Origin: Candidatus Iainarchaeum sp.
GTDB lineage: Archaea > Iainarchaeota > Iainarchaeia > Iainarchaeales > JAGVWC01
Assembly (NCBI GenBank): GCA_018304465.1
Contig: JAGVWC010000011.1
Coordinates: 32,001 to 96,000 of the forward strand
DNA: 64,000 bases
Direction: 5' to 3'
In this document: piece after piece, positions 1 to 64,000 of the stretch
How positions within the stretch are numbered: position 1 is the first letter of the stretch
How the letters are laid out: every line of letters starts with the position of its first letter
Notes under the pieces: generated by a model
Database searches by the model: none
What the model was told of the DNA's origin: nothing
What the model saw: only the letters and a program-made list of their open reading frames with translations
Program-made: the position numbers and the translations under genes

Positions 1-303
1 AAAGACTGGAACCACTGGTTATTGGGAGACGGAACCCACAACTCCGTGATTTCGACTCCTGCATTGTCTTCCGATGAACTCGTGCGCGAATGCGACAAAG
101 CCCGCATCCGTTTTTACTCGCGACCCAAATTCATTTTTTCAAAATTCGTCCAGATGTTCACGAGTCCCCGCGATATTCCGCGTTTGATCAAAAGCGGATG
201 GATTTTTTCCAAATATTACGTGCAAGAACTGCGTGCGACTTGGAAAGACCTCGTCACGAAAAAAGACGCGTCCACCGGGCAAAAACAGCCTGTTAGCGGG
301 TAA
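1..303 (+). CDS. C-terminal end of a probable B12-binding radical SAM protein (5'-truncated by window edge)
   Basis: Frame is open from base 1 (KDWNHWLLGDG...). TPALSSDELVRECDKARIRFYSRP resembles the C-terminal tail of class B/HpnJ-like radical SAM proteins. Confidence 0.5.
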   Translation, partial: KDWNHWLLGDGTHNSVISTPALSSDELVRECDKARIRFYSRPKFIFSKFVQMFTSPRDIPRLIKSGWIFSKYYVQELRATWKDLVTKKDASTGQKQPVSG

Positions 304-307
304 TGAT

Positions 308-1012
308 TTATCGTCCGCCAAAATAAATGCTTTTAATCCGCGGATCCGACAAAATTTCTTTTCCCGCTTTTAAAGCGATTTTTCCGTCTTCCAAAACATA
401 CGTTGAACTAGCAATTGAAACCGCTTGCTTGGCATTCTGCTCCACAATCATGACGCCGATGCCTTCCTGATTGATTTCAACGATTTTCTGAAAAATTTCT
501 TTCATGGTTTTAGGAGCCAATCCAAGCGACGGCTCGTCCAACAACAACAACTGCGGGTTTTGCATCAAGGCGCGGCCAATGGCCAGCATCTGCTGTTGTC
601 CCCCGCTTAAAGCAAACGCATACTCGTTTTGTTTTTGCTTTAACATCGGAAATTTACCGAATACCTCCGACAAATTCCGCTCCGCCACGTCCCGATCGGC
701 CAATACGAACGCGCCCATTTCCAGGTTTTCACGAACAGACAAATCCGAAAACAGGATCCGACCCTGCGGAACAAAACAAATTCCTTCTTCGATTAATTCA
801 TGCGTGGCCAGATGCGTGATGTCCCGGTCCTTCCAAAAGATTTTTCCCTCCGTGACATCGCACTGTGAAAACACCGCTTTTAGCACCGTGGATTTACCCG
901 CGCCATTCGGACCGATCAACGCGACGATTTCGTCCGGCGCAACCGAAATATCCACGCCATGCAAGACCTCCTGGTCCCCATACCCCGCACACAAATTCGA
1001 AATCGAAAGCAT
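308..1012 (-). CDS. livF: Branched-chain amino acid ABC transporter ATPase
   Basis: Walker A GPNGAGKST, signature LSGGQQQMLAIGRAL, LLLLDEPSLGLAP, VEQNA. Confidence 0.93.
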   Translation of the reverse strand: MLSISNLCAGYGDQEVLHGVDISVAPDEIVALIGPNGAGKSTVLKAVFSQCDVTEGKIFWKDRDITHLATHELIEEGICFVPQGRILFSDLSVRENLEMGAFVLADRDVAERNLSEVFGKFPMLKQKQNEYAFALSGGQQQMLAIGRALMQNPQLLLLDEPSLGLAPKTMKEIFQKIVEINQEGIGVMIVEQNAKQAVSIASSTYVLEDGKIALKAGKEILSDPRIKSIYFGGR

Positions 1013-1018
1013 CGTTTT

Positions 1019-2158
1019 TCATTGCTCCGAGTACAGTATAAATTCTCCGTTTTTAACGGTTTTGAGTGCCAAATCCACCTGTCGGTCGCCGAATTCATCA
1101 AACGAAATCGTTCCTGTTAGGCCCGGGTAATCCGCCGTTTGGAATAATTCGTTTTTCACACAGTTTGTGTCAATGGGATTTTCGCATTCAGACAATGCAA
1201 CGCTCAGCACGTTCAAGGCATCAAACGCAAACGTTCCGAAATACTCCGCATCAACGCCAAAGCGGTTTTGATACGATTCATTATACGCAACCGCCGCGCT
1301 GTTTTTTCTTGGATCAAACACGGGGGCCAGATAAACGATCGTGTTTTGAAACGCTCTCGCGGACTCCAAAAAATCGCTTCCTTCCACCGAGTACACATGT
1401 GAAAAAATCGGGTTAAAATAACCCATTTCGTTCATCTGTCGCACCACCAATCCCGATTCTTTGAGATGGCCGATAAGAAAAACGTAATGATCCTTGTCCC
1501 GCACTGCTTTTTGAATTACGGTTCGAAAATCAAAACCGTCTTGTTCGAACGATTCCATGCCCGCGATCGTTCCGCCGGCGGATTCATAGGCGTCCTTGAA
1601 TGCGTTAAAAATAGAAATTCCTTGATCATTATTAATATACAACACGTTTACTTCGTTTTGTTCATGATTCACAAACCAATTCGCGGTATCGACCCCAAAT
1701 TGTTCCGCTTTGGGAGCCGTGCGAAACGTGAAATCGTTTTTCGACCGATACGCACTCGTGGTCGCTGAAAAATCCATCTGAATCACGCCGTCCCAATTGG
1801 CGAGCGGCGATATCGCCACGGCCGGAGAACTTCCCATTGTTATGACATACGAAACGTTGTCTAACCTTCGAAGTTTGTTGTAGGCGTTCACGCTTTCTTG
1901 AGCATTGAATTTTCCGTCCTCAAAGATCAGTTTGATCGGACGTCCATTGATGCCACCTTTGCCGTTGATTTCGTCTTTTGCGATTTCAAGCGCGTTTTTA
2001 CCCCATTCTCCGTACACCGCGCCGTTTCCAGACAACGGAAGGATCACTCCAACCTTGATCGGTCCTTTCGAAACTGTTTCCGATTCGAATTGAAGACAAC
2101 CAAACAGCAGGAAAACCAGGAGTACCAGACCTAGTCCGACGGGGTTCCTCAAAAGCAC
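1019..2158 (-). CDS. Liv-type (Peripla_BP_6) substrate-binding protein, paralog 1, lipoprotein-like signal
   Basis: GTG start, hydrophobic signal ending LLFGC, IKVGVILPLSG, GGINGRPIKLIFED, C-terminal GTISFDEFGD. Confidence 0.9.
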   Translation of the reverse strand: MLLRNPVGLGLVLLVFLLFGCLQFESETVSKGPIKVGVILPLSGNGAVYGEWGKNALEIAKDEINGKGGINGRPIKLIFEDGKFNAQESVNAYNKLRRLDNVSYVITMGSSPAVAISPLANWDGVIQMDFSATTSAYRSKNDFTFRTAPKAEQFGVDTANWFVNHEQNEVNVLYINNDQGISIFNAFKDAYESAGGTIAGMESFEQDGFDFRTVIQKAVRDKDHYVFLIGHLKESGLVVRQMNEMGYFNPIFSHVYSVEGSDFLESARAFQNTIVYLAPVFDPRKNSAAVAYNESYQNRFGVDAEYFGTFAFDALNVLSVALSECENPIDTNCVKNELFQTADYPGLTGTISFDEFGDRQVDLALKTVKNGEFILYSEQ

Positions 2159-2161
2159 CGT

Positions 2162-2899
2162 TTATTCCCCCAAGTACGCTTCCAACACCATTGGATTTTT
2201 CCGGATTTCCTTAGGCGAGCCCTCCGCGATCACGCGGCCGTCATCCATTACAATCACTCGATCCGAAACCGACAAGGTGAAATTCATGTCATGCTCGATC
2301 AACAACACGGTTTCGCCTTTTTTCCGCAGTTCCACCAGCAACTCCGCGATTTCACTTCGGATCTTCGGATTCACTCCCGCCACGGGCTCGTCTAACATCA
2401 GCAACTTGTGCGGCGAAAGCATCGTGCGGCTTAATTCCACCAAGCGTTTTTGCCCAAAACTCAATTCGCCCGCGGATTTGTTTTCAATTCCTTTCAACCC
2501 AACCAACGCCAGCGAATCAGAAACCGGTTTCTCCAACGCCAACAAAGCGCTGCCGCGCCCGACCATGTTCGAAACGAACCCAGTGTCATTTGAGTCCAGA
2601 CCCAGCAACAAGTTTTCCCGAACAGACAAGTTCTTGAATAAAGACGATTTCTGGAACAACCGCGCGATTCCTTTTTTCGAAACGGCTTCCGGCAAAAACC
2701 CGGTGATATCCGCTCCGTCAAAAACGATTTTGCCGGCGTCGGGTGAAAGCACGCCGGACACCAGGTTAAAAACCGTGGACTTTCCAGCGCCATTGGGGCC
2801 GATCAACGCGGTGATCTTGTTCGGTTCCACCGAAAAACTGCACTCGGAAACGGCTTTCACACCGCCGAAACGCTTGGATAATCCTTGCACTGAAAGCAT
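2162..2899 (-). CDS. livG: Branched-chain amino acid ABC transporter ATPase
   Basis: KRFGGVKAV, GPNGAGKST, LSFGQKRLVEL, LDEPVAG, IEHDM, EAYLG. Confidence 0.93.
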   Translation of the reverse strand: MLSVQGLSKRFGGVKAVSECSFSVEPNKITALIGPNGAGKSTVFNLVSGVLSPDAGKIVFDGADITGFLPEAVSKKGIARLFQKSSLFKNLSVRENLLLGLDSNDTGFVSNMVGRGSALLALEKPVSDSLALVGLKGIENKSAGELSFGQKRLVELSRTMLSPHKLLMLDEPVAGVNPKIRSEIAELLVELRKKGETVLLIEHDMNFTLSVSDRVIVMDDGRVIAEGSPKEIRKNPMVLEAYLGE

Positions 2900-2945
2900 G
2901 AAAAATATACATCAAAAACAGAATAAAAGGGTTTTGCGGACGGAC

Positions 2946-4106
2946 CTATTCGTCGAATCGGACGAATTTCCCGTTTTTAACGGTTTTCATTACGATTGGA
3001 ACATCCGGATCCCCATTCGCGTCAAAAGTGATCGGTCCAACGACTCCTTCTCCCTTCGTATTATAGATTTCTTTTTTGATGCAATCCGAATTCGAATCAC
3101 ATTTCTTGAGCGCATTTGCAATAATATGGGTCGCATCATACGCCAGCGGAGCAAACCCACCCGTTGGAACTCCGTATGTTTCCCAGTAGTTTTGTTCATA
3201 GGTTTGCGCTTTTGAATTTTGGTTTCCTGAAATGAAATGATAGGCATACAAAACGCCTTCCGCCTCGTTTCCAAGTGCCGAAATCGTTGACTGGCTTTCA
3301 AACGGCGGCCCCGCGAGAATGGTCGCGTTCAAATCCAGTTCGCGCATCTGCTTGATCACAGCAATGGTTTCTTGATACCCTGCGATAAATACGACTTCGG
3401 GCTTGACCGCCTTTATTTTCGACAATTGCGTTTTGAAATCCGAGTCCCCTTGAGCAAAGGATTCTATTGCGATCACCGATGCCCCTGAGCCAGCCCAATC
3501 GGCAACAAAAGCGTCACTTAACGATTTTCCGAATTCGTTGTTGACGAAGATCACTGCTGCGGAGGAAAAGTTCCGGTCCCGAAGAAACGAAACGGATTTT
3601 TGGGTGTAAAAAACCGCGGAGGGCTGGATGCGAAAAATATAATCGCCTGCGTTTGAGATCGACGGAGCGATCGCGATCGCCATCACAACCGTTTTGTTTT
3701 TCTCCGCAATTGGTGCGGTCGCGACTACAACACCGGAGGCCCACGAGCCAATCACAACCGGAACACGATCCACTTGCGTCAATTTTTGCATGGCACTCGT
3801 TCCGATCGCCGCATCCGCCTGGTCATCCTCGAAAATAACCGTTAACCGTTTACCATTGATCCCGCCATCGGAGTTGATTTCACTCTTGGCCAATTCAATC
3901 GCGTTCTTGATTTCGATCCCATAAACCGCATTTTTGCCGGACAGAGGCAACAACGCTCCGATTTGGATTGTGTCACCACCCGGCGAAAAGGTCAAAAAAC
4001 CCGTTAGGTCAGGCCATAGGCCCAAAACGACTAACGCTACCGCCAGTAACACCAATGTCGCCACGAGCGAACGAGAAACCAAAAAAATCCCCCTTGAGCG
4101 AATCAA
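2946..4106 (-). CDS. Liv-type substrate-binding protein, paralog 2
   Basis: N-terminal TM helix, IQIGALLPLSG, GGINGK, DFKTQLSKIK, AYDA, ITFDANGD. Confidence 0.9.
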   Translation of the reverse strand: MIRSRGIFLVSRSLVATLVLLAVALVVLGLWPDLTGFLTFSPGGDTIQIGALLPLSGKNAVYGIEIKNAIELAKSEINSDGGINGKRLTVIFEDDQADAAIGTSAMQKLTQVDRVPVVIGSWASGVVVATAPIAEKNKTVVMAIAIAPSISNAGDYIFRIQPSAVFYTQKSVSFLRDRNFSSAAVIFVNNEFGKSLSDAFVADWAGSGASVIAIESFAQGDSDFKTQLSKIKAVKPEVVFIAGYQETIAVIKQMRELDLNATILAGPPFESQSTISALGNEAEGVLYAYHFISGNQNSKAQTYEQNYWETYGVPTGGFAPLAYDATHIIANALKKCDSNSDCIKKEIYNTKGEGVVGPITFDANGDPDVPIVMKTVKNGKFVRFDE

Positions 4107-4147
4107 AATCGCCTATACATACCGGTGATAGTCTTATATTTATCAAA

Positions 4148-4171
4148 TTGTAGTCTTATTTAAGATGACAA
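4148..4171. promoter_or_regulatory. Putative TrmB operator TTGT-N16-ACAA (copy 1)
   Basis: TTGTAG-TCTTATTTAAGA-TGACAA in the divergent SBP/TrmB intergenic region. Confidence 0.6.
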
Positions 4172-4173
4172 AA

Positions 4174-4911
4174 ATGAACGAATTAGAAGTGCTGATCGAA
4201 CTCGGGTTGTCTCCCGTTGAAGCGCGGGTATATTTGACGCTCTTACAGACCGGCTCGACGCGGGTGGGCGCCGTGATCCGAAAAACGGGCTTTCACCGTG
4301 GCACCACTTACCAAGTACTGCACCGATTGGCCGAAAAAGGCCTAGTGTCCTCGGTAGTGAAAGGAAAAAAACAGTTCTTTGAAGCCGCAAATCCGGATCG
4401 ATTAGGCGATATGCTCAAGGAAAAAGAAGCCCAACTGGACGAAATCTTACCGGGACTCAAAGCAAAAGCGGGAGTCGCCGGCGAAAAACAAGAAGTCGCC
4501 GTCTATTACGGAACCGCGGGCATCAAAAGCGTCTTGGACAAAATGCTTTTTGAACTTGGACAAGGCGGAAAATACTGCGACTTTGGGGTGTCAGGGCTGT
4601 TTAAAAAAATGCTTCCCGCGTACTGGTCGCTTTGGCAAAAGCGTAAAAAACGCTTGCATATCTCATCAAACGTGATTTTTAACGAAGACGTCCGGTTTGA
4701 ACATCCCGGACTACTGGCAGAATATGTCGGGAAGCGGCGGTTTCACCCCAAGGAGTTCGCAAGCCTCACCGATACCATGATTTACCGCGACACAGTGATC
4801 CTGTTCATCTGGACCGCATTACCCCCAATTGCGATCATCATCAAGAACAAGGAAAACGCCAAAAGCTACCAAAACCAATTCGAACTTATGTGGAAAAACG
4901 CAAAGCGCTAA
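4174..4911 (+). CDS. TrmB-family transcriptional regulator 1
   Basis: LGLSPVEARVYLTLL...HRGTTYQVLHRLAEKGLV wHTH, C-terminal FELMWK. Start ATG 4174 (alternative 4165). Confidence 0.88.
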   Translation: MNELEVLIELGLSPVEARVYLTLLQTGSTRVGAVIRKTGFHRGTTYQVLHRLAEKGLVSSVVKGKKQFFEAANPDRLGDMLKEKEAQLDEILPGLKAKAGVAGEKQEVAVYYGTAGIKSVLDKMLFELGQGGKYCDFGVSGLFKKMLPAYWSLWQKRKKRLHISSNVIFNEDVRFEHPGLLAEYVGKRRFHPKEFASLTDTMIYRDTVILFIWTALPPIAIIIKNKENAKSYQNQFELMWKNAKR

Positions 4912-4917
4912 ACCGCT

Positions 4918-6069
4918 TTAGTTTCCTTCATACAAAACGAATTTCCCGTTTCGCACGGTTTTCAGCACATACGGGATATGAACATCCCCGTTGTCGTCGA
5001 AATCGACTGCCCCCAAAACGCCTTCGAACCCGCTCAACCGATCCAGTTTCCCCTTAACGCAAGCACCGGAATCCGATTCGTTCGCATCGCATTTTCGAAG
5101 AACGGTGGCGGCCACCCACAACGCGTCATAGGCCCGGGCGATGTTGGTTTCGGGTTCTTTTCCAAGCAATCGCTTCACTTTTTCAACGAAATCCAATCCT
5201 TTCGGAGTCGATAAACCTGCCTTGAAAAAACGGATTCCTTCCGCGTCTCTTCCCGCATTTTTAAGGAACTCTGCGTTTTCAATTGGTTCGGCGGCAAAAA
5301 CCGGAAGAAGAATCCCAAACTCCGTCCGCTGCTTGAGAATCAATTCGGCGTCCGGTGCATAAGAAATCAAAAGCAACGCTTCTGAATCCGCCTGAACTAC
5401 TTTGCTTAATTCTGACCGAAAATCCCGCTGTTCGGGGGCATAGGTTTCTTGGATCAAAATAATTCCACCCCGTTCCAAAAACCGTTTTCGAAAGGCTGGA
5501 AAATAACCCAAACCATAATCATTGTTAATTTGTAACACTGCGACGGAATCCACTCCGATGGAAACCAAATAATCCGCCATTTCGGCGCCTTCGAACGCAT
5601 TCGAGGAAACGATCCGATACGAATAATCATCGGGACTCGAATATGATGCCGTCGAACAATCAGTCGCCAACAAGACGGTTTGATCCGCATCGGCAGAAGC
5701 GGACAATGCCATGCAAATGTTGCTTAACCCCGAGATCACCAATGGAGCGTTCGATTCAAGCCGGATTTTTTGCCACGCGCTTAACGCCTGTTTGGGATCC
5801 GCGGCGCTGTCTTCAAAATCTACGCCCAACGGTTTTCCATTGATACCGCCGCCGGCGTTGATCTCAGACAACGCCAGTTCCAATCCCTGACGCTCCAGTT
5901 CCCCGTACCGGGCGTTTTTCCCCGACAACGGCAAGATCGCTCCGACGTGAACTGAGGCATCGGCGTCCGAATCAAGCCCCCAAAAACCGGCCAATCCCGG
6001 ACCCACGGCCGCCGCCAGCACAATCACAACCGCGATGAGAATTCCTAACAGAACCCATTTAGCATCCAA
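4918..6069 (-). CDS. Liv-type substrate-binding protein, paralog 3
   Basis: TM helix, VGAILPLSG, GGINGKPL, DFRSELSKV, AYDA, VDFDDNGD. Confidence 0.9.
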   Translation of the reverse strand: MDAKWVLLGILIAVVIVLAAAVGPGLAGFWGLDSDADASVHVGAILPLSGKNARYGELERQGLELALSEINAGGGINGKPLGVDFEDSAADPKQALSAWQKIRLESNAPLVISGLSNICMALSASADADQTVLLATDCSTASYSSPDDYSYRIVSSNAFEGAEMADYLVSIGVDSVAVLQINNDYGLGYFPAFRKRFLERGGIILIQETYAPEQRDFRSELSKVVQADSEALLLISYAPDAELILKQRTEFGILLPVFAAEPIENAEFLKNAGRDAEGIRFFKAGLSTPKGLDFVEKVKRLLGKEPETNIARAYDALWVAATVLRKCDANESDSGACVKGKLDRLSGFEGVLGAVDFDDNGDVHIPYVLKTVRNGKFVLYEGN

Positions 6070-6125
6070 CCAAAGCCCCCGAGCAGGTGTTCATAAACAT
6101 TGGGCCAAGGGACCTACAAATAATT

Positions 6126-6149
6126 TTGTTGCGTGAAAGCTCACAACAA
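6126..6149. promoter_or_regulatory. Putative TrmB operator TTGTTG-N12-CAACAA (copy 2)
   Basis: Perfect 6-bp inverted repeat next to a TTTAAAT TATA-like box. Confidence 0.65.
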
Positions 6150-6184
6150 TAAATTTAAATGCTTGTCGTTCGATTTTCGGTGCA

Positions 6185-6901
6185 ATGAACGCAAGTACGC
6201 TGATGCAGCTTGGATTAAGCGAAACCGAAGCGCGGATCTATTTATCGCTTTTGCGCCGCGGAGCCATGCAGGCAGGAGCCATCAGCAAGGAAGCCCAGGT
6301 AAACCGCACCACGACGTATGATTGCCTCGAACGATTGATCGCGGACGGAATCGTCACGTACTCCATCGAAGCCAACCGCAAGGTGTTTCACCCCGCACCA
6401 CCAAATCGTTTTCTGGATCTGATCAAGGAACAGGAAAAAACGGCCGTGGAACTCCTGCCGGAACTCGAGCGCCAATACAAGGCCCGCAAGGAAACCGAAG
6501 AAACCAACATTTACAAGGGAAAAAAAGGCATCCGTTCTATCCTCCAAGAAATCCTGAAATATCCCAACTACGAGGCATTCGGCTCGGGCGGACGCTTTTT
6601 GGAAATCATGGAACACGATTTTTTGGCGTTCCAAAAACGAAAAGAAGCGAAAAAAATAAAATCCCGCATTGTGGTCAATCAGTCCGCTCGAAAAACACAG
6701 GGAATCCGCGAAGCGTTCGGATCGTTTCGATTCGTTTCGGACGAATTCACGGGCGGACCCGTCACCACATTCATTTTCGGAAACAACGTGGCGATCGTAG
6801 TATGGGCCGAAACCCCGTTTGCCACCGTGATCTCAAGCCCCGAAGCCGCCAAGAGCTTCAAAAACCACTTCGAACTGCTCTGGAAAACCGCGCGGCCCTG
6901 A
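6185..6901 (+). CDS. TrmB-family transcriptional regulator 2
   Basis: LGLSETEARIYLSLL, NRTTTYDCLERL, YKGKKGIRS, FELLWK. Confidence 0.88.
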   Translation: MNASTLMQLGLSETEARIYLSLLRRGAMQAGAISKEAQVNRTTTYDCLERLIADGIVTYSIEANRKVFHPAPPNRFLDLIKEQEKTAVELLPELERQYKARKETEETNIYKGKKGIRSILQEILKYPNYEAFGSGGRFLEIMEHDFLAFQKRKEAKKIKSRIVVNQSARKTQGIREAFGSFRFVSDEFTGGPVTTFIFGNNVAIVVWAETPFATVISSPEAAKSFKNHFELLWKTARP

Positions 6902-8065
6902 TTAGTTTTCCAAATAGGAAACGAATTTTCCATTCTTGACTTGTTTTATGAACACGGGTTTTTGGGCATTTCCGTTTTCGTCAAAAGAAAAACACCCGGA
7001 TTCGCCGCAATACGACCTGGTTTCGTTTAAGCTTTTCTGAAGTCCAACCGGAGTAACCGGGTTTTCGTTTGAATTCATCACGGCGTTTGCGATAATGAAC
7101 AATCCGTCATAGGCTTCCGGCGACCAGCGTTTCGGGTTTTCATTAAACTTCGCTTTTATCTTGTAACCATAGGAATCCTTGGGAAACCCGGAAAACGTCA
7201 CGAATACCACGCCCTCCGCGGTGTCCTTTGCGCCATCCAGCACTTCCTGCGTTTCAATCGAGCCGTTTACGAGTAAAAACGAAGATACTCCCAGCTCCCG
7301 GACTTGCTGTAACGTCGGAATATTTTCATTGGTGAGCTGGGCGACAAAGAGAACGTCGGGATTCGTTGATTTGATTTTGGACAATTGGGTCCGAAAATCC
7401 GTTTCCCCTTTTCCCGTGCTTTCCACCGCCGTTGTTTCTCCGTCTAATTCACCAAACCTAGACACAAACGCGTCTTTTTGGTTCACGGTGGTCTCGTTGT
7501 AATTCGCATAAAGCACCGCCGCCGTTTTTGCGCCGCGGTCTTTGGCCAACTCAGCGGCTTTTTGTCCAAGCAAAGAAGACTCGCCTTCGTTTCGAAAAAC
7601 AAATTCACCCGCGCTTTCAAGGTCTTTCGTCTGAGACGCCATGGCATACAACACGATTTGGTTCGTTTGCGCGAGCGGCGAGACCGCCACGGCGTGCTGG
7701 GAAGGACCCGTGATCAGGGCAATCGGTTTTTCCGTGGAAATGAGCCGTTGAACAGCCGAAACCGTTTCTTTGACCTCCCCGTGATTGTCTTCAAACACCA
7801 ATTGAATCGAAAACGGATACGAGGCATTGATTTCCGACGCCGCCAATTCAAGGCCTTGACGGATGCCTTCTCCGTAGGGAGCTTGGCTTCCGGAAAGCGG
7901 AATCACCACACCAATCGAATACGTGGGTTTGGAGACGGGTGGGGTGGAAAGTCCGAAAAAACCGCTTGCGACAAACGGGCCGATGAACACGACGGCTCCC
8001 ACCAACACCAGAATAAACAGACCGATCAGCGCCTTATTATCCGGTTGAAATGCACCCAAATTCAT
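6902..8065 (-). CDS. Liv-type substrate-binding protein, paralog 4
   Basis: TM helix, IGVVIPLSG, TDFRTQLSKIK, AYDG, FSFDENGN. Confidence 0.88.
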   Translation of the reverse strand: MNLGAFQPDNKALIGLFILVLVGAVVFIGPFVASGFFGLSTPPVSKPTYSIGVVIPLSGSQAPYGEGIRQGLELAASEINASYPFSIQLVFEDNHGEVKETVSAVQRLISTEKPIALITGPSQHAVAVSPLAQTNQIVLYAMASQTKDLESAGEFVFRNEGESSLLGQKAAELAKDRGAKTAAVLYANYNETTVNQKDAFVSRFGELDGETTAVESTGKGETDFRTQLSKIKSTNPDVLFVAQLTNENIPTLQQVRELGVSSFLLVNGSIETQEVLDGAKDTAEGVVFVTFSGFPKDSYGYKIKAKFNENPKRWSPEAYDGLFIIANAVMNSNENPVTPVGLQKSLNETRSYCGESGCFSFDENGNAQKPVFIKQVKNGKFVSYLEN

Positions 8066-8104
8066 ATTCTCTATATAACTGCTGTAAGTGAACTTAATAT
8101 TTTT

Positions 8105-8128
8105 TTGTTGTTTTTTTTAAAACAACAA
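8105..8128. promoter_or_regulatory. Putative TrmB operator TTGTTG-N12-CAACAA (copy 3)
   Basis: TTGTTG-TTTTTTTTAAAA-CAACAA, same half-sites and spacing as copy 2. Confidence 0.65.
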
Positions 8129-8166
8129 TACATATTTTTTTATTGGAATAGTCCCCTGTTTTCTTC

Positions 8167-8907
8167 ATGAACACCGAGATATTGCGCAACATTGGACTAA
8201 GCGACAATGAAATTCGCGTGTATCTGGACCTGCTCAAACACTCTGATTCCTTGGCCAGTGACATTGGAAAACGAACCAGCATCAATCGAACCGTGGTGTA
8301 CCAAAGTCTGGCCGAACTCATTTCCAAAGGCCTGATCGCCTATGTCATCAAGAATAATACTAAATATTTCAAAGCGGCGCCCCCCGCCAAACTCGTGGAT
8401 TACTTAAAAGAAAAAGAAACCAACCTGCAATCACTCCTGCCGGAATTGATATCGATCAAAAAAACCAATTCAAAACCCTATTCGGTGGAACTATACGAGG
8501 GAAAAGAAGGACTCAAAACAATCCTGAATGACATCTTAAAGGACAGTGACCGAAAAATATGGGACTGGACTAGCGGATATGCCAATATCATTCTTCCGAA
8601 ATTATACATTGAAAAATGGCATCAAAAACGCATTCAAAAAAAAATCTTTGCGCATTTTCTCGTTAACAACACGCCGCTTGGCCGAATCCGCGGAGAAGAA
8701 CTCGCCAAAAAAGGGCTTTCCGACGTCCGATACACCCCTGCGGGATTAACCTCGCCCGCCCACATATTCATTTACGCCCAAAAAGTCGCCATCCTCTTGT
8801 ACGTGGAAGAATATCCCTTCGGAATCCTCATCGAAAACAACGACATATGTGACAAGTTTCGCGAATTCTTCGAATGGATCTGGAAACTCTCCAGCGAAAA
8901 ACCGTGA
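8167..8907 (+). CDS. TrmB-family transcriptional regulator 3
   Basis: IGLSDNEIRVYLDLL, NRTVVYQSLAELISKGLI, YEGKEGLKT, FEWIWK. Confidence 0.88.
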   Translation: MNTEILRNIGLSDNEIRVYLDLLKHSDSLASDIGKRTSINRTVVYQSLAELISKGLIAYVIKNNTKYFKAAPPAKLVDYLKEKETNLQSLLPELISIKKTNSKPYSVELYEGKEGLKTILNDILKDSDRKIWDWTSGYANIILPKLYIEKWHQKRIQKKIFAHFLVNNTPLGRIRGEELAKKGLSDVRYTPAGLTSPAHIFIYAQKVAILLYVEEYPFGILIENNDICDKFREFFEWIWKLSSEKP

Positions 8908-8911
8908 GGGG

Positions 8912-10015
8912 TCATTTCACCCAGCGATTGCCGTCAAAATGCAATACGTACGATGGACGCTGGATCACGCCGTTGGCATCGAACCGGATTTTTCCATCCA
9001 ATCCCTCGAATTCCTGCGAAAGCAACGCGTTTTGCACGCATACGGAAAACGGTTCCTTGTCCTTGCAAGAAGAAGCCGCCTGATGCAAAATGAACACATC
9101 TTCGTAACCGTACACTGCATCCGCGATCGCCGTGGCGCCAAACCGCGAACGATACCGCTCCAGAAACGCTTTTACCTTCGGATTTTCTTCCCCGAGATAA
9201 AAATCGGTTCCGATCGCGTTCTGCAACACGTCCGAAAACTCCGACACTCCTTCAAAATCGCACGCGACCGCTCCGACCGTGGGACACACGATTTGCACCG
9301 GACCGAAATCGATCTCGCGCAGCTGGCGAAGAATGTTTTCGGTCTCGATCGTGTTGGTTCGGATCAACAGGAACTCCGGGTGAATCGCTTTGAGTTTCGA
9401 AAGCGAAGTGCGGTAATCAGTCTCGCCTTTCTGAAAAAACTCAACCGGGAACGAAAAACCCGTCGCTTTGAATTCCGCCAAGCACAGATGCGTCGAATCA
9501 TGATTGGCCATGAACCCCGCGCCTTTTTTCCCCTGCAGGAGATGCGCGAGGATTTTGCAATCGGCTGCCACGCTCGTGTGATTCTTGAATACAAAGGAAT
9601 ATTTTTCGGCCGGTGGGTCCACGGCGGAGCCATACAGCAGAACCGATTTTTCCGATTCCACGACAGGAGAAAGGGCGTTGCTGGAAGCCGAAAGCCAGGT
9701 CACGAAAAGCTGGACGCGATTCACGGACCGAAGCTTTTGCATTGCGCTCAAGGCCGTCTTGGCGTCGTTTTGCGAATCATCGAACAAGAGTTCGACTTCC
9801 GAATGGAGGTCTTCCAATGCCAGGAGCATTCCGTTCCGGGCGGCTTCACCGGTACGCGAGCCACTGCCCGAAAGCGGAAGAATCGCTCCGATACGGGTTC
9901 CGTTTGATTCTTCAATGGCCGAAAACTCTGAAAATCCGGTGATTTGGGGCCAAAAAGCCAACATTCCGAGGGTAATGGCTCCAATGACGATGCAAAGAAC
10001 AAAAAAGAGGCGCAT
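8912..10015 (-). CDS. Liv-type substrate-binding protein, paralog 5 (most divergent)
   Basis: TM helix, IGAILPLSG, TDYRTSLSKLK, GKIRFDANG. Confidence 0.85.
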   Translation of the reverse strand: MRLFFVLCIVIGAITLGMLAFWPQITGFSEFSAIEESNGTRIGAILPLSGSGSRTGEAARNGMLLALEDLHSEVELLFDDSQNDAKTALSAMQKLRSVNRVQLFVTWLSASSNALSPVVESEKSVLLYGSAVDPPAEKYSFVFKNHTSVAADCKILAHLLQGKKGAGFMANHDSTHLCLAEFKATGFSFPVEFFQKGETDYRTSLSKLKAIHPEFLLIRTNTIETENILRQLREIDFGPVQIVCPTVGAVACDFEGVSEFSDVLQNAIGTDFYLGEENPKVKAFLERYRSRFGATAIADAVYGYEDVFILHQAASSCKDKEPFSVCVQNALLSQEFEGLDGKIRFDANGVIQRPSYVLHFDGNRWVK

Positions 10016-10048
10016 ATGTAACTTAGCACAGTTAAAAAATATATTGGA

Positions 10049-10072
10049 TGTTAGTAATATTAACTACTACAA
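10049..10072. promoter_or_regulatory. Putative TrmB operator, degenerate copy 4
   Basis: TGTTAG-TAATATTAACTA-CTACAA, same spacing as the other three. Confidence 0.5.
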
Positions 10073-10092
10073 TAATCTTTGAATGGGATGAC

Positions 10093-10836
10093 ATGACGAC
10101 ACAGGCATTAGAAAAACTGGGATTGTCGCGAAACGAATCCTTGATCTACCGGACCTTGCTTCGCAACGGAAACCAAAACAGCGCGGAACTCGCCCGTGAA
10201 AGCGGCGTGCATCGCATCAATGTCTACGACGTCTTAAACAGCCTCATCGCCAAAGGATTGGTCTCGTATGTGGTCGAAGAAGGAAAACGCGTGTTCAAAG
10301 CCGAAGACCCTCACAAACTTGAAGAACTCTTATCCCAAAAAAGCGCGATCCTATCCGGAATCCTGCCGGAACTATTTTCCCAATTCAACGCCAAAAAAGA
10401 AGCGCTTGACATCTCGATCCTGCGCGGGGTCGAAGGCAAACGATCCCAATTCGAAGAAGAACTTCGAAACGCCAAAGACTCGTTTCACTATACATTCATT
10501 CCGCATGGTCTGATGACGATGGATCAGCCGCCCTACAACACGATGATCGTCAAGTTTTTCATCCGGCTCGCCAAGCAAGGAAACCAATCCCGATTACTCG
10601 TACTGGATTCCCCCGAAGCCCACGAACGCGCACGGCGCTTTGACAACGTCCCCAAGCTAGAGATCCGATTCTCCAAAGAAATCACGTTCACCACGGTTTC
10701 GTGGACCGTTTGCGGCGACGTACTTTTCCTCACGTTTTTCATCGAACCCTACCTTGTGATTCGAATTCGATCCAAAGAAATCGCCGCCGCTTTCAAGAAC
10801 AACTTTGACCTCATGTGGAAAAACGCGAAAAAATAA
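10093..10836 (+). CDS. TrmB-family transcriptional regulator 4
   Basis: LGLSRNESLIYRTLL, HRINVYDVLNSLIAKGLV, FDLMWK. ATG 10093 preferred over the TTG/GTG-extended ORF start. Confidence 0.88.
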   Translation: MTTQALEKLGLSRNESLIYRTLLRNGNQNSAELARESGVHRINVYDVLNSLIAKGLVSYVVEEGKRVFKAEDPHKLEELLSQKSAILSGILPELFSQFNAKKEALDISILRGVEGKRSQFEEELRNAKDSFHYTFIPHGLMTMDQPPYNTMIVKFFIRLAKQGNQSRLLVLDSPEAHERARRFDNVPKLEIRFSKEITFTTVSWTVCGDVLFLTFFIEPYLVIRIRSKEIAAAFKNNFDLMWKNAKK

Positions 10837-10866
10837 CACTAAAAAACGAACATTTCTAACATTTGA

Positions 10867-11565
10867 ATGCGCGTATTCATTCTCTTCGACCTCGAAGGCG
10901 TTACCGGCTACGGTTGCACTAATATTTCGGGAAGCACCAAAGAATTCGCGTACTCCGACGTGAACGCGGCGATTCGCGGCGCCAAAAAAGGCGGTGCAAC
11001 GGACATTATCGTCGGCGACTGGCACGCCTACGGGGGCAATTTGAACCCGAAAAAACTAGTTCAGCCGGTTCGATTGGAACAATATGCCGATCGGTTCGAA
11101 ATCCAAAACCAGCAAATCGACCGGTGTTTTTTCCTCGGATGCCACGCCATGGCGGGAACTCCCAACACGGTGGATCCCCATACTGAAGAATATTACATTC
11201 AAAACGCTTTTGTGGATAATCAAAAAATCGGTGAAGTAGGCTTGATCGCATATTACTTTTCGGCAATGAAGATACCCGTGGTTTTGTTCGAAGGATCCGC
11301 CGAAGCAATGATGGAAGTTCGGGAAATCATGCCGGACGCGGTTTGCGTCGCGGTCAAAAGGGGATTTGAAAGTCTGTCGCCCGAAGAAAGCGCCAAACAA
11401 ATCGAGGACAGCGCCATGCTGGCGATACAAACAAAACCAAAACTCGTTTACCCGAAAAAACAAGAATTACGAGTCGAATTTACGGATGGAACGCAAAAAA
11501 CATATCGTGAAAAAAACTTCCAGCGGATTTATGATCAATTCACCATCGATCTGACCGAGACGTAA
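10867..11565 (+). CDS. M55-family (DppA-like) D-aminopeptidase
   Basis: N-terminal DLEG metal motif, DWH, GCHAMAG, IGEVGL. Confidence 0.8.
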   Translation: MRVFILFDLEGVTGYGCTNISGSTKEFAYSDVNAAIRGAKKGGATDIIVGDWHAYGGNLNPKKLVQPVRLEQYADRFEIQNQQIDRCFFLGCHAMAGTPNTVDPHTEEYYIQNAFVDNQKIGEVGLIAYYFSAMKIPVVLFEGSAEAMMEVREIMPDAVCVAVKRGFESLSPEESAKQIEDSAMLAIQTKPKLVYPKKQELRVEFTDGTQKTYREKNFQRIYDQFTIDLTET

Positions 11566-11577
11566 AAACCAAAAAAC

Positions 11578-12450
11578 TTATTCCAATTTGACTTTCCCCA
11601 AAAAACCCTTCGGCTTGTACAAGAGAATCAACAGCAAAATCAGCGCGTACAAAATCTGGCGCATCGGACCCACCACGGAGGATTCGAAACCGATGAATCG
11701 CAAGGGTTCCGGCAACAACACCAATACCACTGCGGCGGCGATCGTTCCCGGAATCGACGCCAACCCTCCGATGATCACGATCGCGATAATCGGAATCACA
11801 GCCAAAAGCGTAAACGACGACGGATCGATAAACGTAATGTAATGCGCGTACAAACTTCCAGCGATGCCCGCAAAAAACGCGCTCACGCCAAGCGACACCG
11901 ATTTCATTTTGAACGCGTTTTTTCCCAGCACCCGCGCCGCCAATTCGTTGTCGCGGATCGCACCCAAAACGCGTCCAAACGGCGAAGATGCCAACCGCCA
12001 GATAACAGCAACCGAAACAGCCGTGACGATCAGCGAAAAAACCAGAAACGAAAAATTATCCGACAACACGAACCCGAAGAACTCGGGGCGTGGAATCCCC
12101 GGAATCCCCAGCGGTCCCCTTGTAACATCGGTCCAATTCAAGGCCACGGCATACACGACAAACGAAAAACCCATGGTGGCCAAGGCCAAGTAATCGCCGG
12201 ACAACTTGTTCGTCGGAATCGACAAGACCAAGCCGAACAAACAACCGACCAGCCCCGCGGCCACAAGGCAGACCCAGTACGGAAAACCGGCCATTGCAAG
12301 CAACGCAGAAGTATACGCGCCCACCGCAAAAAACGCCACGTGACCCAGGTTAAGCAAGCCTGTAAAACCCATGGCCAACTGCAGGGAAACCGCCAAAATC
12401 ACGTAAATACAAATCAAAATCAACAGGTGAATCAGATATGCTTCGATCAT
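11578..12450 (-). CDS. livM: Branched-chain amino acid ABC permease
   Basis: GLLNLGHVAFFAVGAY, GDYLALAT, AIRDNELAA, IIGGLAS. Confidence 0.92.
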   Translation of the reverse strand: MIEAYLIHLLILICIYVILAVSLQLAMGFTGLLNLGHVAFFAVGAYTSALLAMAGFPYWVCLVAAGLVGCLFGLVLSIPTNKLSGDYLALATMGFSFVVYAVALNWTDVTRGPLGIPGIPRPEFFGFVLSDNFSFLVFSLIVTAVSVAVIWRLASSPFGRVLGAIRDNELAARVLGKNAFKMKSVSLGVSAFFAGIAGSLYAHYITFIDPSSFTLLAVIPIIAIVIIGGLASIPGTIAAAVVLVLLPEPLRFIGFESSVVGPMRQILYALILLLILLYKPKGFLGKVKLE

Positions 12451-13325
12451 TTCTGCAACTCCTTGTTGACGCCGAGGATTCCCTGCGGTCGAAACAATAA
12501 AAACGCGAACAGAATGACGAACGCGATCGCGTCTTTGTAACCCGACGGCAAATACCAGATTCCGAAATTCTCCGCGAATCCCAGCAAAAACGAACCCAGT
12601 ACCGATCCCGGAACCGAATTCACGCCGCCGATAATCGCACCCGTAAACCCCTTGATGATCAGGTTTGTTCCCATGGTTGGCTCGAGGTTTTGCTCAAGCC
12701 CCACCAGGATTCCGGCAACTCCCGCGATGGCGGACCCGATGGCAAAACTATAATCGAACATTTTTTGCGACGAAATCCCGACGACTTCCGCCATCTCGCG
12801 GTTATCCGACACCGCGCGCAACGCCTTGCCGGTTTTGGTGAATTTCATAAACCAAAACAGGCCCCCCAACAATACAAGCGATGTTACCACGATGACAATT
12901 TGAAGCGGCGTGATAATCGCTCCGGCAATTTCAAGGCCTTTTGAAACCGGAATAAAATCAATGGTCTTGACTTCCGCGCCGAATACCAACAAGAGAACGG
13001 ATTCAAATAGAATCAACAATGCAAAACTTCCCAACAGCAGGATTACCGAACTGGCTTTGCGATGGCGAAGCGGCGCATACACGAACCGGTTCAGCAAAAT
13101 GCCGAGCAACGCCGAAAAAGCCACCGTCAACAAGACGGAAAGAAAAAAATCAAGATGAAACGTTGAAAACAAAACGAATAAAAAATACGCCGACACCGCG
13201 ACGGTTCCGCCATGCGCAAAATGCACGAAGCGATTGGTGGAATAAATCAGCGAAAAACCGCTGGCGACCAAGGCGTAAATCGCGCCCGCGATCAAACCAT
13301 TCACCAGCAGTTGCGTGAAAACCAT
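12447..13325 (-). CDS. livH: Branched-chain amino acid ABC permease
   Basis: QLLVNGLIAGAIYALVASG, HFAHG, GKALRAVSDN, RPQGILG. ATGA overlap with livM. Confidence 0.92.
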   Translation of the reverse strand: MVFTQLLVNGLIAGAIYALVASGFSLIYSTNRFVHFAHGGTVAVSAYFLFVLFSTFHLDFFLSVLLTVAFSALLGILLNRFVYAPLRHRKASSVILLLGSFALLILFESVLLLVFGAEVKTIDFIPVSKGLEIAGAIITPLQIVIVVTSLVLLGGLFWFMKFTKTGKALRAVSDNREMAEVVGISSQKMFDYSFAIGSAIAGVAGILVGLEQNLEPTMGTNLIIKGFTGAIIGGVNSVPGSVLGSFLLGFAENFGIWYLPSGYKDAIAFVILFAFLLFRPQGILGVNKELQK

Positions 13326-13388
13326 TTTTATCTGAAAATATCTGGAAAAAGGGCTTTATAATCATTTTCACACGGTTTCGGGTTTTGA

Positions 13389-13532
13389 TCAGCGGAATTC
13401 GAACGGACCCACGTCGAATCGAGCGGATCCGTCTTTGTCCCCGTCCAATGGTCGCGCGACACCCGTGAAATCATTTGTGATCGATAACCCGCGCCTTGGT
13501 CGACCGCCGGACTTTGGGCTTGGATGAAATCG
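13389..13532 (-). pseudogene. Frameshifted remnant of a choice-of-anchor Q-like surface protein C-terminus
   Basis: DFIQAQSPAVDQG in one frame continues in another frame as TNDFTGVARPLDGDKDGSARFDVGPFEFR*. Confidence 0.6.
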
Positions 13533-13678
13533 CATTCGAAATATTTCAGGAAAAAAACCGAAGAAACCTTTTTTTGTGAAAAAACAACAGCGGCTTCGGG
13601 CGAAAAAGATTCCATTAAAGGAATACAAAAAGGCCCAATATACACGTATGTCATTTAGCGAATTTTACCTTTGTTTCT

Positions 13679-15148
13679 TCACTTTTGGATCCGCGCCAAA
13701 CCATGATGCGCCCGCAAGTCGATTTTGTCGCCGTTTTGAATGATCTTGGTTCCCACTTTGGTGCCGACAATACACGGAATTCCAAGTTCCCGCGAAATAA
13801 TCGCGGCGTGACACGTGATCCCCCCGTCATCCGTAATGATTCCCACGGTTTTTTTTAGCATGGGAACGAATTCGGGAGACGTCATTCCCGTGACCAGAAT
13901 CTCGCCTGGTTGCAATTGTCCCAAATCCCGCGCGGATCGAATCACCCGTGCGATTCCGGAAACGGTTCCCGGTGATGCGCATAACCCCGCGACTTCGTTT
14001 TGCGTTACCACGCTTTTTTGCCACAATTTTTCCTCGGCCAAAACCGCTTCTTTTCCCGTCAGCACTTGAAACGGATAAACATTGTAATTTACAAAACAAT
14101 GTTCTCGACGCGCTTCTAATGTTTGTCGGGAAATTTTTCCTTGTGCAAAATCGGTCAATTCGAAAGAAAAAAGATATTTGGCCACATCCGAATCGATTCC
14201 GCGTCTACGCGCGAGTTCTTTAAGCAATCGTCCCACTGAAAAAAATCCTTTCATCTGGGTTTTTTTTCGATCGTCGTACAGGATCGAAACTTTTTTTGCC
14301 AACTCGAAAAAAAACAGGGCTTTGGAGGAAAAAAGGTATTTTGAAATCAACCGATTTTGTTCGGCTTGCGATTCTTTTTTTTGTTTTTCAATCGCACGAA
14401 GTCTTTCGGTCGGATTTTCTTTTGCATTCAAAGCGGATTCGATCAGTGATTCCAGATTATTCCAACCCAATCCCGAAAAAGAAAAGTAATTACAAGGCGT
14501 CCAATAAAATTTTTCGAGATGCGCTTCCATCAACGGTCTGATTTGCGCGTCTTTTCGCCAATTCTTATTTGGGGTTTGTCGATTCGCGATGACCGCGCTG
14601 ATTTGAAGAACGCTTTTTTCCGCCGCGCGGGAAAAAGAATCGTCTGTGGGCATGGAAAGCGCGGAAATAATCGTCGAAATTTCTTTCGATGGGATTTTTT
14701 GCGCGGAAAGATCCTCGGAGAGAAGTCCCGGAAGCGAAAAATCAATCAACTCGCCAAACGGTCCGAGATCCCACAACGGCTGGTAAACATTGAAAAATTT
14801 TCGGATTGATTCGATAATTTCTTGCGTTGAAAGAAGACCCACACGTTTTGGCAGCAGGGAATCGCAATAATCCTCGTTCAATTTGCAAATATATCGGAAT
14901 AATTCGAAAAGCGAATTCGCGTATTGCGGGTTTTTTTCCAGTCGATCCGCCAACATCCGTCCCGCCGCAATCAATTCATCCTCGTCAAACAGCCAACGGA
15001 TCTCGTCGTGACTGCACGCGAGTTTGTTCAAGCCATAGCCTTTCGGAACAAACCGCCTAAGTCCGTGATCCAGGTCGTCTCCGATGTTAAGGGTGGAATG
15101 AAACGCGAAAAACAAAGCGCCTTGGCGGCGCTGCTCGATCAAACGCAT
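13679..15148 (-). CDS. Phospho-His swivel (PEP-utilizers mobile) domain protein with large N-terminal helical domain, paralog P1
   Basis: C-terminal GLCASPG...MTSPEFVP...[33 protein letters not shown] and DDRKK motifs upstream. Confidence 0.88.
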   Translation of the reverse strand: MRLIEQRRQGALFFAFHSTLNIGDDLDHGLRRFVPKGYGLNKLACSHDEIRWLFDEDELIAAGRMLADRLEKNPQYANSLFELFRYICKLNEDYCDSLLPKRVGLLSTQEIIESIRKFFNVYQPLWDLGPFGELIDFSLPGLLSEDLSAQKIPSKEISTIISALSMPTDDSFSRAAEKSVLQISAVIANRQTPNKNWRKDAQIRPLMEAHLEKFYWTPCNYFSFSGLGWNNLESLIESALNAKENPTERLRAIEKQKKESQAEQNRLISKYLFSSKALFFFELAKKVSILYDDRKKTQMKGFFSVGRLLKELARRRGIDSDVAKYLFSFELTDFAQGKISRQTLEARREHCFVNYNVYPFQVLTGKEAVLAEEKLWQKSVVTQNEVAGLCASPGTVSGIARVIRSARDLGQLQPGEILVTGMTSPEFVPMLKKTVGIITDDGGITCHAAIISRELGIPCIVGTKVGTKIIQNGDKIDLRAHHGLARIQK

Positions 15149-15177
15149 AGGTAGTTATGTCGCATTAGTATTAAAAT

Positions 15178-15198
15178 ATTTTGCATTTACTGCAAAAT
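15178..15198. promoter_or_regulatory. Inverted repeat ATTTTGCA-N5-TGCAAAAT between divergent P1 and P2
   Basis: Perfect 8-bp arms flanked by AT-rich TATA-like sequences. Confidence 0.45.
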
Positions 15199-15350
15199 TT
15201 ATATTTGTTGATTGTGGGACTTTAAACGGCGAACAACGCCTTTTCGAGCATGGGAAGCGAATAGTCCCTCGAAAACGCCGGTTCCAGTCGAGGCATCAGT
15301 TTTCCCTTTTCTATTATAAGAAGAATCAGTATTAAAGCATTGGGAGCACG

Positions 15351-16391
15351 ATGCGATCCGAACAATGGATAAAATACTTGGCGGGAAACCAAAGCATGTT
15401 CCTTTGCACGTTACTTGGAAAAGTGTTCACGCAAACGCTCAAAACCGAATTCGGAGCCGGACCCAAACGAATCCGTTTTTTCTTTCACACAGGATTGACC
15501 ACGGGCTTTGTGGTCCAAAAAGAAATGATTTCATTCGGAAAACTCTTGTCCCGAAAAATCGAAAAAAATCCGCGCCAAATAACCCGATGGACGCGGCAAT
15601 TATCCCGACAAATCGATTTCTTGCGAAAACAACTGCTGTCATTCCACGGGAAAAGAATGACTAAGGCGGAATTTGAAAAAATTTGCCTTGAAACCGAACA
15701 ATTCTACGCGCATCTCGTGCCCGTGATGCAAGTCGCGGATTACTTGCCGTCATCCACCCTGAAAAAAATGCTTCCAAAACTCGAAAAAGCCCGAAAATAT
15801 TCGGAATCGGTTCAAAGCGAAATCGAAGGGTTTTTCGAGCACTGGGCTGAAAAAGAAAACAAATACAGTCACTTTCCCACGGCTTTTTTTTTGAGTCAAA
15901 CCGAAAAAGAACTCTTACAATATTTCAAAACTCATCGGTTTTTGTCCCGCTTGAAACTCGAACACCGGTGTTCTTGCAGCGCGCTGGATTTTTCCAACGG
16001 AAAATACGTATTGTTTCCCAAAACCTACGCCGAAAAACTCGAAGAAAAAACACGTTTATCTCGATCCGACTCGTTTGTCATCGGACAAACCGCTTACCCG
16101 GGAAAAGTCATCGGAACCTGCCGACGCGTACTCCATCCCGCGGACTCCACCCGCTTTGACGAAGGGGATATTTTGGTCACGCAAATGACCAAACCCGAAT
16201 ACTTGCCGATGATTCGAAAAGCAGGCGCGATCGTGACCGACGCCGGCGGATTATTGTCGCACGCCGGAATCATTTGCCGAGAACTCAAAAAACCATCCGT
16301 CATCGGAACCGACAAAGCCACCTTGGTGTTTAAAACCGGCGAAAAACTGCACGTGGACGCGACCAAAGGAATCGTTCGAAAAATTTTATGA
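15351..16391 (+). CDS. Phospho-His swivel domain protein, short type, paralog P2
   Basis: GQTAYPG...MTKPEYLP...TDAGGLLSHAGIICRELKKPSVIGT. Confidence 0.85.
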   Translation: MRSEQWIKYLAGNQSMFLCTLLGKVFTQTLKTEFGAGPKRIRFFFHTGLTTGFVVQKEMISFGKLLSRKIEKNPRQITRWTRQLSRQIDFLRKQLLSFHGKRMTKAEFEKICLETEQFYAHLVPVMQVADYLPSSTLKKMLPKLEKARKYSESVQSEIEGFFEHWAEKENKYSHFPTAFFLSQTEKELLQYFKTHRFLSRLKLEHRCSCSALDFSNGKYVLFPKTYAEKLEEKTRLSRSDSFVIGQTAYPGKVIGTCRRVLHPADSTRFDEGDILVTQMTKPEYLPMIRKAGAIVTDAGGLLSHAGIICRELKKPSVIGTDKATLVFKTGEKLHVDATKGIVRKIL

Positions 16392-17858
16392 AAAAATACG
16401 GACGATTCCGTGATTTGTACGAAGCTCGATGAGCGTACCGTCCTTAATCACTTGGGTTGCAATCCGAGTGCCGATAATGCACGGAATATTAAGCTCGCGG
16501 CTAATAATGGCCGCGTGACTCGTGATTCCTCCTTCGTTGGTCACTATTCCACGGGCTTTTTTCATTAATGGCACAAACTCTGGGCGCGTCATGCTTGTCA
16601 CTAATATTTCTCCTTCATTGAAAGGGTCCGATGGTTTTTTGACGACCCGGGCAATTCCTTTGGCTTCACCGGCGCAAGCAGTAATACCTTGCAGAGACTG
16701 AATGTTTTCCAAATTAGCTTTGGGCATTAGACGTTCCCGCAATTGCTCGTAGACGCTTCCGCTCAGGGTCCAGAATCGTTGGTCCTTATTGCCAATCTGA
16801 ACGCAACCTTTCATGCGCTGACGCCATTCTTCGATTGGAACACTTTTGCCGTCCAGCAGGTCTAATAGTTCGGAAGGAGTTGTGAATTGCAGGATCTCAA
16901 ATTTAATACCTGTTTTTTCACTCGTTTTATGCAAGAAGAGATTGAGATAATGGCACGCGATAAGTGTCGCACGTTTGCGTTGATCATGCCAATATCCGAT
17001 CAATGAAATCCAATGGAGAAGCTTTTGAGAATCTGGATCGAGTTTTAAATTCAGTTCCTCGCGTTTTTGCTTAAGCATTTTTTCCTGATGCAAAAGAGCA
17101 AAAATTTCTTTTTCTATTTCTTCGATTGTTCGTTTAGATTCGATTCGGGCATTTTCGAAAAAAACGGTTAATTGAATCGGTTCGGTATATTTGTAATTGT
17201 TTTGAATCCAAAAAAAATTCTTTTGATGCTCAACTACTAAACGGTAAATTGAGGGATTTTCTTTCTGCAGCTCTTGAAGCGTTTTGGGATTACTGCTCTT
17301 AAGCTGCCGAGCGATCAGTAACAGGCTCAATTTTTCTTCGCCCAAAAACGTCCCGTACATGGGTGCCATGGCTTCTCGAATTTGTGTCTGTAGTAAAGGG
17401 TATTTTTCGAGCAAAAGTGAAACCATATATTCTGTGCCGGTATAGAAATATTCGACCAATAATGAGGGGGTGAACAGCGACAGGTATACATCCGTGAATT
17501 CTTCATAGTCTTTTTTCAGGTCCGTTATTGCACGCGAAGAAAAACTGTTCACATACGCATAATATTCTTTTTGGCGTTTTTGCCACAAAGCATACATGCG
17601 CTCCAGAATTGAATAATCCGCCAAAATGCGCTTGTATTGCCTTTCGGCAAAATGCTCCGGCAGTATCCAGTCGCTCTCGTCCCCATTTTTCGAGTAAAAT
17701 GTTGTATATATTTCAAATCCAAATCCAGGACAAATCTTCTCGAGTTCGAAACTGGCTCCTGCAATCGAAAAATAGTTCAGATGTGGCACAATTGTGGCTG
17801 AATACACGCCCCACTTCTCTGAAGGTGAGATTAATTCCCAAAATGAATCATCAGTCAA
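16386..17858 (-). CDS. Phospho-His swivel domain protein, paralog P3
   Basis: [43 protein letters not shown] start 10 nt after the ATP-grasp gene stop. Confidence 0.88.
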   Translation of the reverse strand: MTDDSFWELISPSEKWGVYSATIVPHLNYFSIAGASFELEKICPGFGFEIYTTFYSKNGDESDWILPEHFAERQYKRILADYSILERMYALWQKRQKEYYAYVNSFSSRAITDLKKDYEEFTDVYLSLFTPSLLVEYFYTGTEYMVSLLLEKYPLLQTQIREAMAPMYGTFLGEEKLSLLLIARQLKSSNPKTLQELQKENPSIYRLVVEHQKNFFWIQNNYKYTEPIQLTVFFENARIESKRTIEEIEKEIFALLHQEKMLKQKREELNLKLDPDSQKLLHWISLIGYWHDQRKRATLIACHYLNLFLHKTSEKTGIKFEILQFTTPSELLDLLDGKSVPIEEWRQRMKGCVQIGNKDQRFWTLSGSVYEQLRERLMPKANLENIQSLQGITACAGEAKGIARVVKKPSDPFNEGEILVTSMTRPEFVPLMKKARGIVTNEGGITSHAAIISRELNIPCIIGTRIATQVIKDGTLIELRTNHGIVRIFS

Positions 17859-17868
17859 GGAATCCCCG

Positions 17869-18819
17869 TCATTTCAAAGTCGTAATCGGCCGCGCCTGCA
17901 AAATATACACTTTATCATCAATGGCCCATTCGATATCCATGGGCTGACCGTAATGCGATTCGATATTCAAGGCTTCCTTGGCCAGCGCTTTCCACTCCGA
18001 ATCCGACAACGCCGCGGAATTCGCTTCTTCTTCCCCGATCTCGATTTCCTTGTTTTGCCCGAATTCGTCCCGAATAATCGCGATTCGCTTTCCACCGATA
18101 GTATGCGATACCACGGACAAATCTTTTTTCTTTAGAATCAAGGTATCCGGGGTTACCATTCCGGAAACAACGCTTTCACCCAAACCAAACGCGGCTTCGA
18201 TAATCATTTCGTCGCGCGCGTTCGTCACCGGATTCGCAGTGAATAAGACGCCCGCTTTTTTGGAATTCACCATTTCCTGGATTACGACCGAAATCAACAC
18301 CATTTCGTGCTTGAAACCTTTGGATTCGCGGTAAAAAATCGCGCGCGGAGAATACAACGACGCCCAGCACTTCTTGACCGCTTCCAAAATGCCGTCATCG
18401 CCTTTCACGTTCAAAAAAGTGGCTTGCTGTCCGGCAAAACTCGCGTCCGGCAAGTCTTCCGCCGTCGCGCTGGATCGCACCGCAACGAATCCTTTTCCAA
18501 GTTTTTTGTAATCCGCCAAAATGTCATCGCAAATTGATTGGGGGATTTGCGCGTTTAGGATCAGCAATTCGATCTGGTTGGCGGTTTTTTCCAACTGCTC
18601 GGAATCATCCACGTTCGTCTTGTTCAGCAAATCATGAATTTTCTTATGAATCTTGTTTTCATCCACGAACTGCTTAAAGACGTGAATCGTAATGCAAAAA
18701 CCATTCGGAATCGGAAACTTCGAAAACATTTCCCCCAGGTTTGCGCCTTTTCCGCCAACCAACGGAATATCTTTTTTTTTGATTTCCGAAAACCACGCGA
18801 TGTTTTTTTCTAAAGGCAT
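17869..18819 (-). CDS. Stand-alone PEP synthase/dikinase N-terminal ATP-grasp (PPDK_N) domain
   Basis: VGGKGANLGEM, VAVRSSATAEDLPDASFAGQQATFLNV, GLGESVVSG, DIEWA, ends ILQARPITTLK* with no swivel or pyruvate domain. Start ATG 18819 or 18828, TTTAAAT about 25 nt upstream. Confidence 0.92.
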   Translation of the reverse strand: MPLEKNIAWFSEIKKKDIPLVGGKGANLGEMFSKFPIPNGFCITIHVFKQFVDENKIHKKIHDLLNKTNVDDSEQLEKTANQIELLILNAQIPQSICDDILADYKKLGKGFVAVRSSATAEDLPDASFAGQQATFLNVKGDDGILEAVKKCWASLYSPRAIFYRESKGFKHEMVLISVVIQEMVNSKKAGVLFTANPVTNARDEMIIEAAFGLGESVVSGMVTPDTLILKKKDLSVVSHTIGGKRIAIIRDEFGQNKEIEIGEEEANSAALSDSEWKALAKEALNIESHYGQPMDIEWAIDDKVYILQARPITTLK

Positions 18820-18937
18820 ATGATTCATATCATCCTTTTCCCATTTAAATAGTAACGAAAAACGGTTTCGGCCGTTATGAAGCGGGATACCTTTAAATAT
18901 CAAAAAGTAAGTAGGTCTTCATTGGAGGCATTTTTTC

Positions 18938-19834
18938 ATGGCACCACGACCATTGCTTGGAAGATTCGGAAAAAAACCCGGGAAAACAGGTTCGCCGAAA
19001 ACACCTGAACAGTCCAGTCAATCCGGTGTTGCAGCAAAATATGTTGGAAAGATTCCTGTCGGAACCGTTCGAAGCTATTTGGGCCGGCATCAAATAAAAC
19101 AAAAAGGCACTCCAACAGGTTTATCTCCCGAAGGAGAAGGCCGTGCAAGTGAAGCGCTTTTGCCTGGATTAAAAAGCGGACGCCAATATCGGGTCACTAC
19201 TTCCACGAATGATCGCGCCTTCCATACCGGTCGATTGGGTGCGGAAGCGTACCGACGCCTCGGGGGACGCGCCAACACCGGGGCCGTGCTAAATGACCGT
19301 CGAGTGGCAAAACGCGTCGATCACATCGTCAAAGGCAAGCCAACGCGTGGACGCGTCCTTAAATCCATGAGCGCGGATCATGTTTTACCCGAACCTCAAC
19401 TCACGGAATACATGAACATCATCGAAGAACTGAAAGCTCAAGACAAACGACTAAATGACACCACTGCCGAGGAAAAACTCCTCGTAGATTGGGCTATGCA
19501 TGGAAAATACGCGCGTCGCATCGGAGATCCGATCAAAATCACTGATAATATCATCCTGGATACATTGCAGCTGGGAAAAGAAGTCAGCAAGCGCGGCGGG
19601 CAAAACATCGAACTGCGAAACGTGTCTCACAGCGGTTTCGTTGAAATGGTTTTCATGCGTTTAACCGGACGAGATTACCGTGAAACCGGAAAAGGCATGG
19701 TTGAACCCGGAGAAGGACTTCTCGTTCATTTTCTTCCCGAAGGAAAAGCCGTGCTTGAATATCGCGACAAACAATTCGACGTAACCAAAAAATTAAACCA
19801 GATCATTAAGAGCGCCCGCAGCAAGTATCGCTAA
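18938..19834 (+). CDS. Divergent histidine phosphatase (phosphoglycerate mutase-like) fold protein with basic N-terminal extension
   Basis: YLGRHQ (RHG-like), LSPEGEGRA, TSTNDRAFHTG and VSHSG motifs in canonical order. Confidence 0.62.
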   Translation: MAPRPLLGRFGKKPGKTGSPKTPEQSSQSGVAAKYVGKIPVGTVRSYLGRHQIKQKGTPTGLSPEGEGRASEALLPGLKSGRQYRVTTSTNDRAFHTGRLGAEAYRRLGGRANTGAVLNDRRVAKRVDHIVKGKPTRGRVLKSMSADHVLPEPQLTEYMNIIEELKAQDKRLNDTTAEEKLLVDWAMHGKYARRIGDPIKITDNIILDTLQLGKEVSKRGGQNIELRNVSHSGFVEMVFMRLTGRDYRETGKGMVEPGEGLLVHFLPEGKAVLEYRDKQFDVTKKLNQIIKSARSKYR

Positions 19835-19860
19835 CGGCACTCCTTTTTTTTTATTTTTTA

Positions 19861-20271
19861 TTAATTATTGTCCCTACTCCGTAACTCATATATTTTTTGG
19901 AGAATATTATCCAAATGCTCATGCACCAATGTCTGATCTCGCACAATCGCTTTTACACTTTCCGGAACTACAAATCCTTTTCGAACATCGCTTCGCAATG
20001 CCTTTTGGAACGCAAGGGTCATGTCTTCTATTCGACTACGGGCATTTTCTAGATATCGAATAGCAGGATCTTTTTTTTTCCACTCTGTCGGAATCGATGA
20101 AGAATGAAGACGCCGGAGAATCTCAGCCTCAATAACACGCATATTCCGTTGGATTTCTTGCATTGGATAATCTCGTTCGACCGCGCTATGAACCCGCGTC
20201 ATAATTTCTCTTCGCCTGTCAGCTACCTTTTCACGCAACTGAGGTCGACGCATCGGTTTTCTGGACTTCAT
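19861..20271 (-). CDS. Hypothetical basic helical protein
   Basis: 136-aa ORF with ATG start, K/R-rich N-terminus, fills the gap between genes. Confidence 0.6.
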   Translation of the reverse strand: MKSRKPMRRPQLREKVADRRREIMTRVHSAVERDYPMQEIQRNMRVIEAEILRRLHSSSIPTEWKKKDPAIRYLENARSRIEDMTLAFQKALRSDVRKGFVVPESVKAIVRDQTLVHEHLDNILQKIYELRSRDNN

Positions 20272-20324
20272 TTAACCACCGGTGTATTTTAGGTTTATAA
20301 TCTTACTTGTCTCCAACAACACCT

Positions 20325-21740
20325 TTATTTCTTTTCGATGACTGTTATAGAACCGTGATTCGCTTTTACTTGAACGATCCAACCATCTTTAAGCACCCGC
20401 GTCGCGTTTTTGGTGCCGATCACGCACGGAATTCCCAATTCGCGGGAAATGATTGCCGCGTGACTCGTAATTCCCCCTTCATCGGTTACAATCGCAATCG
20501 CTTTTTTCATCGCCGGAACAAATTCTGGTCTTGTCATGCTGGTCACCAAAACCTCGCCTTCTTTTAATTCCGCGATGGAATCCAGCGTCCGAAGAATCCG
20601 AACGGGCCCCGTGGCGATTCCCAAGGAAGCGCAGGTTCCGTTTAATACCTCCACTTCGTCCAAACGGGTTTTAAACCGTTGTTGATACTCCAAAAAATCC
20701 GAATGATCAAAAATCATTACGCCTTGGGAATGCTCGATTCCGATGAACCCTTTTTTTCGCCTTTGGCCCAAGGATTCGAGTTCACGGTTTTTCAATCCTT
20801 TTAGCGAAACTTCTTCGCCGGTCAGATACTGGATAGCCACCGGATCGACTCCAAACCGCCTCGCCAATTCGTTGACGATCAACTGGCAACCAAACACCCC
20901 GCGAAAAATGTTTTTCTTTCGCTCGTCCTGCCATTGCGTGACAAAATCCGTCCATTCCACCCATTGACGCTGCGCATCGGAAAAGCCGTACCGAGCCATT
21001 AACGCCTCTTTTTTGTGCCGAATCTCTGAAAGATCCGGTTTTGAAAACGATTCAAGCCCATCCGCCATTTTTTCCACATCGGACTCGGACAAAACCTCGC
21101 TTCCCGCATACGAGGTTTCCGACCAAAAAAAATCCTTCAAAAACCGCTGAATCAACGCTTTTTTTTCCTTGGCGCCTGCGTTTTTGATTTGCCAGAGCAA
21201 TTCTTCTTTTTGAGATACAAAGGAGTGCGACAAGGGTGTTGTGAGAGCGGAAAAATCCTCATTTGACTGTGTGCCGGTGACGCCCTTGAAGAGTTCGTGG
21301 CGCATTCGATGCTCTAACGCCAAGGCCAGACTTTCGATCACATGCGATGATCCGACGGTTACTCCGCGGCTAACCCAATGACGCTTGGAAAGATCTATCA
21401 ACGCGTCATCAGGTAATTTGGTCAAATCGCTTTCCGCCGCCGCAAAAACGGGTTCTTGATCCGCGACTTGCCGGTCGTAAACGCGCCGAAGCGCCTGCAA
21501 ATACGATGGGTCCTTTTTCAATTCGGAAAAAATCCGATTCGCAATCGCATCCAAATCTTTTTGCGGGTACTTCCATTCACAATAATCCTCTTCATACGTG
21601 GCCAAAATCGCATGGTAGGAATACCCCATGGTTTTTTGCATGACCGGCAATCCACCCACCCCAATCATGAAAATCGGGCGTCCCGGACAGCTTTGGGTAT
21701 ACCATTCTTGGGACAAATATTTTTTCAGTACCGGGTTCAT
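20325..21740 (-). CDS. Phospho-His swivel domain protein, paralog P4
   Basis: [40 protein letters not shown]. Confidence 0.88.
   Translation of the reverse strand: MNPVLKKYLSQEWYTQSCPGRPIFMIGVGGLPVMQKTMGYSYHAILATYEEDYCEWKYPQKDLDAIANRIFSELKKDPSYLQALRRVYDRQVADQEPVFAAAESDLTKLPDDALIDLSKRHWVSRGVTVGSSHVIESLALALEHRMRHELFKGVTGTQSNEDFSALTTPLSHSFVSQKEELLWQIKNAGAKEKKALIQRFLKDFFWSETSYAGSEVLSESDVEKMADGLESFSKPDLSEIRHKKEALMARYGFSDAQRQWVEWTDFVTQWQDERKKNIFRGVFGCQLIVNELARRFGVDPVAIQYLTGEEVSLKGLKNRELESLGQRRKKGFIGIEHSQGVMIFDHSDFLEYQQRFKTRLDEVEVLNGTCASLGIATGPVRILRTLDSIAELKEGEVLVTSMTRPEFVPAMKKAIAIVTDEGGITSHAAIISRELGIPCVIGTKNATRVLKDGWIVQVKANHGSITVIEKK
20353..20393. repeat. 41-bp exact direct repeat, copy 1 (copy 2 at 21964-22004)
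   Basis: CCGTGATTCGCTTTTACTTGAACGATCCAACCATCTTTAAG is identical in the 3' ends of P4 and P5. Confidence 0.9.
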
Positions 21741-21920
21741 ACAAATTCCCTTTTCTCGATCACGTTGGAGTTATTTTCGTCGGCGATCATGGCTACGACT
21801 TTTCTCTGAATCCGATATTCTGCCATGAGAGATACCTGTCTTTCCCGCTGCATATAACGTCATACGAGTTACCCTTCGGTCTTTTCGGTTCTGATTCTGC
21901 CAAAGGTTGAACGAGGTCGT

Positions 21921-23360
21921 CTAGGCATTGAATTTACCCCTTTTCTCCAATACCACGATTTGTCCGTGATTCGCTTTTACTTGAACGATCCAACCATCTT
22001 TAAGAACTTTAGTAGCGCTCTTGGTCCCGATCACACAAGGTATTCCGAGTTCTCTTGAAACAATGGCCGCATGGCTTGTGATCCCGCCTTCGTCAGTGAC
22101 GATCGCAACGGCTTTTCGCATCGCAGGAACGAATTCCGGTCGCGTCATCGATGTAACCAATACTTCGCCGTCTTTCATCGAACCAATCGACGACACCGTG
22201 GTGAGTACCCGAACCGGTCCTGTCGCAGTTCCCAAAGACGCGCATTGCCCATAAAGCGTTTCCAGATCATCATGCTTGGAATGAAATTGCTGGTCAAAAA
22301 ACTCGGCATCGGCTTGGTCCAGGAACGTCGTTTGGTTGCCCAGTTTCACATAAAGACATTTTTTTTGGCGTTTTTTTGATTTTTTCTGAAGAGAACCGTT
22401 TCGAATCGATTGAAGAGAAATTTCCCAGGGCAACACGTAATCCAGATCTCTTTTCGGAATCGAATACCTGCGTGCCAACTCGTCTTGGAATTTGGCAAGC
22501 AAGCACACACCTCTTAAAATTTCCCGTTTTCGCTGATCCTGCCAATCCGTCAAAAAATCAATCCATTCGACGATATTTCGTTGCTTAACCGAAAAATCCA
22601 GTTTCGTCATGACCTTGGTTTTTTCGGTTTGAATTTTTTTCGCATCCGGTGTTTTTACTTCGGGAATTTTTTCGGCGGTGGACAAAATCTCTTCTTTGGT
22701 CCATTGTTTGGGACCCGCGTATCCTCCGTCCGCCCAGAAAAACGTCTTCAGAAACCGGTCTACCCGCTCCGAACGCTTTTTTCCCTTGGAGATCCGAATG
22801 TCAAACAACGCTTGGTCTCGCAGCAAGGCAAAAGAAGGTTTGGTGGGGGTTGTCAGATTCACAAAATAAAGATTCACGTTTTCCGGAACGGTTTTTTCTT
22901 TGATGCCGTGTCGCAAATCGCGCTCAAGACGGATTGAGATGCTCTCGATTAAATGCGCAATTCCGATCACGGCATTGATATGGCGGCCCACGAACTCCAA
23001 CCGATCGAATAATTCTTCTTCGGAAAATTTTGACAAGTCTTTTTCAAGCAGGCCATTCGAAAAAAACCATCTCACTTCGGCAGCCCATTTTTTTCTTTGT
23101 TTTTCCAGGTATTTCGGATCCTTTGTCAGTTCTTTTTCGATCCGATCGGAATTGCGCTCGAGGTCAGCTAATCCATAATTGGCTTCCACGTAATCAATTT
23201 TGAAAAAAAAGAAGAAATCGGTATAGGTGAACCCCAGACCGTTTTTCATGTGATCGAACGGCTCTTCAATGTATCCGAACGGAACGATGAAAAACGGTTT
23301 TCCTGGAGTGGCCCCGGTGTACCACTTACGTGCCAGCATGCGATTAATGATTGGATTCAA
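21921..23360 (-). CDS. Phospho-His swivel domain protein, paralog P5
   Basis: [43 protein letters not shown] start at 23360 (MNPIINRML, compare P4 MNPVLKKYL) overlaps the P6 stop. Confidence 0.87.
21964..22004. repeat. 41-bp exact direct repeat, copy 2
   Basis: Identical to 20353-20393. Confidence 0.9.
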
Positions 23361-24832
23361 CGATCGTCCCCCACCTTGCGGATAATTCCGTGATTCGCGT
23401 TCACTTCGATCAAATCGCCCGTCTGAATCGCCTTGGTGGCGTTTCCCGTGCCGATAACACACGGTTTTCCGAGTTCTCGCGAAATAATCGCGGCGTGACA
23501 CGTGATCCCTCCCAGTTCGGTAACGATCGCGCCCGCTTTTTTCATCGCGGGAACAAATTCAACCGAAGTCATCGTCGTGATCAATACTTCGCCGGCTTTG
23601 AAAAGAGAAATTTCCCTCGAATTTAAGAGCACCCGCGCGCGACCAACAAAAATCCCCGGTGACGCCGCGGTTCCTTTCATCACCTGATGCTCAAAATCTG
23701 TTTTTTTCGATATTTTTTTTTCAAGATCCGCGATTTCGCTTTCCGAAAGAAAACGATACGCTCCGTTTTCCACAATAAACGCGCTTTTTTCGATTCGCTT
23801 GGACAACTCCGCGGCTTTCGGCCCGTCTCCGCGAATAATGTTTTGCAGTTCCGAAACCGTCGCGTAATGCAGTTCCCGTTCAGAAATGTTTCGCCGCTTT
23901 CCGATTTCTTCAAGCAAACGGCCAAATCCGACATTCGCGATCGAAATCCGCTCTTTTTTCAAGTCGCCATACAAAAAAGCGATTTGCCGGATATTTTCAA
24001 AAAGAATCTCCAATTCAAGCGGAAGATTCGTCCGATTTTGGATTTCGCGCAGCCGTTTCGACGCGTTTTCCTCCAGATGCTCAAAGTCAAAAATCCGTTT
24101 TTTTCGCTCCGAAACCGGAATCGCCTGCAAGCAGTCCAATTCTTCGTGCACCATTTTTTCGTCCAGAATGGGGCCGTAGTAATCATAGGTTAGAAAATAA
24201 AACCGTTTGGCGTGAAGCCGAATCGCTTCTTTTTTTCGATCCTCTTCTTTGATCAACGAAATCGCCAAAAGGCTTTCTTCGGCGCGCGCGACAAAACTTT
24301 TATGAACCGGGTTGGCCAAGACCGAAAAAATTTCCGCGATTTCCGATTTCTTGAAATTCTTGTTTTCTTTGGCCAAAAAAACGGCTAAACGGTCCTGTAC
24401 CAACTGGTGTCCGCGAATCTCCAGCGAAAAATTCGCGGGTTCCGTCCAATACTCGGACTCGATGTAAATCCGAACTGCTTCGTTGAAAAGCGTTTCCAAA
24501 TCCGCGTCCGAAAAATTTTCCAAGCGTTCATTCAATACCGCGGGATCGATCAGTTCCAGCAATTGTTTTGCGTTTCGTAAAAAGTTGTTGCGCAACGGCT
24601 CAATGATTCCTCTTTGATGGGACAATCGCTCGACAACTGCGTTGGCCACGGTTTCCATTTGGTCCGGCAGCCAATACCACGTGCTCTGCCCGTTTTCAAT
24701 CAAACAAAAAAAACCCGAAAACGCCATGGGGACGCCAAGCGAACGATCCATCGTCTGGTTGTAGGATGACGCCATGACTCCCGTTGGAAAAGGCGGCGCG
24801 GAACTCGAATACACTTTGACAAGATTCTCCAT
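23357..24832 (-). CDS. Phospho-His swivel domain protein, paralog P6
   Basis: GTAASPG...MTSVEFVP...[33 protein letters not shown]. Confidence 0.88.
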
Positions 24833-24834
24833 GA

Positions 24835-26292
24835 CTAGTTCGCCTTAACCTTGCGCACGTACCCGTGATTCGCGTTGACCTCAACCAAGTCCCCGTCTTG
24901 AAAAGTTTTGGTCGCGACTTGCGTTCCGATGATGCATGGAATTCCCAGTTCGCGGCTTACGATCGCGGCGTGGCTGGTGATGCCGCCTTCGTCGGTCACG
25001 ATTGCGGAGGCTTTTTTCATCAAGGGGACGAATTCGGGTCTTGTCATTCCCGTCATCAAAACGTCGCCTTCGCGAAACTTCGAAAACGCGTTGATGTTAA
25101 GAATAATCTTCGCGGGTCCCGTTGCTTTTCCAAGCGACGCCACGGCGCCATACACGGTTTCTTGCCCCGAAAACGACCGCTCGATCCGATCGAACAATTC
25201 GGCGGCTTGGTTGGTTTCCACCAAATAATCGCCGGGTTGATCGAGCTCGATCAGCCAAACGCCTTGTTTCACCCGCATTTTCAAGGTCTCCAAAAGGTTT
25301 GGATCGCCTTCGACAAAGGCTTTGTATTCCAAAAAAGGAATCACGAAATCGCTTTCAAACATCGGGATGCCTTTTTTTTCGGCAATGCCGTGAAAAAAAC
25401 CAATGACCCCCCAATTGGCGATGTTGGTGAATTTTTTGCGAACATCGCGAAAAAACGCCAGGTCCGCGAATTGCTGAATCCGCGCACGCGTTTGTTCGTC
25501 AAAACCGTATTTTTCAATAATCTTTTTTTTCTTGTCTTTCAATTCTTTCCAAAACGCGTTTTGGTGTTTTTCGGATAGCCGGGCAAAGAAAAAATCTTCT
25601 CCAAGCACCGTTGCGGTCTGGTAATTGTTTTCGATCCACCAGAAATTTTTCTGATGCGCCGAAAGCATTTCCGAAACTGCGTCCGAAAGTTGCTTTCCGT
25701 CTTTTTCAAATTGCTGCTGGATTTTTTCAAACGATTTTTGTTCTTCCCACAAAAAAGTCGTGTCCGGCAACAGCAAGGTCTGCAGATCCGCCGCGCTCAC
25801 TTCGGACAACCGATTTCCGAAGATGTACTTTAGAATTTCTTTTTCGAACGGATCGAACAAATCAATGAAAAGCGAACACGCCCAGCGTTTGAATTCCTGA
25901 TCGAGAAATTTTCCGAATTCGTCCACGCATTTTTGCTGGGTTTTTTCGGAAAAATTCTTTCCAAGTTCAGCGACTCCAAAAGACCGTTCTTCCAGTCCTT
26001 TCCCAAACCCGTTGTGACGCTTGAGTTGTTGTTTTACCCACGAAGGGTTTTTGGTCATTTTTTCCAGCAACTGCAGTACCAGTCGCTTGCCATGGTCAAT
26101 GGGCCAATACATGAACGCGGATTGGATCGGGCTTACGTATACCGCTGTGTTAAGCAGCCAGATTCCGTCCGAAAGATCCGAATACCTAGGCAAAGACAAG
26201 GTGGCTGCCGGCAGCATGATCGTAATGGTCAACGAAGGCGCGCTTTGCTTGTAGTAGGAACGGCGGGCGATTTTCTCCAATTCAGGATTCAT
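24835..26292 (-). CDS. Phospho-His swivel domain protein, paralog P7
   Basis: [43 protein letters not shown] 26292 (MNPELEK) matches the P4/P5 N-termini. Confidence 0.88.
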   Translation of the reverse strand: MNPELEKIARRSYYKQSAPSLTITIMLPAATLSLPRYSDLSDGIWLLNTAVYVSPIQSAFMYWPIDHGKRLVLQLLEKMTKNPSWVKQQLKRHNGFGKGLEERSFGVAELGKNFSEKTQQKCVDEFGKFLDQEFKRWACSLFIDLFDPFEKEILKYIFGNRLSEVSAADLQTLLLPDTTFLWEEQKSFEKIQQQFEKDGKQLSDAVSEMLSAHQKNFWWIENNYQTATVLGEDFFFARLSEKHQNAFWKELKDKKKKIIEKYGFDEQTRARIQQFADLAFFRDVRKKFTNIANWGVIGFFHGIAEKKGIPMFESDFVIPFLEYKAFVEGDPNLLETLKMRVKQGVWLIELDQPGDYLVETNQAAELFDRIERSFSGQETVYGAVASLGKATGPAKIILNINAFSKFREGDVLMTGMTRPEFVPLMKKASAIVTDEGGITSHAAIVSRELGIPCIIGTQVATKTFQDGDLVEVNANHGYVRKVKAN

Positions 26293-26323
26293 TTGGTTCA
26301 CTATCAAGCAATCCGTTTTGAAT

Positions 26324-26983
26324 TTATATTTCTATTTCCTGCCCCGGTTTTAAGGGTTTGCATGCGATTCCCAATTTTTCAAGCCGGGATTTGAAATCGT
26401 TTTCGTCCGCATTAATCATCGGAAACGTATTGAAATGAATCGGAATCACGAGTTTTGGAGAAAGCGCTTGGGCCGCATGAACGGCTTCTTCGATTCCCAT
26501 GGTGAAACGATCGCCGATCGGCAAAAAAGCGACATCGATCGAAAAACGCTCGCCGAGATTTTTCATTCCGGAAAAAAACGAGGTGTCGCCGGCGTGATAC
26601 ACGGTTTTCCCGTTTTTTCGCAGGATGAAACCCGACGGATTGCTCGACGCCGAGTGAAAGGCCTTGGTCATGAAAATCGACCAGTCTTTGACCGAAATCT
26701 GGCCGCCCACGTTCATCATCTCGACTTTGGTTCCTTTGGCGGCGTATTGTACCGCCAGCTCAAAACCCGTAACAACCGTTGCGTCGTTTTCTTTCGCGAG
26801 CGCTTCCGCGCCCAAATGATGATCGAGGTGATCATGGCTGATGCAAATCAGGTTTGTTTTGCGGTCCGCAGCAGTGAAGACATGCGAATTCTTAAGTCCC
26901 ATTCCCGGCATTTCGTCGGTCCACGGATCCACGATCAAATCGTCTATTTTGACACTGGCGTGGCCCAGATATTTGAGTAACAC
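26324..26983 (-). CDS. UPF0173-like metallo-beta-lactamase fold hydrolase
   Basis: YLGHAS, VDPW, SHDHLDHH, YHAGDT, LPIGDRFTMG, IPIHFNTF. GTG start with GGGGGA upstream. Confidence 0.88.
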   Translation of the reverse strand: MLLKYLGHASVKIDDLIVDPWTDEMPGMGLKNSHVFTAADRKTNLICISHDHLDHHLGAEALAKENDATVVTGFELAVQYAAKGTKVEMMNVGGQISVKDWSIFMTKAFHSASSNPSGFILRKNGKTVYHAGDTSFFSGMKNLGERFSIDVAFLPIGDRFTMGIEEAVHAAQALSPKLVIPIHFNTFPMINADENDFKSRLEKLGIACKPLKPGQEIEI

Positions 26984-27099
26984 TGAAATTCCCCCATTCA
27001 CCCGACTGCGGGCTATACAGATATCCGCGCCCAAGGAATAAAAGACTGGTCCGCTATATGACGGAATTGGATGCGGGTGACGCGTCCCTCTGAACCTCC

Positions 27100-29967
27100 T
27101 CACTTATTATGTATATAATCCATCGTCGCCCGATATTTTGGCGCGTCCGAAATCGGCTGATCCTGATATTCCAACAGGCCCCAAGAACCATATTTGGTTG
27201 GGAAATAAACGTTCTCAAACATCACCATCAAGCCACCGCCATTCGCAAACCACACACTAAAATATTCCTGGTATTGCGTATACATTCTCGCGTCCTCGTT
27301 GGCGGCAATCAGTTTGTCAGTCAGAGTCTGGTTGTTGAGGTAAGTAAAATTGGCCGGGACCAAACTCTGGCCGCCTTGATCAGCAATTAAAGCCAGATTA
27401 TATCTGTCAGCGACCTGCTTATTGGCGATGATCCACGACGTAACCTCCCCAGTAATTGAAGCTTCGGCGCGGTCTAATATTTCAGGGACCGTAATGGTCG
27501 AAATTTCGTTGTTTTTGCCAATTTGATCAGCCACGGCTGCGCCAAAATAAGGCGCGATCGATAAAGCGTCGGCCGAAATATTGTATGGATTAATCGTCGG
27601 ATTATAAAATGATTTAAGAATAAATGTGGCCACGTAACTATTTCCGGCTTGGCTCGCCAACACCTTGACGAGCCGAGAGTCACCGCCAAATTCGTCCTCG
27701 AATATTTTAAATATCTCGGCTGACCGCTTCGCTTGGTAAACCAGTCCCGACGCCCAGATATCGCCAGCATCACTAACACCGTCGGTGCAATTATTATCCA
27801 GATGTAAGGAACAGCCCATTCGATCAACGTAAGCAGTCTGGTAGAAAACCGTATTCCATAATTCCGTCGAATATTCGATGTATATTTTTCGATCGGGGTT
27901 TAGCTGTTCATGAATCATGTTGGCTAAATTTTTCACATAATTGTCATCGGCCATCGCGGGAATGTTTACCCACATGTCGGCATTAAGCAAGTTGGAAATA
28001 CTAATCAGGTCTTCCATCGCCGCTCCGGTCGACATTTTTATGGTAAAGTCTCCATTCGAGGCTTCGTTAAACGAAGTCTCACTATACAACGGAGGACGAA
28101 CCAAATTATTATAGTCAAAATTAAACGTATAATCGTCAATCACTTGAACCATCAGATTCGAAAGGTTAAAAGACTTAGCAATCGTCTCCCCCGAAGCGTC
28201 CTTCAAAGTCGTGGAAGCATCAGATCCAGAAATCGTAACGAGTTGTCCCGTAATCAGATGGTGCGGCGAAAGCGTTTTCACCTGCGCGGTATAATTCGAG
28301 GCAAAAAAAGATTTATCTAGAACCTTTTTTATCGAACTGATTGGACCGGTTCGAATAATCAGTTTATTTTGCGTATAATACCCTGGTTTTGTCCGGTCTT
28401 CCCAACGAGCCATGTTGGTATTAACGGTCAACATCGCGTCCACATATCGAATAACCGAAAATCCGTTCAATCGTTGCAAGAAAGTCGGATAGAACACATT
28501 TTGACTGTAATTATTTTCAAATCCTGGCAGAATCATCCGAATATTTCGCACATGATTTGCAGGATTTGACCGAGTAATCTGTAGGTGGATTCCTCCGTTC
28601 GTCGGAGTAACGTTGAGAAGAATTTTCCCCGGCGTTGATGAAATTACTTCGGTATCGCCAATAAACTTCAAGTCCCCGTCTCCATCATAAAAAACCGTAT
28701 AGGTGCCGGCAGGATATTTTCCTTTGATTGAATCAAAAAGCAAAGTCTCGACAACCGTCGGATACGCCTCACCTGGAACTTGATACGGCAGTTCCAAAGG
28801 ATACCCCGCCTCATCCGAAGGCAGTTCCGCTTCCAGACCGGTATCCCAAATGGTCCAATCGATCAGGCGGGTTTGGGTATTCCATTTTCGGGTAATCCAT
28901 GGTCTAGTCAACTTGAAAACGTTCGTATAGGGTATTTGTCCATCATAATCATTAAACCACGCCAGATTATTTCCGATTAATTTGTTGTTACCTATACAAC
29001 CTAAACTGTTCAAGTCTTGACAATTTGCTTGGCAGGTTAATGTTCCTCCTGTATACCCTTTGGTTTGGCAGGTTTGCCCGTTCAAATCGGTTTTGTCACA
29101 AACTTCGGACCCTTCGCGCAAACCATTCCCGCAAGTTTGAGTCAAAGTGGATCCACAAGCAGAAAAGTTGAAATCCGTACAATTAGAAAGGCAAAAAAGA
29201 ACTCCAGATGAAAACCCCTTGGAAATACACGTTTGATTATTCAAGTCCGATCCGTCGCAGGTTTCGGTTCCTTCTCGTAGATTGTTGCCGCAGGTTTGAA
29301 CCAAAGTTACTGGACAAACACCACAATCGGTTGGACAACTGGAACAAGTTTCGGTCGCGTTACAGGAACCGTCGCCGCAAACCTGAGTCGAAGAGTCGGG
29401 GGGTAATGGGTCTTGGCCGTCATCCGATCCATCGCCGCTTTCGAACGTACAATCGTTTGGGCAGTTAAACGGCGTTTCCCGCAAATCGCAATTTCCGTTG
29501 TTATTGCATACCCCCGCACAATCGCTTGGACACGATGAAACGGTTTCGCCGATGAGAACATTGCAAAAACCATCTGTCACACATCGGCCGGTTGAAGCCG
29601 GACAATCCTTTTTACACGAAACCGAATTCTCGCCGATGTCGGGTTCACAAGAACCGTTTTCATTGCACGCAAAACAATCCACCAAACACGTATTCGCGGA
29701 TTCGCCGGGTTCACACACTTTGTTTCCGCAACGCGGAATAGAAAAATTTGTTCCCGGATTCGACGTAACGACATTCGAAATTCGGTCCGCAATCTTATTG
29801 ATATCTCCCGCATTATCCATTGCCGACCCGACGCGATCCGGTCCGACCAACGGCGAAACAAAAACCAAGAAAAAAATACTCGAACCAAGCCCTACAAAAA
29901 CAATGAATGTAAGTATTTGGTTCAAAGACAATTTTGTAAGTGCCGGAAAAAGACTTCCAAACCCCAT
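27100..29967 (-). CDS. Membrane-anchored surface protein: Cys-rich repeats plus clan-A glycoside hydrolase-like TIM barrel
   Basis: N-terminal TM, CGNxxCExGE..CxxDC and CGNxxREGxExCDxxDLNxQTC repeats, then ADMWVNIP...IYIEYSTELWN...ADQGGQ...KYGSWGLLE. Confidence 0.75.
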   Translation of the reverse strand: MGFGSLFPALTKLSLNQILTFIVFVGLGSSIFFLVFVSPLVGPDRVGSAMDNAGDINKIADRISNVVTSNPGTNFSIPRCGNKVCEPGESANTCLVDCFACNENGSCEPDIGENSVSCKKDCPASTGRCVTDGFCNVLIGETVSSCPSDCAGVCNNNGNCDLRETPFNCPNDCTFESGDGSDDGQDPLPPDSSTQVCGDGSCNATETCSSCPTDCGVCPVTLVQTCGNNLREGTETCDGSDLNNQTCISKGFSSGVLFCLSNCTDFNFSACGSTLTQTCGNGLREGSEVCDKTDLNGQTCQTKGYTGGTLTCQANCQDLNSLGCIGNNKLIGNNLAWFNDYDGQIPYTNVFKLTRPWITRKWNTQTRLIDWTIWDTGLEAELPSDEAGYPLELPYQVPGEAYPTVVETLLFDSIKGKYPAGTYTVFYDGDGDLKFIGDTEVISSTPGKILLNVTPTNGGIHLQITRSNPANHVRNIRMILPGFENNYSQNVFYPTFLQRLNGFSVIRYVDAMLTVNTNMARWEDRTKPGYYTQNKLIIRTGPISSIKKVLDKSFFASNYTAQVKTLSPHHLITGQLVTISGSDASTTLKDASGETIAKSFNLSNLMVQVIDDYTFNFDYNNLVRPPLYSETSFNEASNGDFTIKMSTGAAMEDLISISNLLNADMWVNIPAMADDNYVKNLANMIHEQLNPDRKIYIEYSTELWNTVFYQTAYVDRMGCSLHLDNNCTDGVSDAGDIWASGLVYQAKRSAEIFKIFEDEFGGDSRLVKVLASQAGNSYVATFILKSFYNPTINPYNISADALSIAPYFGAAVADQIGKNNEISTITVPEILDRAEASITGEVTSWIIANKQVADRYNLALIADQGGQSLVPANFTYLNNQTLTDKLIAANEDARMYTQYQEYFSVWFANGGGLMVMFENVYFPTKYGSWGLLEYQDQPISDAPKYRATMDYIHNK

Positions 29968-30053
29968 GTAGTTAAAAAATAGTATCTGAGTATTTAAGTG
30001 TTTCTTAAAGATTTACACTTAAATCCAAAAAAAGAATGCTTCAAAAGAAACGG

Positions 30054-30734
30054 TCAGGTTTCTTGCGCGATTTGGTGCATCAGTTGGTTTTCGGTTCTGC
30101 GCAAATGGTCTTTCAAAGTCGTGTACGGAACCCCGATTTTTTTGGCCAAGGATTCAAGCGAAATTTTGCGCGGATACTCGTAATACCCTTCGTCAAGCGC
30201 CCGGTGCCACCAATCCAAATCCTGCGCGTCCACCTGTGGAACGCTTGAAAAAGAAACAAACCCCGTCTTGCGATTCTTGATCGAAACCAGTTCCGCGGTC
30301 GCGTAAATTTTTTGTTTCTGGATTTTTTCAAGCAATCGGGTTAAATTTTCTTTCTTGTTGCTTCCGACTTTCCACCACTGAAACCCTTTTTCCTCAAGCA
30401 CGGGGCCAAGAAAAAAAACCGTCTTGTCCGCCACCAGCGTGTGAAAACTCCGGATCGCTTTTTGCGCGAAAAAAACCACGTCTCCTTCCCGATGAATCAC
30501 GTCCGAATCGGGGTGATTCAGCAATTCCGAAATCGCTTTTTCCTTGTCCACGCCCCAAAACTTCGCCAACCGCATCAATTTGGGCTGGCCGTTTTCCTCA
30601 AACGTGTTTAAGTACTGCGAAAACATATGCACGTCATATTTTTCGGACAACGGCAGCAATGGAGAACCCTTGTGCCACACTTTAAACTCCGCGATCCACA
30701 CTTCAAAACACCATCCTTGAAACGACGATTTCAT
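30054..30734 (-). CDS. Bacterio-opsin activator-like (HTH_10) DNA-binding protein
   Basis: C-terminal ALDEGYYEYPRKISLESLAKKIGVPYTTLKDHLRRTE. Confidence 0.85.
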   Translation of the reverse strand: MKSSFQGWCFEVWIAEFKVWHKGSPLLPLSEKYDVHMFSQYLNTFEENGQPKLMRLAKFWGVDKEKAISELLNHPDSDVIHREGDVVFFAQKAIRSFHTLVADKTVFFLGPVLEEKGFQWWKVGSNKKENLTRLLEKIQKQKIYATAELVSIKNRKTGFVSFSSVPQVDAQDLDWWHRALDEGYYEYPRKISLESLAKKIGVPYTTLKDHLRRTENQLMHQIAQET

Positions 30735-31311
30735 TTATCCATTCCATCAACCCTCTTCGAGTCAAAAAAAATTCTTTTACAAACGCCCGTGTCCGGCGGC
30801 GACCAATTTTTTCAACCAGCCTGGTCGCTGCGTTCTCAAATGCATGCACTTTATTTTCCCACGCCAATGAACCTGACAAAATATATTCCATCCGATCAAA
30901 TGATTTTCTCGCCAGTTTTTTTTCCTCAAAAGAAAGCCCCGTTCGATCCGCGGAATACGAAAACGCCATGCGATCCGCCACGTTTTGCAGCCGGGAAATC
31001 ATTTTCGCCGAAGGCGGTAGCCTCCATCGCATCTGACCCGAACGAACCCCGTCAAGAAAAACCTCCAAACTCGCGCCCTTCAACCGAACTTTGGGATCCG
31101 GCGAACGTTTCAATGCCGCGATTTCTGCTTCGAATTCCCGCGCTTGTTCGGTTGTTTCATCGCGATAGAGCAATTCCCGAATACGTTCATTCAGACTTAT
31201 CATCGCTTTTTTGGAAGGGCCTTTCATTCCCCGCCATCTGCGTTTGACATTCGAACGCATCGTTCGAACCTTCGAACGCACCCGACCCGCCAACGGTTTC
31301 AACGGTTTCAT
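30703..31311 (-). CDS. Hypothetical highly basic protein
   Basis: ATG 31311 (MKPLKPLAGRVRSKVR...). The ORF fills the gap divergent from the YyaL-like gene. Confidence 0.55.
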   Translation of the reverse strand: MKPLKPLAGRVRSKVRTMRSNVKRRWRGMKGPSKKAMISLNERIRELLYRDETTEQAREFEAEIAALKRSPDPKVRLKGASLEVFLDGVRSGQMRWRLPPSAKMISRLQNVADRMAFSYSADRTGLSFEEKKLARKSFDRMEYILSGSLAWENKVHAFENAATRLVEKIGRRRTRAFVKEFFLTRRGLMEWINEIVVSRMVF

Positions 31312-31389
31312 CAATACGTCATCCGACAAAGATGCATTTATTTGTTTTGGGAACAAAACCCATTTATTACCGCTGTTCCAGGTTCCTAT

Positions 31390-32838
31390 ATGCAAACCAT
31401 TCAATGGCAACCGTTCTTTGAAGAAGCGTTTAAAAAAGCCAAAACCGAAAACAAACCGATTCTCTTGTCGATCAGCGCCAGCTGGTGTCATTGGTGCCAT
31501 CGCATGGACCACGATTCGTTCGAAAAAACCGCGGTGGTCGAACAAGTCAACCGCGATTTCATTCCGATCCGGGTTGACAGCAACGAGCGCCCGGACATCA
31601 ACGCGCGCTACAACGCCGGCGGATGGCCCACGGTCGTTATCATGGATCCAAACGGGATTCCGTTTCGCGAAACCCTGTACCTAAACGAATCCGATTTCAA
31701 AAAATTCTTATCCGACGGCCACGCGGATTATGCAAATCCTGATCCGAATTCTTCCGCGATTCCGATCGAAACAAAACAAGCACCTCCTTTTTCACAACTT
31801 GAATCAACACCCGACGAACACCGAACGGTTGAAATCGAAGTGATCCAAAAAATAAAATCCTTGTTCGATCCCCAATACGGCGGATTCGGAATCCAACCCA
31901 AATTCCCGCAACCGGAAATCCTGCGTTTTTTACTTTTTAAAACCGAAAAAAACAAGGATCCTGACCTGGAAAAAATATTGTTGACGACATTGGACGCGCT
32001 GCAATCCCGCGGATTGTTCGACAAAGAAGAAGGCGGTTTTTTTCGCTACTGCACCACGCGCGAGTGGAGTATTCCGCATTCCGAAAAAATGCTTGAAGAC
32101 AACGCCCAACTCGTTGAAATCTTTGGCCGCGCCGGAAACCGGTTCAAAAAACCCGATTACATCAAAACCGCCCAAAAAACAATGGATTACCTTGAAAAAA
32201 ACCTCAAAGACCCCGTTTCGGGTCTCTTTAACGGATCTCAAACCGCCGACGAAAAGTATTATTCCCTTTCGTTATCCGAACGCCAACAAAAAACCCCTCC
32301 AACGAGCCAGGAAACCCAGTTTCTCGGAGGAAACGCGTTCATGGTGCGTGCGTTTCTTGGTTTGGGAAAAAACGAGGACGCACGAGTATTGCTCCAAAAA
32401 ATAACCGCGATTTTTTATCGTGAAAACCACGTGCGACACAGCACCACACCCGGCTCGAACCTGTTTTGGCTCGAAGACGCCGCGCTTCTTTTGGACGCCA
32501 TTCTAAACTATGAAGAAACAAATCCGGGTCAAAACAGCGACGAGGCTCCGATTCTTGCCGGCCTCATCATCAGAAAATTTTTCTCAGCCGATCAACACGC
32601 GTTTGCCGACATTCCGGATTCCTCAGGACACCTTGGACTCCTCGCCGAACCGCTGTACCCGATTTTTGGAAACAGCCTCATGATCCGAAACCTGAACCGG
32701 GTCAGCCGGCTCACCGGTAACCCCGAATGGAACGCGTATGCCAAAAAAACCTTTGCCTCGTTTTATTCCGATTACAAAAAACACGGAATTTTCGCGGCGA
32801 CATACGCGTTGGCGGCATCTGAACTCAAAAACGCTTAG
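31390..32838 (+). CDS. YyaL/SSP411-like thioredoxin (DUF255) plus alpha/alpha-barrel protein
   Basis: SWCHWCHRM, ERPDI, GGWPT, GGFG.QPKFP, GGFFRY, EKMLEDNA. Start ATG 31390. Confidence 0.88.
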   Translation: MQTIQWQPFFEEAFKKAKTENKPILLSISASWCHWCHRMDHDSFEKTAVVEQVNRDFIPIRVDSNERPDINARYNAGGWPTVVIMDPNGIPFRETLYLNESDFKKFLSDGHADYANPDPNSSAIPIETKQAPPFSQLESTPDEHRTVEIEVIQKIKSLFDPQYGGFGIQPKFPQPEILRFLLFKTEKNKDPDLEKILLTTLDALQSRGLFDKEEGGFFRYCTTREWSIPHSEKMLEDNAQLVEIFGRAGNRFKKPDYIKTAQKTMDYLEKNLKDPVSGLFNGSQTADEKYYSLSLSERQQKTPPTSQETQFLGGNAFMVRAFLGLGKNEDARVLLQKITAIFYRENHVRHSTTPGSNLFWLEDAALLLDAILNYEETNPGQNSDEAPILAGLIIRKFFSADQHAFADIPDSSGHLGLLAEPLYPIFGNSLMIRNLNRVSRLTGNPEWNAYAKKTFASFYSDYKKHGIFAATYALAASELKNA

Positions 32839-32841
32839 CGT

Positions 32842-33885
32842 TTAAATGATCCGGTTCTGTTTTTTTCCCCGTTGGAACGCGACGATGTTCGACAAGGTTT
32901 CGTCCAAAATCCGCTGTAACGCCTCTTTGGAATTAAACGCGTTGTGCGGCGTGATAATCACGTTCGGACGGTTTAACATCCGGTACTCGAGCAGCAACGA
33001 ATCTTTCTGCGTCTGGGACAAGTGCTGAAAAAACACCTGGGTTTCTTCCTTGACCAGGTTTTCGTTTTCAAGCACGTCAAGACCCGCTCCCGCGATCAAC
33101 TTGCGGTCCAACGCCCAGCTTAAAGCCGCGGTATCCACGATTCCGCCGCGCGCCGTATTGATCAGGATCGCGTTTTTTTTCATCGACCGGATATTTTTCT
33201 TGTTGATCAAATGAAAAGTCGACGGAAGCAAGGGACAATGCAGGCTCACCACATCCGAAGTTCTAAGCAATTCCTCCAATGAAACGAACTGGCAGTTAAA
33301 CTCCTTGACCCATTCTTGTTCCACGGTGGGATTATTCGCGATAATATTCATGCCAAACCCCTTGGCGATACGCGCCACGTGCCAACCGATACGCCCCGCC
33401 CCCACGATTCCGATGGTTTTTCCCTTCAAATCCCACCCCGTGAGACCCTTCGTGGAAAAATTCCCCCGCGTCGTGCGCTCGAACGCCAAATGCACTTTTC
33501 GAGAAAGATTCAGAATCAAGGCAAACGAGTGTTCGGCCACGGTGTTTTCACCATATGCCGGAACATTTGCCACCGCGATTTTTCGTCGACGGCATTCTTC
33601 AAGATCCACATTGTCAAAACCCGTGCTCATGCAACAAATCAGTTTCAGTTTCGGCAACCGATCCAATAACGATTTGTTCAATTTCGAATTCACGAACACG
33701 GTCAGGATTTCCGAATTCTCATGACGCTTGATATTTCCCTTGGTCAAGACCGAAGAATAACCAATGCCGGTCATTTTCGGAAGGGTTTTTTTAAACAATT
33801 CTTTTGCTTCCGGAACAAGGCTATAGAAAGACAATTGATTCGAAAAAACGGTTTTGGTCACGGTTCGGGAGCTGGACTTTTCCAT
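32842..33885 (-). CDS. D-lactate/D-2-hydroxyacid dehydrogenase
   Basis: STGFDNVD, NVPAYG, GAGRIG, SLHCPL, INTARG, LDVLE, TPHNAF. Confidence 0.9.
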   Translation of the reverse strand: MEKSSSRTVTKTVFSNQLSFYSLVPEAKELFKKTLPKMTGIGYSSVLTKGNIKRHENSEILTVFVNSKLNKSLLDRLPKLKLICCMSTGFDNVDLEECRRRKIAVANVPAYGENTVAEHSFALILNLSRKVHLAFERTTRGNFSTKGLTGWDLKGKTIGIVGAGRIGWHVARIAKGFGMNIIANNPTVEQEWVKEFNCQFVSLEELLRTSDVVSLHCPLLPSTFHLINKKNIRSMKKNAILINTARGGIVDTAALSWALDRKLIAGAGLDVLENENLVKEETQVFFQHLSQTQKDSLLLEYRMLNRPNVIITPHNAFNSKEALQRILDETLSNIVAFQRGKKQNRII

Positions 33886-33987
33886 GAATATACCTCATTA
33901 CCCAACTATTAAAATACTATAACTCCTCTATGATATATACCACGCTTCTTTAAAAACTTTTGAAACAAAACCATCGGAAGGAAAAAA

Positions 33988-34944
33988 ATGCAACTATCAG
34001 CAACGGTTCCAAGAACCATTGAAAAAGAACCGATTTGGGATCTCGTCATTGTCGGATACGGCGTTACGGGTCTTGCTGCCGCTATGTACGCGGGGCGGCT
34101 CGAAATGAAAACGCTTCTGGTCGGGGAAAATCCTGGCGGCGTCATCACGTGGACCGACATCGTTGAAAATTATCCTGGTTTTATCAAGCTCACGGGACAA
34201 GAACTCGTCGACAAACTCAAAGTGCACGCCCAACAATACAACGTTCCGATGGAATACGACCGCATCGAAACCATCGAGAAAAACAATAACGGTTCGTTTC
34301 GACTTGTCGGAGTGGATAAAACCTATCACGCAAAAGCTGTGCTGATTGCCACCGGAACCAAAGTCAAAAAACTCGAAGTACCCGGACTGGAAAAATTCGA
34401 CATGCGCGGAGTCCAGTATTGCGCATTATGCGACGGCGCGTTGTTTAAAGGACGAAACATCGCGGTGATCGGCGGAAGCGATTCCGCTGCCAAAGAAGCC
34501 ATTGTACTATCTCGATTCGCTCGCCAAGTCTACATGATTTATCGCGGAGACGCCATCCGAGCCGAACCCTCAAACCGCGACCGCATCAAACTGATTCCCA
34601 ACATTGAAATCATCACGAACACCAACGTGACCGAATTCTTGGGGACCAAATTCCTTGAAAAAATAAAAATCGACCGTCCCTACAACGGAAAAACCGAATT
34701 GCCCCTGGACGCGGTGTTCGTTGCCATCGGTCACATTCCCTTATCCGAAATCGTCAAAGAACTTGGCGTCAAAACCAACAACCACGGAGAAATCATCATC
34801 GACCGGGAATCCAAAACCAACGTTGCGGGAATATTCGCCGCAGGCGACGTCGTGGACACCAAATTCAAACAAGCCATCGTTGGCGTGGGCGAGGCAGTCG
34901 TCGCCGTGTATTCCGCTTTTCAGTTCGTTTCCGAGAAAAAATAA
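33988..34944 (+). CDS. trxB: Thioredoxin reductase
   Basis: VENYPGF, YCALCDG, IGGSDSA, FAAGDV. Confidence 0.88.
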   Translation: MQLSATVPRTIEKEPIWDLVIVGYGVTGLAAAMYAGRLEMKTLLVGENPGGVITWTDIVENYPGFIKLTGQELVDKLKVHAQQYNVPMEYDRIETIEKNNNGSFRLVGVDKTYHAKAVLIATGTKVKKLEVPGLEKFDMRGVQYCALCDGALFKGRNIAVIGGSDSAAKEAIVLSRFARQVYMIYRGDAIRAEPSNRDRIKLIPNIEIITNTNVTEFLGTKFLEKIKIDRPYNGKTELPLDAVFVAIGHIPLSEIVKELGVKTNNHGEIIIDRESKTNVAGIFAAGDVVDTKFKQAIVGVGEAVVAVYSAFQFVSEKK

Positions 34945-34948
34945 TTCC

Positions 34949-35572
34949 CTATTTTTCGATCTTCAAAAAAATACCCGAAACGATTTTCGGATCCGCTTTG
35001 TCAAAAAAAATCGTTTTCACGATCGAACACCCGTTGACCACGAGCGGCAAGTCCACCAAAAAAACCTCGTCCGCTTCCGTCATTTCACCCAGAAAACTTT
35101 TTTTTCCGCCGATCGACTCCGCGATCCGAAACGAAAGCAAACCAACGCCGCCAATTCCAAGTGCTTCGGTTATTTTTTGAACCATGTCCTTTGAAAAACC
35201 GACTTCATGCAGGGCCCGAAAAGAAAAAATCACGTTGCACTCGCGCGGAAACGGGATCCTCCACGCGTCGCCTTCCAAAAAAACATCCGAGTGATTTTTC
35301 TTTGGGACCACCAGATCGATTCCGATGGTCTCGACTTTTTTACCGAACTTTTCCTTTAATTCAAACAAAGCCCGGGCTTTTCCGCATCCGATTTCAAGCA
35401 CCCGGACCGGAACCGGTTCCAAAAACCGCTCCGAAACAAAGTCTTCGATCGTCAACGGCTCCCCCATGTTTTTCAAAAAACCGTTGTATTGGGAAAGCGA
35501 GTTATCCTGGTCCAAAATACCCAGGGAATACTTTTCGGACAAACGGGCCATTTTTTTTTTTCGGTCAGTCAT
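34949..35572 (-). CDS. Class I SAM-dependent methyltransferase
   Basis: VLEIGCGKA, GIDL, EGDA motifs. Confidence 0.75.
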   Translation of the reverse strand: MTDRKKKMARLSEKYSLGILDQDNSLSQYNGFLKNMGEPLTIEDFVSERFLEPVPVRVLEIGCGKARALFELKEKFGKKVETIGIDLVVPKKNHSDVFLEGDAWRIPFPRECNVIFSFRALHEVGFSKDMVQKITEALGIGGVGLLSFRIAESIGGKKSFLGEMTEADEVFLVDLPLVVNGCSIVKTIFFDKADPKIVSGIFLKIEK

Positions 35573-35637
35573 ATGGACTATGTATAACACCGGCCAAAAA
35601 CCCATTAAAAAACCTTTTGATTCTTTTCTTTTGTTGA

Positions 35638-36168
35638 ATGAAAATATACACCAAAACCGGCGATGACGGTTCCACGCGCCTGGGCAGCGGACAAGTGCTC
35701 AAAAAATCCAGCCAGCGCATTGAAGCCTACGGTCAAATCGATGAACTTACTTCCTGGATTGGCGCCGCATTGGCATTCATGAGCAAAGAAGAACACGTCG
35801 AAGTACTCCGGGAAATCCAAAACGACTTGCACAAAATGATGGCGGAACTCTCGCAAAGCGAAAAAAAATTCGAAGGAATCGGCGAAAAAGACATTTCCGT
35901 CATCGAAGCCCTCATTGACGATTACGTGGAACAAATGCCGCCGCTCACCGCGTTCATTTTGCCCGGCGGCAGTAAAACCGCGGCGCTCATCCATTTGTGC
36001 CGCACCAGTTGCCGAAAAGCCGAACGCGAAGTCGTCAAACTCGGCCAGGAAGAATTCGTCAACCCGGTTCTGATCAAATATTTAAACCGGCTGAGCGACT
36101 TGTTGTTCGTTTTGGCCCGAAAACTCAACCATGAAGCCGGTGTCGTGGAAAGCAATCCCGAATACTAG
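35638..36168 (+). CDS. PduO-type cob(I)alamin adenosyltransferase
   Basis: IYTKTGDDG, AYGQIDEL, FILPGG, RKAER, YLNRLSDLLF. Confidence 0.93.
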   Translation: MKIYTKTGDDGSTRLGSGQVLKKSSQRIEAYGQIDELTSWIGAALAFMSKEEHVEVLREIQNDLHKMMAELSQSEKKFEGIGEKDISVIEALIDDYVEQMPPLTAFILPGGSKTAALIHLCRTSCRKAEREVVKLGQEEFVNPVLIKYLNRLSDLLFVLARKLNHEAGVVESNPEY

Positions 36169-36222
36169 TTTTTTTTTCATTGTTCCCATTCTTTTTTATT
36201 CCGCTGGCATCCTATAGTATAC

Positions 36223-37728
36223 ATGGTGGATCACCCTCCAGCGATTTTTGTGGTTTTCGGCGCAACCGGCGACTTGTTCAATCGAAAGCTGGCGCCGGCG
36301 TTCTTTAAAATGTACCAAAGCGGCTGGCTCTCCGACGCATTCGCCGTTGTTGGAATCGCGAGAAAACCCAAAGCAAACGAAGAATTCCGCGAACAAGTCA
36401 AACACGCGGTTCAAACCCACAGCCGCGGCATCAGTGCCACCAAACTCGAATCGTTTTTACCGCATCTTTTTTATCACCAAACCCATTTTGACGAAGACGA
36501 AGGATTCGAAACCCTGAGAGAACTGATCCTGTTCCTGGACAAAGAGTTTCACACCCAACAAAACCTGGTGTTTTACCTTGCCACCTTGCCGCACCAGTTC
36601 CATTCTATTTCATCCAAACTCAAAAAACACGGATTGGACAAAACCAACGGTTTTTGCCGCGTCATCATTGAAAAACCATTCGGAAAAGACCTGCAAAGCG
36701 CCGCGTTGCTTAACCGCCAACTATCCGATGTTTTTTCCGAAGAACAAATTTTTCGAATCGACCATTACCTGGGCAAAGAACTGGTTCAAAACTTACTCAT
36801 CACGCGGTTTGCCAACGACATTTTTCAGCATCCCTGGAACAACAAATTCGTGGACAGCGTCCAAATCATGGTCGCGGAACAAACCGGAATCCAAAACCGC
36901 GGAACATATTACGAAAAAGCCGGCGTATTAAACGACATGGTGCAAAACCACATTCTGCAACTGGTCGCGCTCACGGCCATGGACGCGCCCAAAAGTCTTG
37001 ATGCAAAAGACATTGTCACGGAAAAAATAAAAGTGCTTAAACAACTGCATTCCTCGAACCGAAAAGGAAACAACGTCGTGGTCTTGGGACAATACCGGCA
37101 AGGAACTGTCGATGACAAACCCGTCGTGGGCTACCGCGAAGAAAAAGACGTGGACCCCTACTCGAACGTTCCGACGTTTGCCGCGCTTCGGCTTGAAATC
37201 AACAACAAAACCTGGAAAGGCGTTCCATTTTACATCCGGACCGGAAAACGCATGCCGAAAAATTCCGCGCGCATCTGGCTTGATTTTAAAAGCAAAACAA
37301 AACCGTTATTCCAAAATCTCAGTCAAAAAATTCACTCCAATCACCTCGAATTTCGCATCCAACCCGACGAAGGCATCGCGCTTTTCTTCAATGTCAAAGT
37401 TCCCGGACGAAAACTCGAAATAAAACCGTATCACCTGGACTTTTGCCACGAATGCGAATTCGCGTTAAACACGCCCGAAGCTTACGAACGCTTGCTCTCT
37501 GACTGCTTGCATAACGACAAAACGCTTTTCACGAGCTGGGAAGAAACTCGCTACGCGTGGAAAGTCCTCGAACCCATCAAGCACATCTGCGAACACACCG
37601 TCACGGAATGCCCGACGTATCTCGCGGGAACCTGGGGTCCCAAAGAAGCCGACGAACTCATCGAAAAAGACGGCCGAACCTGGCATGCGCCAAAAGACTA
37701 CACTGGAGGGAAAAACGGTGCCTATTAA
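36223..37728 (+). CDS. zwf: Glucose-6-phosphate 1-dehydrogenase
   Basis: FGATGDL, EKPFG, RIDHYLGKE, DMVQNH, GVPFYIRTGK. Confidence 0.96.
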   Translation: MVDHPPAIFVVFGATGDLFNRKLAPAFFKMYQSGWLSDAFAVVGIARKPKANEEFREQVKHAVQTHSRGISATKLESFLPHLFYHQTHFDEDEGFETLRELILFLDKEFHTQQNLVFYLATLPHQFHSISSKLKKHGLDKTNGFCRVIIEKPFGKDLQSAALLNRQLSDVFSEEQIFRIDHYLGKELVQNLLITRFANDIFQHPWNNKFVDSVQIMVAEQTGIQNRGTYYEKAGVLNDMVQNHILQLVALTAMDAPKSLDAKDIVTEKIKVLKQLHSSNRKGNNVVVLGQYRQGTVDDKPVVGYREEKDVDPYSNVPTFAALRLEINNKTWKGVPFYIRTGKRMPKNSARIWLDFKSKTKPLFQNLSQKIHSNHLEFRIQPDEGIALFFNVKVPGRKLEIKPYHLDFCHECEFALNTPEAYERLLSDCLHNDKTLFTSWEETRYAWKVLEPIKHICEHTVTECPTYLAGTWGPKEADELIEKDGRTWHAPKDYTGGKNGAY

Positions 37729-38347
37729 AATCATCGATATCTCCATGCCGATCACAAACGAAATGTCCGTGTACAAAAACAAACCAGACAAAAAACCGTT
37801 GATTTCAATCGAACAAACCATCGAACACGGCGCGCAAGAAACCCGCCTGGACATGAATCTTCACACCGGAACCCATTTTGACGGACCTAATCACATGATC
37901 AAAGACGCGTTTTCGGCGGACCAACAACTCGGAACCCAATTCGTGTTTGCCGCGCAAGTACTCGACGTATCGGACGCGCTGGAGGCAATCGACGCCACGG
38001 TTCTTGAAACCAAAACCATTAGCCCCGGCAAATTCATTCTCTTAAAAACCACAAACTCTTCCGACGAAACATTCGACCCCCGATTTGTTTATTTGGAAAA
38101 AACCGGTGCCCAAAAACTGGTCCAAGCCCATGTTGCCGGTGTCGGAATCGACGCGCTGGGAATCGAACGAGACCAACCCGAACACGAAACCCACCGGATG
38201 TTGATGCAAAACAACGTGCGGATCCTTGAAGGATTGCGATTGGCCCACGTTCCCGAAGGAAATTACACCTTGGTGGTGGCACCGCTTTCAATTCCGGGTT
38301 CGGACGCAACACCGGTACGCGCTTTTTTGATTTCCGAGGGGGACTAA
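37718..38347 (+). CDS. Cyclase/kynurenine formamidase-family metal hydrolase
   Basis: HTGTHFDGPNH, GVGIDALGIE, ILEGL, DATPVRA. GTG start overlaps the zwf 3' end. Confidence 0.9.
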   Translation: MPIKIIDISMPITNEMSVYKNKPDKKPLISIEQTIEHGAQETRLDMNLHTGTHFDGPNHMIKDAFSADQQLGTQFVFAAQVLDVSDALEAIDATVLETKTISPGKFILLKTTNSSDETFDPRFVYLEKTGAQKLVQAHVAGVGIDALGIERDQPEHETHRMLMQNNVRILEGLRLAHVPEGNYTLVVAPLSIPGSDATPVRAFLISEGD

Positions 38348-38350
38348 ATC

Positions 38351-39247
38351 ATGCGGATTGGCTTTATCGGACTCGGACGCATGGGCAAAAACATGGTCCT
38401 GCGGCTTCTAAGCAAAAAACATTCCGTCGTGGCATGGAACCGATCCATCGAACCGCTCCAAGAAGTGGAATCCCACGGCGCCATTGGTGCCACCGACTTT
38501 AAAAATCTTGTATCCCAATTGCCGTCTCCGCGCATCATTTGGACCATGCTTCCGGCCGGCGATGTCACGGAAAAAACTTTGGCGGAACTATTGGAGTTGC
38601 TTTCGAAGGGGGATATTGTGATTGATGGCGCCAATTCAAATTATGTAGACACTGTGCGTCGTGGCGAACAGTTCAGGGAACGCGGAATCCATTTTTTCGA
38701 CGCGGGAGTTTCCGGCGGAATCGTAGGCGCTCAAATCGGATACTGCATCATGATCGGAGGCCCCCAAGCGGCATTTAAAACCATCGAACCCCTTTTTTCC
38801 GATTTAACCCAACCCGAAGGCTACCGGTACCTCGGACCCAGCGGCGCCGGACACTTTGTCAAAATGGTCCACAACGGAATCGAATACGCCATGATGCAAG
38901 GCATGGCCGAAGGCTTTAACCTCCTCAAAAACGGGCCGTATCCCCACCTCGATTTGAACGCAACCGCCACACTCTGGCAACACGGAAGCATTATCCAGTC
39001 CTTTTTGCTCGAACAAACCCAAAAAGGCCTTGAAAAAGACCCTGGATTATCCTCTTTTTCGGGTCACGTGGAAGATTCCGGCGAAGGCCAATGGACGATT
39101 GAAACCGCCTTGAAATACAAAATCCCGGTTGAAACGATTGCCGCCGCGCTTTTTTCGCGTTATCATTCGCGAAAACGCGGCGAATTCGGACACAAAACAT
39201 TGTCTTTGCAACGATCGCAATTCGGCGGCCACCCGGAAAAAAAATAA
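38351..39247 (+). CDS. gnd: 6-phosphogluconate dehydrogenase (short form)
   Basis: GLGRMG, DAGVSGG, GHFVKMVHNGIEY, DSGEGQWT, QFGGH. Confidence 0.94.
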   Translation: MRIGFIGLGRMGKNMVLRLLSKKHSVVAWNRSIEPLQEVESHGAIGATDFKNLVSQLPSPRIIWTMLPAGDVTEKTLAELLELLSKGDIVIDGANSNYVDTVRRGEQFRERGIHFFDAGVSGGIVGAQIGYCIMIGGPQAAFKTIEPLFSDLTQPEGYRYLGPSGAGHFVKMVHNGIEYAMMQGMAEGFNLLKNGPYPHLDLNATATLWQHGSIIQSFLLEQTQKGLEKDPGLSSFSGHVEDSGEGQWTIETALKYKIPVETIAAALFSRYHSRKRGEFGHKTLSLQRSQFGGHPEKK

Positions 39248-39334
39248 TTCATTTCAAAACAAACGGGTTCTATTCCTTCAAATCTAAAGCCTTTTTTCCG
39301 CAGAGATTAATAACCCATCGGACTTTTCTTCGAT

Positions 39335-39904
39335 ATGAACTTTTTCCGGCTCCTCCACGACAACGACATCATTCGACGCTACATCGTCATGAATTCGTTC
39401 GACGGAACCCTCACCAGTCTTGGAATCCTCATCGCGATGAAACTCTCCAACATCACCGACGTCAAATTGATCGTGATTTCAGCCATCGGAGTGATCTTTG
39501 CAACCGGCATCAGCGGCGTTTGGGGTGCGTACCTCGTTGAAAAAGCCGAACGAAAACACGAACTCGCGGAATTACACCGGCTTTCCCCCAAAGAAGACCT
39601 CGAAGAACGCCGACGTGAATTCAAACAACTGACAATCCTGATGGGAATCGCGAATGGCGCAAGCTCGGCGTTGATCGGACTGGTCATCATCAGTCCGTTT
39701 TTTATGGCGAGCATCGGAACACTCTCGGTTTCGAACGCGTTCAATTATTCTTTTTTCCTGGTTTTTTTGGCGCTTATCCTCATTGGAAGTTTTACCGCGC
39801 GCATCGCGCGAGAACCGGTTGTAAAACACGCCATCATGACGATTTTGGCCGGATTATTCGTCGGCGCCGTCATCTATTTGTTCGAATTATTGAAATTTAT
39901 CTGA
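39335..39904 (+). CDS. VIT1/CCC1-like membrane protein (archaeal TIGR00267 type)
   Basis: RRYIVMNSFDGTLTSLG, GISGVWGAYLVEKAE, multiple TM helices. Confidence 0.8.
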   Translation: MNFFRLLHDNDIIRRYIVMNSFDGTLTSLGILIAMKLSNITDVKLIVISAIGVIFATGISGVWGAYLVEKAERKHELAELHRLSPKEDLEERRREFKQLTILMGIANGASSALIGLVIISPFFMASIGTLSVSNAFNYSFFLVFLALILIGSFTARIAREPVVKHAIMTILAGLFVGAVIYLFELLKFI

Positions 39905-39973
39905 ACCGAATCCCGGTTGCACATTTGCACCAGCAGACAAACGAATTAATCCTTTTCGCAAATAGAATTATGC

Positions 39974-40519
39974 ATGAACGACCGGGCCAGAAGTTTTTTT
40001 GCGGTCAATTTTTCTTTGGACGTGCAAGACGAAATCACCCGGACATTGGTTTCGAAAATTCCTTCCGATGGATTCGGACGAACCCGCGTAGAAAACCTTC
40101 ACCTGACTCTTTTTTTCCTCGGAAACATTTCCAAAGAACAAGTCGAACAATTAAAAGAAAAAACCCTTTCGTTGACCCAAACCAACCCGTTCGAAATCGA
40201 ATTAAACGGAATCGGCCACTTCAAAAACAACATCATCTGGCTTGGAACCGGCAAAGGAACACCCGAAATCCAAGCGCTTGCAACAAACCTGGGAGACGCC
40301 ATCGGAATCAAACCCGCGGATTTTCACGCGCACATTACGCTTGCGCGAACCAAAAGCGCGTCCCCTCGAAGTGTTCGAGAAACCGTTGAAAAACTTCGAT
40401 CCGAAAAATACTCCAAAAAAATCTTCGTACGAGGATTCGATTTGATGCAATCCACCTTGACCCACCAAGGACCCCGCTACAAGGTCCTTTTTTCGATTTG
40501 TTTTGAAGAACCCCGCTGA
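39974..40519 (+). CDS. thpR: RNA 2',3'-cyclic phosphodiesterase (2H family)
   Basis: RSFFA, NLHLTLFFLG, HAHITLAR, STLTHQGPRY. Confidence 0.9.
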   Translation: MNDRARSFFAVNFSLDVQDEITRTLVSKIPSDGFGRTRVENLHLTLFFLGNISKEQVEQLKEKTLSLTQTNPFEIELNGIGHFKNNIIWLGTGKGTPEIQALATNLGDAIGIKPADFHAHITLARTKSASPRSVRETVEKLRSEKYSKKIFVRGFDLMQSTLTHQGPRYKVLFSICFEEPR

Positions 40520-41151
40520 CCCGTTAATTCAAGCGAAAGCGAATCATCAAACCGGCCGAAAAAATACCGGTACGTTGGAGACAACACTTTTTTCCATTTA
40601 AACCCCTTTTTTTTCATGACATCAAACAAACGAATATCCAAAAAATCTCCGACAAAACCACCCGCGTCCAAAAAACGTCGGCGTTTTCCGAACAAGATGC
40701 CAAGAACGCATTCGATTTTGGAAACCGGAATCGTTTTTTTCGGATGAAAATAATCCGCCACCCGCAACACCTGTTTTTTTTCCGGTGAAACCACGATGAA
40801 CGAACCCAGCACAAAATCAAGCGACGGATCCGCGTTCAAAACCCCTACAAGAGTTGACACGTGATCGGGAAGCAATTCATCATCCGAATCCACAAACCCC
40901 ACGTATTCCGAACGACAATGTTCAAGCCCCCAATTGAGGGTTTCGGCTTGACCGTGATGGCCCAATTTGAAGTATTTCACGCGCGCATCCACAAGAAAAG
41001 GACGGACCCTGTGTTCGGTTTCATCCGTGCTGCCATCGTCCAAAATCCAATACTCAAAATCCCGGTTCGATTGCTTTAGAACCGACGAAATCGTCTGGGA
41101 AATCGAGTGACTCCGATTATACGTCGCGGTAAAAATCGTGGTTTGAACCAT
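40477..41151 (-). CDS. GT2 glycosyltransferase
   Basis: TYNR, DDGSTD, FVDSDD. Confidence 0.88.
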   Translation of the reverse strand: MVQTTIFTATYNRSHSISQTISSVLKQSNRDFEYWILDDGSTDETEHRVRPFLVDARVKYFKLGHHGQAETLNWGLEHCRSEYVGFVDSDDELLPDHVSTLVGVLNADPSLDFVLGSFIVVSPEKKQVLRVADYFHPKKTIPVSKIECVLGILFGKRRRFLDAGGFVGDFLDIRLFDVMKKKGFKWKKVLSPTYRYFFGRFDDSLSLELTGQRGSSKQIEKRTL

Positions 41152-41181
41152 AGTATCTGGTGGTTGCGAAAAGAATAAACG

Positions 41182-42159
41182 TCAATTGGGAAGTGTCAAA
41201 ACCCGGTTTGTGCGAAGAATCTGGTATTTGGTGGCTTTCACTGAAAAATTGAAATCCATGCTTCGAAACGATTGAATAGACCGGTTAAAATCAAGCCCGA
41301 TGTTCATGTCCACGGAACGATTGGCATCCGACCACGCGCGAAACCTTGGACCGAACGCCAAGGTGACTCCTTTGGAATGACAATTTGGCCCGCTGCAAGT
41401 CAAAAAAACATTGAAATCCGCAGTCGTGGCATAATGACCTGACACCAGCGTCTGACTCAATGTGCATTTTTGACACGAGTCCACCAGAAAATTCACCGAA
41501 AAAAACGGCAGCGGATTCGCGGGGTTAAAACTGTCCGTCGGGCACGAAGAACCGTTGCAGCGCAAAAAATTAAAATCCGCGGAAGGGTCTTTCACCAAAA
41601 TATTGATGTCCGTTCGCCGGATCGAATTGGGGTCAAACATTGACGAACACGCCTGGGAACCGCCCCCGTCCACGGTCGACTGTGCAAGGGAAAGCTGGTA
41701 GCGCGCGCACACGGGCTCGAGCAAAAACGACGGCGAATCCAGAATCGATCCCCAATTCAAATCCGTCGCCGCGTTCATGTCGATCAAAATTTCCGTGCGA
41801 TTCAAATCGTCGTGCAATCCAAGATAAAAAACACGGTACCCCTGAACCGAATCAAAGTACCCTGAAAACACCTGTTGATTTAACGGCAGTTCCTGCGACA
41901 AAATAATCCGGTGGGGATTGATCAAAATATACGAAAACGGAAGCCCTTGTTCCACGATTTTTTTTCTCCCTCCGTTCAAATCCAACTGAACCAGCGAACG
42001 TTCGATATCGCGATACACTTTTCCAAGCTCCCGAAGCCTTGTTAATTCAGGCTGCGGTTCCAAATCCCGCGTAGACGACCGGATTTCCGAATTCAAGGTC
42101 AAGATCGCCAAAACGAACAGCAACGCGATCAACGTAAACAAGATTCCCCGCTGGTTCAC
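41182..42159 (-). CDS. Type IV pilin-like accessory protein
   Basis: GTG start coupled to the upstream stop (GTGA). Class III-like signal MNQRG/ILFTLIALLF. Confidence 0.7.
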   Translation of the reverse strand: MNQRGILFTLIALLFVLAILTLNSEIRSSTRDLEPQPELTRLRELGKVYRDIERSLVQLDLNGGRKKIVEQGLPFSYILINPHRIILSQELPLNQQVFSGYFDSVQGYRVFYLGLHDDLNRTEILIDMNAATDLNWGSILDSPSFLLEPVCARYQLSLAQSTVDGGGSQACSSMFDPNSIRRTDINILVKDPSADFNFLRCNGSSCPTDSFNPANPLPFFSVNFLVDSCQKCTLSQTLVSGHYATTADFNVFLTCSGPNCHSKGVTLAFGPRFRAWSDANRSVDMNIGLDFNRSIQSFRSMDFNFSVKATKYQILRTNRVLTLPN

Positions 42160-45100
42160 GAAACCACCCTTTTTTTCCAAACCCACAAATCCATATCGTA
42201 AAAAACGTTCAATTGAGATTGACAATCGATCCGAATCGCATTGTTGTTGGGGCACTCCCGAACGGCTCTATCGCCGTTAATGACCGCAAACAACGTTCCT
42301 CCAATCCCGGAATCACGATCGAGGAGCAATTCGAAAAAATCCGTGCAAAGCGGTTGTTTTTCCCCGCACGAAAACGCGCTCACTGAAAAAGTTTTGACCA
42401 CCGAACCCGAAATCGTTTCCCTTCGGATCTGAATCGTGCTTTCGGGAGAACCCAAATATCCCGCGTTAATCGCGTTCAAGTCAAGCAACGCGCCGCCGCT
42501 TGTACTGGGACGCGCGCCGATGACCGCCAAGGTCAAATCCCGGTACCGCAACGTGATCGAAACGTTGGCGTCCCACGGAAAACCCGTCTGCAGGTTTTCG
42601 TCTTTATCCAAAAAATCCAGAAAGGTTCCCGGTTGGGGCACGACCCTGTTTTCATCCGAACACGAATACGACGAATTGCAGTCAAACGAAAACGTATACG
42701 AGCCATACCAAACTTTGCGAGTATTATTCAAATCCCCGATGTGATAATAAATGTAATTCTGATCCGATCCTTCGATGAAAACCCCCGTGTTCAGGTCCTT
42801 GACCGTTGTTCCATATGGAATCGGCACCGTGAGGTTGACGTCCGAAACCCGGTTCGTCGTGTACGCCGACGCGATATCCCCGATTTCCTGGGCGATGATT
42901 TCATACAATGCGATCAACGCGTTCTGATCCCACGCCACATACGATTTTCCCCCCGTAATATCGGCCACGTTGGTCAGTTCGGCTTGATCCGCATCCAATC
43001 CGAACGCGACCGTAAAAATCATGACATTATTGTCGCGTGCTACCAAGGCGGCGGCGCCGCTGTCACCCGAATTGGACTGCCCGTCCGACATCAACACAAC
43101 GAACTTTAACGCAAGCGGGTTCTGCGAACTTGGCACGTACCGGATTTCCACCATCATGTCTCCCGATTGGCTTGAAGACTGCTGAAACGCGTTTCCATTA
43201 ATATAATTGTTCGCCGAATTGCGTCCCCACGCATAATAATTTCCAGTGGACTGTCCGGTCGTGGAAAGCACGATATAATACGTGACTCCGGAAGAAAGCG
43301 AAACCGGCGACGGAAACGACACCGAATGCCAGTTGTAACCGGAAGAACTGATTTCGCTTGCCGGAATCGTGGCGGTCGCCCAATCCGATCCACTGATCGA
43401 ATTTCGAAGCCGAACCGTCACCGGCCCCGAAGGATCACCGGTTTTTTGAAGAAAAACATTGACTCCCGAAATCTGGTCGCCTTGCAGTTGTCGAAACGAC
43501 TGGCCCGCGGTGGATTCGGAAGAACTGTATCCGAATCGCAATTGCGAATTCCGAATATTTGTGGTCAAAAAACCGTCTTTTAACACAACTGTGCCCAAAT
43601 CCACTCCGGATTGGATATCCGTTCCGCCGTTCGCCGTCAAAGCATACAATGCCGAATTCACGTCGTCAAAAACAGCCGTCAATTCCTGGTTTTGCGTGGC
43701 CACAGTGTTAAACGAACTCAACCCGATCTGATCCTGGGGCTTCCACAAGAAGTCAAAATTCAAAAAAGCGCTTCCCGCCGCTTTCGCCTGATTGATGCGT
43801 GGCCCCAGCGACAAATCAATCGTAACCAAACCCTGGTTATCCGCGGAAATAAACGCGATATTGTTCCGTACAACGATTCCCCGGTAAACCGAAATCGATG
43901 GAAAACTCGTGAAAAAAGACGGGGCCGACGGAACCGATACATCCACGACCTGCAAAGACGAATCATCCGCGATATACGCACGATCGTTTTCAACCCAAAC
44001 ATCCCACGCGCTTCCAGGAGAATTGAACGTGCTTTCGACAAACGGCGCCGTCGGCGTGGACACGTTAATGATCCGCAATCCGGCCCCCCGATCCGCAACA
44101 AACGCGTAATCGCCCCGAACAAACACGCCTGTTGCGTCCGTCGTGTCCTCGATTCCCAATTGGAAAACGTCTAACGGGTTCGAAACATCCAGGATCCGCA
44201 GTCCGGAAGTATCGTCGGCAACGAATAATCGCGACCCATCCACAAAAACCTTGTTCGCATTGGTGGTCGGAAACGTTTCCACGAGTTGCGGATCGCTTTT
44301 ATCGGACACATCCACAACTTGGATTCCCTCCAAAATAAACGAACGCAAAAGCAAATCGCTGGTCAGCGCCGTCGACTGCTGGAACGCGTTTCCGCCGGCA
44401 TACGGATTGCTGGTTCTAACGCCGACTTGATAATAATTGCTCGTGGACTGCGTGGTTGTCGTCGCGACCACGAAAACCGTGTCATCCGGAGTCACTTGGA
44501 CCGGTTCCGAAAACGAAACGGTTTCCCAATTCAGCGAACTCGTGGAAATCGACCCGGATGAAATCTCGGCGGACGCAAGATCCGCTCCGGTAAGGCTTGA
44601 TCTCAAATGAATCGTCACGTTGCTCGGATTTCCGAATCTTCTCAAGTACAATTCCACTCCCGAAATCACGCCATGATTCGAAACAAACGATTGTCCCACC
44701 CACGATTCACCGGCCGAGTAGCCTAACCGAAGCGTGGAATTACTGGACGTGGTCGTGGTCACGTCGTAAATGGCGCCCGAAGCCGAAGCGGCTACAAACG
44801 CGTAGTTACCACTGACGGCAATTCCGTTAGCGGTTCCCAGGTTCGTGATCGTTGAAACCGAAAAAATGTTGCTCGGGTTCGACGCGTTCGCAATCCGGAA
44901 GCCGGACGCGCCGTCCGCTAAAAACACATAATTGCCTTGCTTGTTGATATCCATGGCCGTTCCAGGCGTATTCAAAGTCATGATCAAGGAAGGCAAACGC
45001 GGATTTTGGATATTCGCATCGCGAATTCCCGCGGATCCGTCCGCCAAATACAAATAATTGCCATCCAATGCCACGGCATAGGTATCCGTGGAAGCGGCGT

Positions 45101-45899
45101 GGCCATCCCAGCTCATGGAACCGCTGCGATCCATGACCAATGCGATATCCACCGGTTTTCGGCCGGTCGTTAACACCATGACATTCAGATCGACTTTGAT
45201 ATCCTGATCGCAATCCACGCTTCCGCTGGGGGCAGTGGACACGCCCAAGGTGATATTGGCGTCGCTTGCTCCCGCCAAATGCATTGCGAATGTTTTCGAC
45301 GAAAAACCGGGTGACTTTAATTCCGGTTCGCGGGCCATTCGGGCCAGAAAAACCAATCGGTCCCATCCAAAGACTTCGGGGTAAGCGGGTGAAAAAGGCG
45401 CAAGCGAAATCTGGCCCGGATCCACCTGACAGGCCAACACGTTTCCTTTGCGGAAAAAACTCAGTTTTTCGCGTGTCAAGGAACTGCCGATGGGAATCGG
45501 TTGTCCTTTGGATGGAAGAACGGTCCTGAATTGAAAACAATTGTCAAACGTCTGGTTTTGGATGCATTGGGCGCCGTTCAAATCATACCGCGTCATATCA
45601 ATGTGAAATTCGGTGTTCGGAGGAAGAACCGAACGGACTTTTTCCGAAATCGCGTCCATTTTTTCGCTGTCGTTCAAATCGTTTCGATCAAACGTGAAAA
45701 TGATGTATCCGCTTTCATCCAAACTGATCAGGGTGTCGCGCGACAATTGTTTGAGATTGGATATTTCCGACAACGGCTTGGATTCAAACGGTCCGACCCA
45801 TGCGACCGCGAGAAAACTGGTCACCAAAAAAACGGCAAACAACAAATCCGTCGACAAGGCGAAGCCTTTATCGGAAAACCGTGAGCCTGAAAATGGCAT
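42156..45899 (-). CDS. Large pilin-like adhesin: vWA domain interrupted by LVIVD repeats and two beta-sandwich inserts
   Basis: KG/FALSTDLLFA signal, MIDAS DRSGS, many YxYLADGxxGxRxxNxxNP repeats, later GGTDI and VVLMSDG. Confidence 0.82.
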   Translation of the reverse strand: MPFSGSRFSDKGFALSTDLLFAVFLVTSFLAVAWVGPFESKPLSEISNLKQLSRDTLISLDESGYIIFTFDRNDLNDSEKMDAISEKVRSVLPPNTEFHIDMTRYDLNGAQCIQNQTFDNCFQFRTVLPSKGQPIPIGSSLTREKLSFFRKGNVLACQVDPGQISLAPFSPAYPEVFGWDRLVFLARMAREPELKSPGFSSKTFAMHLAGASDANITLGVSTAPSGSVDCDQDIKVDLNVMVLTTGRKPVDIALVMDRSGSMSWDGHAASTDTYAVALDGNYLYLADGSAGIRDANIQNPRLPSLIMTLNTPGTAMDINKQGNYVFLADGASGFRIANASNPSNIFSVSTITNLGTANGIAVSGNYAFVAASASGAIYDVTTTTSSNSTLRLGYSAGESWVGQSFVSNHGVISGVELYLRRFGNPSNVTIHLRSSLTGADLASAEISSGSISTSSLNWETVSFSEPVQVTPDDTVFVVATTTTQSTSNYYQVGVRTSNPYAGGNAFQQSTALTSDLLLRSFILEGIQVVDVSDKSDPQLVETFPTTNANKVFVDGSRLFVADDTSGLRILDVSNPLDVFQLGIEDTTDATGVFVRGDYAFVADRGAGLRIINVSTPTAPFVESTFNSPGSAWDVWVENDRAYIADDSSLQVVDVSVPSAPSFFTSFPSISVYRGIVVRNNIAFISADNQGLVTIDLSLGPRINQAKAAGSAFLNFDFLWKPQDQIGLSSFNTVATQNQELTAVFDDVNSALYALTANGGTDIQSGVDLGTVVLKDGFLTTNIRNSQLRFGYSSSESTAGQSFRQLQGDQISGVNVFLQKTGDPSGPVTVRLRNSISGSDWATATIPASEISSSGYNWHSVSFPSPVSLSSGVTYYIVLSTTGQSTGNYYAWGRNSANNYINGNAFQQSSSQSGDMMVEIRYVPSSQNPLALKFVVLMSDGQSNSGDSGAAALVARDNNVMIFTVAFGLDADQAELTNVADITGGKSYVAWDQNALIALYEIIAQEIGDIASAYTTNRVSDVNLTVPIPYGTTVKDLNTGVFIEGSDQNYIYYHIGDLNNTRKVWYGSYTFSFDCNSSYSCSDENRVVPQPGTFLDFLDKDENLQTGFPWDANVSITLRYRDLTLAVIGARPSTSGGALLDLNAINAGYLGSPESTIQIRRETISGSVVKTFSVSAFSCGEKQPLCTDFFELLLDRDSGIGGTLFAVINGDRAVRECPNNNAIRIDCQSQLNVFYDMDLWVWKKRVVS

Positions 45900-46359
45900 T
45901 CTGTCCCTCCAGTGAAACGTTTCGCCAAACCACCGCGGTATTCGACGCGGGGTTGGGGATGCGACCGATGTTTCGATCCAACGAATCCTTGTTCGAATCG
46001 ATTTCGATGAAAAAATCGTATTCGAAAAACTTCATTTTGTGTTTTGTCAGGTTATAATCGTCAAGCACCATCTGCGAAAACATCTGTAACCGGTTCGAAT
46101 CCAACACGTTTTTTTGAACCGACAGCCCCACGATCTGAACCGACTGGGGATTCCAATCCATCGGATAGCCCGGCGACTCCACCAATGCCGTGGATTCCTG
46201 TTGCGCGCGGTTATACATGGTCTGGAATTCGTATTCTCCTTTCCAACGACTCACGTTTTCCGGCCAGATGTTCTCCAAAAAAAGAAAAATAATCAGAAAA
46301 ACGAACAAAACCCCCACGAGCTCGAGCATCAATGCCTGTCCTTGTTCATTGATTCTCAA
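45868..46359 (-). CDS. Archaeal type IV pilin-like protein
   Basis: QG/QALMLEL class III signal, ESPGYPMDW motif. Confidence 0.75.
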   Translation of the reverse strand: MRINEQGQALMLELVGVLFVFLIIFLFLENIWPENVSRWKGEYEFQTMYNRAQQESTALVESPGYPMDWNPQSVQIVGLSVQKNVLDSNRLQMFSQMVLDDYNLTKHKMKFFEYDFFIEIDSNKDSLDRNIGRIPNPASNTAVVWRNVSLEGQNAIFRLTVFR

Positions 46360-46702
46360 CTTCGACCACCCCGGTTCTGTTGGAAAGAACGATCATTCCT
46401 TTTGAAAGCGACGCGGGTTGTGCGATTCCCGAAAAAAAACAATACGCTTCGTTCACCGAAATCGACGATTCATTCAAAACAAAATCCGCGCGTGCCTCCA
46501 CCACGATTTGGGTGCCGGGTCCCTGAATGAAAACTTCCTGAACCAATTCGGATAACCGCGAGCAATTACCCATGTCAAACGAAGAATCCGAAATAAACAG
46601 CGTGTACTCCTGAATATTCAGGATGGACGACACCGCAATTACGAGAAAAACAAGAATCAACAACACCGAAATGAGACCCTCAAAAGAAATCTGGCCCCTC
46701 AT
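46346..46702 (-). CDS. Archaeal type IV pilin-like protein
   Basis: RG/QISFE class III signal with hydrophobic helix. Confidence 0.8.
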   Translation of the reverse strand: MRGQISFEGLISVLLILVFLVIAVSSILNIQEYTLFISDSSFDMGNCSRLSELVQEVFIQGPGTQIVVEARADFVLNESSISVNEAYCFFSGIAQPASLSKGMIVLSNRTGVVEVENQ

Positions 46703-47130
46703 CCGCTCACCACACTGATGTTGACGTCGGAACCCAAAGACACCAGTTTAATTTTATACGCGCCGCCTTTGACGGGAAGAGATCCTTTGACATTGGCGTC
46801 CAAATACACGAAGTAATTCCGCACTCCAAAAGGAGACGACAAATCAAAACCGACTTCTCTTCCGGACAAACCGCCGACATTGCTGTCTGAAACGCTTGCC
46901 GGAAGCGCGATTTCAACGATCAAGACGTTTCCGGGCCCCAAAGCATAGGAATGATTGATCCCCGTTTGAATGTTACGCAGACTATCCATGGCCATGCTTG
47001 ACGAAACCGACTCCGAAAATGTCAAAAAAGCCGATCCGCCCACGACTGCGATAAACAAAAGCATCACTACGGTCAAAACGAGCAATTCGAGCGAACTTTG
47101 ACCCCGGGAAGAAACACGCCAAACAGTCAT
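46699..47130 (-). CDS. Archaeal type IV pilin-like protein
   Basis: RG/QSSLE class III signal, YALGPG motif. Confidence 0.8.
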   Translation of the reverse strand: MTVWRVSSRGQSSLELLVLTVVMLLFIAVVGGSAFLTFSESVSSSMAMDSLRNIQTGINHSYALGPGNVLIVEIALPASVSDSNVGGLSGREVGFDLSSPFGVRNYFVYLDANVKGSLPVKGGAYKIKLVSLGSDVNISVVSG

Positions 47131-47450
47131 ACTTTCCGGTTTTATTAGGACTTAATATATTAATAATGGTTTTTGTAAAAGCAGGGTTCAAAAAAATAGG
47201 AATTCTCCAACGGAACCGTAAGCAAAACGTTTTTCACAATCGAATACACGGTGTTTCGCGGTAAAACCAGGTCTTCGGACAAAAAACCACGGTCCACGAC
47301 GATTGACCGATATTATTGGTGGAACCCGCGTGCAAACCTCGTTTACCTTGCCGATTTCGCTTCCGTCCGGTCAAAAGCCTTCAATTCCTCGTATTCCGTG
47401 ACCGGCGAAATCTTTAGGATCACCCCTAACTGGGTTTCTTCAAGAACCGA

Positions 47451-48743
47451 TCAATCCGAAAAAGAATCCCAAATTTTTTGCACAACGCTTTTGTTCGGAT
47501 GTCCCCGAGTCGATTCCAACACGTTCACCAATTCTTTTACCAACGGTCGAAGAACCCTTTTTTTAGCAAGTTTTTTCCCGTTTTTTCCAATGCGGTTTCG
47601 AAGACGGAAATCCGACAACAAGCGATGCAAAACTTCGGCCAGCACGTTCGGATGCGACAACGGAATCACCACCAACGGACTCGATTGAGAAATATCTTTG
47701 GCCAAAAAAACCTCTTTTGGATGAATCGCTTCCATCACCGAAATCGCGCGCGTAGTCGTAACCACAGGCTTTTGCATCGCCATGGCTTCCCACACCGTAT
47801 TAAGATACGATTCCGGATACTGCGAATTGCACACCACCATATCCGCCCGCCGGTATTGTTTGAGAAAATCCTTCCGAACCGAATCCGCGACCGAAAGAAA
47901 ACGGATACGCGATTCGATTCCACAATTTTTTGCAAACTGTCGAATGGCATTCAACGCAAATCGATTGTTCTTATTCGTGGGATCGAAACCACCGAAAATC
48001 AAAACCGAATCCGGAAACTCGGAAGCGATCTTGCTGTATCCAAACAACAAGTCTCCGATGCCCTTGTCCCAGATCAAGCCGGGAACCCGCGGAAAAACCC
48101 GGCCCGGAAAAAGAATCCGTAGTTGTTTGGAAAAACGCGGCACGAAACCCGAAAAAAAATCTTTTGAAATTCCGTTATGCACCAATCGTATTTTTTTGGA
48201 AGACACTTTTTTTTGCGTCAACCATTTTTTCATCAGTAAAGAAGGCACTACGATTCGATTCGGACAAGACAACACCGTTTCCTCGACTTTCCGGTACTTG
48301 AAAAAATGCAGTTCCGATGCTTCTCGAGACACCAACGGAATCTTTCTTTTCGCGCACTCAAGAATCACATTGATCGAAACCCCCAGGAAAAAAAGACGAT
48401 GGATACTGACAAAGAACACGACGTGTTTTCCGGGGTCTGATTCGAATTGATCAAAAAAACGGGTCACCTTTTGACGAAGCGCGTCTGTTGCACTCACCAC
48501 CGTTTTTTTGGACAAAATTTCTTCTTCCGCTAATCGCCACAAATCATGCTCTGTTTTTGAAATCGCCGGGTCAACCACAAACCGAACCCCTTTTTTTACA
48601 AGTCCCGCCGGAGGCCGACTTGACGACAACACGTGCACACAATGCCCCTGATCCAAAAGCTCTTCGACCAGGGTTTCGGTGTACGATTGAAAGCCGCCGA
48701 TGCTCTGAAAGTCACGCGCAATAATACCGATCACAAGCCCCAT
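47451..48743 (-). CDS. GT4 glycosyltransferase
   Basis: GGFQSY, VHNGI, DKGI, PESYLNTVWEAMAMQKPVV. Confidence 0.82.
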   Translation of the reverse strand: MGLVIGIIARDFQSIGGFQSYTETLVEELLDQGHCVHVLSSSRPPAGLVKKGVRFVVDPAISKTEHDLWRLAEEEILSKKTVVSATDALRQKVTRFFDQFESDPGKHVVFFVSIHRLFFLGVSINVILECAKRKIPLVSREASELHFFKYRKVEETVLSCPNRIVVPSLLMKKWLTQKKVSSKKIRLVHNGISKDFFSGFVPRFSKQLRILFPGRVFPRVPGLIWDKGIGDLLFGYSKIASEFPDSVLIFGGFDPTNKNNRFALNAIRQFAKNCGIESRIRFLSVADSVRKDFLKQYRRADMVVCNSQYPESYLNTVWEAMAMQKPVVTTTRAISVMEAIHPKEVFLAKDISQSSPLVVIPLSHPNVLAEVLHRLLSDFRLRNRIGKNGKKLAKKRVLRPLVKELVNVLESTRGHPNKSVVQKIWDSFSD

Positions 48744-48826
48744 AAACAACCCCTGATTTGCAGCTATATAAATGTATCTACTAATTCTACCGACGTTTTT
48801 TTATTGAAATCAATTTTCTATAAATA

Positions 48827-49633
48827 ATGATCAAAAAGGACAAGGGGGTTCATTTACTCGTCATTGCCCCGCACCGCGACGATGAAACACTTGGTTGCGG
48901 CGAATTCATCTTTGATATCCAATCCCAAGGACATTTCGTCTGGGTCGCGTTTCTTACCAGCGGAACTTCCCCGGAAGGAAAATTAAACCATAACGGACAC
49001 GTGCAGCTTCGACGACGCGAAGCGCGACGCGCCTTGAAATTCCTCGGAGTCCCGTCGCACCGCAACATTTTTTTTCCTTTGCTTACCCGAAACACGTACC
49101 GAAAAATTCCTTTTTTATTCGCTCAGCTGTCCAAGCACGTTAAAAAAATCGAGCCCCAATTCATTCTGGCTCCCGCCTTTGAAGGCGGTCATCCCGATCA
49201 TGACGTCGCGTCGTTTTTGGCGCATCTGCTAAAACAACACCACCCCAACGTCGTCGTATTGGAATACGCACTCTACAATTGGAAAAAAGGAGCCCGAAAA
49301 TGCAAAGAGTTCCTGGAAAAAGACGGATTCATCACCTGGCATCCGTCCAAAGAAGCAAAAAAAGCCAAAGCCCGCGCCCTGAATCAATATCGAACCCAGC
49401 AGCACATTCTTTCCCTGGAAAAAAGGACTTTCGTCGAACGGTTTCGACCCCAACCCGAACACGATTATTCCCGTCCGCCCGCGCACCAAAAAGCCCTTTA
49501 TGAACGATGGGCCAGCGGCGTGCGACAACAAGACGTTATTTCACACATATCCGCTTTCGAACAGCAATTCGCCAAAAAAAAACCGAAAAAAAAGCACACG
49601 AAAAAACTTTGGCACTCACTTGTTTTTCGTTAA
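48827..49633 (+). CDS. PIG-L/LmbE-family N-deacetylase
   Basis: APHRDDETLGCG, RRREA, GGHPDH. Confidence 0.88.
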   Translation: MIKKDKGVHLLVIAPHRDDETLGCGEFIFDIQSQGHFVWVAFLTSGTSPEGKLNHNGHVQLRRREARRALKFLGVPSHRNIFFPLLTRNTYRKIPFLFAQLSKHVKKIEPQFILAPAFEGGHPDHDVASFLAHLLKQHHPNVVVLEYALYNWKKGARKCKEFLEKDGFITWHPSKEAKKAKARALNQYRTQQHILSLEKRTFVERFRPQPEHDYSRPPAHQKALYERWASGVRQQDVISHISAFEQQFAKKKPKKKHTKKLWHSLVFR

Positions 49634-50776
49634 CCGCAGGTAAATCTCTTCATACTGTTTCGTTTCTTGTTTCGGATGAAACGAACGCACGCGTTTCATG
49701 GCGGCGGATCCGAGCCGGTCAATCAATTTCGGATCCGCAAAAACCTTTTCGAAAACCATCCGAAGCGATTCGGAATCCCGCGGATTCGCCAAAAGCCCTT
49801 CAGTCTGGTCTTCCAACACCTGCATGACCCCCGGAATACGCGTGCTGACAATCAGCTTTCCGAACAACATTCCATCCAAAACCACGTTTGGACAGCCTTC
49901 GCGCGTGGAAGGAACCACCAGAACATCGCAGTCGTTATACTTTTCGTGGATTTTTTTGCGCGGCACCGGATCGAAAAAACGGATTCGCTTCGAAAGACCC
50001 GTTTTGGCCAGCAATTTTTCATACGATTTTTTTTCCTCCGCGTTGATTCTACCCGTGACCTGTAATTCGAACGGAAAACGCTTTAGCTCCGACAAAGCTT
50101 CGATCAAATACACGAACCCTTTTTTGCGATGAACATCGCCCACGTACCCGATCGAGATTTTTTTTCCTCTTTGACGAGGTTTCACGGGCAAATGTTCCAT
50201 GAAACCGGAATTCGGAATCACCGCGGACTTATCCAGAACAGGGGCGATGACATTTCCGATTTCGCGTAACTCGGGATTCACAAACGTCAAAAAATCCGCG
50301 TTCTGCAAAGTCCAAAGCACCCACGGAAAACGAGTCGCCACGAACACGTTGCGCGCGACATCGCTTCCCCGCACGCTGACCAACACCGGAATCTTCAAAA
50401 TTTTTCCCGCAAGAACGCTGACGTAACCGGTCGGCACCAGAAAATACGCGTGAATCAAATCGAACGAATATTTCCGATGCAAAGACGAAATCGCGAAAAA
50501 AAGATTATCCAATCCCCATTCGTACTGGGAAGAACCGTCATCGGGAGCGACGAAAACCGAATGAAGAAAAAAATTCCCTTTTTTTTCCGTTCGAAAATCG
50601 GATTTGATGAGATCCAATTGATCGGAAGCAAACGCGCCCGCAATCAAGTGAACCTCGAACCGGTCCGACAAATGGGAAATCAACCGATGCGCGGAAATCG
50701 ATACGCCGTCCGAATCCGGGTCAAAATGGTGAACCACCACCGCGATCCGCAATTTTTTATTTTCCATCCCAACCAT
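49616..50776 (-). CDS. GT4 glycosyltransferase
   Basis: DLIHAY, RGSDV, KKG, REGCPNVVLDGM. Confidence 0.88.
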   Translation of the reverse strand: MVGMENKKLRIAVVVHHFDPDSDGVSISAHRLISHLSDRFEVHLIAGAFASDQLDLIKSDFRTEKKGNFFLHSVFVAPDDGSSQYEWGLDNLFFAISSLHRKYSFDLIHAYFLVPTGYVSVLAGKILKIPVLVSVRGSDVARNVFVATRFPWVLWTLQNADFLTFVNPELREIGNVIAPVLDKSAVIPNSGFMEHLPVKPRQRGKKISIGYVGDVHRKKGFVYLIEALSELKRFPFELQVTGRINAEEKKSYEKLLAKTGLSKRIRFFDPVPRKKIHEKYNDCDVLVVPSTREGCPNVVLDGMLFGKLIVSTRIPGVMQVLEDQTEGLLANPRDSESLRMVFEKVFADPKLIDRLGSAAMKRVRSFHPKQETKQYEEIYLRLTKNK

Positions 50777-50872
50777 ACCAACACAGTCAAAGAATAACTA
50801 AAAATACCTTTCTTTTTGTTTTTTTTCAGCTTAACGGAAAAAATCGTTAAAAAAAGCCCGATCGAGGAACAC

Positions 50873-51172
50873 CTAAATCAAACTTCGTCCTTTTTCCATC
50901 AAACGCAAGGCAAACGACAATTCCAAAACCGATCCTAAGAGCGAAAAAAATCGTATCCGAAATCCATTCGGCGTGAACTCTTTGCCCGTTGCGTTCTGCA
51001 AAATCAAATAGTGCCTTCGTTCATCCGCCGAGATTTTTTCCAGTATCCTGCGATTATTCTTGTCTTTGGTCAGTTTCGCCAGATTCGCGTACGTGTGATA
51101 CTCGTTCAATTCGCCTTGCTGAAACCGCAAAATCCTTGCCAGGATATCCGGATCCAGTTCTTTGCTTTTCAT
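50873..51172 (-). pseudogene. Truncated rubrerythrin/ferritin-like N-terminus of a VIT1/CCC1 fusion protein
   Basis: ELNEYHTY...DERRHY...LRLMEKG followed by a stop before the remaining helix and the VIT1 domain. Confidence 0.6.
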
Positions 51173-51269
51173 GACAATCCTCTATATCAACAAGGAAAAA
51201 ACATTTAAGGCTTTATTCCACCGAAAAGAAGACTCAAAAACGTTTTCAAGTTTTTTTCAAATTCGGTTC

Positions 51270-51300
51270 AAAAGAAAAAGAAGAAGGGCTTTCGCCCTCC
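51270..51300 (-). terminator. Intrinsic terminator-like hairpin
   Basis: Minus strand GGAGGGC-GAAA-GCCCTTC followed by a U-rich tract, 8 nt after the stop. Confidence 0.7.
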
Positions 51301-51307
51301 TTTACCG

Positions 51308-53041
51308 TTACTTCCAGATCTGATAGTTTTTGAACTGGACATCCATAAAGTCCGTTCGAAAACCGTCAAAACCCGCGGTTTTGTGGGGCAAACCGCCGGC
51401 ACCGGTATCAACTGTTTCGAGTTTTTTCTCCCATTTTTTGGTGGATGCGTTATAGATGTACAACTTGAGATTAACGCCGTTGCTGACGTTACGGGTCTCG
51501 AGTTTTAGGGGAATCCATGTGTTTTTTGGAAGAAGCGACGGATTCGACTCATGATGATAGGTTCCAGAGAATACTTTTTTGGAGGCAAGGGTGAAATAAT
51601 CCCCGTTGATTTTTTTCTTGATCACGGCTTGTCCATCCACGCGGATTCCGGCATAATACCCGTTGTCCCCATTCTGGAACCGGCTGATCAAGAAAATACC
51701 GTTCGAAGATTTTCGGGTCGACGCGTCGCTTAGGTTATCGCGAACGATCCGAAACCATGCGATTTCCGAGTGATTTTCCCACAGGTGACGCGTTACGAGT
51801 TCGAAGAGATTCTGAGGTCGGTCCCCGAAATCCGTTGTCGCGGAAGACGCGAATTTTACGTGCAACGGATCATTTGCCGCTAATGGTCCCTGTAACGTGG
51901 CTCCGACTCCGTTTGCTTGCGTCATTTTTCCCCCGGCGCGCAGCCAAAAGTATGGATTCGTGTTGTTATCCGGATCACTTTGGTTAAGAACGCTCGTTGA
52001 ATCGAATTGGTATTTGAACGGCGAACTCAACGTTCTGGGAGTGACAGGCGGAATCACCGGCGGATCAACGGGTGGAACGATCGGAGGAACCACCGGAGGA
52101 AAAGTTCCGTTCGGGTCGATTTCCCGAACGCTCATTTTTTTGTAAATCAATCCGTCCGATCCGACGCCATCGCTTCGGAAATAAACCGTCGCGTTTGGAT
52201 TTCCAGATTCGGAACCCGGCCGATTATTGCTGTTCGTCAGTTTTTCCGCCGGATTGATTCCCGAATCACAGGCTCTTCCACCGGCTCCGAAATTGTTTCC
52301 GTTATCGATGAATTCGTTGATCTTGACCCAGTTACCGCCGTTAGCTCCGTCGGTTTCGTCAAGCCACAATTCCAGCTTGACATTCCCGTCAAGAAGATCA
52401 TACACGACGTACTTGTAGCCGATCCATGTGTTTTTCGGCAATCCTCCGCTCCATTTCTGAGTGCTTTTGACGACCGAAGAACTCGGATGCGACGTTTCTT
52501 TTTCAAAATCGATTTTTCCGTCATAGCGCATGCGCGCGGCGATTCCGCGCGTATCGCACAGGTTATCGGTTTCACGTCCGCCAACGGTTCCGTGATTGGT
52601 CCGGGCAAGACCGACAATGCCGCCCCAATTGATTCCGTTATCGGAAATCCGCTTGGCGTACACGGTCATTTCCACGTTGGTCCATCCATCTGTGTGCTGT
52701 GGATCATGGATGTACATGCGCGGAACAGAGCCGGATACTTTGAGTTGCCCGGTTCCGTCCACCTTGTACGAAGCGTTGCCATGGTCGGCATCGAACCAGG
52801 GATCTTTCGGATCGACTCCGGAAAAGTTTCGGGAAACTCCGTTGTCCCAGGTGGAAGTCCATTCTTTTCCGCCGGTCGGATACAGTTCCTTGATCCCGAA
52901 ACGATCTTTTTGAGTCGATGTTTCTGCTGCGAGTGCAGCGGACGCCACCAATGCAATTAATGCAAATGCAATCATGGCAAACATCCGCCAATTCGTGAAT
53001 CGAGTTGTGCGTGTGTTTGTTCGTGTCATTTCTATGTACAT
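51308..53041 (-). CDS. Secreted protein with two concanavalin/laminin G-like beta-sandwich domains joined by a Pro-rich linker
   Basis: Sec signal (..SAALAA), [14 protein letters not shown] strands, FRSD/FRTD ends, [14 protein letters not shown] linker, AGGAG RBS. Confidence 0.7.
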
Positions 53042-53412
53042 CTCCTTTTTTGTGGTTTGTACAGACTGCTGTCTAAGGTATGTACGACAGGCATCTGTAC
53101 TACATTGTGTATGATTGACTTATGGTGCAGTTTCTTGGAAGTACTGACCTTTATCCACTCAGGGGTATAACAACTTGACGTTCACCTGCGAGAAAAGCCA
53201 GGGGGCCCCGAAAAAAAGGATAGGCGCACCGCTGTTTTCCAATGAGGCTCCTGGAAACGAATCCAGGTAACTGCCTCCAACAAACCACAAATCGGGGCGA
53301 ATTCCAAAAAAAAGCGGTAAAAAAAGGTTTGTTTGAAGCGTTTTTTGAGCATTTTTCCGGAAAAAAAAGCAGATAACCGGATAATAAAAAACACATTTTT
53401 TATAACCCGGTT

Positions 53413-54594
53413 TTACGGTTGGTTCGTGACTTTAAGCTTTGGCATGGCAAAAACCGTGAACAACAACAAGTAAACAAACACCACCAACGCCATTCCCAAA
53501 AACGAAAACAAGTGATTGATGCCAAACAAAAAGCCGCCCAACAGCGGACCGATGATCTGGCCGCCGGCGCTAAACGAATTATTCAAACCCAATACGACTC
53601 CGCTTTTTCCCTGAACTTTCTTTGTAATCAACGAAGTAACCGCCGGAAAAACCGACGCGTTTCCCGCGACAAAAATCGCAAGCGGAATCAAAAGCGAAAT
53701 CCAGTCGTTTGTCAAGGCAATGAGAAAAAAACCCAGGCCTGACAAAAACAATCCCGCTTGAATCATGCGAACCTCGCCGAAACGATTTACGAGCGTTCCG
53801 CCGACAAACTGCATGATCATGATCAAGACGCCCACATACGTGAAAATCAAACCCATTTGCGTTGCGTTAAAACCCAGTTTTTCGCTCGTATACAACGCCA
53901 ACGTCGCTTCGATTCCCCCGATCATAAAGGTGATCATCAAACTCGACAAAAACAAAAAAAGCAACGGGGAAGACAGATGCGACAAAAGCGAAACTTCCTG
54001 AGAAACGATTTCCTTGCTTTCCGGTTTTTCTTTCGGTTCTTTCAATTTGAAAAAAATCCACAAAAAATTCAGGAACGAAAAACCCGCTGCGAGAAAAAAC
54101 GCGTCTTGCACGGCAAAAGTCGAAGCGAACCCACCGAACGCGGGGCCGAAAATAAAGCCCAGCGAAAACGTCATTCCCATCAAACCCATGGCGTGGCCCC
54201 GCTGTTTTGGAGTCGTCAAATCGGACAACAACGAAATGCACACCGGAAAAATGCCGGCGGCAAAAAAGCCTTCGAGCGCGCGACCAAGAATCGCCATCCA
54301 AAACGAGGTGGCAAACGCGAACACCAGATACGCCGCCATAAAACCCAGGGTGCCCATCATCAAGACTTTTTTCCGCCCGATCCGGTCCGCGAGTTTTCCA
54401 AACACCGGACTAAAAATCAATTGCATCACGGCAAACGTCGCCGTCAAAAAACCGAGTTCAACCGGCGCGGCGCCAAGAGAAAGCGCGTAAAACGGAAGCA
54501 AAGGCAAAATGATTCCAAAGCCCATGGACGTCAGAAAAAGCGTCAACAGAATCGGTTTCATTCCCGGGATCGAAAAAATTTCCTTAAACGACAT
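53413..54594 (-). CDS. MFS transporter, TetA/DHA1-like
   Basis: GKLADRIGRKK motif A, GFIFGPAFGG motif C, about 12 TM helices. Confidence 0.92.
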   Translation of the reverse strand: MSFKEIFSIPGMKPILLTLFLTSMGFGIILPLLPFYALSLGAAPVELGFLTATFAVMQLIFSPVFGKLADRIGRKKVLMMGTLGFMAAYLVFAFATSFWMAILGRALEGFFAAGIFPVCISLLSDLTTPKQRGHAMGLMGMTFSLGFIFGPAFGGFASTFAVQDAFFLAAGFSFLNFLWIFFKLKEPKEKPESKEIVSQEVSLLSHLSSPLLFLFLSSLMITFMIGGIEATLALYTSEKLGFNATQMGLIFTYVGVLIMIMQFVGGTLVNRFGEVRMIQAGLFLSGLGFFLIALTNDWISLLIPLAIFVAGNASVFPAVTSLITKKVQGKSGVVLGLNNSFSAGGQIIGPLLGGFLFGINHLFSFLGMALVVFVYLLLFTVFAMPKLKVTNQP

Positions 54595-54643
54595 GAAACC
54601 ACAAAACCATGCGAGAAATCAAAAAAAAGTTTATATAAACAGA

Positions 54644-55300
54644 TTATAAACAGATCTCTTGGCGTGTTTTTTCCGGAAAACCCCCCGCTATCCACACCCG
54701 GGCAAGATCGACATCCGCCAAAGAAACATCGTGCCCCAACTCGAGCCATTCGCATTGAACCTGACAGCGGGTTTTTTCCAAATACGCAAGCAATTCCGTC
54801 GTCTTGGCGGGAAAAATCAGCGCGTCTTTTTTTCCGGCCAACACCAACACTTTTTTCCCCGATAAATCCGGAATATTCACCGGTTTTGACGGCAACAAAG
54901 GCCTAAGCAAAATAACGCCGGAAATCGAATCGGGATAATGCAACAACAAATTCACCAGCATGTTCGCGCCATTCGAATATCCGACCCCAACCAACGCGTC
55001 CTCGGAAAAAGAATATTCTTTTGCCGCGTTCGAAACAAATTTCTTCAGTTCTTTGGTGCGAAGACGCAAATCCTCCAAATCGAATGCCCCTAGCGCGGTT
55101 CGCCTGAAAAAACGATTCGCGTTTCCTTCCAGCACTTTTCCGCGAGGACACAGAATATTCGCGGCGGGGCGAATTGCTTTTGCAATTTCGAACAAATCGT
55201 TTTCATCTCCGCCCGTGCCATGCAATCCCAGCAATGTCATCGAATCGTTTTTCGCCGATCGCTCGAATCGATGAAAAAAACCCAATTTCGGTGTCGTCAT
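54644..55300 (-). CDS. Alpha/beta hydrolase (MhqD-like carboxylesterase)
   Basis: LHGTGGDENDL, RFFRR, GYSNGANM, GH. Confidence 0.9.
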   Translation of the reverse strand: MTTPKLGFFHRFERSAKNDSMTLLGLHGTGGDENDLFEIAKAIRPAANILCPRGKVLEGNANRFFRRTALGAFDLEDLRLRTKELKKFVSNAAKEYSFSEDALVGVGYSNGANMLVNLLLHYPDSISGVILLRPLLPSKPVNIPDLSGKKVLVLAGKKDALIFPAKTTELLAYLEKTRCQVQCEWLELGHDVSLADVDLARVWIAGGFPEKTRQEICL

Positions 55301-56232
55301 GCCTTCGACTCCGTTTTAAGCAAAGGCAGCGATTGTTCGATTTGCGATCGCATGGATTCAAACCACGGCGGAAGCGTCAATTCTTTTCCCAGTTTTTCCA
55401 CGGATTGATCGATCAAAAAACCAGGCGAATCCGTGGCAATCTCAAACAATGCGCCGCCCGGTTCGTTAAAATAAATCGATTTGAAATAAAACCGCTCGAC
55501 TGCAGGAGTCACGTTTACCTTTTTTTTGACGAGCTGTTCACGCCAACGAACCTGGTGATCGGCGTCTTTGACCCGAAAAGCCACGTGATGAATGCTACCG
55601 TTTCCTTGCCGAGCCAAACGCGAATCCGGCTGAATTTTCACATCCACGAAACTGTTGCCGCTCGAAAACCGGGCCATGTCGCTTTCGGGTTTTTGATGCG
55701 GAGCAAACAAAAGAACTTTTTCTAAAAAATCGGCAGTCCGGCCAAAATCGTTCGGAATCAACGAGACGCCGGCAAATCCGCGGATCGCATGGTCCACAGG
55801 CACATCGCTTTGATTCCACGGCCGGGTGTCAAATAAGGATTCTTGCCCGACTAATTCAACTGACAAACCGCTTGCATCCGAAAAATTCAAAACGGATTCT
55901 CCAAAACGATTCGTTTCCCCAAAAAAAATCTCGTGTTTTTTCAAGCGTTTTTTCCAAAACGAAATCGAATGAAGCGGAACCGAAAACGCCATCGAATCGA
56001 TACTGCCTGCGCCGGGTTTTTGGTCCGGCAGCACCCAATTGAAAAAAGTCAAAATCGTTCCGGGTTTACCGGTAACGTCCCCGAAATACAAATGATACAC
56101 CGACGGGTCGTCAAAATTAACGGTTTTCTTGACAAACCGAAGCCCCAAAATCTTCGTGTAAAAATCAAACGTAGCCTGAGCGTCTGAAGAAATCGCGGTC
56201 ACGTGATGAATCCCGTTGATCGGTGCAATCAT
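55297..56232 (-). CDS. Ring-cleaving dioxygenase, VOC family (MhqO/MhqA-like)
   Basis: GIHHVTA, KKTVNFDDPSVYHLYFG, IHHVAFR, YFKSIYFNEPGG, EIATD. Confidence 0.93.
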   Translation of the reverse strand: MIAPINGIHHVTAISSDAQATFDFYTKILGLRFVKKTVNFDDPSVYHLYFGDVTGKPGTILTFFNWVLPDQKPGAGSIDSMAFSVPLHSISFWKKRLKKHEIFFGETNRFGESVLNFSDASGLSVELVGQESLFDTRPWNQSDVPVDHAIRGFAGVSLIPNDFGRTADFLEKVLLFAPHQKPESDMARFSSGNSFVDVKIQPDSRLARQGNGSIHHVAFRVKDADHQVRWREQLVKKKVNVTPAVERFYFKSIYFNEPGGALFEIATDSPGFLIDQSVEKLGKELTLPPWFESMRSQIEQSLPLLKTESKA

Positions 56233-56311
56233 TACTCAATTATACTCCAAAGTTCTTTAATGGTTTCACTTCAAAAACAAAAATTTTTAAAACAACTGAA
56301 TTATCTTCACT

Positions 56312-56538
56312 ATGGTCGAAAAGGAGGATCAAAAGACCAAATTTATTCCACTCGTTTTCGTGGGAATTGGATTATTGCTGCTGGTCGTCGGATGCATCCA
56401 AGGTTCGCGATTAACGAAGGCTGCGGAAAAGACGCAACAGAACTATTCAACACGCGGCCCACGGGAAGCAGAACACCGTATTCGGATCGCGCGCGAAGCT
56501 TTCTGCCAAAATTCTACATCGGCGAATTAAAACAGTAA
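56312..56538 (+). pseudogene. Internally deleted cytochrome b5-domain lipoprotein
   Basis: Signal ...LLVVGC fused out of frame to GCGKDATELF...YSDRARSFLPKFYIGEL*. The HPGG segment is missing. Confidence 0.72.
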
Positions 56539-56583
56539 CATCTCCTTAATTCTATTCTTTTCTTTTTAATTTAGGAAAATTCT

Positions 56584-56641
56584 GCCAAAAGTTATATTTT
56601 TCTTGTTCGTTTTTATTTCAGCGGATAAAGATATCTTCCCA
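56584..56641. repeat. Dispersed ~58-bp repeat, copy A
   Basis: 51/58 identical to 62530-62587 by manual alignment. Confidence 0.85.
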
Positions 56642-56674
56642 CAACGTTGCGTTTATTACAAAAAAAGAATTTTT

Positions 56675-57079
56675 TCAATCTGATGAAACAATTTCAAAGG
56701 CCAATAAATACTCGTCGTTTATTTTAAGCGCATATTTTCCATTGGCACCCGCTAAACCAACCGTACGGGTATAATATTCAGTCCATCCATCAAAACGCGA
56801 ATCCAACTTCTGCCATCCAAGCTGGTTTAGATCTTGGCTCAAGAGAGTATTTGGGTATTCAACAAACTCGAATTGATTCAGAGTGATTTGGGTTTTTGTC
56901 AGAACATGCAATTCATCGAACGATTCAAAACTTGAACACCGGAAATTAAAATCGGGTGGAAGACTAGCTACATTGCATTGTAATACCGGCTTATTTGCCC
57001 AAAATGGCTTCTCTCCCACACACCCCATCAACAGGAGCCCCCCTACCAGGAGGATACAAACCAAAGAAAGATGTTTCAT
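56675..57079 (-). CDS. Hypothetical lipoprotein
   Basis: Signal ending LLLMGC. Confidence 0.65.
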   Translation of the reverse strand: MKHLSLVCILLVGGLLLMGCVGEKPFWANKPVLQCNVASLPPDFNFRCSSFESFDELHVLTKTQITLNQFEFVEYPNTLLSQDLNQLGWQKLDSRFDGWTEYYTRTVGLAGANGKYALKINDEYLLAFEIVSSD

Positions 57080-57191
57080 GTTTCAAATACAATTAGAAAG
57101 AATAAAAATGTTCCTACAACGCATTTGTTTTGGCAAGAACAATTTCCTTTTTCACGAATTCCACAAAATAAGTTTAATTGCTGTTCTCTTG

Positions 57192-57224
57192 CGTTTTGTT
57201 CGAGCGGATGAAAATATCTTCCCA
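57192..57224. repeat. Dispersed repeat, partial copy C
   Basis: CGTTTTGTTCGAGCGGATGAAAATATCTTCCCA matches the right half of copies A and B. Confidence 0.75.
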
Positions 57225-57268
57225 AATTAACGAGTCTATTTTTAAAAGAAATTTTGTTTGGATCGGTT

Positions 57269-58420
57269 TCAATTCGGAAGCGACAAATCCCATTCTATTT
57301 TTTGATTCCCCGTAAAATCATCCGTATCGGGATGCGCGGCCCAAGAGTCATTCAATGATCCGTTCAATCTCCCGGATTCGGTCCAGGTTCCCTCGATGAA
57401 CGCCAGAGTTATTCCCAGTGGTTCGTCGTACGATTGGGCGGTTTCTTCGCAGCCTTCTTCGTTGGTCTGGGTCACGGTAACGTGCACCATGACCGCTTTG
57501 TCCACGATGGGTCCCGAATAAGTTCCGTCCGCATAGACGCCGACATATCCATCCTCATATCGATCCAATACTTCGCTTCCACTGCCTGTTCGAACCGTCG
57601 TAGCGCAGTCGTCCCGGGTCGTTTCCTGAAACTCCCAGGTCAATAATCCGTCAGACCAATAATACGTCAAGGCCTCCGGATTCCGATACCCGAAAACAGC
57701 ATGTTCTTTCAAAGTCCCGCCCAGTATGGATACTCGAAGGAAATGGTTATACGAATAATTTCTCGTCGCCCATTCACGGGTGACCCAACTACACTGCAAC
57801 GGCGCCGAAGCCGCCCGGTTCATGATCTGGGTATTCAACGCGTCCAAATCCGCGGTACTTGTCAATTCGGCTAATTCGATCAAACGCCCCTTGCACAGGG
57901 TCGAATTCGTTAACACGCCTTCGATATACGCTTTGATCTTATTCTTCACCGCATCCATCAATTCCGGGTCCTTGATGCCAAGCGATTCGGCCCACGAAAA
58001 CGCATCCAACCATGCGCGCGGAGTGGATGCGGGATCCGATAACACGAACCGAACCCATTCCTTGATTCGGGCCACTACTTCAGCCGGCAATTCATCCTCC
58101 GAGACACCCGCTTCAATCAGGATCCGCATGGCCGCGGACTGCTGTGCGATCGTCGAAGAACTGCTTTTCATCACGTCTTTGGCGTCTTCGATCTTGGGAT
58201 CGTTGTCCGCGTCCGGATCCGGTCCCGGATTGTTTCCCAACGGACCCGAATCGTCATTCGAATCCGATGCGGGATTATTCGAACCGCTTGGCGGAAAAGT
58301 CGCCGCATTTGGACCCGTCGAAGACGGAACCTGGGCACAACCGACAAGCCACACGAGCAAAAGCACGGCCAACGGCCACACGATCAATCGAAGACGCCTA
58401 TTCACGGGAAAACCAATCAC
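57269..58420 (-). CDS. Hypothetical acidic lipoprotein
   Basis: Signal ending WLVGC, low-complexity P/S/N/D linker, helical then beta-rich domain. Confidence 0.7.
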   Translation of the reverse strand: MIGFPVNRRLRLIVWPLAVLLLVWLVGCAQVPSSTGPNAATFPPSGSNNPASDSNDDSGPLGNNPGPDPDADNDPKIEDAKDVMKSSSSTIAQQSAAMRILIEAGVSEDELPAEVVARIKEWVRFVLSDPASTPRAWLDAFSWAESLGIKDPELMDAVKNKIKAYIEGVLTNSTLCKGRLIELAELTSTADLDALNTQIMNRAASAPLQCSWVTREWATRNYSYNHFLRVSILGGTLKEHAVFGYRNPEALTYYWSDGLLTWEFQETTRDDCATTVRTGSGSEVLDRYEDGYVGVYADGTYSGPIVDKAVMVHVTVTQTNEEGCEETAQSYDEPLGITLAFIEGTWTESGRLNGSLNDSWAAHPDTDDFTGNQKIEWDLSLPN

Positions 58421-58625
58421 GCTATCAGAATGAATTTTCCTACTATTTATGGATTGCGTTATGAATCGCTCATTACGCTTCCGTGTCCCATTTCACGAAG
58501 AAGTCTTCCCGCGACCGCACAAATCCAAACGAGCCGAGGCCATTTTGCAGGGAAAAGATATACAGTTGTGAAGGCAAAAAAAAGCATATTTTTATGGGAA
58601 CAAAACCGCCGTAAAACCACGTTTT

Positions 58626-60917
58626 TCAGGGATTCCGTTTCAGGAGAACCCCTGATTTGGCTTCCATTGCAATCGAGGAAACCGGCGCGCCCGAAAGCGT
58701 ATAAAACGTGCCTGCAAGCGAAACCGTTTCGGTCACGGTTCCCGAATTCACGAGCACGAGCACGTTTTGGTATTCGCGCTCATACACGCCGACGGTTCCG
58801 GAACGCAGGTGATATTCTTCACGCGGCTGCCCCACGTTGGTGTCCCACGCGTCAAAATGCACGTAGGTCTGGTAGGGCCCCGGATCCAAACCGAAATGAA
58901 AAAACGCGAACCGCTGGTTTCCAAGCAAGAAAGTCGCGAACGAATAGGACGCCACTTTTTTCATCTGAATGGTATCCGGATCAGAGGGATTGAGCCTATT
59001 CGCGTCCGGCAACCGGAGCCGCCCTTGTGCAAGATAAATCCGCGTCTTCGAAATCGAATTCAGTTCATCCAACTGCTTTTTCCAAGTGGCGCCTGAAAGC
59101 CACGAACCAATGGGAGCCGTCCACGGAGACGCGACGAATTGCTCGTCCATTCCCCCATCAGTTAAACTCGGAAACGAATCGTCTTCGGTCCAACTGTAAA
59201 TGATTCCGTTAAAAACAGTGAGCTTGGGCTTGATTGCGGCCCGAACGAACGAAATCGTATCACTCATGCGCTGGGGCCACGCGTCAATGAAAGCCTGATC
59301 CGGTTCGGACAATGCCCGATAACTCACATACACCGTGCTGTAGGGCTCAACCGGAGTTCCGAGCACGATCTGGTTTTTGGAATAGCTTCCGCCTGCAAAA
59401 AAATCGGTTCCGGTTTGGTCCGGATTATCGAACGCCGTGATGTCGTTTTCACACGCGTAATACGGTTGTGGCGTGTGCAAATTCTCATCCGGCAGATCAA
59501 TGGTTTTTCCGTCGGATCCGACCGTCTGGGACTCGCTTGAAACCCAGCGGATAAATCGGTTGGCGGTCACAATCCGTCCCAGCGCGTTGTCCAGGAATAT
59601 TCCGTCCAAATTTTGGTTTTTGGAAAGAAGCGCTTTCGAATAATCGGCCAACGCTTCCCGCCAAGCGGTTTCCGGATTGATGAGATACCCCGTGAAATAA
59701 CAACGGTGCCGCAGACGGTTTTCGCGAGTAACCGGATGGTTCCGGGCATGGGCAAAGGCGTTCTCGTTGTCTTTGATCGCGTCCCAGACCTCTTTCACCC
59801 AGGTTTCATTCTCGTAAACCGTGTAGGTCTGGGCATACTCGACCACGGGAAGACGGTTACTGGATTGAGACAACAACTCCGATCCAAATACCAGGCCCCG
59901 AATCGAAAAATCCAGTTTGTCAAGCAAAAAATCATGAATTTGCATCGGATCCGTGACTTCCGAGACCGTTCCGTCAAGATGAAACCGCTGTACTTTCGTC
60001 ACATTGTAGGCCGGAAACTGGATTTTGACTATATCGGACTGGCTTGCGATCAGACAATCCCACGGGCAATTGTCTGTTCCCTCGCCTTTGCCGCACACCT
60101 GGTCCCCGCAGACACCCGCGCAATCCGAAGGACACGTCAACGCGGTTTCGCCGGCTTCGCACGCGTCGTTTCCGCACGAGTTGCATTGCGAAACATCGAA
60201 CCCAGAACAATCCGGCTTGCAGGAAAGCGATCCGCCTGCGAAGCCCTGCAATCCACAAGTCTGGGAATTCAAGTCGGAAGAATCACAGGATTCGAATCCC
60301 TCAATGATTCCGTTTCCGCAGGAGTAGACCGGCGGGGTTTCCAAAATGCATTGTTTGACATCAAAGCTTCGGCAATCGGACGCACACAACAAGGTTCCGC
60401 CTTTAAATCCAAACGACCGGCAGGTAGTGCCGTTTAACTTCTCCTTGTCGCAGACCTCCGGCGTTTCAATCACCGAATCGCCGCACACGGGCCGTGAACC
60501 GCAATCATTCGAATTGCAGACGGGTAAAGCCGGACAATCGACTTTACACGAATTCGAATTCTCGCCGATTTCTGATTCACACACGCCATTGGCATTGCAC
60601 ACCCAACAATCCAATAAACAATTATTCACGTTCTCGCCGGTTTCACACACCGAATTCCCGCAAAGGTACTCCGGATTCGACACCGGAAGAACCGGGTCCG
60701 GCAAATTTCCGAAAAAATTGGCATCACTGTTTGAGTCGCCTACCGGCAAAGCAGGCGGTCTTTGAACCGACAGCCCCACCCAAGTGATTCCGATAACAAG
60801 AACAACAAACAAGACCAAGGAAACCGTGTTAAGCATTTGATTGATCGGCGCCTTGCCAGACGGTGTGGACACGAACACAAGATCTTTCGATGCGTCGGAT
60901 TCCATGTAGATTAACAA
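58626..60917 (-). CDS. Membrane-anchored surface protein: Cys-rich repeats plus putative glycoside hydrolase (GHL15-like) domain
   Basis: TM helix, the same Cys-repeat types as 27100-29967, DGIFLDN, ATFLLG, VGQP, GVYEREY..VLVLVN. Confidence 0.72.
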   Translation of the reverse strand: MLIYMESDASKDLVFVSTPSGKAPINQMLNTVSLVLFVVLVIGITWVGLSVQRPPALPVGDSNSDANFFGNLPDPVLPVSNPEYLCGNSVCETGENVNNCLLDCWVCNANGVCESEIGENSNSCKVDCPALPVCNSNDCGSRPVCGDSVIETPEVCDKEKLNGTTCRSFGFKGGTLLCASDCRSFDVKQCILETPPVYSCGNGIIEGFESCDSSDLNSQTCGLQGFAGGSLSCKPDCSGFDVSQCNSCGNDACEAGETALTCPSDCAGVCGDQVCGKGEGTDNCPWDCLIASQSDIVKIQFPAYNVTKVQRFHLDGTVSEVTDPMQIHDFLLDKLDFSIRGLVFGSELLSQSSNRLPVVEYAQTYTVYENETWVKEVWDAIKDNENAFAHARNHPVTRENRLRHRCYFTGYLINPETAWREALADYSKALLSKNQNLDGIFLDNALGRIVTANRFIRWVSSESQTVGSDGKTIDLPDENLHTPQPYYACENDITAFDNPDQTGTDFFAGGSYSKNQIVLGTPVEPYSTVYVSYRALSEPDQAFIDAWPQRMSDTISFVRAAIKPKLTVFNGIIYSWTEDDSFPSLTDGGMDEQFVASPWTAPIGSWLSGATWKKQLDELNSISKTRIYLAQGRLRLPDANRLNPSDPDTIQMKKVASYSFATFLLGNQRFAFFHFGLDPGPYQTYVHFDAWDTNVGQPREEYHLRSGTVGVYEREYQNVLVLVNSGTVTETVSLAGTFYTLSGAPVSSIAMEAKSGVLLKRNP

Positions 60918-61057
60918 AGAGGATTCGCCAATAAAAAGCTAACTGAAAAAAAGATTTTTTTTCTATTTGGAAACGCGAAATCCGTTTTTTTTCAAATCCA
61001 AAATCACGGAATTTAGCTTCTCGATTATTTTCCCACAGCCCGATGGCAATTCAAAAC

Positions 61058-61092
61058 AAAAAAAATAAAAAGATTAGAGGCGATTCGCCTCT
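61058..61092 (-). terminator. Terminator-like hairpin
   Basis: AGAGGCGA-T-TCGCCTCT inverted repeat with T-rich tracts following on both strands, just after the DUF4382 gene stop. Confidence 0.55.
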
Positions 61093-61101
61093 TTTTTGAC
61101 C

Positions 61102-62451
61102 TTACGGAATCGAAATAATGCCGTCGACTCCGATCTCGAGAATGACTTGGGGTCCAATGCGCATATCGACACCCATCTCGCCGTCTTCATTCATTCCAAC
61201 AGCGTGTTTGGTCGTGGTGATTCCACCCACTAAGATCACTTTTTGGCCTTGGGTCACCGAAACATCCACTTCGGATTTGGTTTCAACCAAGATAACGGGG
61301 GCCAAAATATACTTTCCATTGCCCGTTACATGCAGCGAATCATCCGCATTAAAATCCAATACCGCAGTGGCCGTCTCGTTTTGGTCCACTTCAAGATTGG
61401 CGTCAATTCGCAGTACATTTGACGGAAGCTTCGCGGTTTTGGCCTGGTTATCGACCGTCAAGTTGACATCGGACACGGATAACCGAATCTGATCATATGT
61501 TCCGGCCATCACATTGACATCCGCCATCAATGCGATTGAACTGTCGGCACTCAATGCGATCAGGTCGAATGTTTGCACCGAAGAAGAAATGGTATTCCAC
61601 AGGCCTGCATTCGAATCGCGGACTTCCACGCGTGTAACCGTCAGCAAAATACTGGTTACATTGTTCAAGTCTTTTTTGGCATCCGTGATTCCAATGACCA
61701 CGCGTCCGTTTCCCCGGCCTTGCGGACCAAGACCAATTCTAATTTTGCCTTGGGCATCAATGTCAAGGGCCGTGTCGCGGGGAATGCCGATTCCAACACC
61801 CATGTTTCCCTGGATGTCCATTCCGAATTTGGCGTTTGATTTAACAGTTCCGCCTCGAACTGAAATGGAATTGTTCGAACCTGCTTCAACTGTTGCATTG
61901 CTTCGGGTTTCCATTTGAATTACCGGCGCCAGAATATATTTGCCGTTTCCCGTGACATGCAATGATTCGTCAGCCAATACATCCAAAACAACAGTCGAAG
62001 TCGAGTTGCTATTGACATCTAATTGCCCCACTAGTTTTAGTTCGTTGGATGGCAATTTGGCTTCGGTGGTTCCGGTTTCATCCGTGACCATCACTTTAGA
62101 AATCTGCAACCGCAACTGCTGATACGTTCCAGGCTGCAAATTGACATCCGTCAATGCAACCACCATGGATTGCGACTTTAAGGCCAACAAATCCACTGTT
62201 TTGGATGTGGATGATACGGTTACCCAGCCTTTGGATGCACTATGCACTTGAATCTGATCAATCGTCACATCGATTTTTGATACGGACTCCATGTTTGCGG
62301 CCGCATCCGTGATTCCGATGACTATCCGACCGGTTGAGGCACCACCATTTGGATTCGACGGGGCACTTGTACAACCAACGAGTAATAGCAGAAGTACTAA
62401 GGCCACCATTCCGATTGGAACTGAAAAACGCTTCAAACTCATTCTATCCAC
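61102..62451 (-). CDS. Lipoprotein with two tandem DUF4382 domains
   Basis: LLLVGC signal. Duplicated GRxVIGITDA...DLxAL...GTYxQxRL...AKLPSN...SLHVTGNGKYILAPVI. Confidence 0.85.
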   Translation of the reverse strand: MDRMSLKRFSVPIGMVALVLLLLLVGCTSAPSNPNGGASTGRIVIGITDAAANMESVSKIDVTIDQIQVHSASKGWVTVSSTSKTVDLLALKSQSMVVALTDVNLQPGTYQQLRLQISKVMVTDETGTTEAKLPSNELKLVGQLDVNSNSTSTVVLDVLADESLHVTGNGKYILAPVIQMETRSNATVEAGSNNSISVRGGTVKSNAKFGMDIQGNMGVGIGIPRDTALDIDAQGKIRIGLGPQGRGNGRVVIGITDAKKDLNNVTSILLTVTRVEVRDSNAGLWNTISSSVQTFDLIALSADSSIALMADVNVMAGTYDQIRLSVSDVNLTVDNQAKTAKLPSNVLRIDANLEVDQNETATAVLDFNADDSLHVTGNGKYILAPVILVETKSEVDVSVTQGQKVILVGGITTTKHAVGMNEDGEMGVDMRIGPQVILEIGVDGIISIP

Positions 62452-62529
62452 CCAATAAACATGAGTAATATTTCAATATAAATCAGTTGCTTTTATAGCG
62501 ATCGGCCATTGTGACGAGTAACAAACCCG

Positions 62530-62587
62530 GCCAAAAGTCTTATTTTTCCTGTTCGTTTTTATTCCAGTGGATGAAAATATCTTCCCA
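62530..62587. repeat. Dispersed ~58-bp repeat, copy B
   Basis: See copy A. A left-half copy D lies at about 63015-63040. Confidence 0.85.
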
Positions 62588-62635
62588 GAATTGTTCATGC
62601 CAAAAATGTGTAAATGTGATTGACCACGAAATGAC

Positions 62636-62995
62636 CTATGCTCGTTTTGGGTTTAATGCGGATTCCAATTTAGCCCATATTTTTTTGAACTGTTGAGGAG
62701 AACAGCTTTTTTGCAATTGCAAACGGAATGATTTCTTGCTGATGACTCCCGAACGGATTAACTGGGCTGCAAACCCAATCCTGAATTGCTCGCTCTGAAT
62801 AATCTTCGGAACAGGGATTGCGTTCGTAGGAATAAACATCGGGCCGACGGGCTGCCGTTCTCGAATCTGCTTTTTCGCATAGTCGTTCATTCTCCATTTA
62901 ACGGTATTCACCGTTTTTCTGATTTGGCGTGCAGTACTTGGCCTTCCTCGTGTTGCCGTTTTCGTTTTCGGCTTTTTTTGTTTTCTCACACTCAT
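62636..62995 (-). CDS. Hypothetical basic protein
   Basis: MSVRKQKKPKTK... ORF with GAGG upstream of the ATG. Confidence 0.55.
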   Translation of the reverse strand: MSVRKQKKPKTKTATRGRPSTARQIRKTVNTVKWRMNDYAKKQIRERQPVGPMFIPTNAIPVPKIIQSEQFRIGFAAQLIRSGVISKKSFRLQLQKSCSPQQFKKIWAKLESALNPKRA

Positions 62996-63154
62996 TTCCT
63001 CCTCAGCCAATCGGCTTATTTTTCCTGCTGATTTTTATTCTTTTGATTTTTGTCAGCCAAGAAACGTTTTTTGTTGTTAGAACTTGCTCTTGTCACATTA
63101 TTTTTAATTGTGCAAAGAAACGATTCTTTCTCCTCTGGATATAACTCAGGGCCC

Positions 63155-64000
63155 CTATGCGCTTTGTTTTTGCTTGATAACATCTCGCATTTGGTATAAC
63201 CGACTTTCAGCAATGCCGGTAATTTCGGTTACACGAGTCGGATGATAACCGCGCCGCAAGAATTCTTCTGCAATCGTGTCTCGGATGAACTTCAAGGGAA
63301 TTCTGAGCTGTTTGGCCATTTTTCTCCAATTGAAGCTCATTGGCGTTTTTTTCGGCATGAAAACACGAATGATCCGCTTCTTTGCTTTTTTGCTTTCCTG
63401 AAATCGTCGGCCAGTAATTCCATGGGCAACTCTGACTTTGGTAGCGGATTGACGAATTGCGTTGATGGTGGTCGAGTACCCGTGACGGGATTCGCGTTCG
63501 AGTGCTCGCTGTGCAATTCTATCGCGCGGTTCAAAAGTGAGTTTGAATGCTTTTCGGAGAAATTCTTCTCTCCGCGCCGCATTGGGTATACGCTTTCCTT
63601 CGAATGATCTTCGCTCTTGAAGGCTTCGGATTTTTTTGGCGATTCGTGTCACTGTTTCTAATCCGACAAAGATATGTTGGTCGGCCAATCGACCCGGAAT
63701 TTCTGTTTCGGTATACTTGAATTTTCCTTCCGGTGTTCGCGCTGAAAGAAGTTTGGCAACAGCATCCCACGCGTCTTTGCGAACACGAGCCTTGGCAATC
63801 TTTTGTCCCACGCTCTTAGTGTTTTTTCGTCCGTGGATTCGATTGTTCATACTTTTGACTCCCGCAAAGGAGATCCCTGATTTAGCAGCAATCTCCCCAA
63901 GAGTCATCTTTCTTCCGCGCAATTTAGATGTAACCCAATCAACGGTCGCTGGTTCCAATATAGTCTCCAATCGTCGGCTTCTGCCATTGGCCGCAATTCC
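63155..64000 (-). CDS. Very basic hypothetical protein with HTH-like segments (frame open to window edge)
   Basis: MTLGEIAAKSGIS and PTRVTEITGIAES HTH-like stretches. No stop between 63970 and 64000. Confidence 0.6.
   Translation of the reverse strand, partial: GIAANGRSRRLETILEPATVDWVTSKLRGRKMTLGEIAAKSGISFAGVKSMNNRIHGRKNTKSVGQKIAKARVRKDAWDAVAKLLSARTPEGKFKYTETEIPGRLADQHIFVGLETVTRIAKKIRSLQERRSFEGKRIPNAARREEFLRKAFKLTFEPRDRIAQRALERESRHGYSTTINAIRQSATKVRVAHGITGRRFQESKKAKKRIIRVFMPKKTPMSFNWRKMAKQLRIPLKFIRDTIAEEFLRRGYHPTRVTEITGIAESRLYQMRDVIKQKQSA

Follow-up and report, generated by a model that had tools for sequence, protein, structure and literature searches.

The closest described relatives of the locus reported here are the split dikinases HpeHI of Rhodococcus, CreHI of Corynebacterium and PpsAB of Thauera. 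In the accessible portion of PMC12167813 these are presented as 1:1 gene pairs with a separate ATP-grasp subunit, which act on phenolics, belong to catabolic operons of large-genome bacteria and give products that are later dephosphorylated; HpeH by itself shuttles phosphate between substrates. Rifampin phosphotransferase (RPH) is instead one 867-aa chain with one specificity, whose second transfer requires an Arg666-Glu667...Lys670 site (PMC4844700, from the part of the text available). The present locus is like HpeHI, CreHI and PpsAB in that a separate ATP-grasp subunit (AG) stands beside subunits carrying an RPH-type substrate domain and the swivel histidine, with no barrel, and by homology it would convert ATP to AMP and Pi via a phospho-histidine. 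It differs from them in its ratio (1:7 within the cluster, 1:12 genome-wide) and in occurring in an archaeon of 1.25 Mb in which no aromatic pathway was seen; it differs from RPH in that the domains lie on separate genes and the acceptor half is multiplied. In its logic only, the layout parallels the PTS, in which one general phospho-histidine protein (Enzyme I/HPr) feeds many sugar-specific Enzymes II: one energy-coupling protein serves many specificity proteins via phospho-histidine. Structure comparisons of the P4 and P2 models show this swivel fold in Enzyme I too, but here the donor would be ATP rather than PEP, it is the specific subunits and not the general one that carry the swivel, and neither HPr nor a membrane component was seen. 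The split is thus already known and the one-to-many ratio is the new part; no description of such a layout was found in the literature searched. A preliminary description had named no characterised system with this one-to-many layout, which stands; the split itself is already characterised in the 1:1 pairs of PMC12167813.

Seven genes with a C-terminal PEP-utilizer swivel (PF00391, E-values 2.8e-21 to 4e-25), P1 to P7, were found by Pfam search in the window (the whole 64,000-nucleotide stretch of DNA analysed). The long-class modules, all on the minus strand, are P1 (13679–15148, 489 aa; PF00391 E 7e-22 at 413–483), P3 (16386–17858, 490 aa; E 2.7e-24), P4 (20325–21740, 471 aa; E 4.9e-25), P5 (21921–23339, 472 aa, the form on record by exact look-up; PF00391), P6 (23357–24832, 491 aa; E 3.2e-23) and P7 (24835–26307, 490 aa as an open reading frame; E 4.4e-25), for which a start at Met6 (26292) looks likelier than the start of the reading frame. 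The short-class module P2 (15351–16391, plus strand, 346 aa; E 2.8e-21) consists of a trimmed acceptor domain of 235 aa and a swivel with the motif GGLLSH. AG (17869–18828, minus strand, 319 aa; PF01326 E 9e-111) is a stand-alone PPDK_N subunit. It adjoins X298 (18938–19834, plus strand), followed by X136 (19861–20271, minus strand), a called gene on record whose 136-aa product had no family match and no homologue in the fetched loci of relatives. By strand and spacing the cluster comprises at least four transcription units, with genes on both strands, and is not a single operon. One unit is headed by a gene for an MBL-fold metal-dependent hydrolase (26324–26983, minus strand; NF001911, 208.7 bits, cut-off 144) and continues through P7, P6, P5 and P4 to X136 as its last gene; the end of the array had initially been placed at 26983, which takes in this hydrolase gene. 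Two Liv-type ABC permease genes lie directly downstream of P1 on the same strand.

The swivel histidine motif is intact in all seven translations (GGIT[SC]HAAI in six, GGLLSHAGI in P2). Pairwise identity among the P proteins is 19–31% in the N-terminal domains and 42–82% in the swivels, with P4 and P5 as the closest paralogues (31% and 82%, respectively). The N-domains, initially described as highly divergent, are so by identity, but those of P1 and P3–P7 proved homologous when searched with a profile of P4 relatives (E 1e-14 to 1e-130; the listed N-domain profile values are 2e-28 for P1, 5e-19 for P3 and 1e-29 for P6), and P2 forms a separate, shorter N-domain class. Homologues numbered 4351 for P4 among 8000 candidates scored, and 406 for P2; one homologue, P0052, has an N-terminal winged-helix domain. 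AlphaFold2 models of P4 and P2 (pLDDT 93.6 and 93.9) both gave RPH-Lm as the top six Foldseek matches, and no structure matches the acceptor and swivel portions of either class better than RPH-Lm (PDB 5fbs, 5fbt, 5fbu, 5hv1): 400 of the 471 residues of P4 aligned to RPH-Lm 316–867 (VIA Z 19.5) and 297 of the 346 residues of P2 to 319–867 (Z 19.9). Since matches to the swivel only, with about 105 residues aligned, reach a similar Z, the aligned length is the telling figure for the rifampin-binding-domain fold. On these models, the P proteins are predicted to share the fold of the RPH rifampin-binding and swivel domains, at a sequence identity to RPH of 14–20%. Neither the Pfam search nor the P4 and P2 models revealed a nucleotide-binding family or fold in the N-domains. 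The P proteins (346–491 aa) are shorter than the roughly 600-aa PpsA-like PRK08296 models (568–633 positions), which matched them at 85–101 bits at best, at the swivel end only (cut-off 578). Two N-domain residues, D272 and K275, do not vary among the seven long-class paralogues, six of which also have R274. An hhalign alignment, weak at E 0.4, places D272 and K275 at the Glu and Lys of the R-E-x-x-K motif found in single-chain relatives, with the arginine shifted to +2, and the pair may correspond to the Glu667...Lys670 site of RPH.

The AG reading frame (17869–18903, minus strand) matched PF01326 only (profile positions 2–312 of 328) and ends in QARPITTLK, as the initial account of a PPDK_N-only gene stopping after QARPIT had it; the 319-aa form is the one on record by exact look-up. 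K27, R118 and T137 align to Lys22, Arg117 and Thr136 of RPH-Lm, the three ATP-positioning residues, which together with the P4 and P2 alignments supports the proposal of an RPH-like enzyme in pieces. The 387-aa chain of 9goj, a structure cited in the HpeHI paper (PMC12167813, in the portion available), matched AG at E 7e-57. AG scored below the RPH NCBIfam cut-offs (NF041857, 301 against 999 bits; NF000283, 229 against 1700 bits), the P proteins reach 100–139 bits on the PEP synthase model NF005057 (cut-off 598), and in sequence both AG and the P swivels are nearest to the ATP-grasp and swivel of PEP synthase, from which the system differs by an RPH-type helical domain in place of the PEP/pyruvate barrel. 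The genome (92% complete) contains PPDK_N in three reading frames, AG, PEP synthase and PPDK, with AG as the sole stand-alone ATP-grasp. Five further swivel genes on other contigs bring the total to 12 in the genome, one of them decayed, for a single AG.

From its domain content, predicted fold, catalytic residues and gene counts, and from its recurrence and fusions in relatives, we consider the cluster to be probably a split, multiplexed dikinase of the RPH/PpsAB type, in which one AG is shared by many modules. AG would bind ATP and the swivel histidine of a P protein would attack the beta-phosphate, with release of AMP and then Pi; the charged swivel would swing back to its own helical N-domain and pass the phosphoryl group to the ligand bound there. 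The single AG would charge all seven clustered modules and probably also the four outside the cluster that are intact. In line with separate roles for the modules, P1, P4, P5, P7 and the dispersed paralogue Q1 each pair with a protein of another genome and not with each other (SH-aLRT 99–100). P1 has an orthologue in genome G001 (52% identity) and P7 one in G002 (44% identity), the latter directly before an AG fusion gene. Because the paralogues are old and each has been conserved on its own, the acceptor of each is most likely its own, and would probably be a small-molecule hydroxyl. Conventional sugar kinases, two PfkB and one ROK, are kept in the genome, so the modules are not simple replacements for lost kinases.

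Of 121 genomes in the same order, 28 contain the N-domain. A dedicated AG, either on its own or within a fusion, is present in nine of the ten genomes with at least three N-domain matches, as a single AG in each of these except G119 (two partial AG frames), and in both genomes with two matches. Ten of the 16 single-module genomes have no dedicated AG, their ATP-grasp being just that of PEP synthase/PPDK or missing altogether (five of these were rechecked with an AG profile), so a module can occur without one and the dependence is not universal. AG is covalently joined to two to four modules in at least four relatives as a single protein of about 1300–2400 aa, the verified fusions being AG-(N-SW)x3 (1839 aa), AG-(N-SW)x4 (2388 aa), (N-SW)-AG-(N-SW)x2 (1994 aa) and AG-(N-SW)x2 (1312 aa), where N is the N-domain and SW the swivel; verified operons in relatives contain five P genes and one AG, or four to five P genes and one AG. 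Grouped at 50% identity, the N-domain family in public data falls into about 3,700 clusters, and multi-module giants account for 17 of the best 150. The census and the natural fusions thus support one AG common to many modules, as the preliminary description had suggested.

The same data bear on the reading that AG pairs only with P3, as PpsB does with PpsA, and that the other modules are charged by the ATP-grasp or PEP domain of full-length PEP synthase or PPDK, or themselves serve, without ATP, as phosphate shuttles from phosphorylated donors to acceptors. P3, which starts 10 bp past the end of AG, is the only module in the transcription unit of AG and alone co-directional with it at this distance, and the single-module genomes lacking a dedicated AG fit such a pairing. 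The P swivels share 42–58% identity with the swivel of the PEP synthase encoded in this genome, and AG shares 41% with the ATP-grasp of that enzyme, so charging by PEP synthase is possible; the swivels keep the PEP synthase-type threonine two residues before the histidine, where RPH, HpeH, CreH and PpsA have methionine, and HpeH alone can transfer phosphate from substrate to substrate (both from the accessible text of PMC12167813). We nevertheless regard an exclusive AG–P3 pair as fairly unlikely, given the dedicated, almost always single AG of the genomes with three or more modules, its fusion to several modules and the operons with five P genes and one AG.

A resistance battery, in which RPH-like enzymes inactivate antibiotics or toxins of hosts or competitors with one compound per module, would be in keeping with RPH as the nearest solved structure, with the dispersed, decayed paralogue Q4, which has an ABC-2 exporter and a MarR regulator as neighbours, and with a survey of CPR genomes that scored rph-like genes as resistance genes (PMC8651080, in the part accessible). 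This is very unlikely in our judgement: no P protein scores above 87 bits on the RPH NCBIfam model, whose cut-off is 999 (NF041857), their identity to RPH is low, the adjacent phosphatases would reverse an inactivation, and old paralogues conserved across DPANN and CPR fit housekeeping better than an arms race. A phospho-histidine signalling relay, with the N-domains as ligand sensors and the swivels phosphorylating protein partners, appears highly improbable. The winged-helix domain of P0052, the TrmB regulators that flank both Q1 and the array of the relative G011, and a 109-aa swivel-only protein elsewhere in the genome (Q2) are compatible with such a relay, but the Pfam search showed no HPr-like or receiver partner in the cluster, the characterised relatives all phosphorylate small molecules (PMC12167813 and PMC4844700, in the portions available), and the invariant acidic/basic pair lies, in the weak alignment, where RPH holds the transferred phosphate. 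A further reading, in which AG would be the front part of a split or broken PEP synthase, with the P genes as unrelated leftovers, has virtually no chance of being correct and, within the coverage of the genome data, is refuted: although its top NCBIfam match is PEP synthase (NF005057), the 398 bits fall short of the cut-off of 598, stand-alone AG proteins of 311–316 aa form a conserved family across DPANN lineages (50–58% identity), and PF02896 has no match in the window and just two in the 92%-complete genome, one in the 805-aa PEP synthase on contig C8 and one in the 881-aa PPDK on contig C5, both full-length, so that intact enzymes exist and a stand-alone barrel is absent genome-wide.

For the shared-AG dikinase, the neighbouring genes may indicate what becomes of the product. 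X298 has no Pfam match of its own and is a candidate accessory phosphatase with a putative, divergent histidine-phosphatase fold: its atlas feature score is 0.93, with 173 features shared with CPR clusters of which 29–30% carry PF00300, and its structure has a TM of 0.61–0.65 to His_Phos_1 families. A homologue (E 6e-15, 40% identity over 98 aa) adjoins the P1 orthologue in G001 and matches PF00300 at 24.3 bits (cut-off 21.7). HAD genes are located next to AG or P genes in four of nine other loci examined. Phosphatase-type genes adjoin the arrays, and the products of HpeHI, CreHI and PpsAB are dephosphorylated, which suggests that the phosphate would serve only temporarily, for trapping, activation or salvage, before its removal. 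The MBL gene is a conserved neighbour of P genes in this genome family, G003 and G001 each having a homologue next to P genes (E 9e-94 and 7e-81, respectively); its tie to the AG/module system is uncertain.

A wider and more tentative reading, which we consider possible but doubtful, is that DPANN and CPR possess a general modular phosphorylation platform, with one charger, a set of interchangeable modules that may reach a dozen or more, and partner phosphatases of the histidine-phosphatase or HAD type, that captures, activates or recycles host-derived compounds, each module representing an ancient group of orthologues with a metabolite of its own; if true, a major portion of what ultra-small cells do metabolically would so far be unmapped. 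Such archaea and bacteria have lost most of their metabolism, yet about 16 kb (1.3%) of this 1.25-Mb genome is given to a single enzyme system. If one ATP-grasp does charge many acceptor modules, this would be the first one-to-many dikinase and a natural toolkit of swappable phosphorylation specificities, and the substrates of the modules would reveal what these cells take up from their surroundings or hosts.

Twelve plausible genes were found in the cluster region. Seven of them carry the PEP-utilizer swivel domain (PF00391, Pfam E 7e-22 to 4e-25) at their C-terminus: P1 (13679-15148, minus strand), P2 (15351-16391, plus), P3 (16386-17858, minus), P4 (20325-21740, minus), P5 (21921-23339, minus; a 472-aa form on record by exact look-up), P6 (23357-24832, minus) and P7 (24835-26307, minus). 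The catalytic histidine motif quoted in the preliminary description was intact in all seven translations. The stand-alone ATP-grasp gene AG (ORF 17869-18903, minus; by exact look-up, a 319-aa form at 17869-18828 on record) matched PF01326 only (E 9e-111, profile positions 2-312 of 328) and its translation ends directly after QARPITTLK, in agreement with the earlier reading of a PPDK_N-only gene stopping after QARPIT. Neither AG nor any of P1-P7 reached an NCBIfam model cut-off: AG scored 398 bits against a cut-off of 598 for PEP synthase and 301 bits against 999 for rifampin phosphotransferase (RPH), and the matches of the P proteins to these two models were confined to the swivel region. Rfam gave no match over the window.

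The genome (1.25-Mb assembly, 15 contigs, 92% complete) contains 14 PF00391 matches, namely P1-P7, a complete PEP synthase (contig C8, 805 aa), a complete PPDK (contig C5, 881 aa) and the dispersed swivel genes Q1 (522 aa, long class), Q2 (G000:C13:80318-80647, 109 aa, consisting of the swivel domain alone), Q3 (373 aa, short class), Q4 (G000:C15:181645-182703, 352 aa, short class, His region lost) and Q5 (484 aa, with an N-domain of another kind). PPDK_N was found in three ORFs (PEP synthase, PPDK and AG), giving a ratio of one stand-alone ATP-grasp to 12 swivel proteins, 11 of them intact. In Q4 an internal deletion and a frameshift have removed the catalytic His region, and the swivel end is readable in another frame; the gene adjoins a MarR regulator and a pair of ABC-2 exporter genes. 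Frames of 109-123 aa resembling Q2 also occur in three relatives (G012, G014, G026), and Q2 has a NUDIX gene some 2 kb away.

Pairwise identity was 19-31% among the N-terminal domains and 42-82% among the swivels. The N-domains are thus as divergent as first described, yet they are related: a profile built from P4 relatives alone matched P1, P3, P5, P6, P7 and Q1 (E 1e-14 to 1e-130), while a second, shorter class consists of P2, Q3 and Q4. Pfam detected no nucleotide-binding family in the N-domains of either class, and so not the nucleotide-binding domain of their own that would have spoken against a separate charging subunit. Searched against the PDB by sequence alone, P4 and its profile matched RPH no further upstream than about 60 residues ahead of the swivel, so the N-domain had to be compared by fold. 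AlphaFold models of P4 (59-row alignment, pLDDT 93.6) and P2 (60 rows, pLDDT 93.9), both with a pTM of 0.90, had Listeria RPH as all six of their best Foldseek matches in the PDB (E 1e-14 to 2.5e-11). The P4 model aligned over 400 of 471 residues with residues 316-867 of the Listeria enzyme (RPH-Lm; Z 19.5, rmsd 5.2 Å), and P2 over 297 of 346 residues with 319-867 (Z 19.9, rmsd 4.5 Å), in both cases across the rifampin-binding domain and the swivel, as the proposed RPH-like architecture implies. Swivel-only structural matches had a similar Z with about 105 residues aligned; it is therefore the aligned length and not Z that shows the match. In these models the predicted helical N-domain matches the rifampin-binding domain of RPH, and P2 is modelled as a trimmed form of this domain type. 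Among the homologues inspected, those with names are labelled DPANN or CPR. One P4 homologue (P0052, 590 aa) has an N-terminal winged-helix (HVO_A0114/ArsR-like) domain ahead of the module, a hint of a possible connection between some members and gene regulation. A precomputed PF02350 match on P0044, which pointed to a UDP-GlcNAc 2-epimerase fusion, was discarded, as on rescanning it fell below the cut-off and overlapped a swivel domain.

RPH Lys22, Arg117 and Thr136, which according to the mutagenesis described in excerpts of PMC4844700 position ATP, align with AG K27, R118 and T137 (HMMER alignment). Eight N-domain positions are invariant in the seven long-class paralogues, including D272 and K275 (P4 numbering), and R274 is present in six of the seven. 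An R-E-x-x-K motif is common to ten single-chain barrel-less relatives taken from public genomes and has the spacing of RPH Arg666-Glu667...Lys670, the site required for the second phosphotransfer (PMC4844700, same excerpts). The only hhalign alignment of the N-domains with these relatives, a weak one (E 0.4), pairs D272 with the Glu and K275 with the Lys, a register consistent with the NCBIfam offsets; because of this E value, the equivalence of D272/K275 to the RPH phosphotransfer site is at most suggestive.

Whether one AG is shared by many modules was addressed by a census of 121 genomes, a sample from the phylum in which all belong to one order, using a profile of six window N-domains with the swivel excluded. 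It matched 28 genomes, including the genome under study, and the AG profile was then searched in the other 27, any ATP-grasp outside PEP synthase and PPDK being counted as a dedicated AG. A dedicated AG was present in nine of the ten genomes with at least three N-domain matches (the exception, G126, is 86% complete and in 160 contigs), in both genomes with two (both fused) and in six of the 16 with one (G037 ambiguous); since the genomes are related to one another, these counts are descriptive and not a test. Several fusions join one AG to more than one N-domain-swivel (N-SW) module: AG-(N-SW)x3 in G067 (1839 aa, then two further modules), AG-(N-SW)x4 in G051 (2388 aa, then three further modules), (N-SW)-AG-(N-SW)x2 in G075 (1994 aa) and AG-(N-SW)x2 in G002 (1312 aa), which belongs to the same family as the genome under study and has a P7 orthologue preceding the fusion. 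Co-directional operons of five (G123) and four to five (G036) modules close with one AG, and 17 of the best 150 N-domain matches in a wider library were 900-2309 aa long with two to four domain copies. Among 80 loci listed in a public-contig search with the AG profile, 56 were ordinary PEP synthases, 14 barrel-less chains running from AG to swivel, two single-chain AG-N-SW proteins and eight AG-only ORFs, with the module family only at L093 and L101; L093, a Buchananbacteria record, has AG and five modules. Three further genes (G034:C11, G072:C28, G111:C56; frames of 1301-1393 aa) match the ATP-grasp profile in two stretches about 1.5 kb apart (positions 3-125/130 and 124-315; for G111 only the second is listed), a pattern suggestive of an insertion (it may be an intein) within the ATP-grasp of a PEP synthase-like gene.

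Several observations count against the proposed array: ten single-module genomes have no dedicated AG, the characterised protein HpeH can transfer phosphate between substrates on its own, and by strand and spacing the cluster consists of several transcription units (MBL-P7-P6-P5-P4-X136, X298, AG-P3, P2 and P1, the last possibly extending into ABC permease genes) and not of one operon. Two predictions of an AG-P4 complex, each with an ipSAE of 0.00 and no accompanying controls, speak neither for nor against it. A live rival is that PEP synthase cross-charges at least some modules: its ATP-grasp in this genome is 41% identical to AG, and its swivel is 42-58% identical to those of the P proteins. 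That AG belongs to a PEP synthase split over several genes was ruled out, because the pyruvate barrel (PF02896), absent from the window as originally noted, occurs in the 92%-complete genome only within the full-length PEP synthase and PPDK, and a search for a stand-alone barrel found none. The idea that the modules substitute for lost kinases was unsupported as stated, with two PfkB kinases and one ROK kinase still present; ADP-PFK/GK and FGGY kinases had no match in the 92%-complete genome. The array as first described is confirmed, and its proposed reading as a dikinase with an RPH-like split, in which many modules would share one AG, is supported within the reach of sequence, fold and genome comparison.

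Genes around the array were also inspected. X298 (18938-19834, plus) lies between AG and P4 and matches no Pfam family; a protein atlas groups it with CPR clusters, about 30% of them carrying the histidine-phosphatase family (feature score 0.93, 173 features in common), and its structure resembles His_Phos_1 proteins (TM 0.61-0.65). A homologue above the PF00300 cut-off adjoins the P1 orthologue in G001. The metallo-beta-lactamase-fold hydrolase gene MBL (26324-26983, minus) is first in the P7-P4 unit, which ends with the unassigned gene X136, and such a gene again lies next to P genes in G001 and G003. HAD phosphatase genes directly adjoin AG or a module at four of nine other loci (G036, G123, G034 and G011, the last also with an HD-domain gene); at the two CPR loci and three others of the nine flank-scanned, no such gene was found. 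By analogy with the Hpe pathway, whose phosphorylated product is dephosphorylated afterwards (excerpts of PMC12167813), phosphatases of different folds at a like position suggest that a phosphorylate-then-dephosphorylate logic may apply.

P1 lies directly upstream of Liv-type permeases on the same strand. A conserved link to ABC transporters was rejected, as the P1 orthologue in the one relative concerned (G001) has no adjoining transporter. The Liv-type uptake system (308-13325) encodes five paralogous Peripla_BP_6 binding proteins, and a TrmB-family regulator gene adjoins each of four of these binding-protein genes; an M55 D-aminopeptidase, two permeases and two ATPases are encoded there as well. 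On the other side, a 955-aa protein (27100-29967, minus) combines a membrane segment at its N-terminus with long Cys-rich repeats; it matched no Pfam or NCBIfam family and has ten more related ORFs in the genome (phmmer). Genes for glucose-6-phosphate dehydrogenase and a 6-phosphogluconate dehydrogenase-like protein flank a putative cyclase gene (36223-39247, plus); with both present, the oxidative pentose-phosphate branch is retained in this small genome.

A quick maximum-likelihood tree was calculated for 41 long-class proteins; short-class and truncated sequences were excluded, namely P2, Q2-Q5 and, from relatives, seven ORFs that are partial or N-domain-negative. P4 and P5 share a clade, but otherwise this genome's own paralogues do not cluster together. 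P1, P4, P5 and P7 are each paired with a protein from another archaeal genome, and Q1 with one from a Buchananbacteria (CPR) record (99-100 SH-aLRT throughout). This makes the modules old lineages, each conserved on its own.

A division between an ATP-grasp subunit and a substrate/swivel subunit is already known from three characterised two-component small-molecule dikinases: HpeHI, CreHI and PpsAB, the last a phenylphosphate synthase. Excerpts of PMC12167813 describe HpeI as having the RPH ATP-grasp fold and HpeH as having the RPH acceptor and swivel domains, with an essential His581, a merely transient HpeH/HpeI complex and phosphate transfer from substrate to substrate by HpeH on its own. 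All three are 1:1 pairs acting on phenolic substrates, whereas the array has one AG and many, shorter modules, and two residues before the swivel His the modules have the Thr of PEP synthases where HpeH, CreH, PpsA and RPH have Met. The PEP synthase regulatory kinase PF03618, a possible user of this retained Thr, had no match in the genome. Parts of a DPANN metagenome paper label such genes 'phenylphosphate synthase' and note that the carboxylase is missing (PMC8091004), and parts of a CPR survey count rph-like genes as resistance genes (PMC8651080). The preliminary description knew of no characterised one-to-many layout, and full-text searches outside subscription journals and supplements found none described; the characterised split dikinases are all 1:1. 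The system is a multiplexed form of a known split dikinase and the multiplexing is what is new, and the old, separate lineages of its modules would fit distinct, stable specificities.
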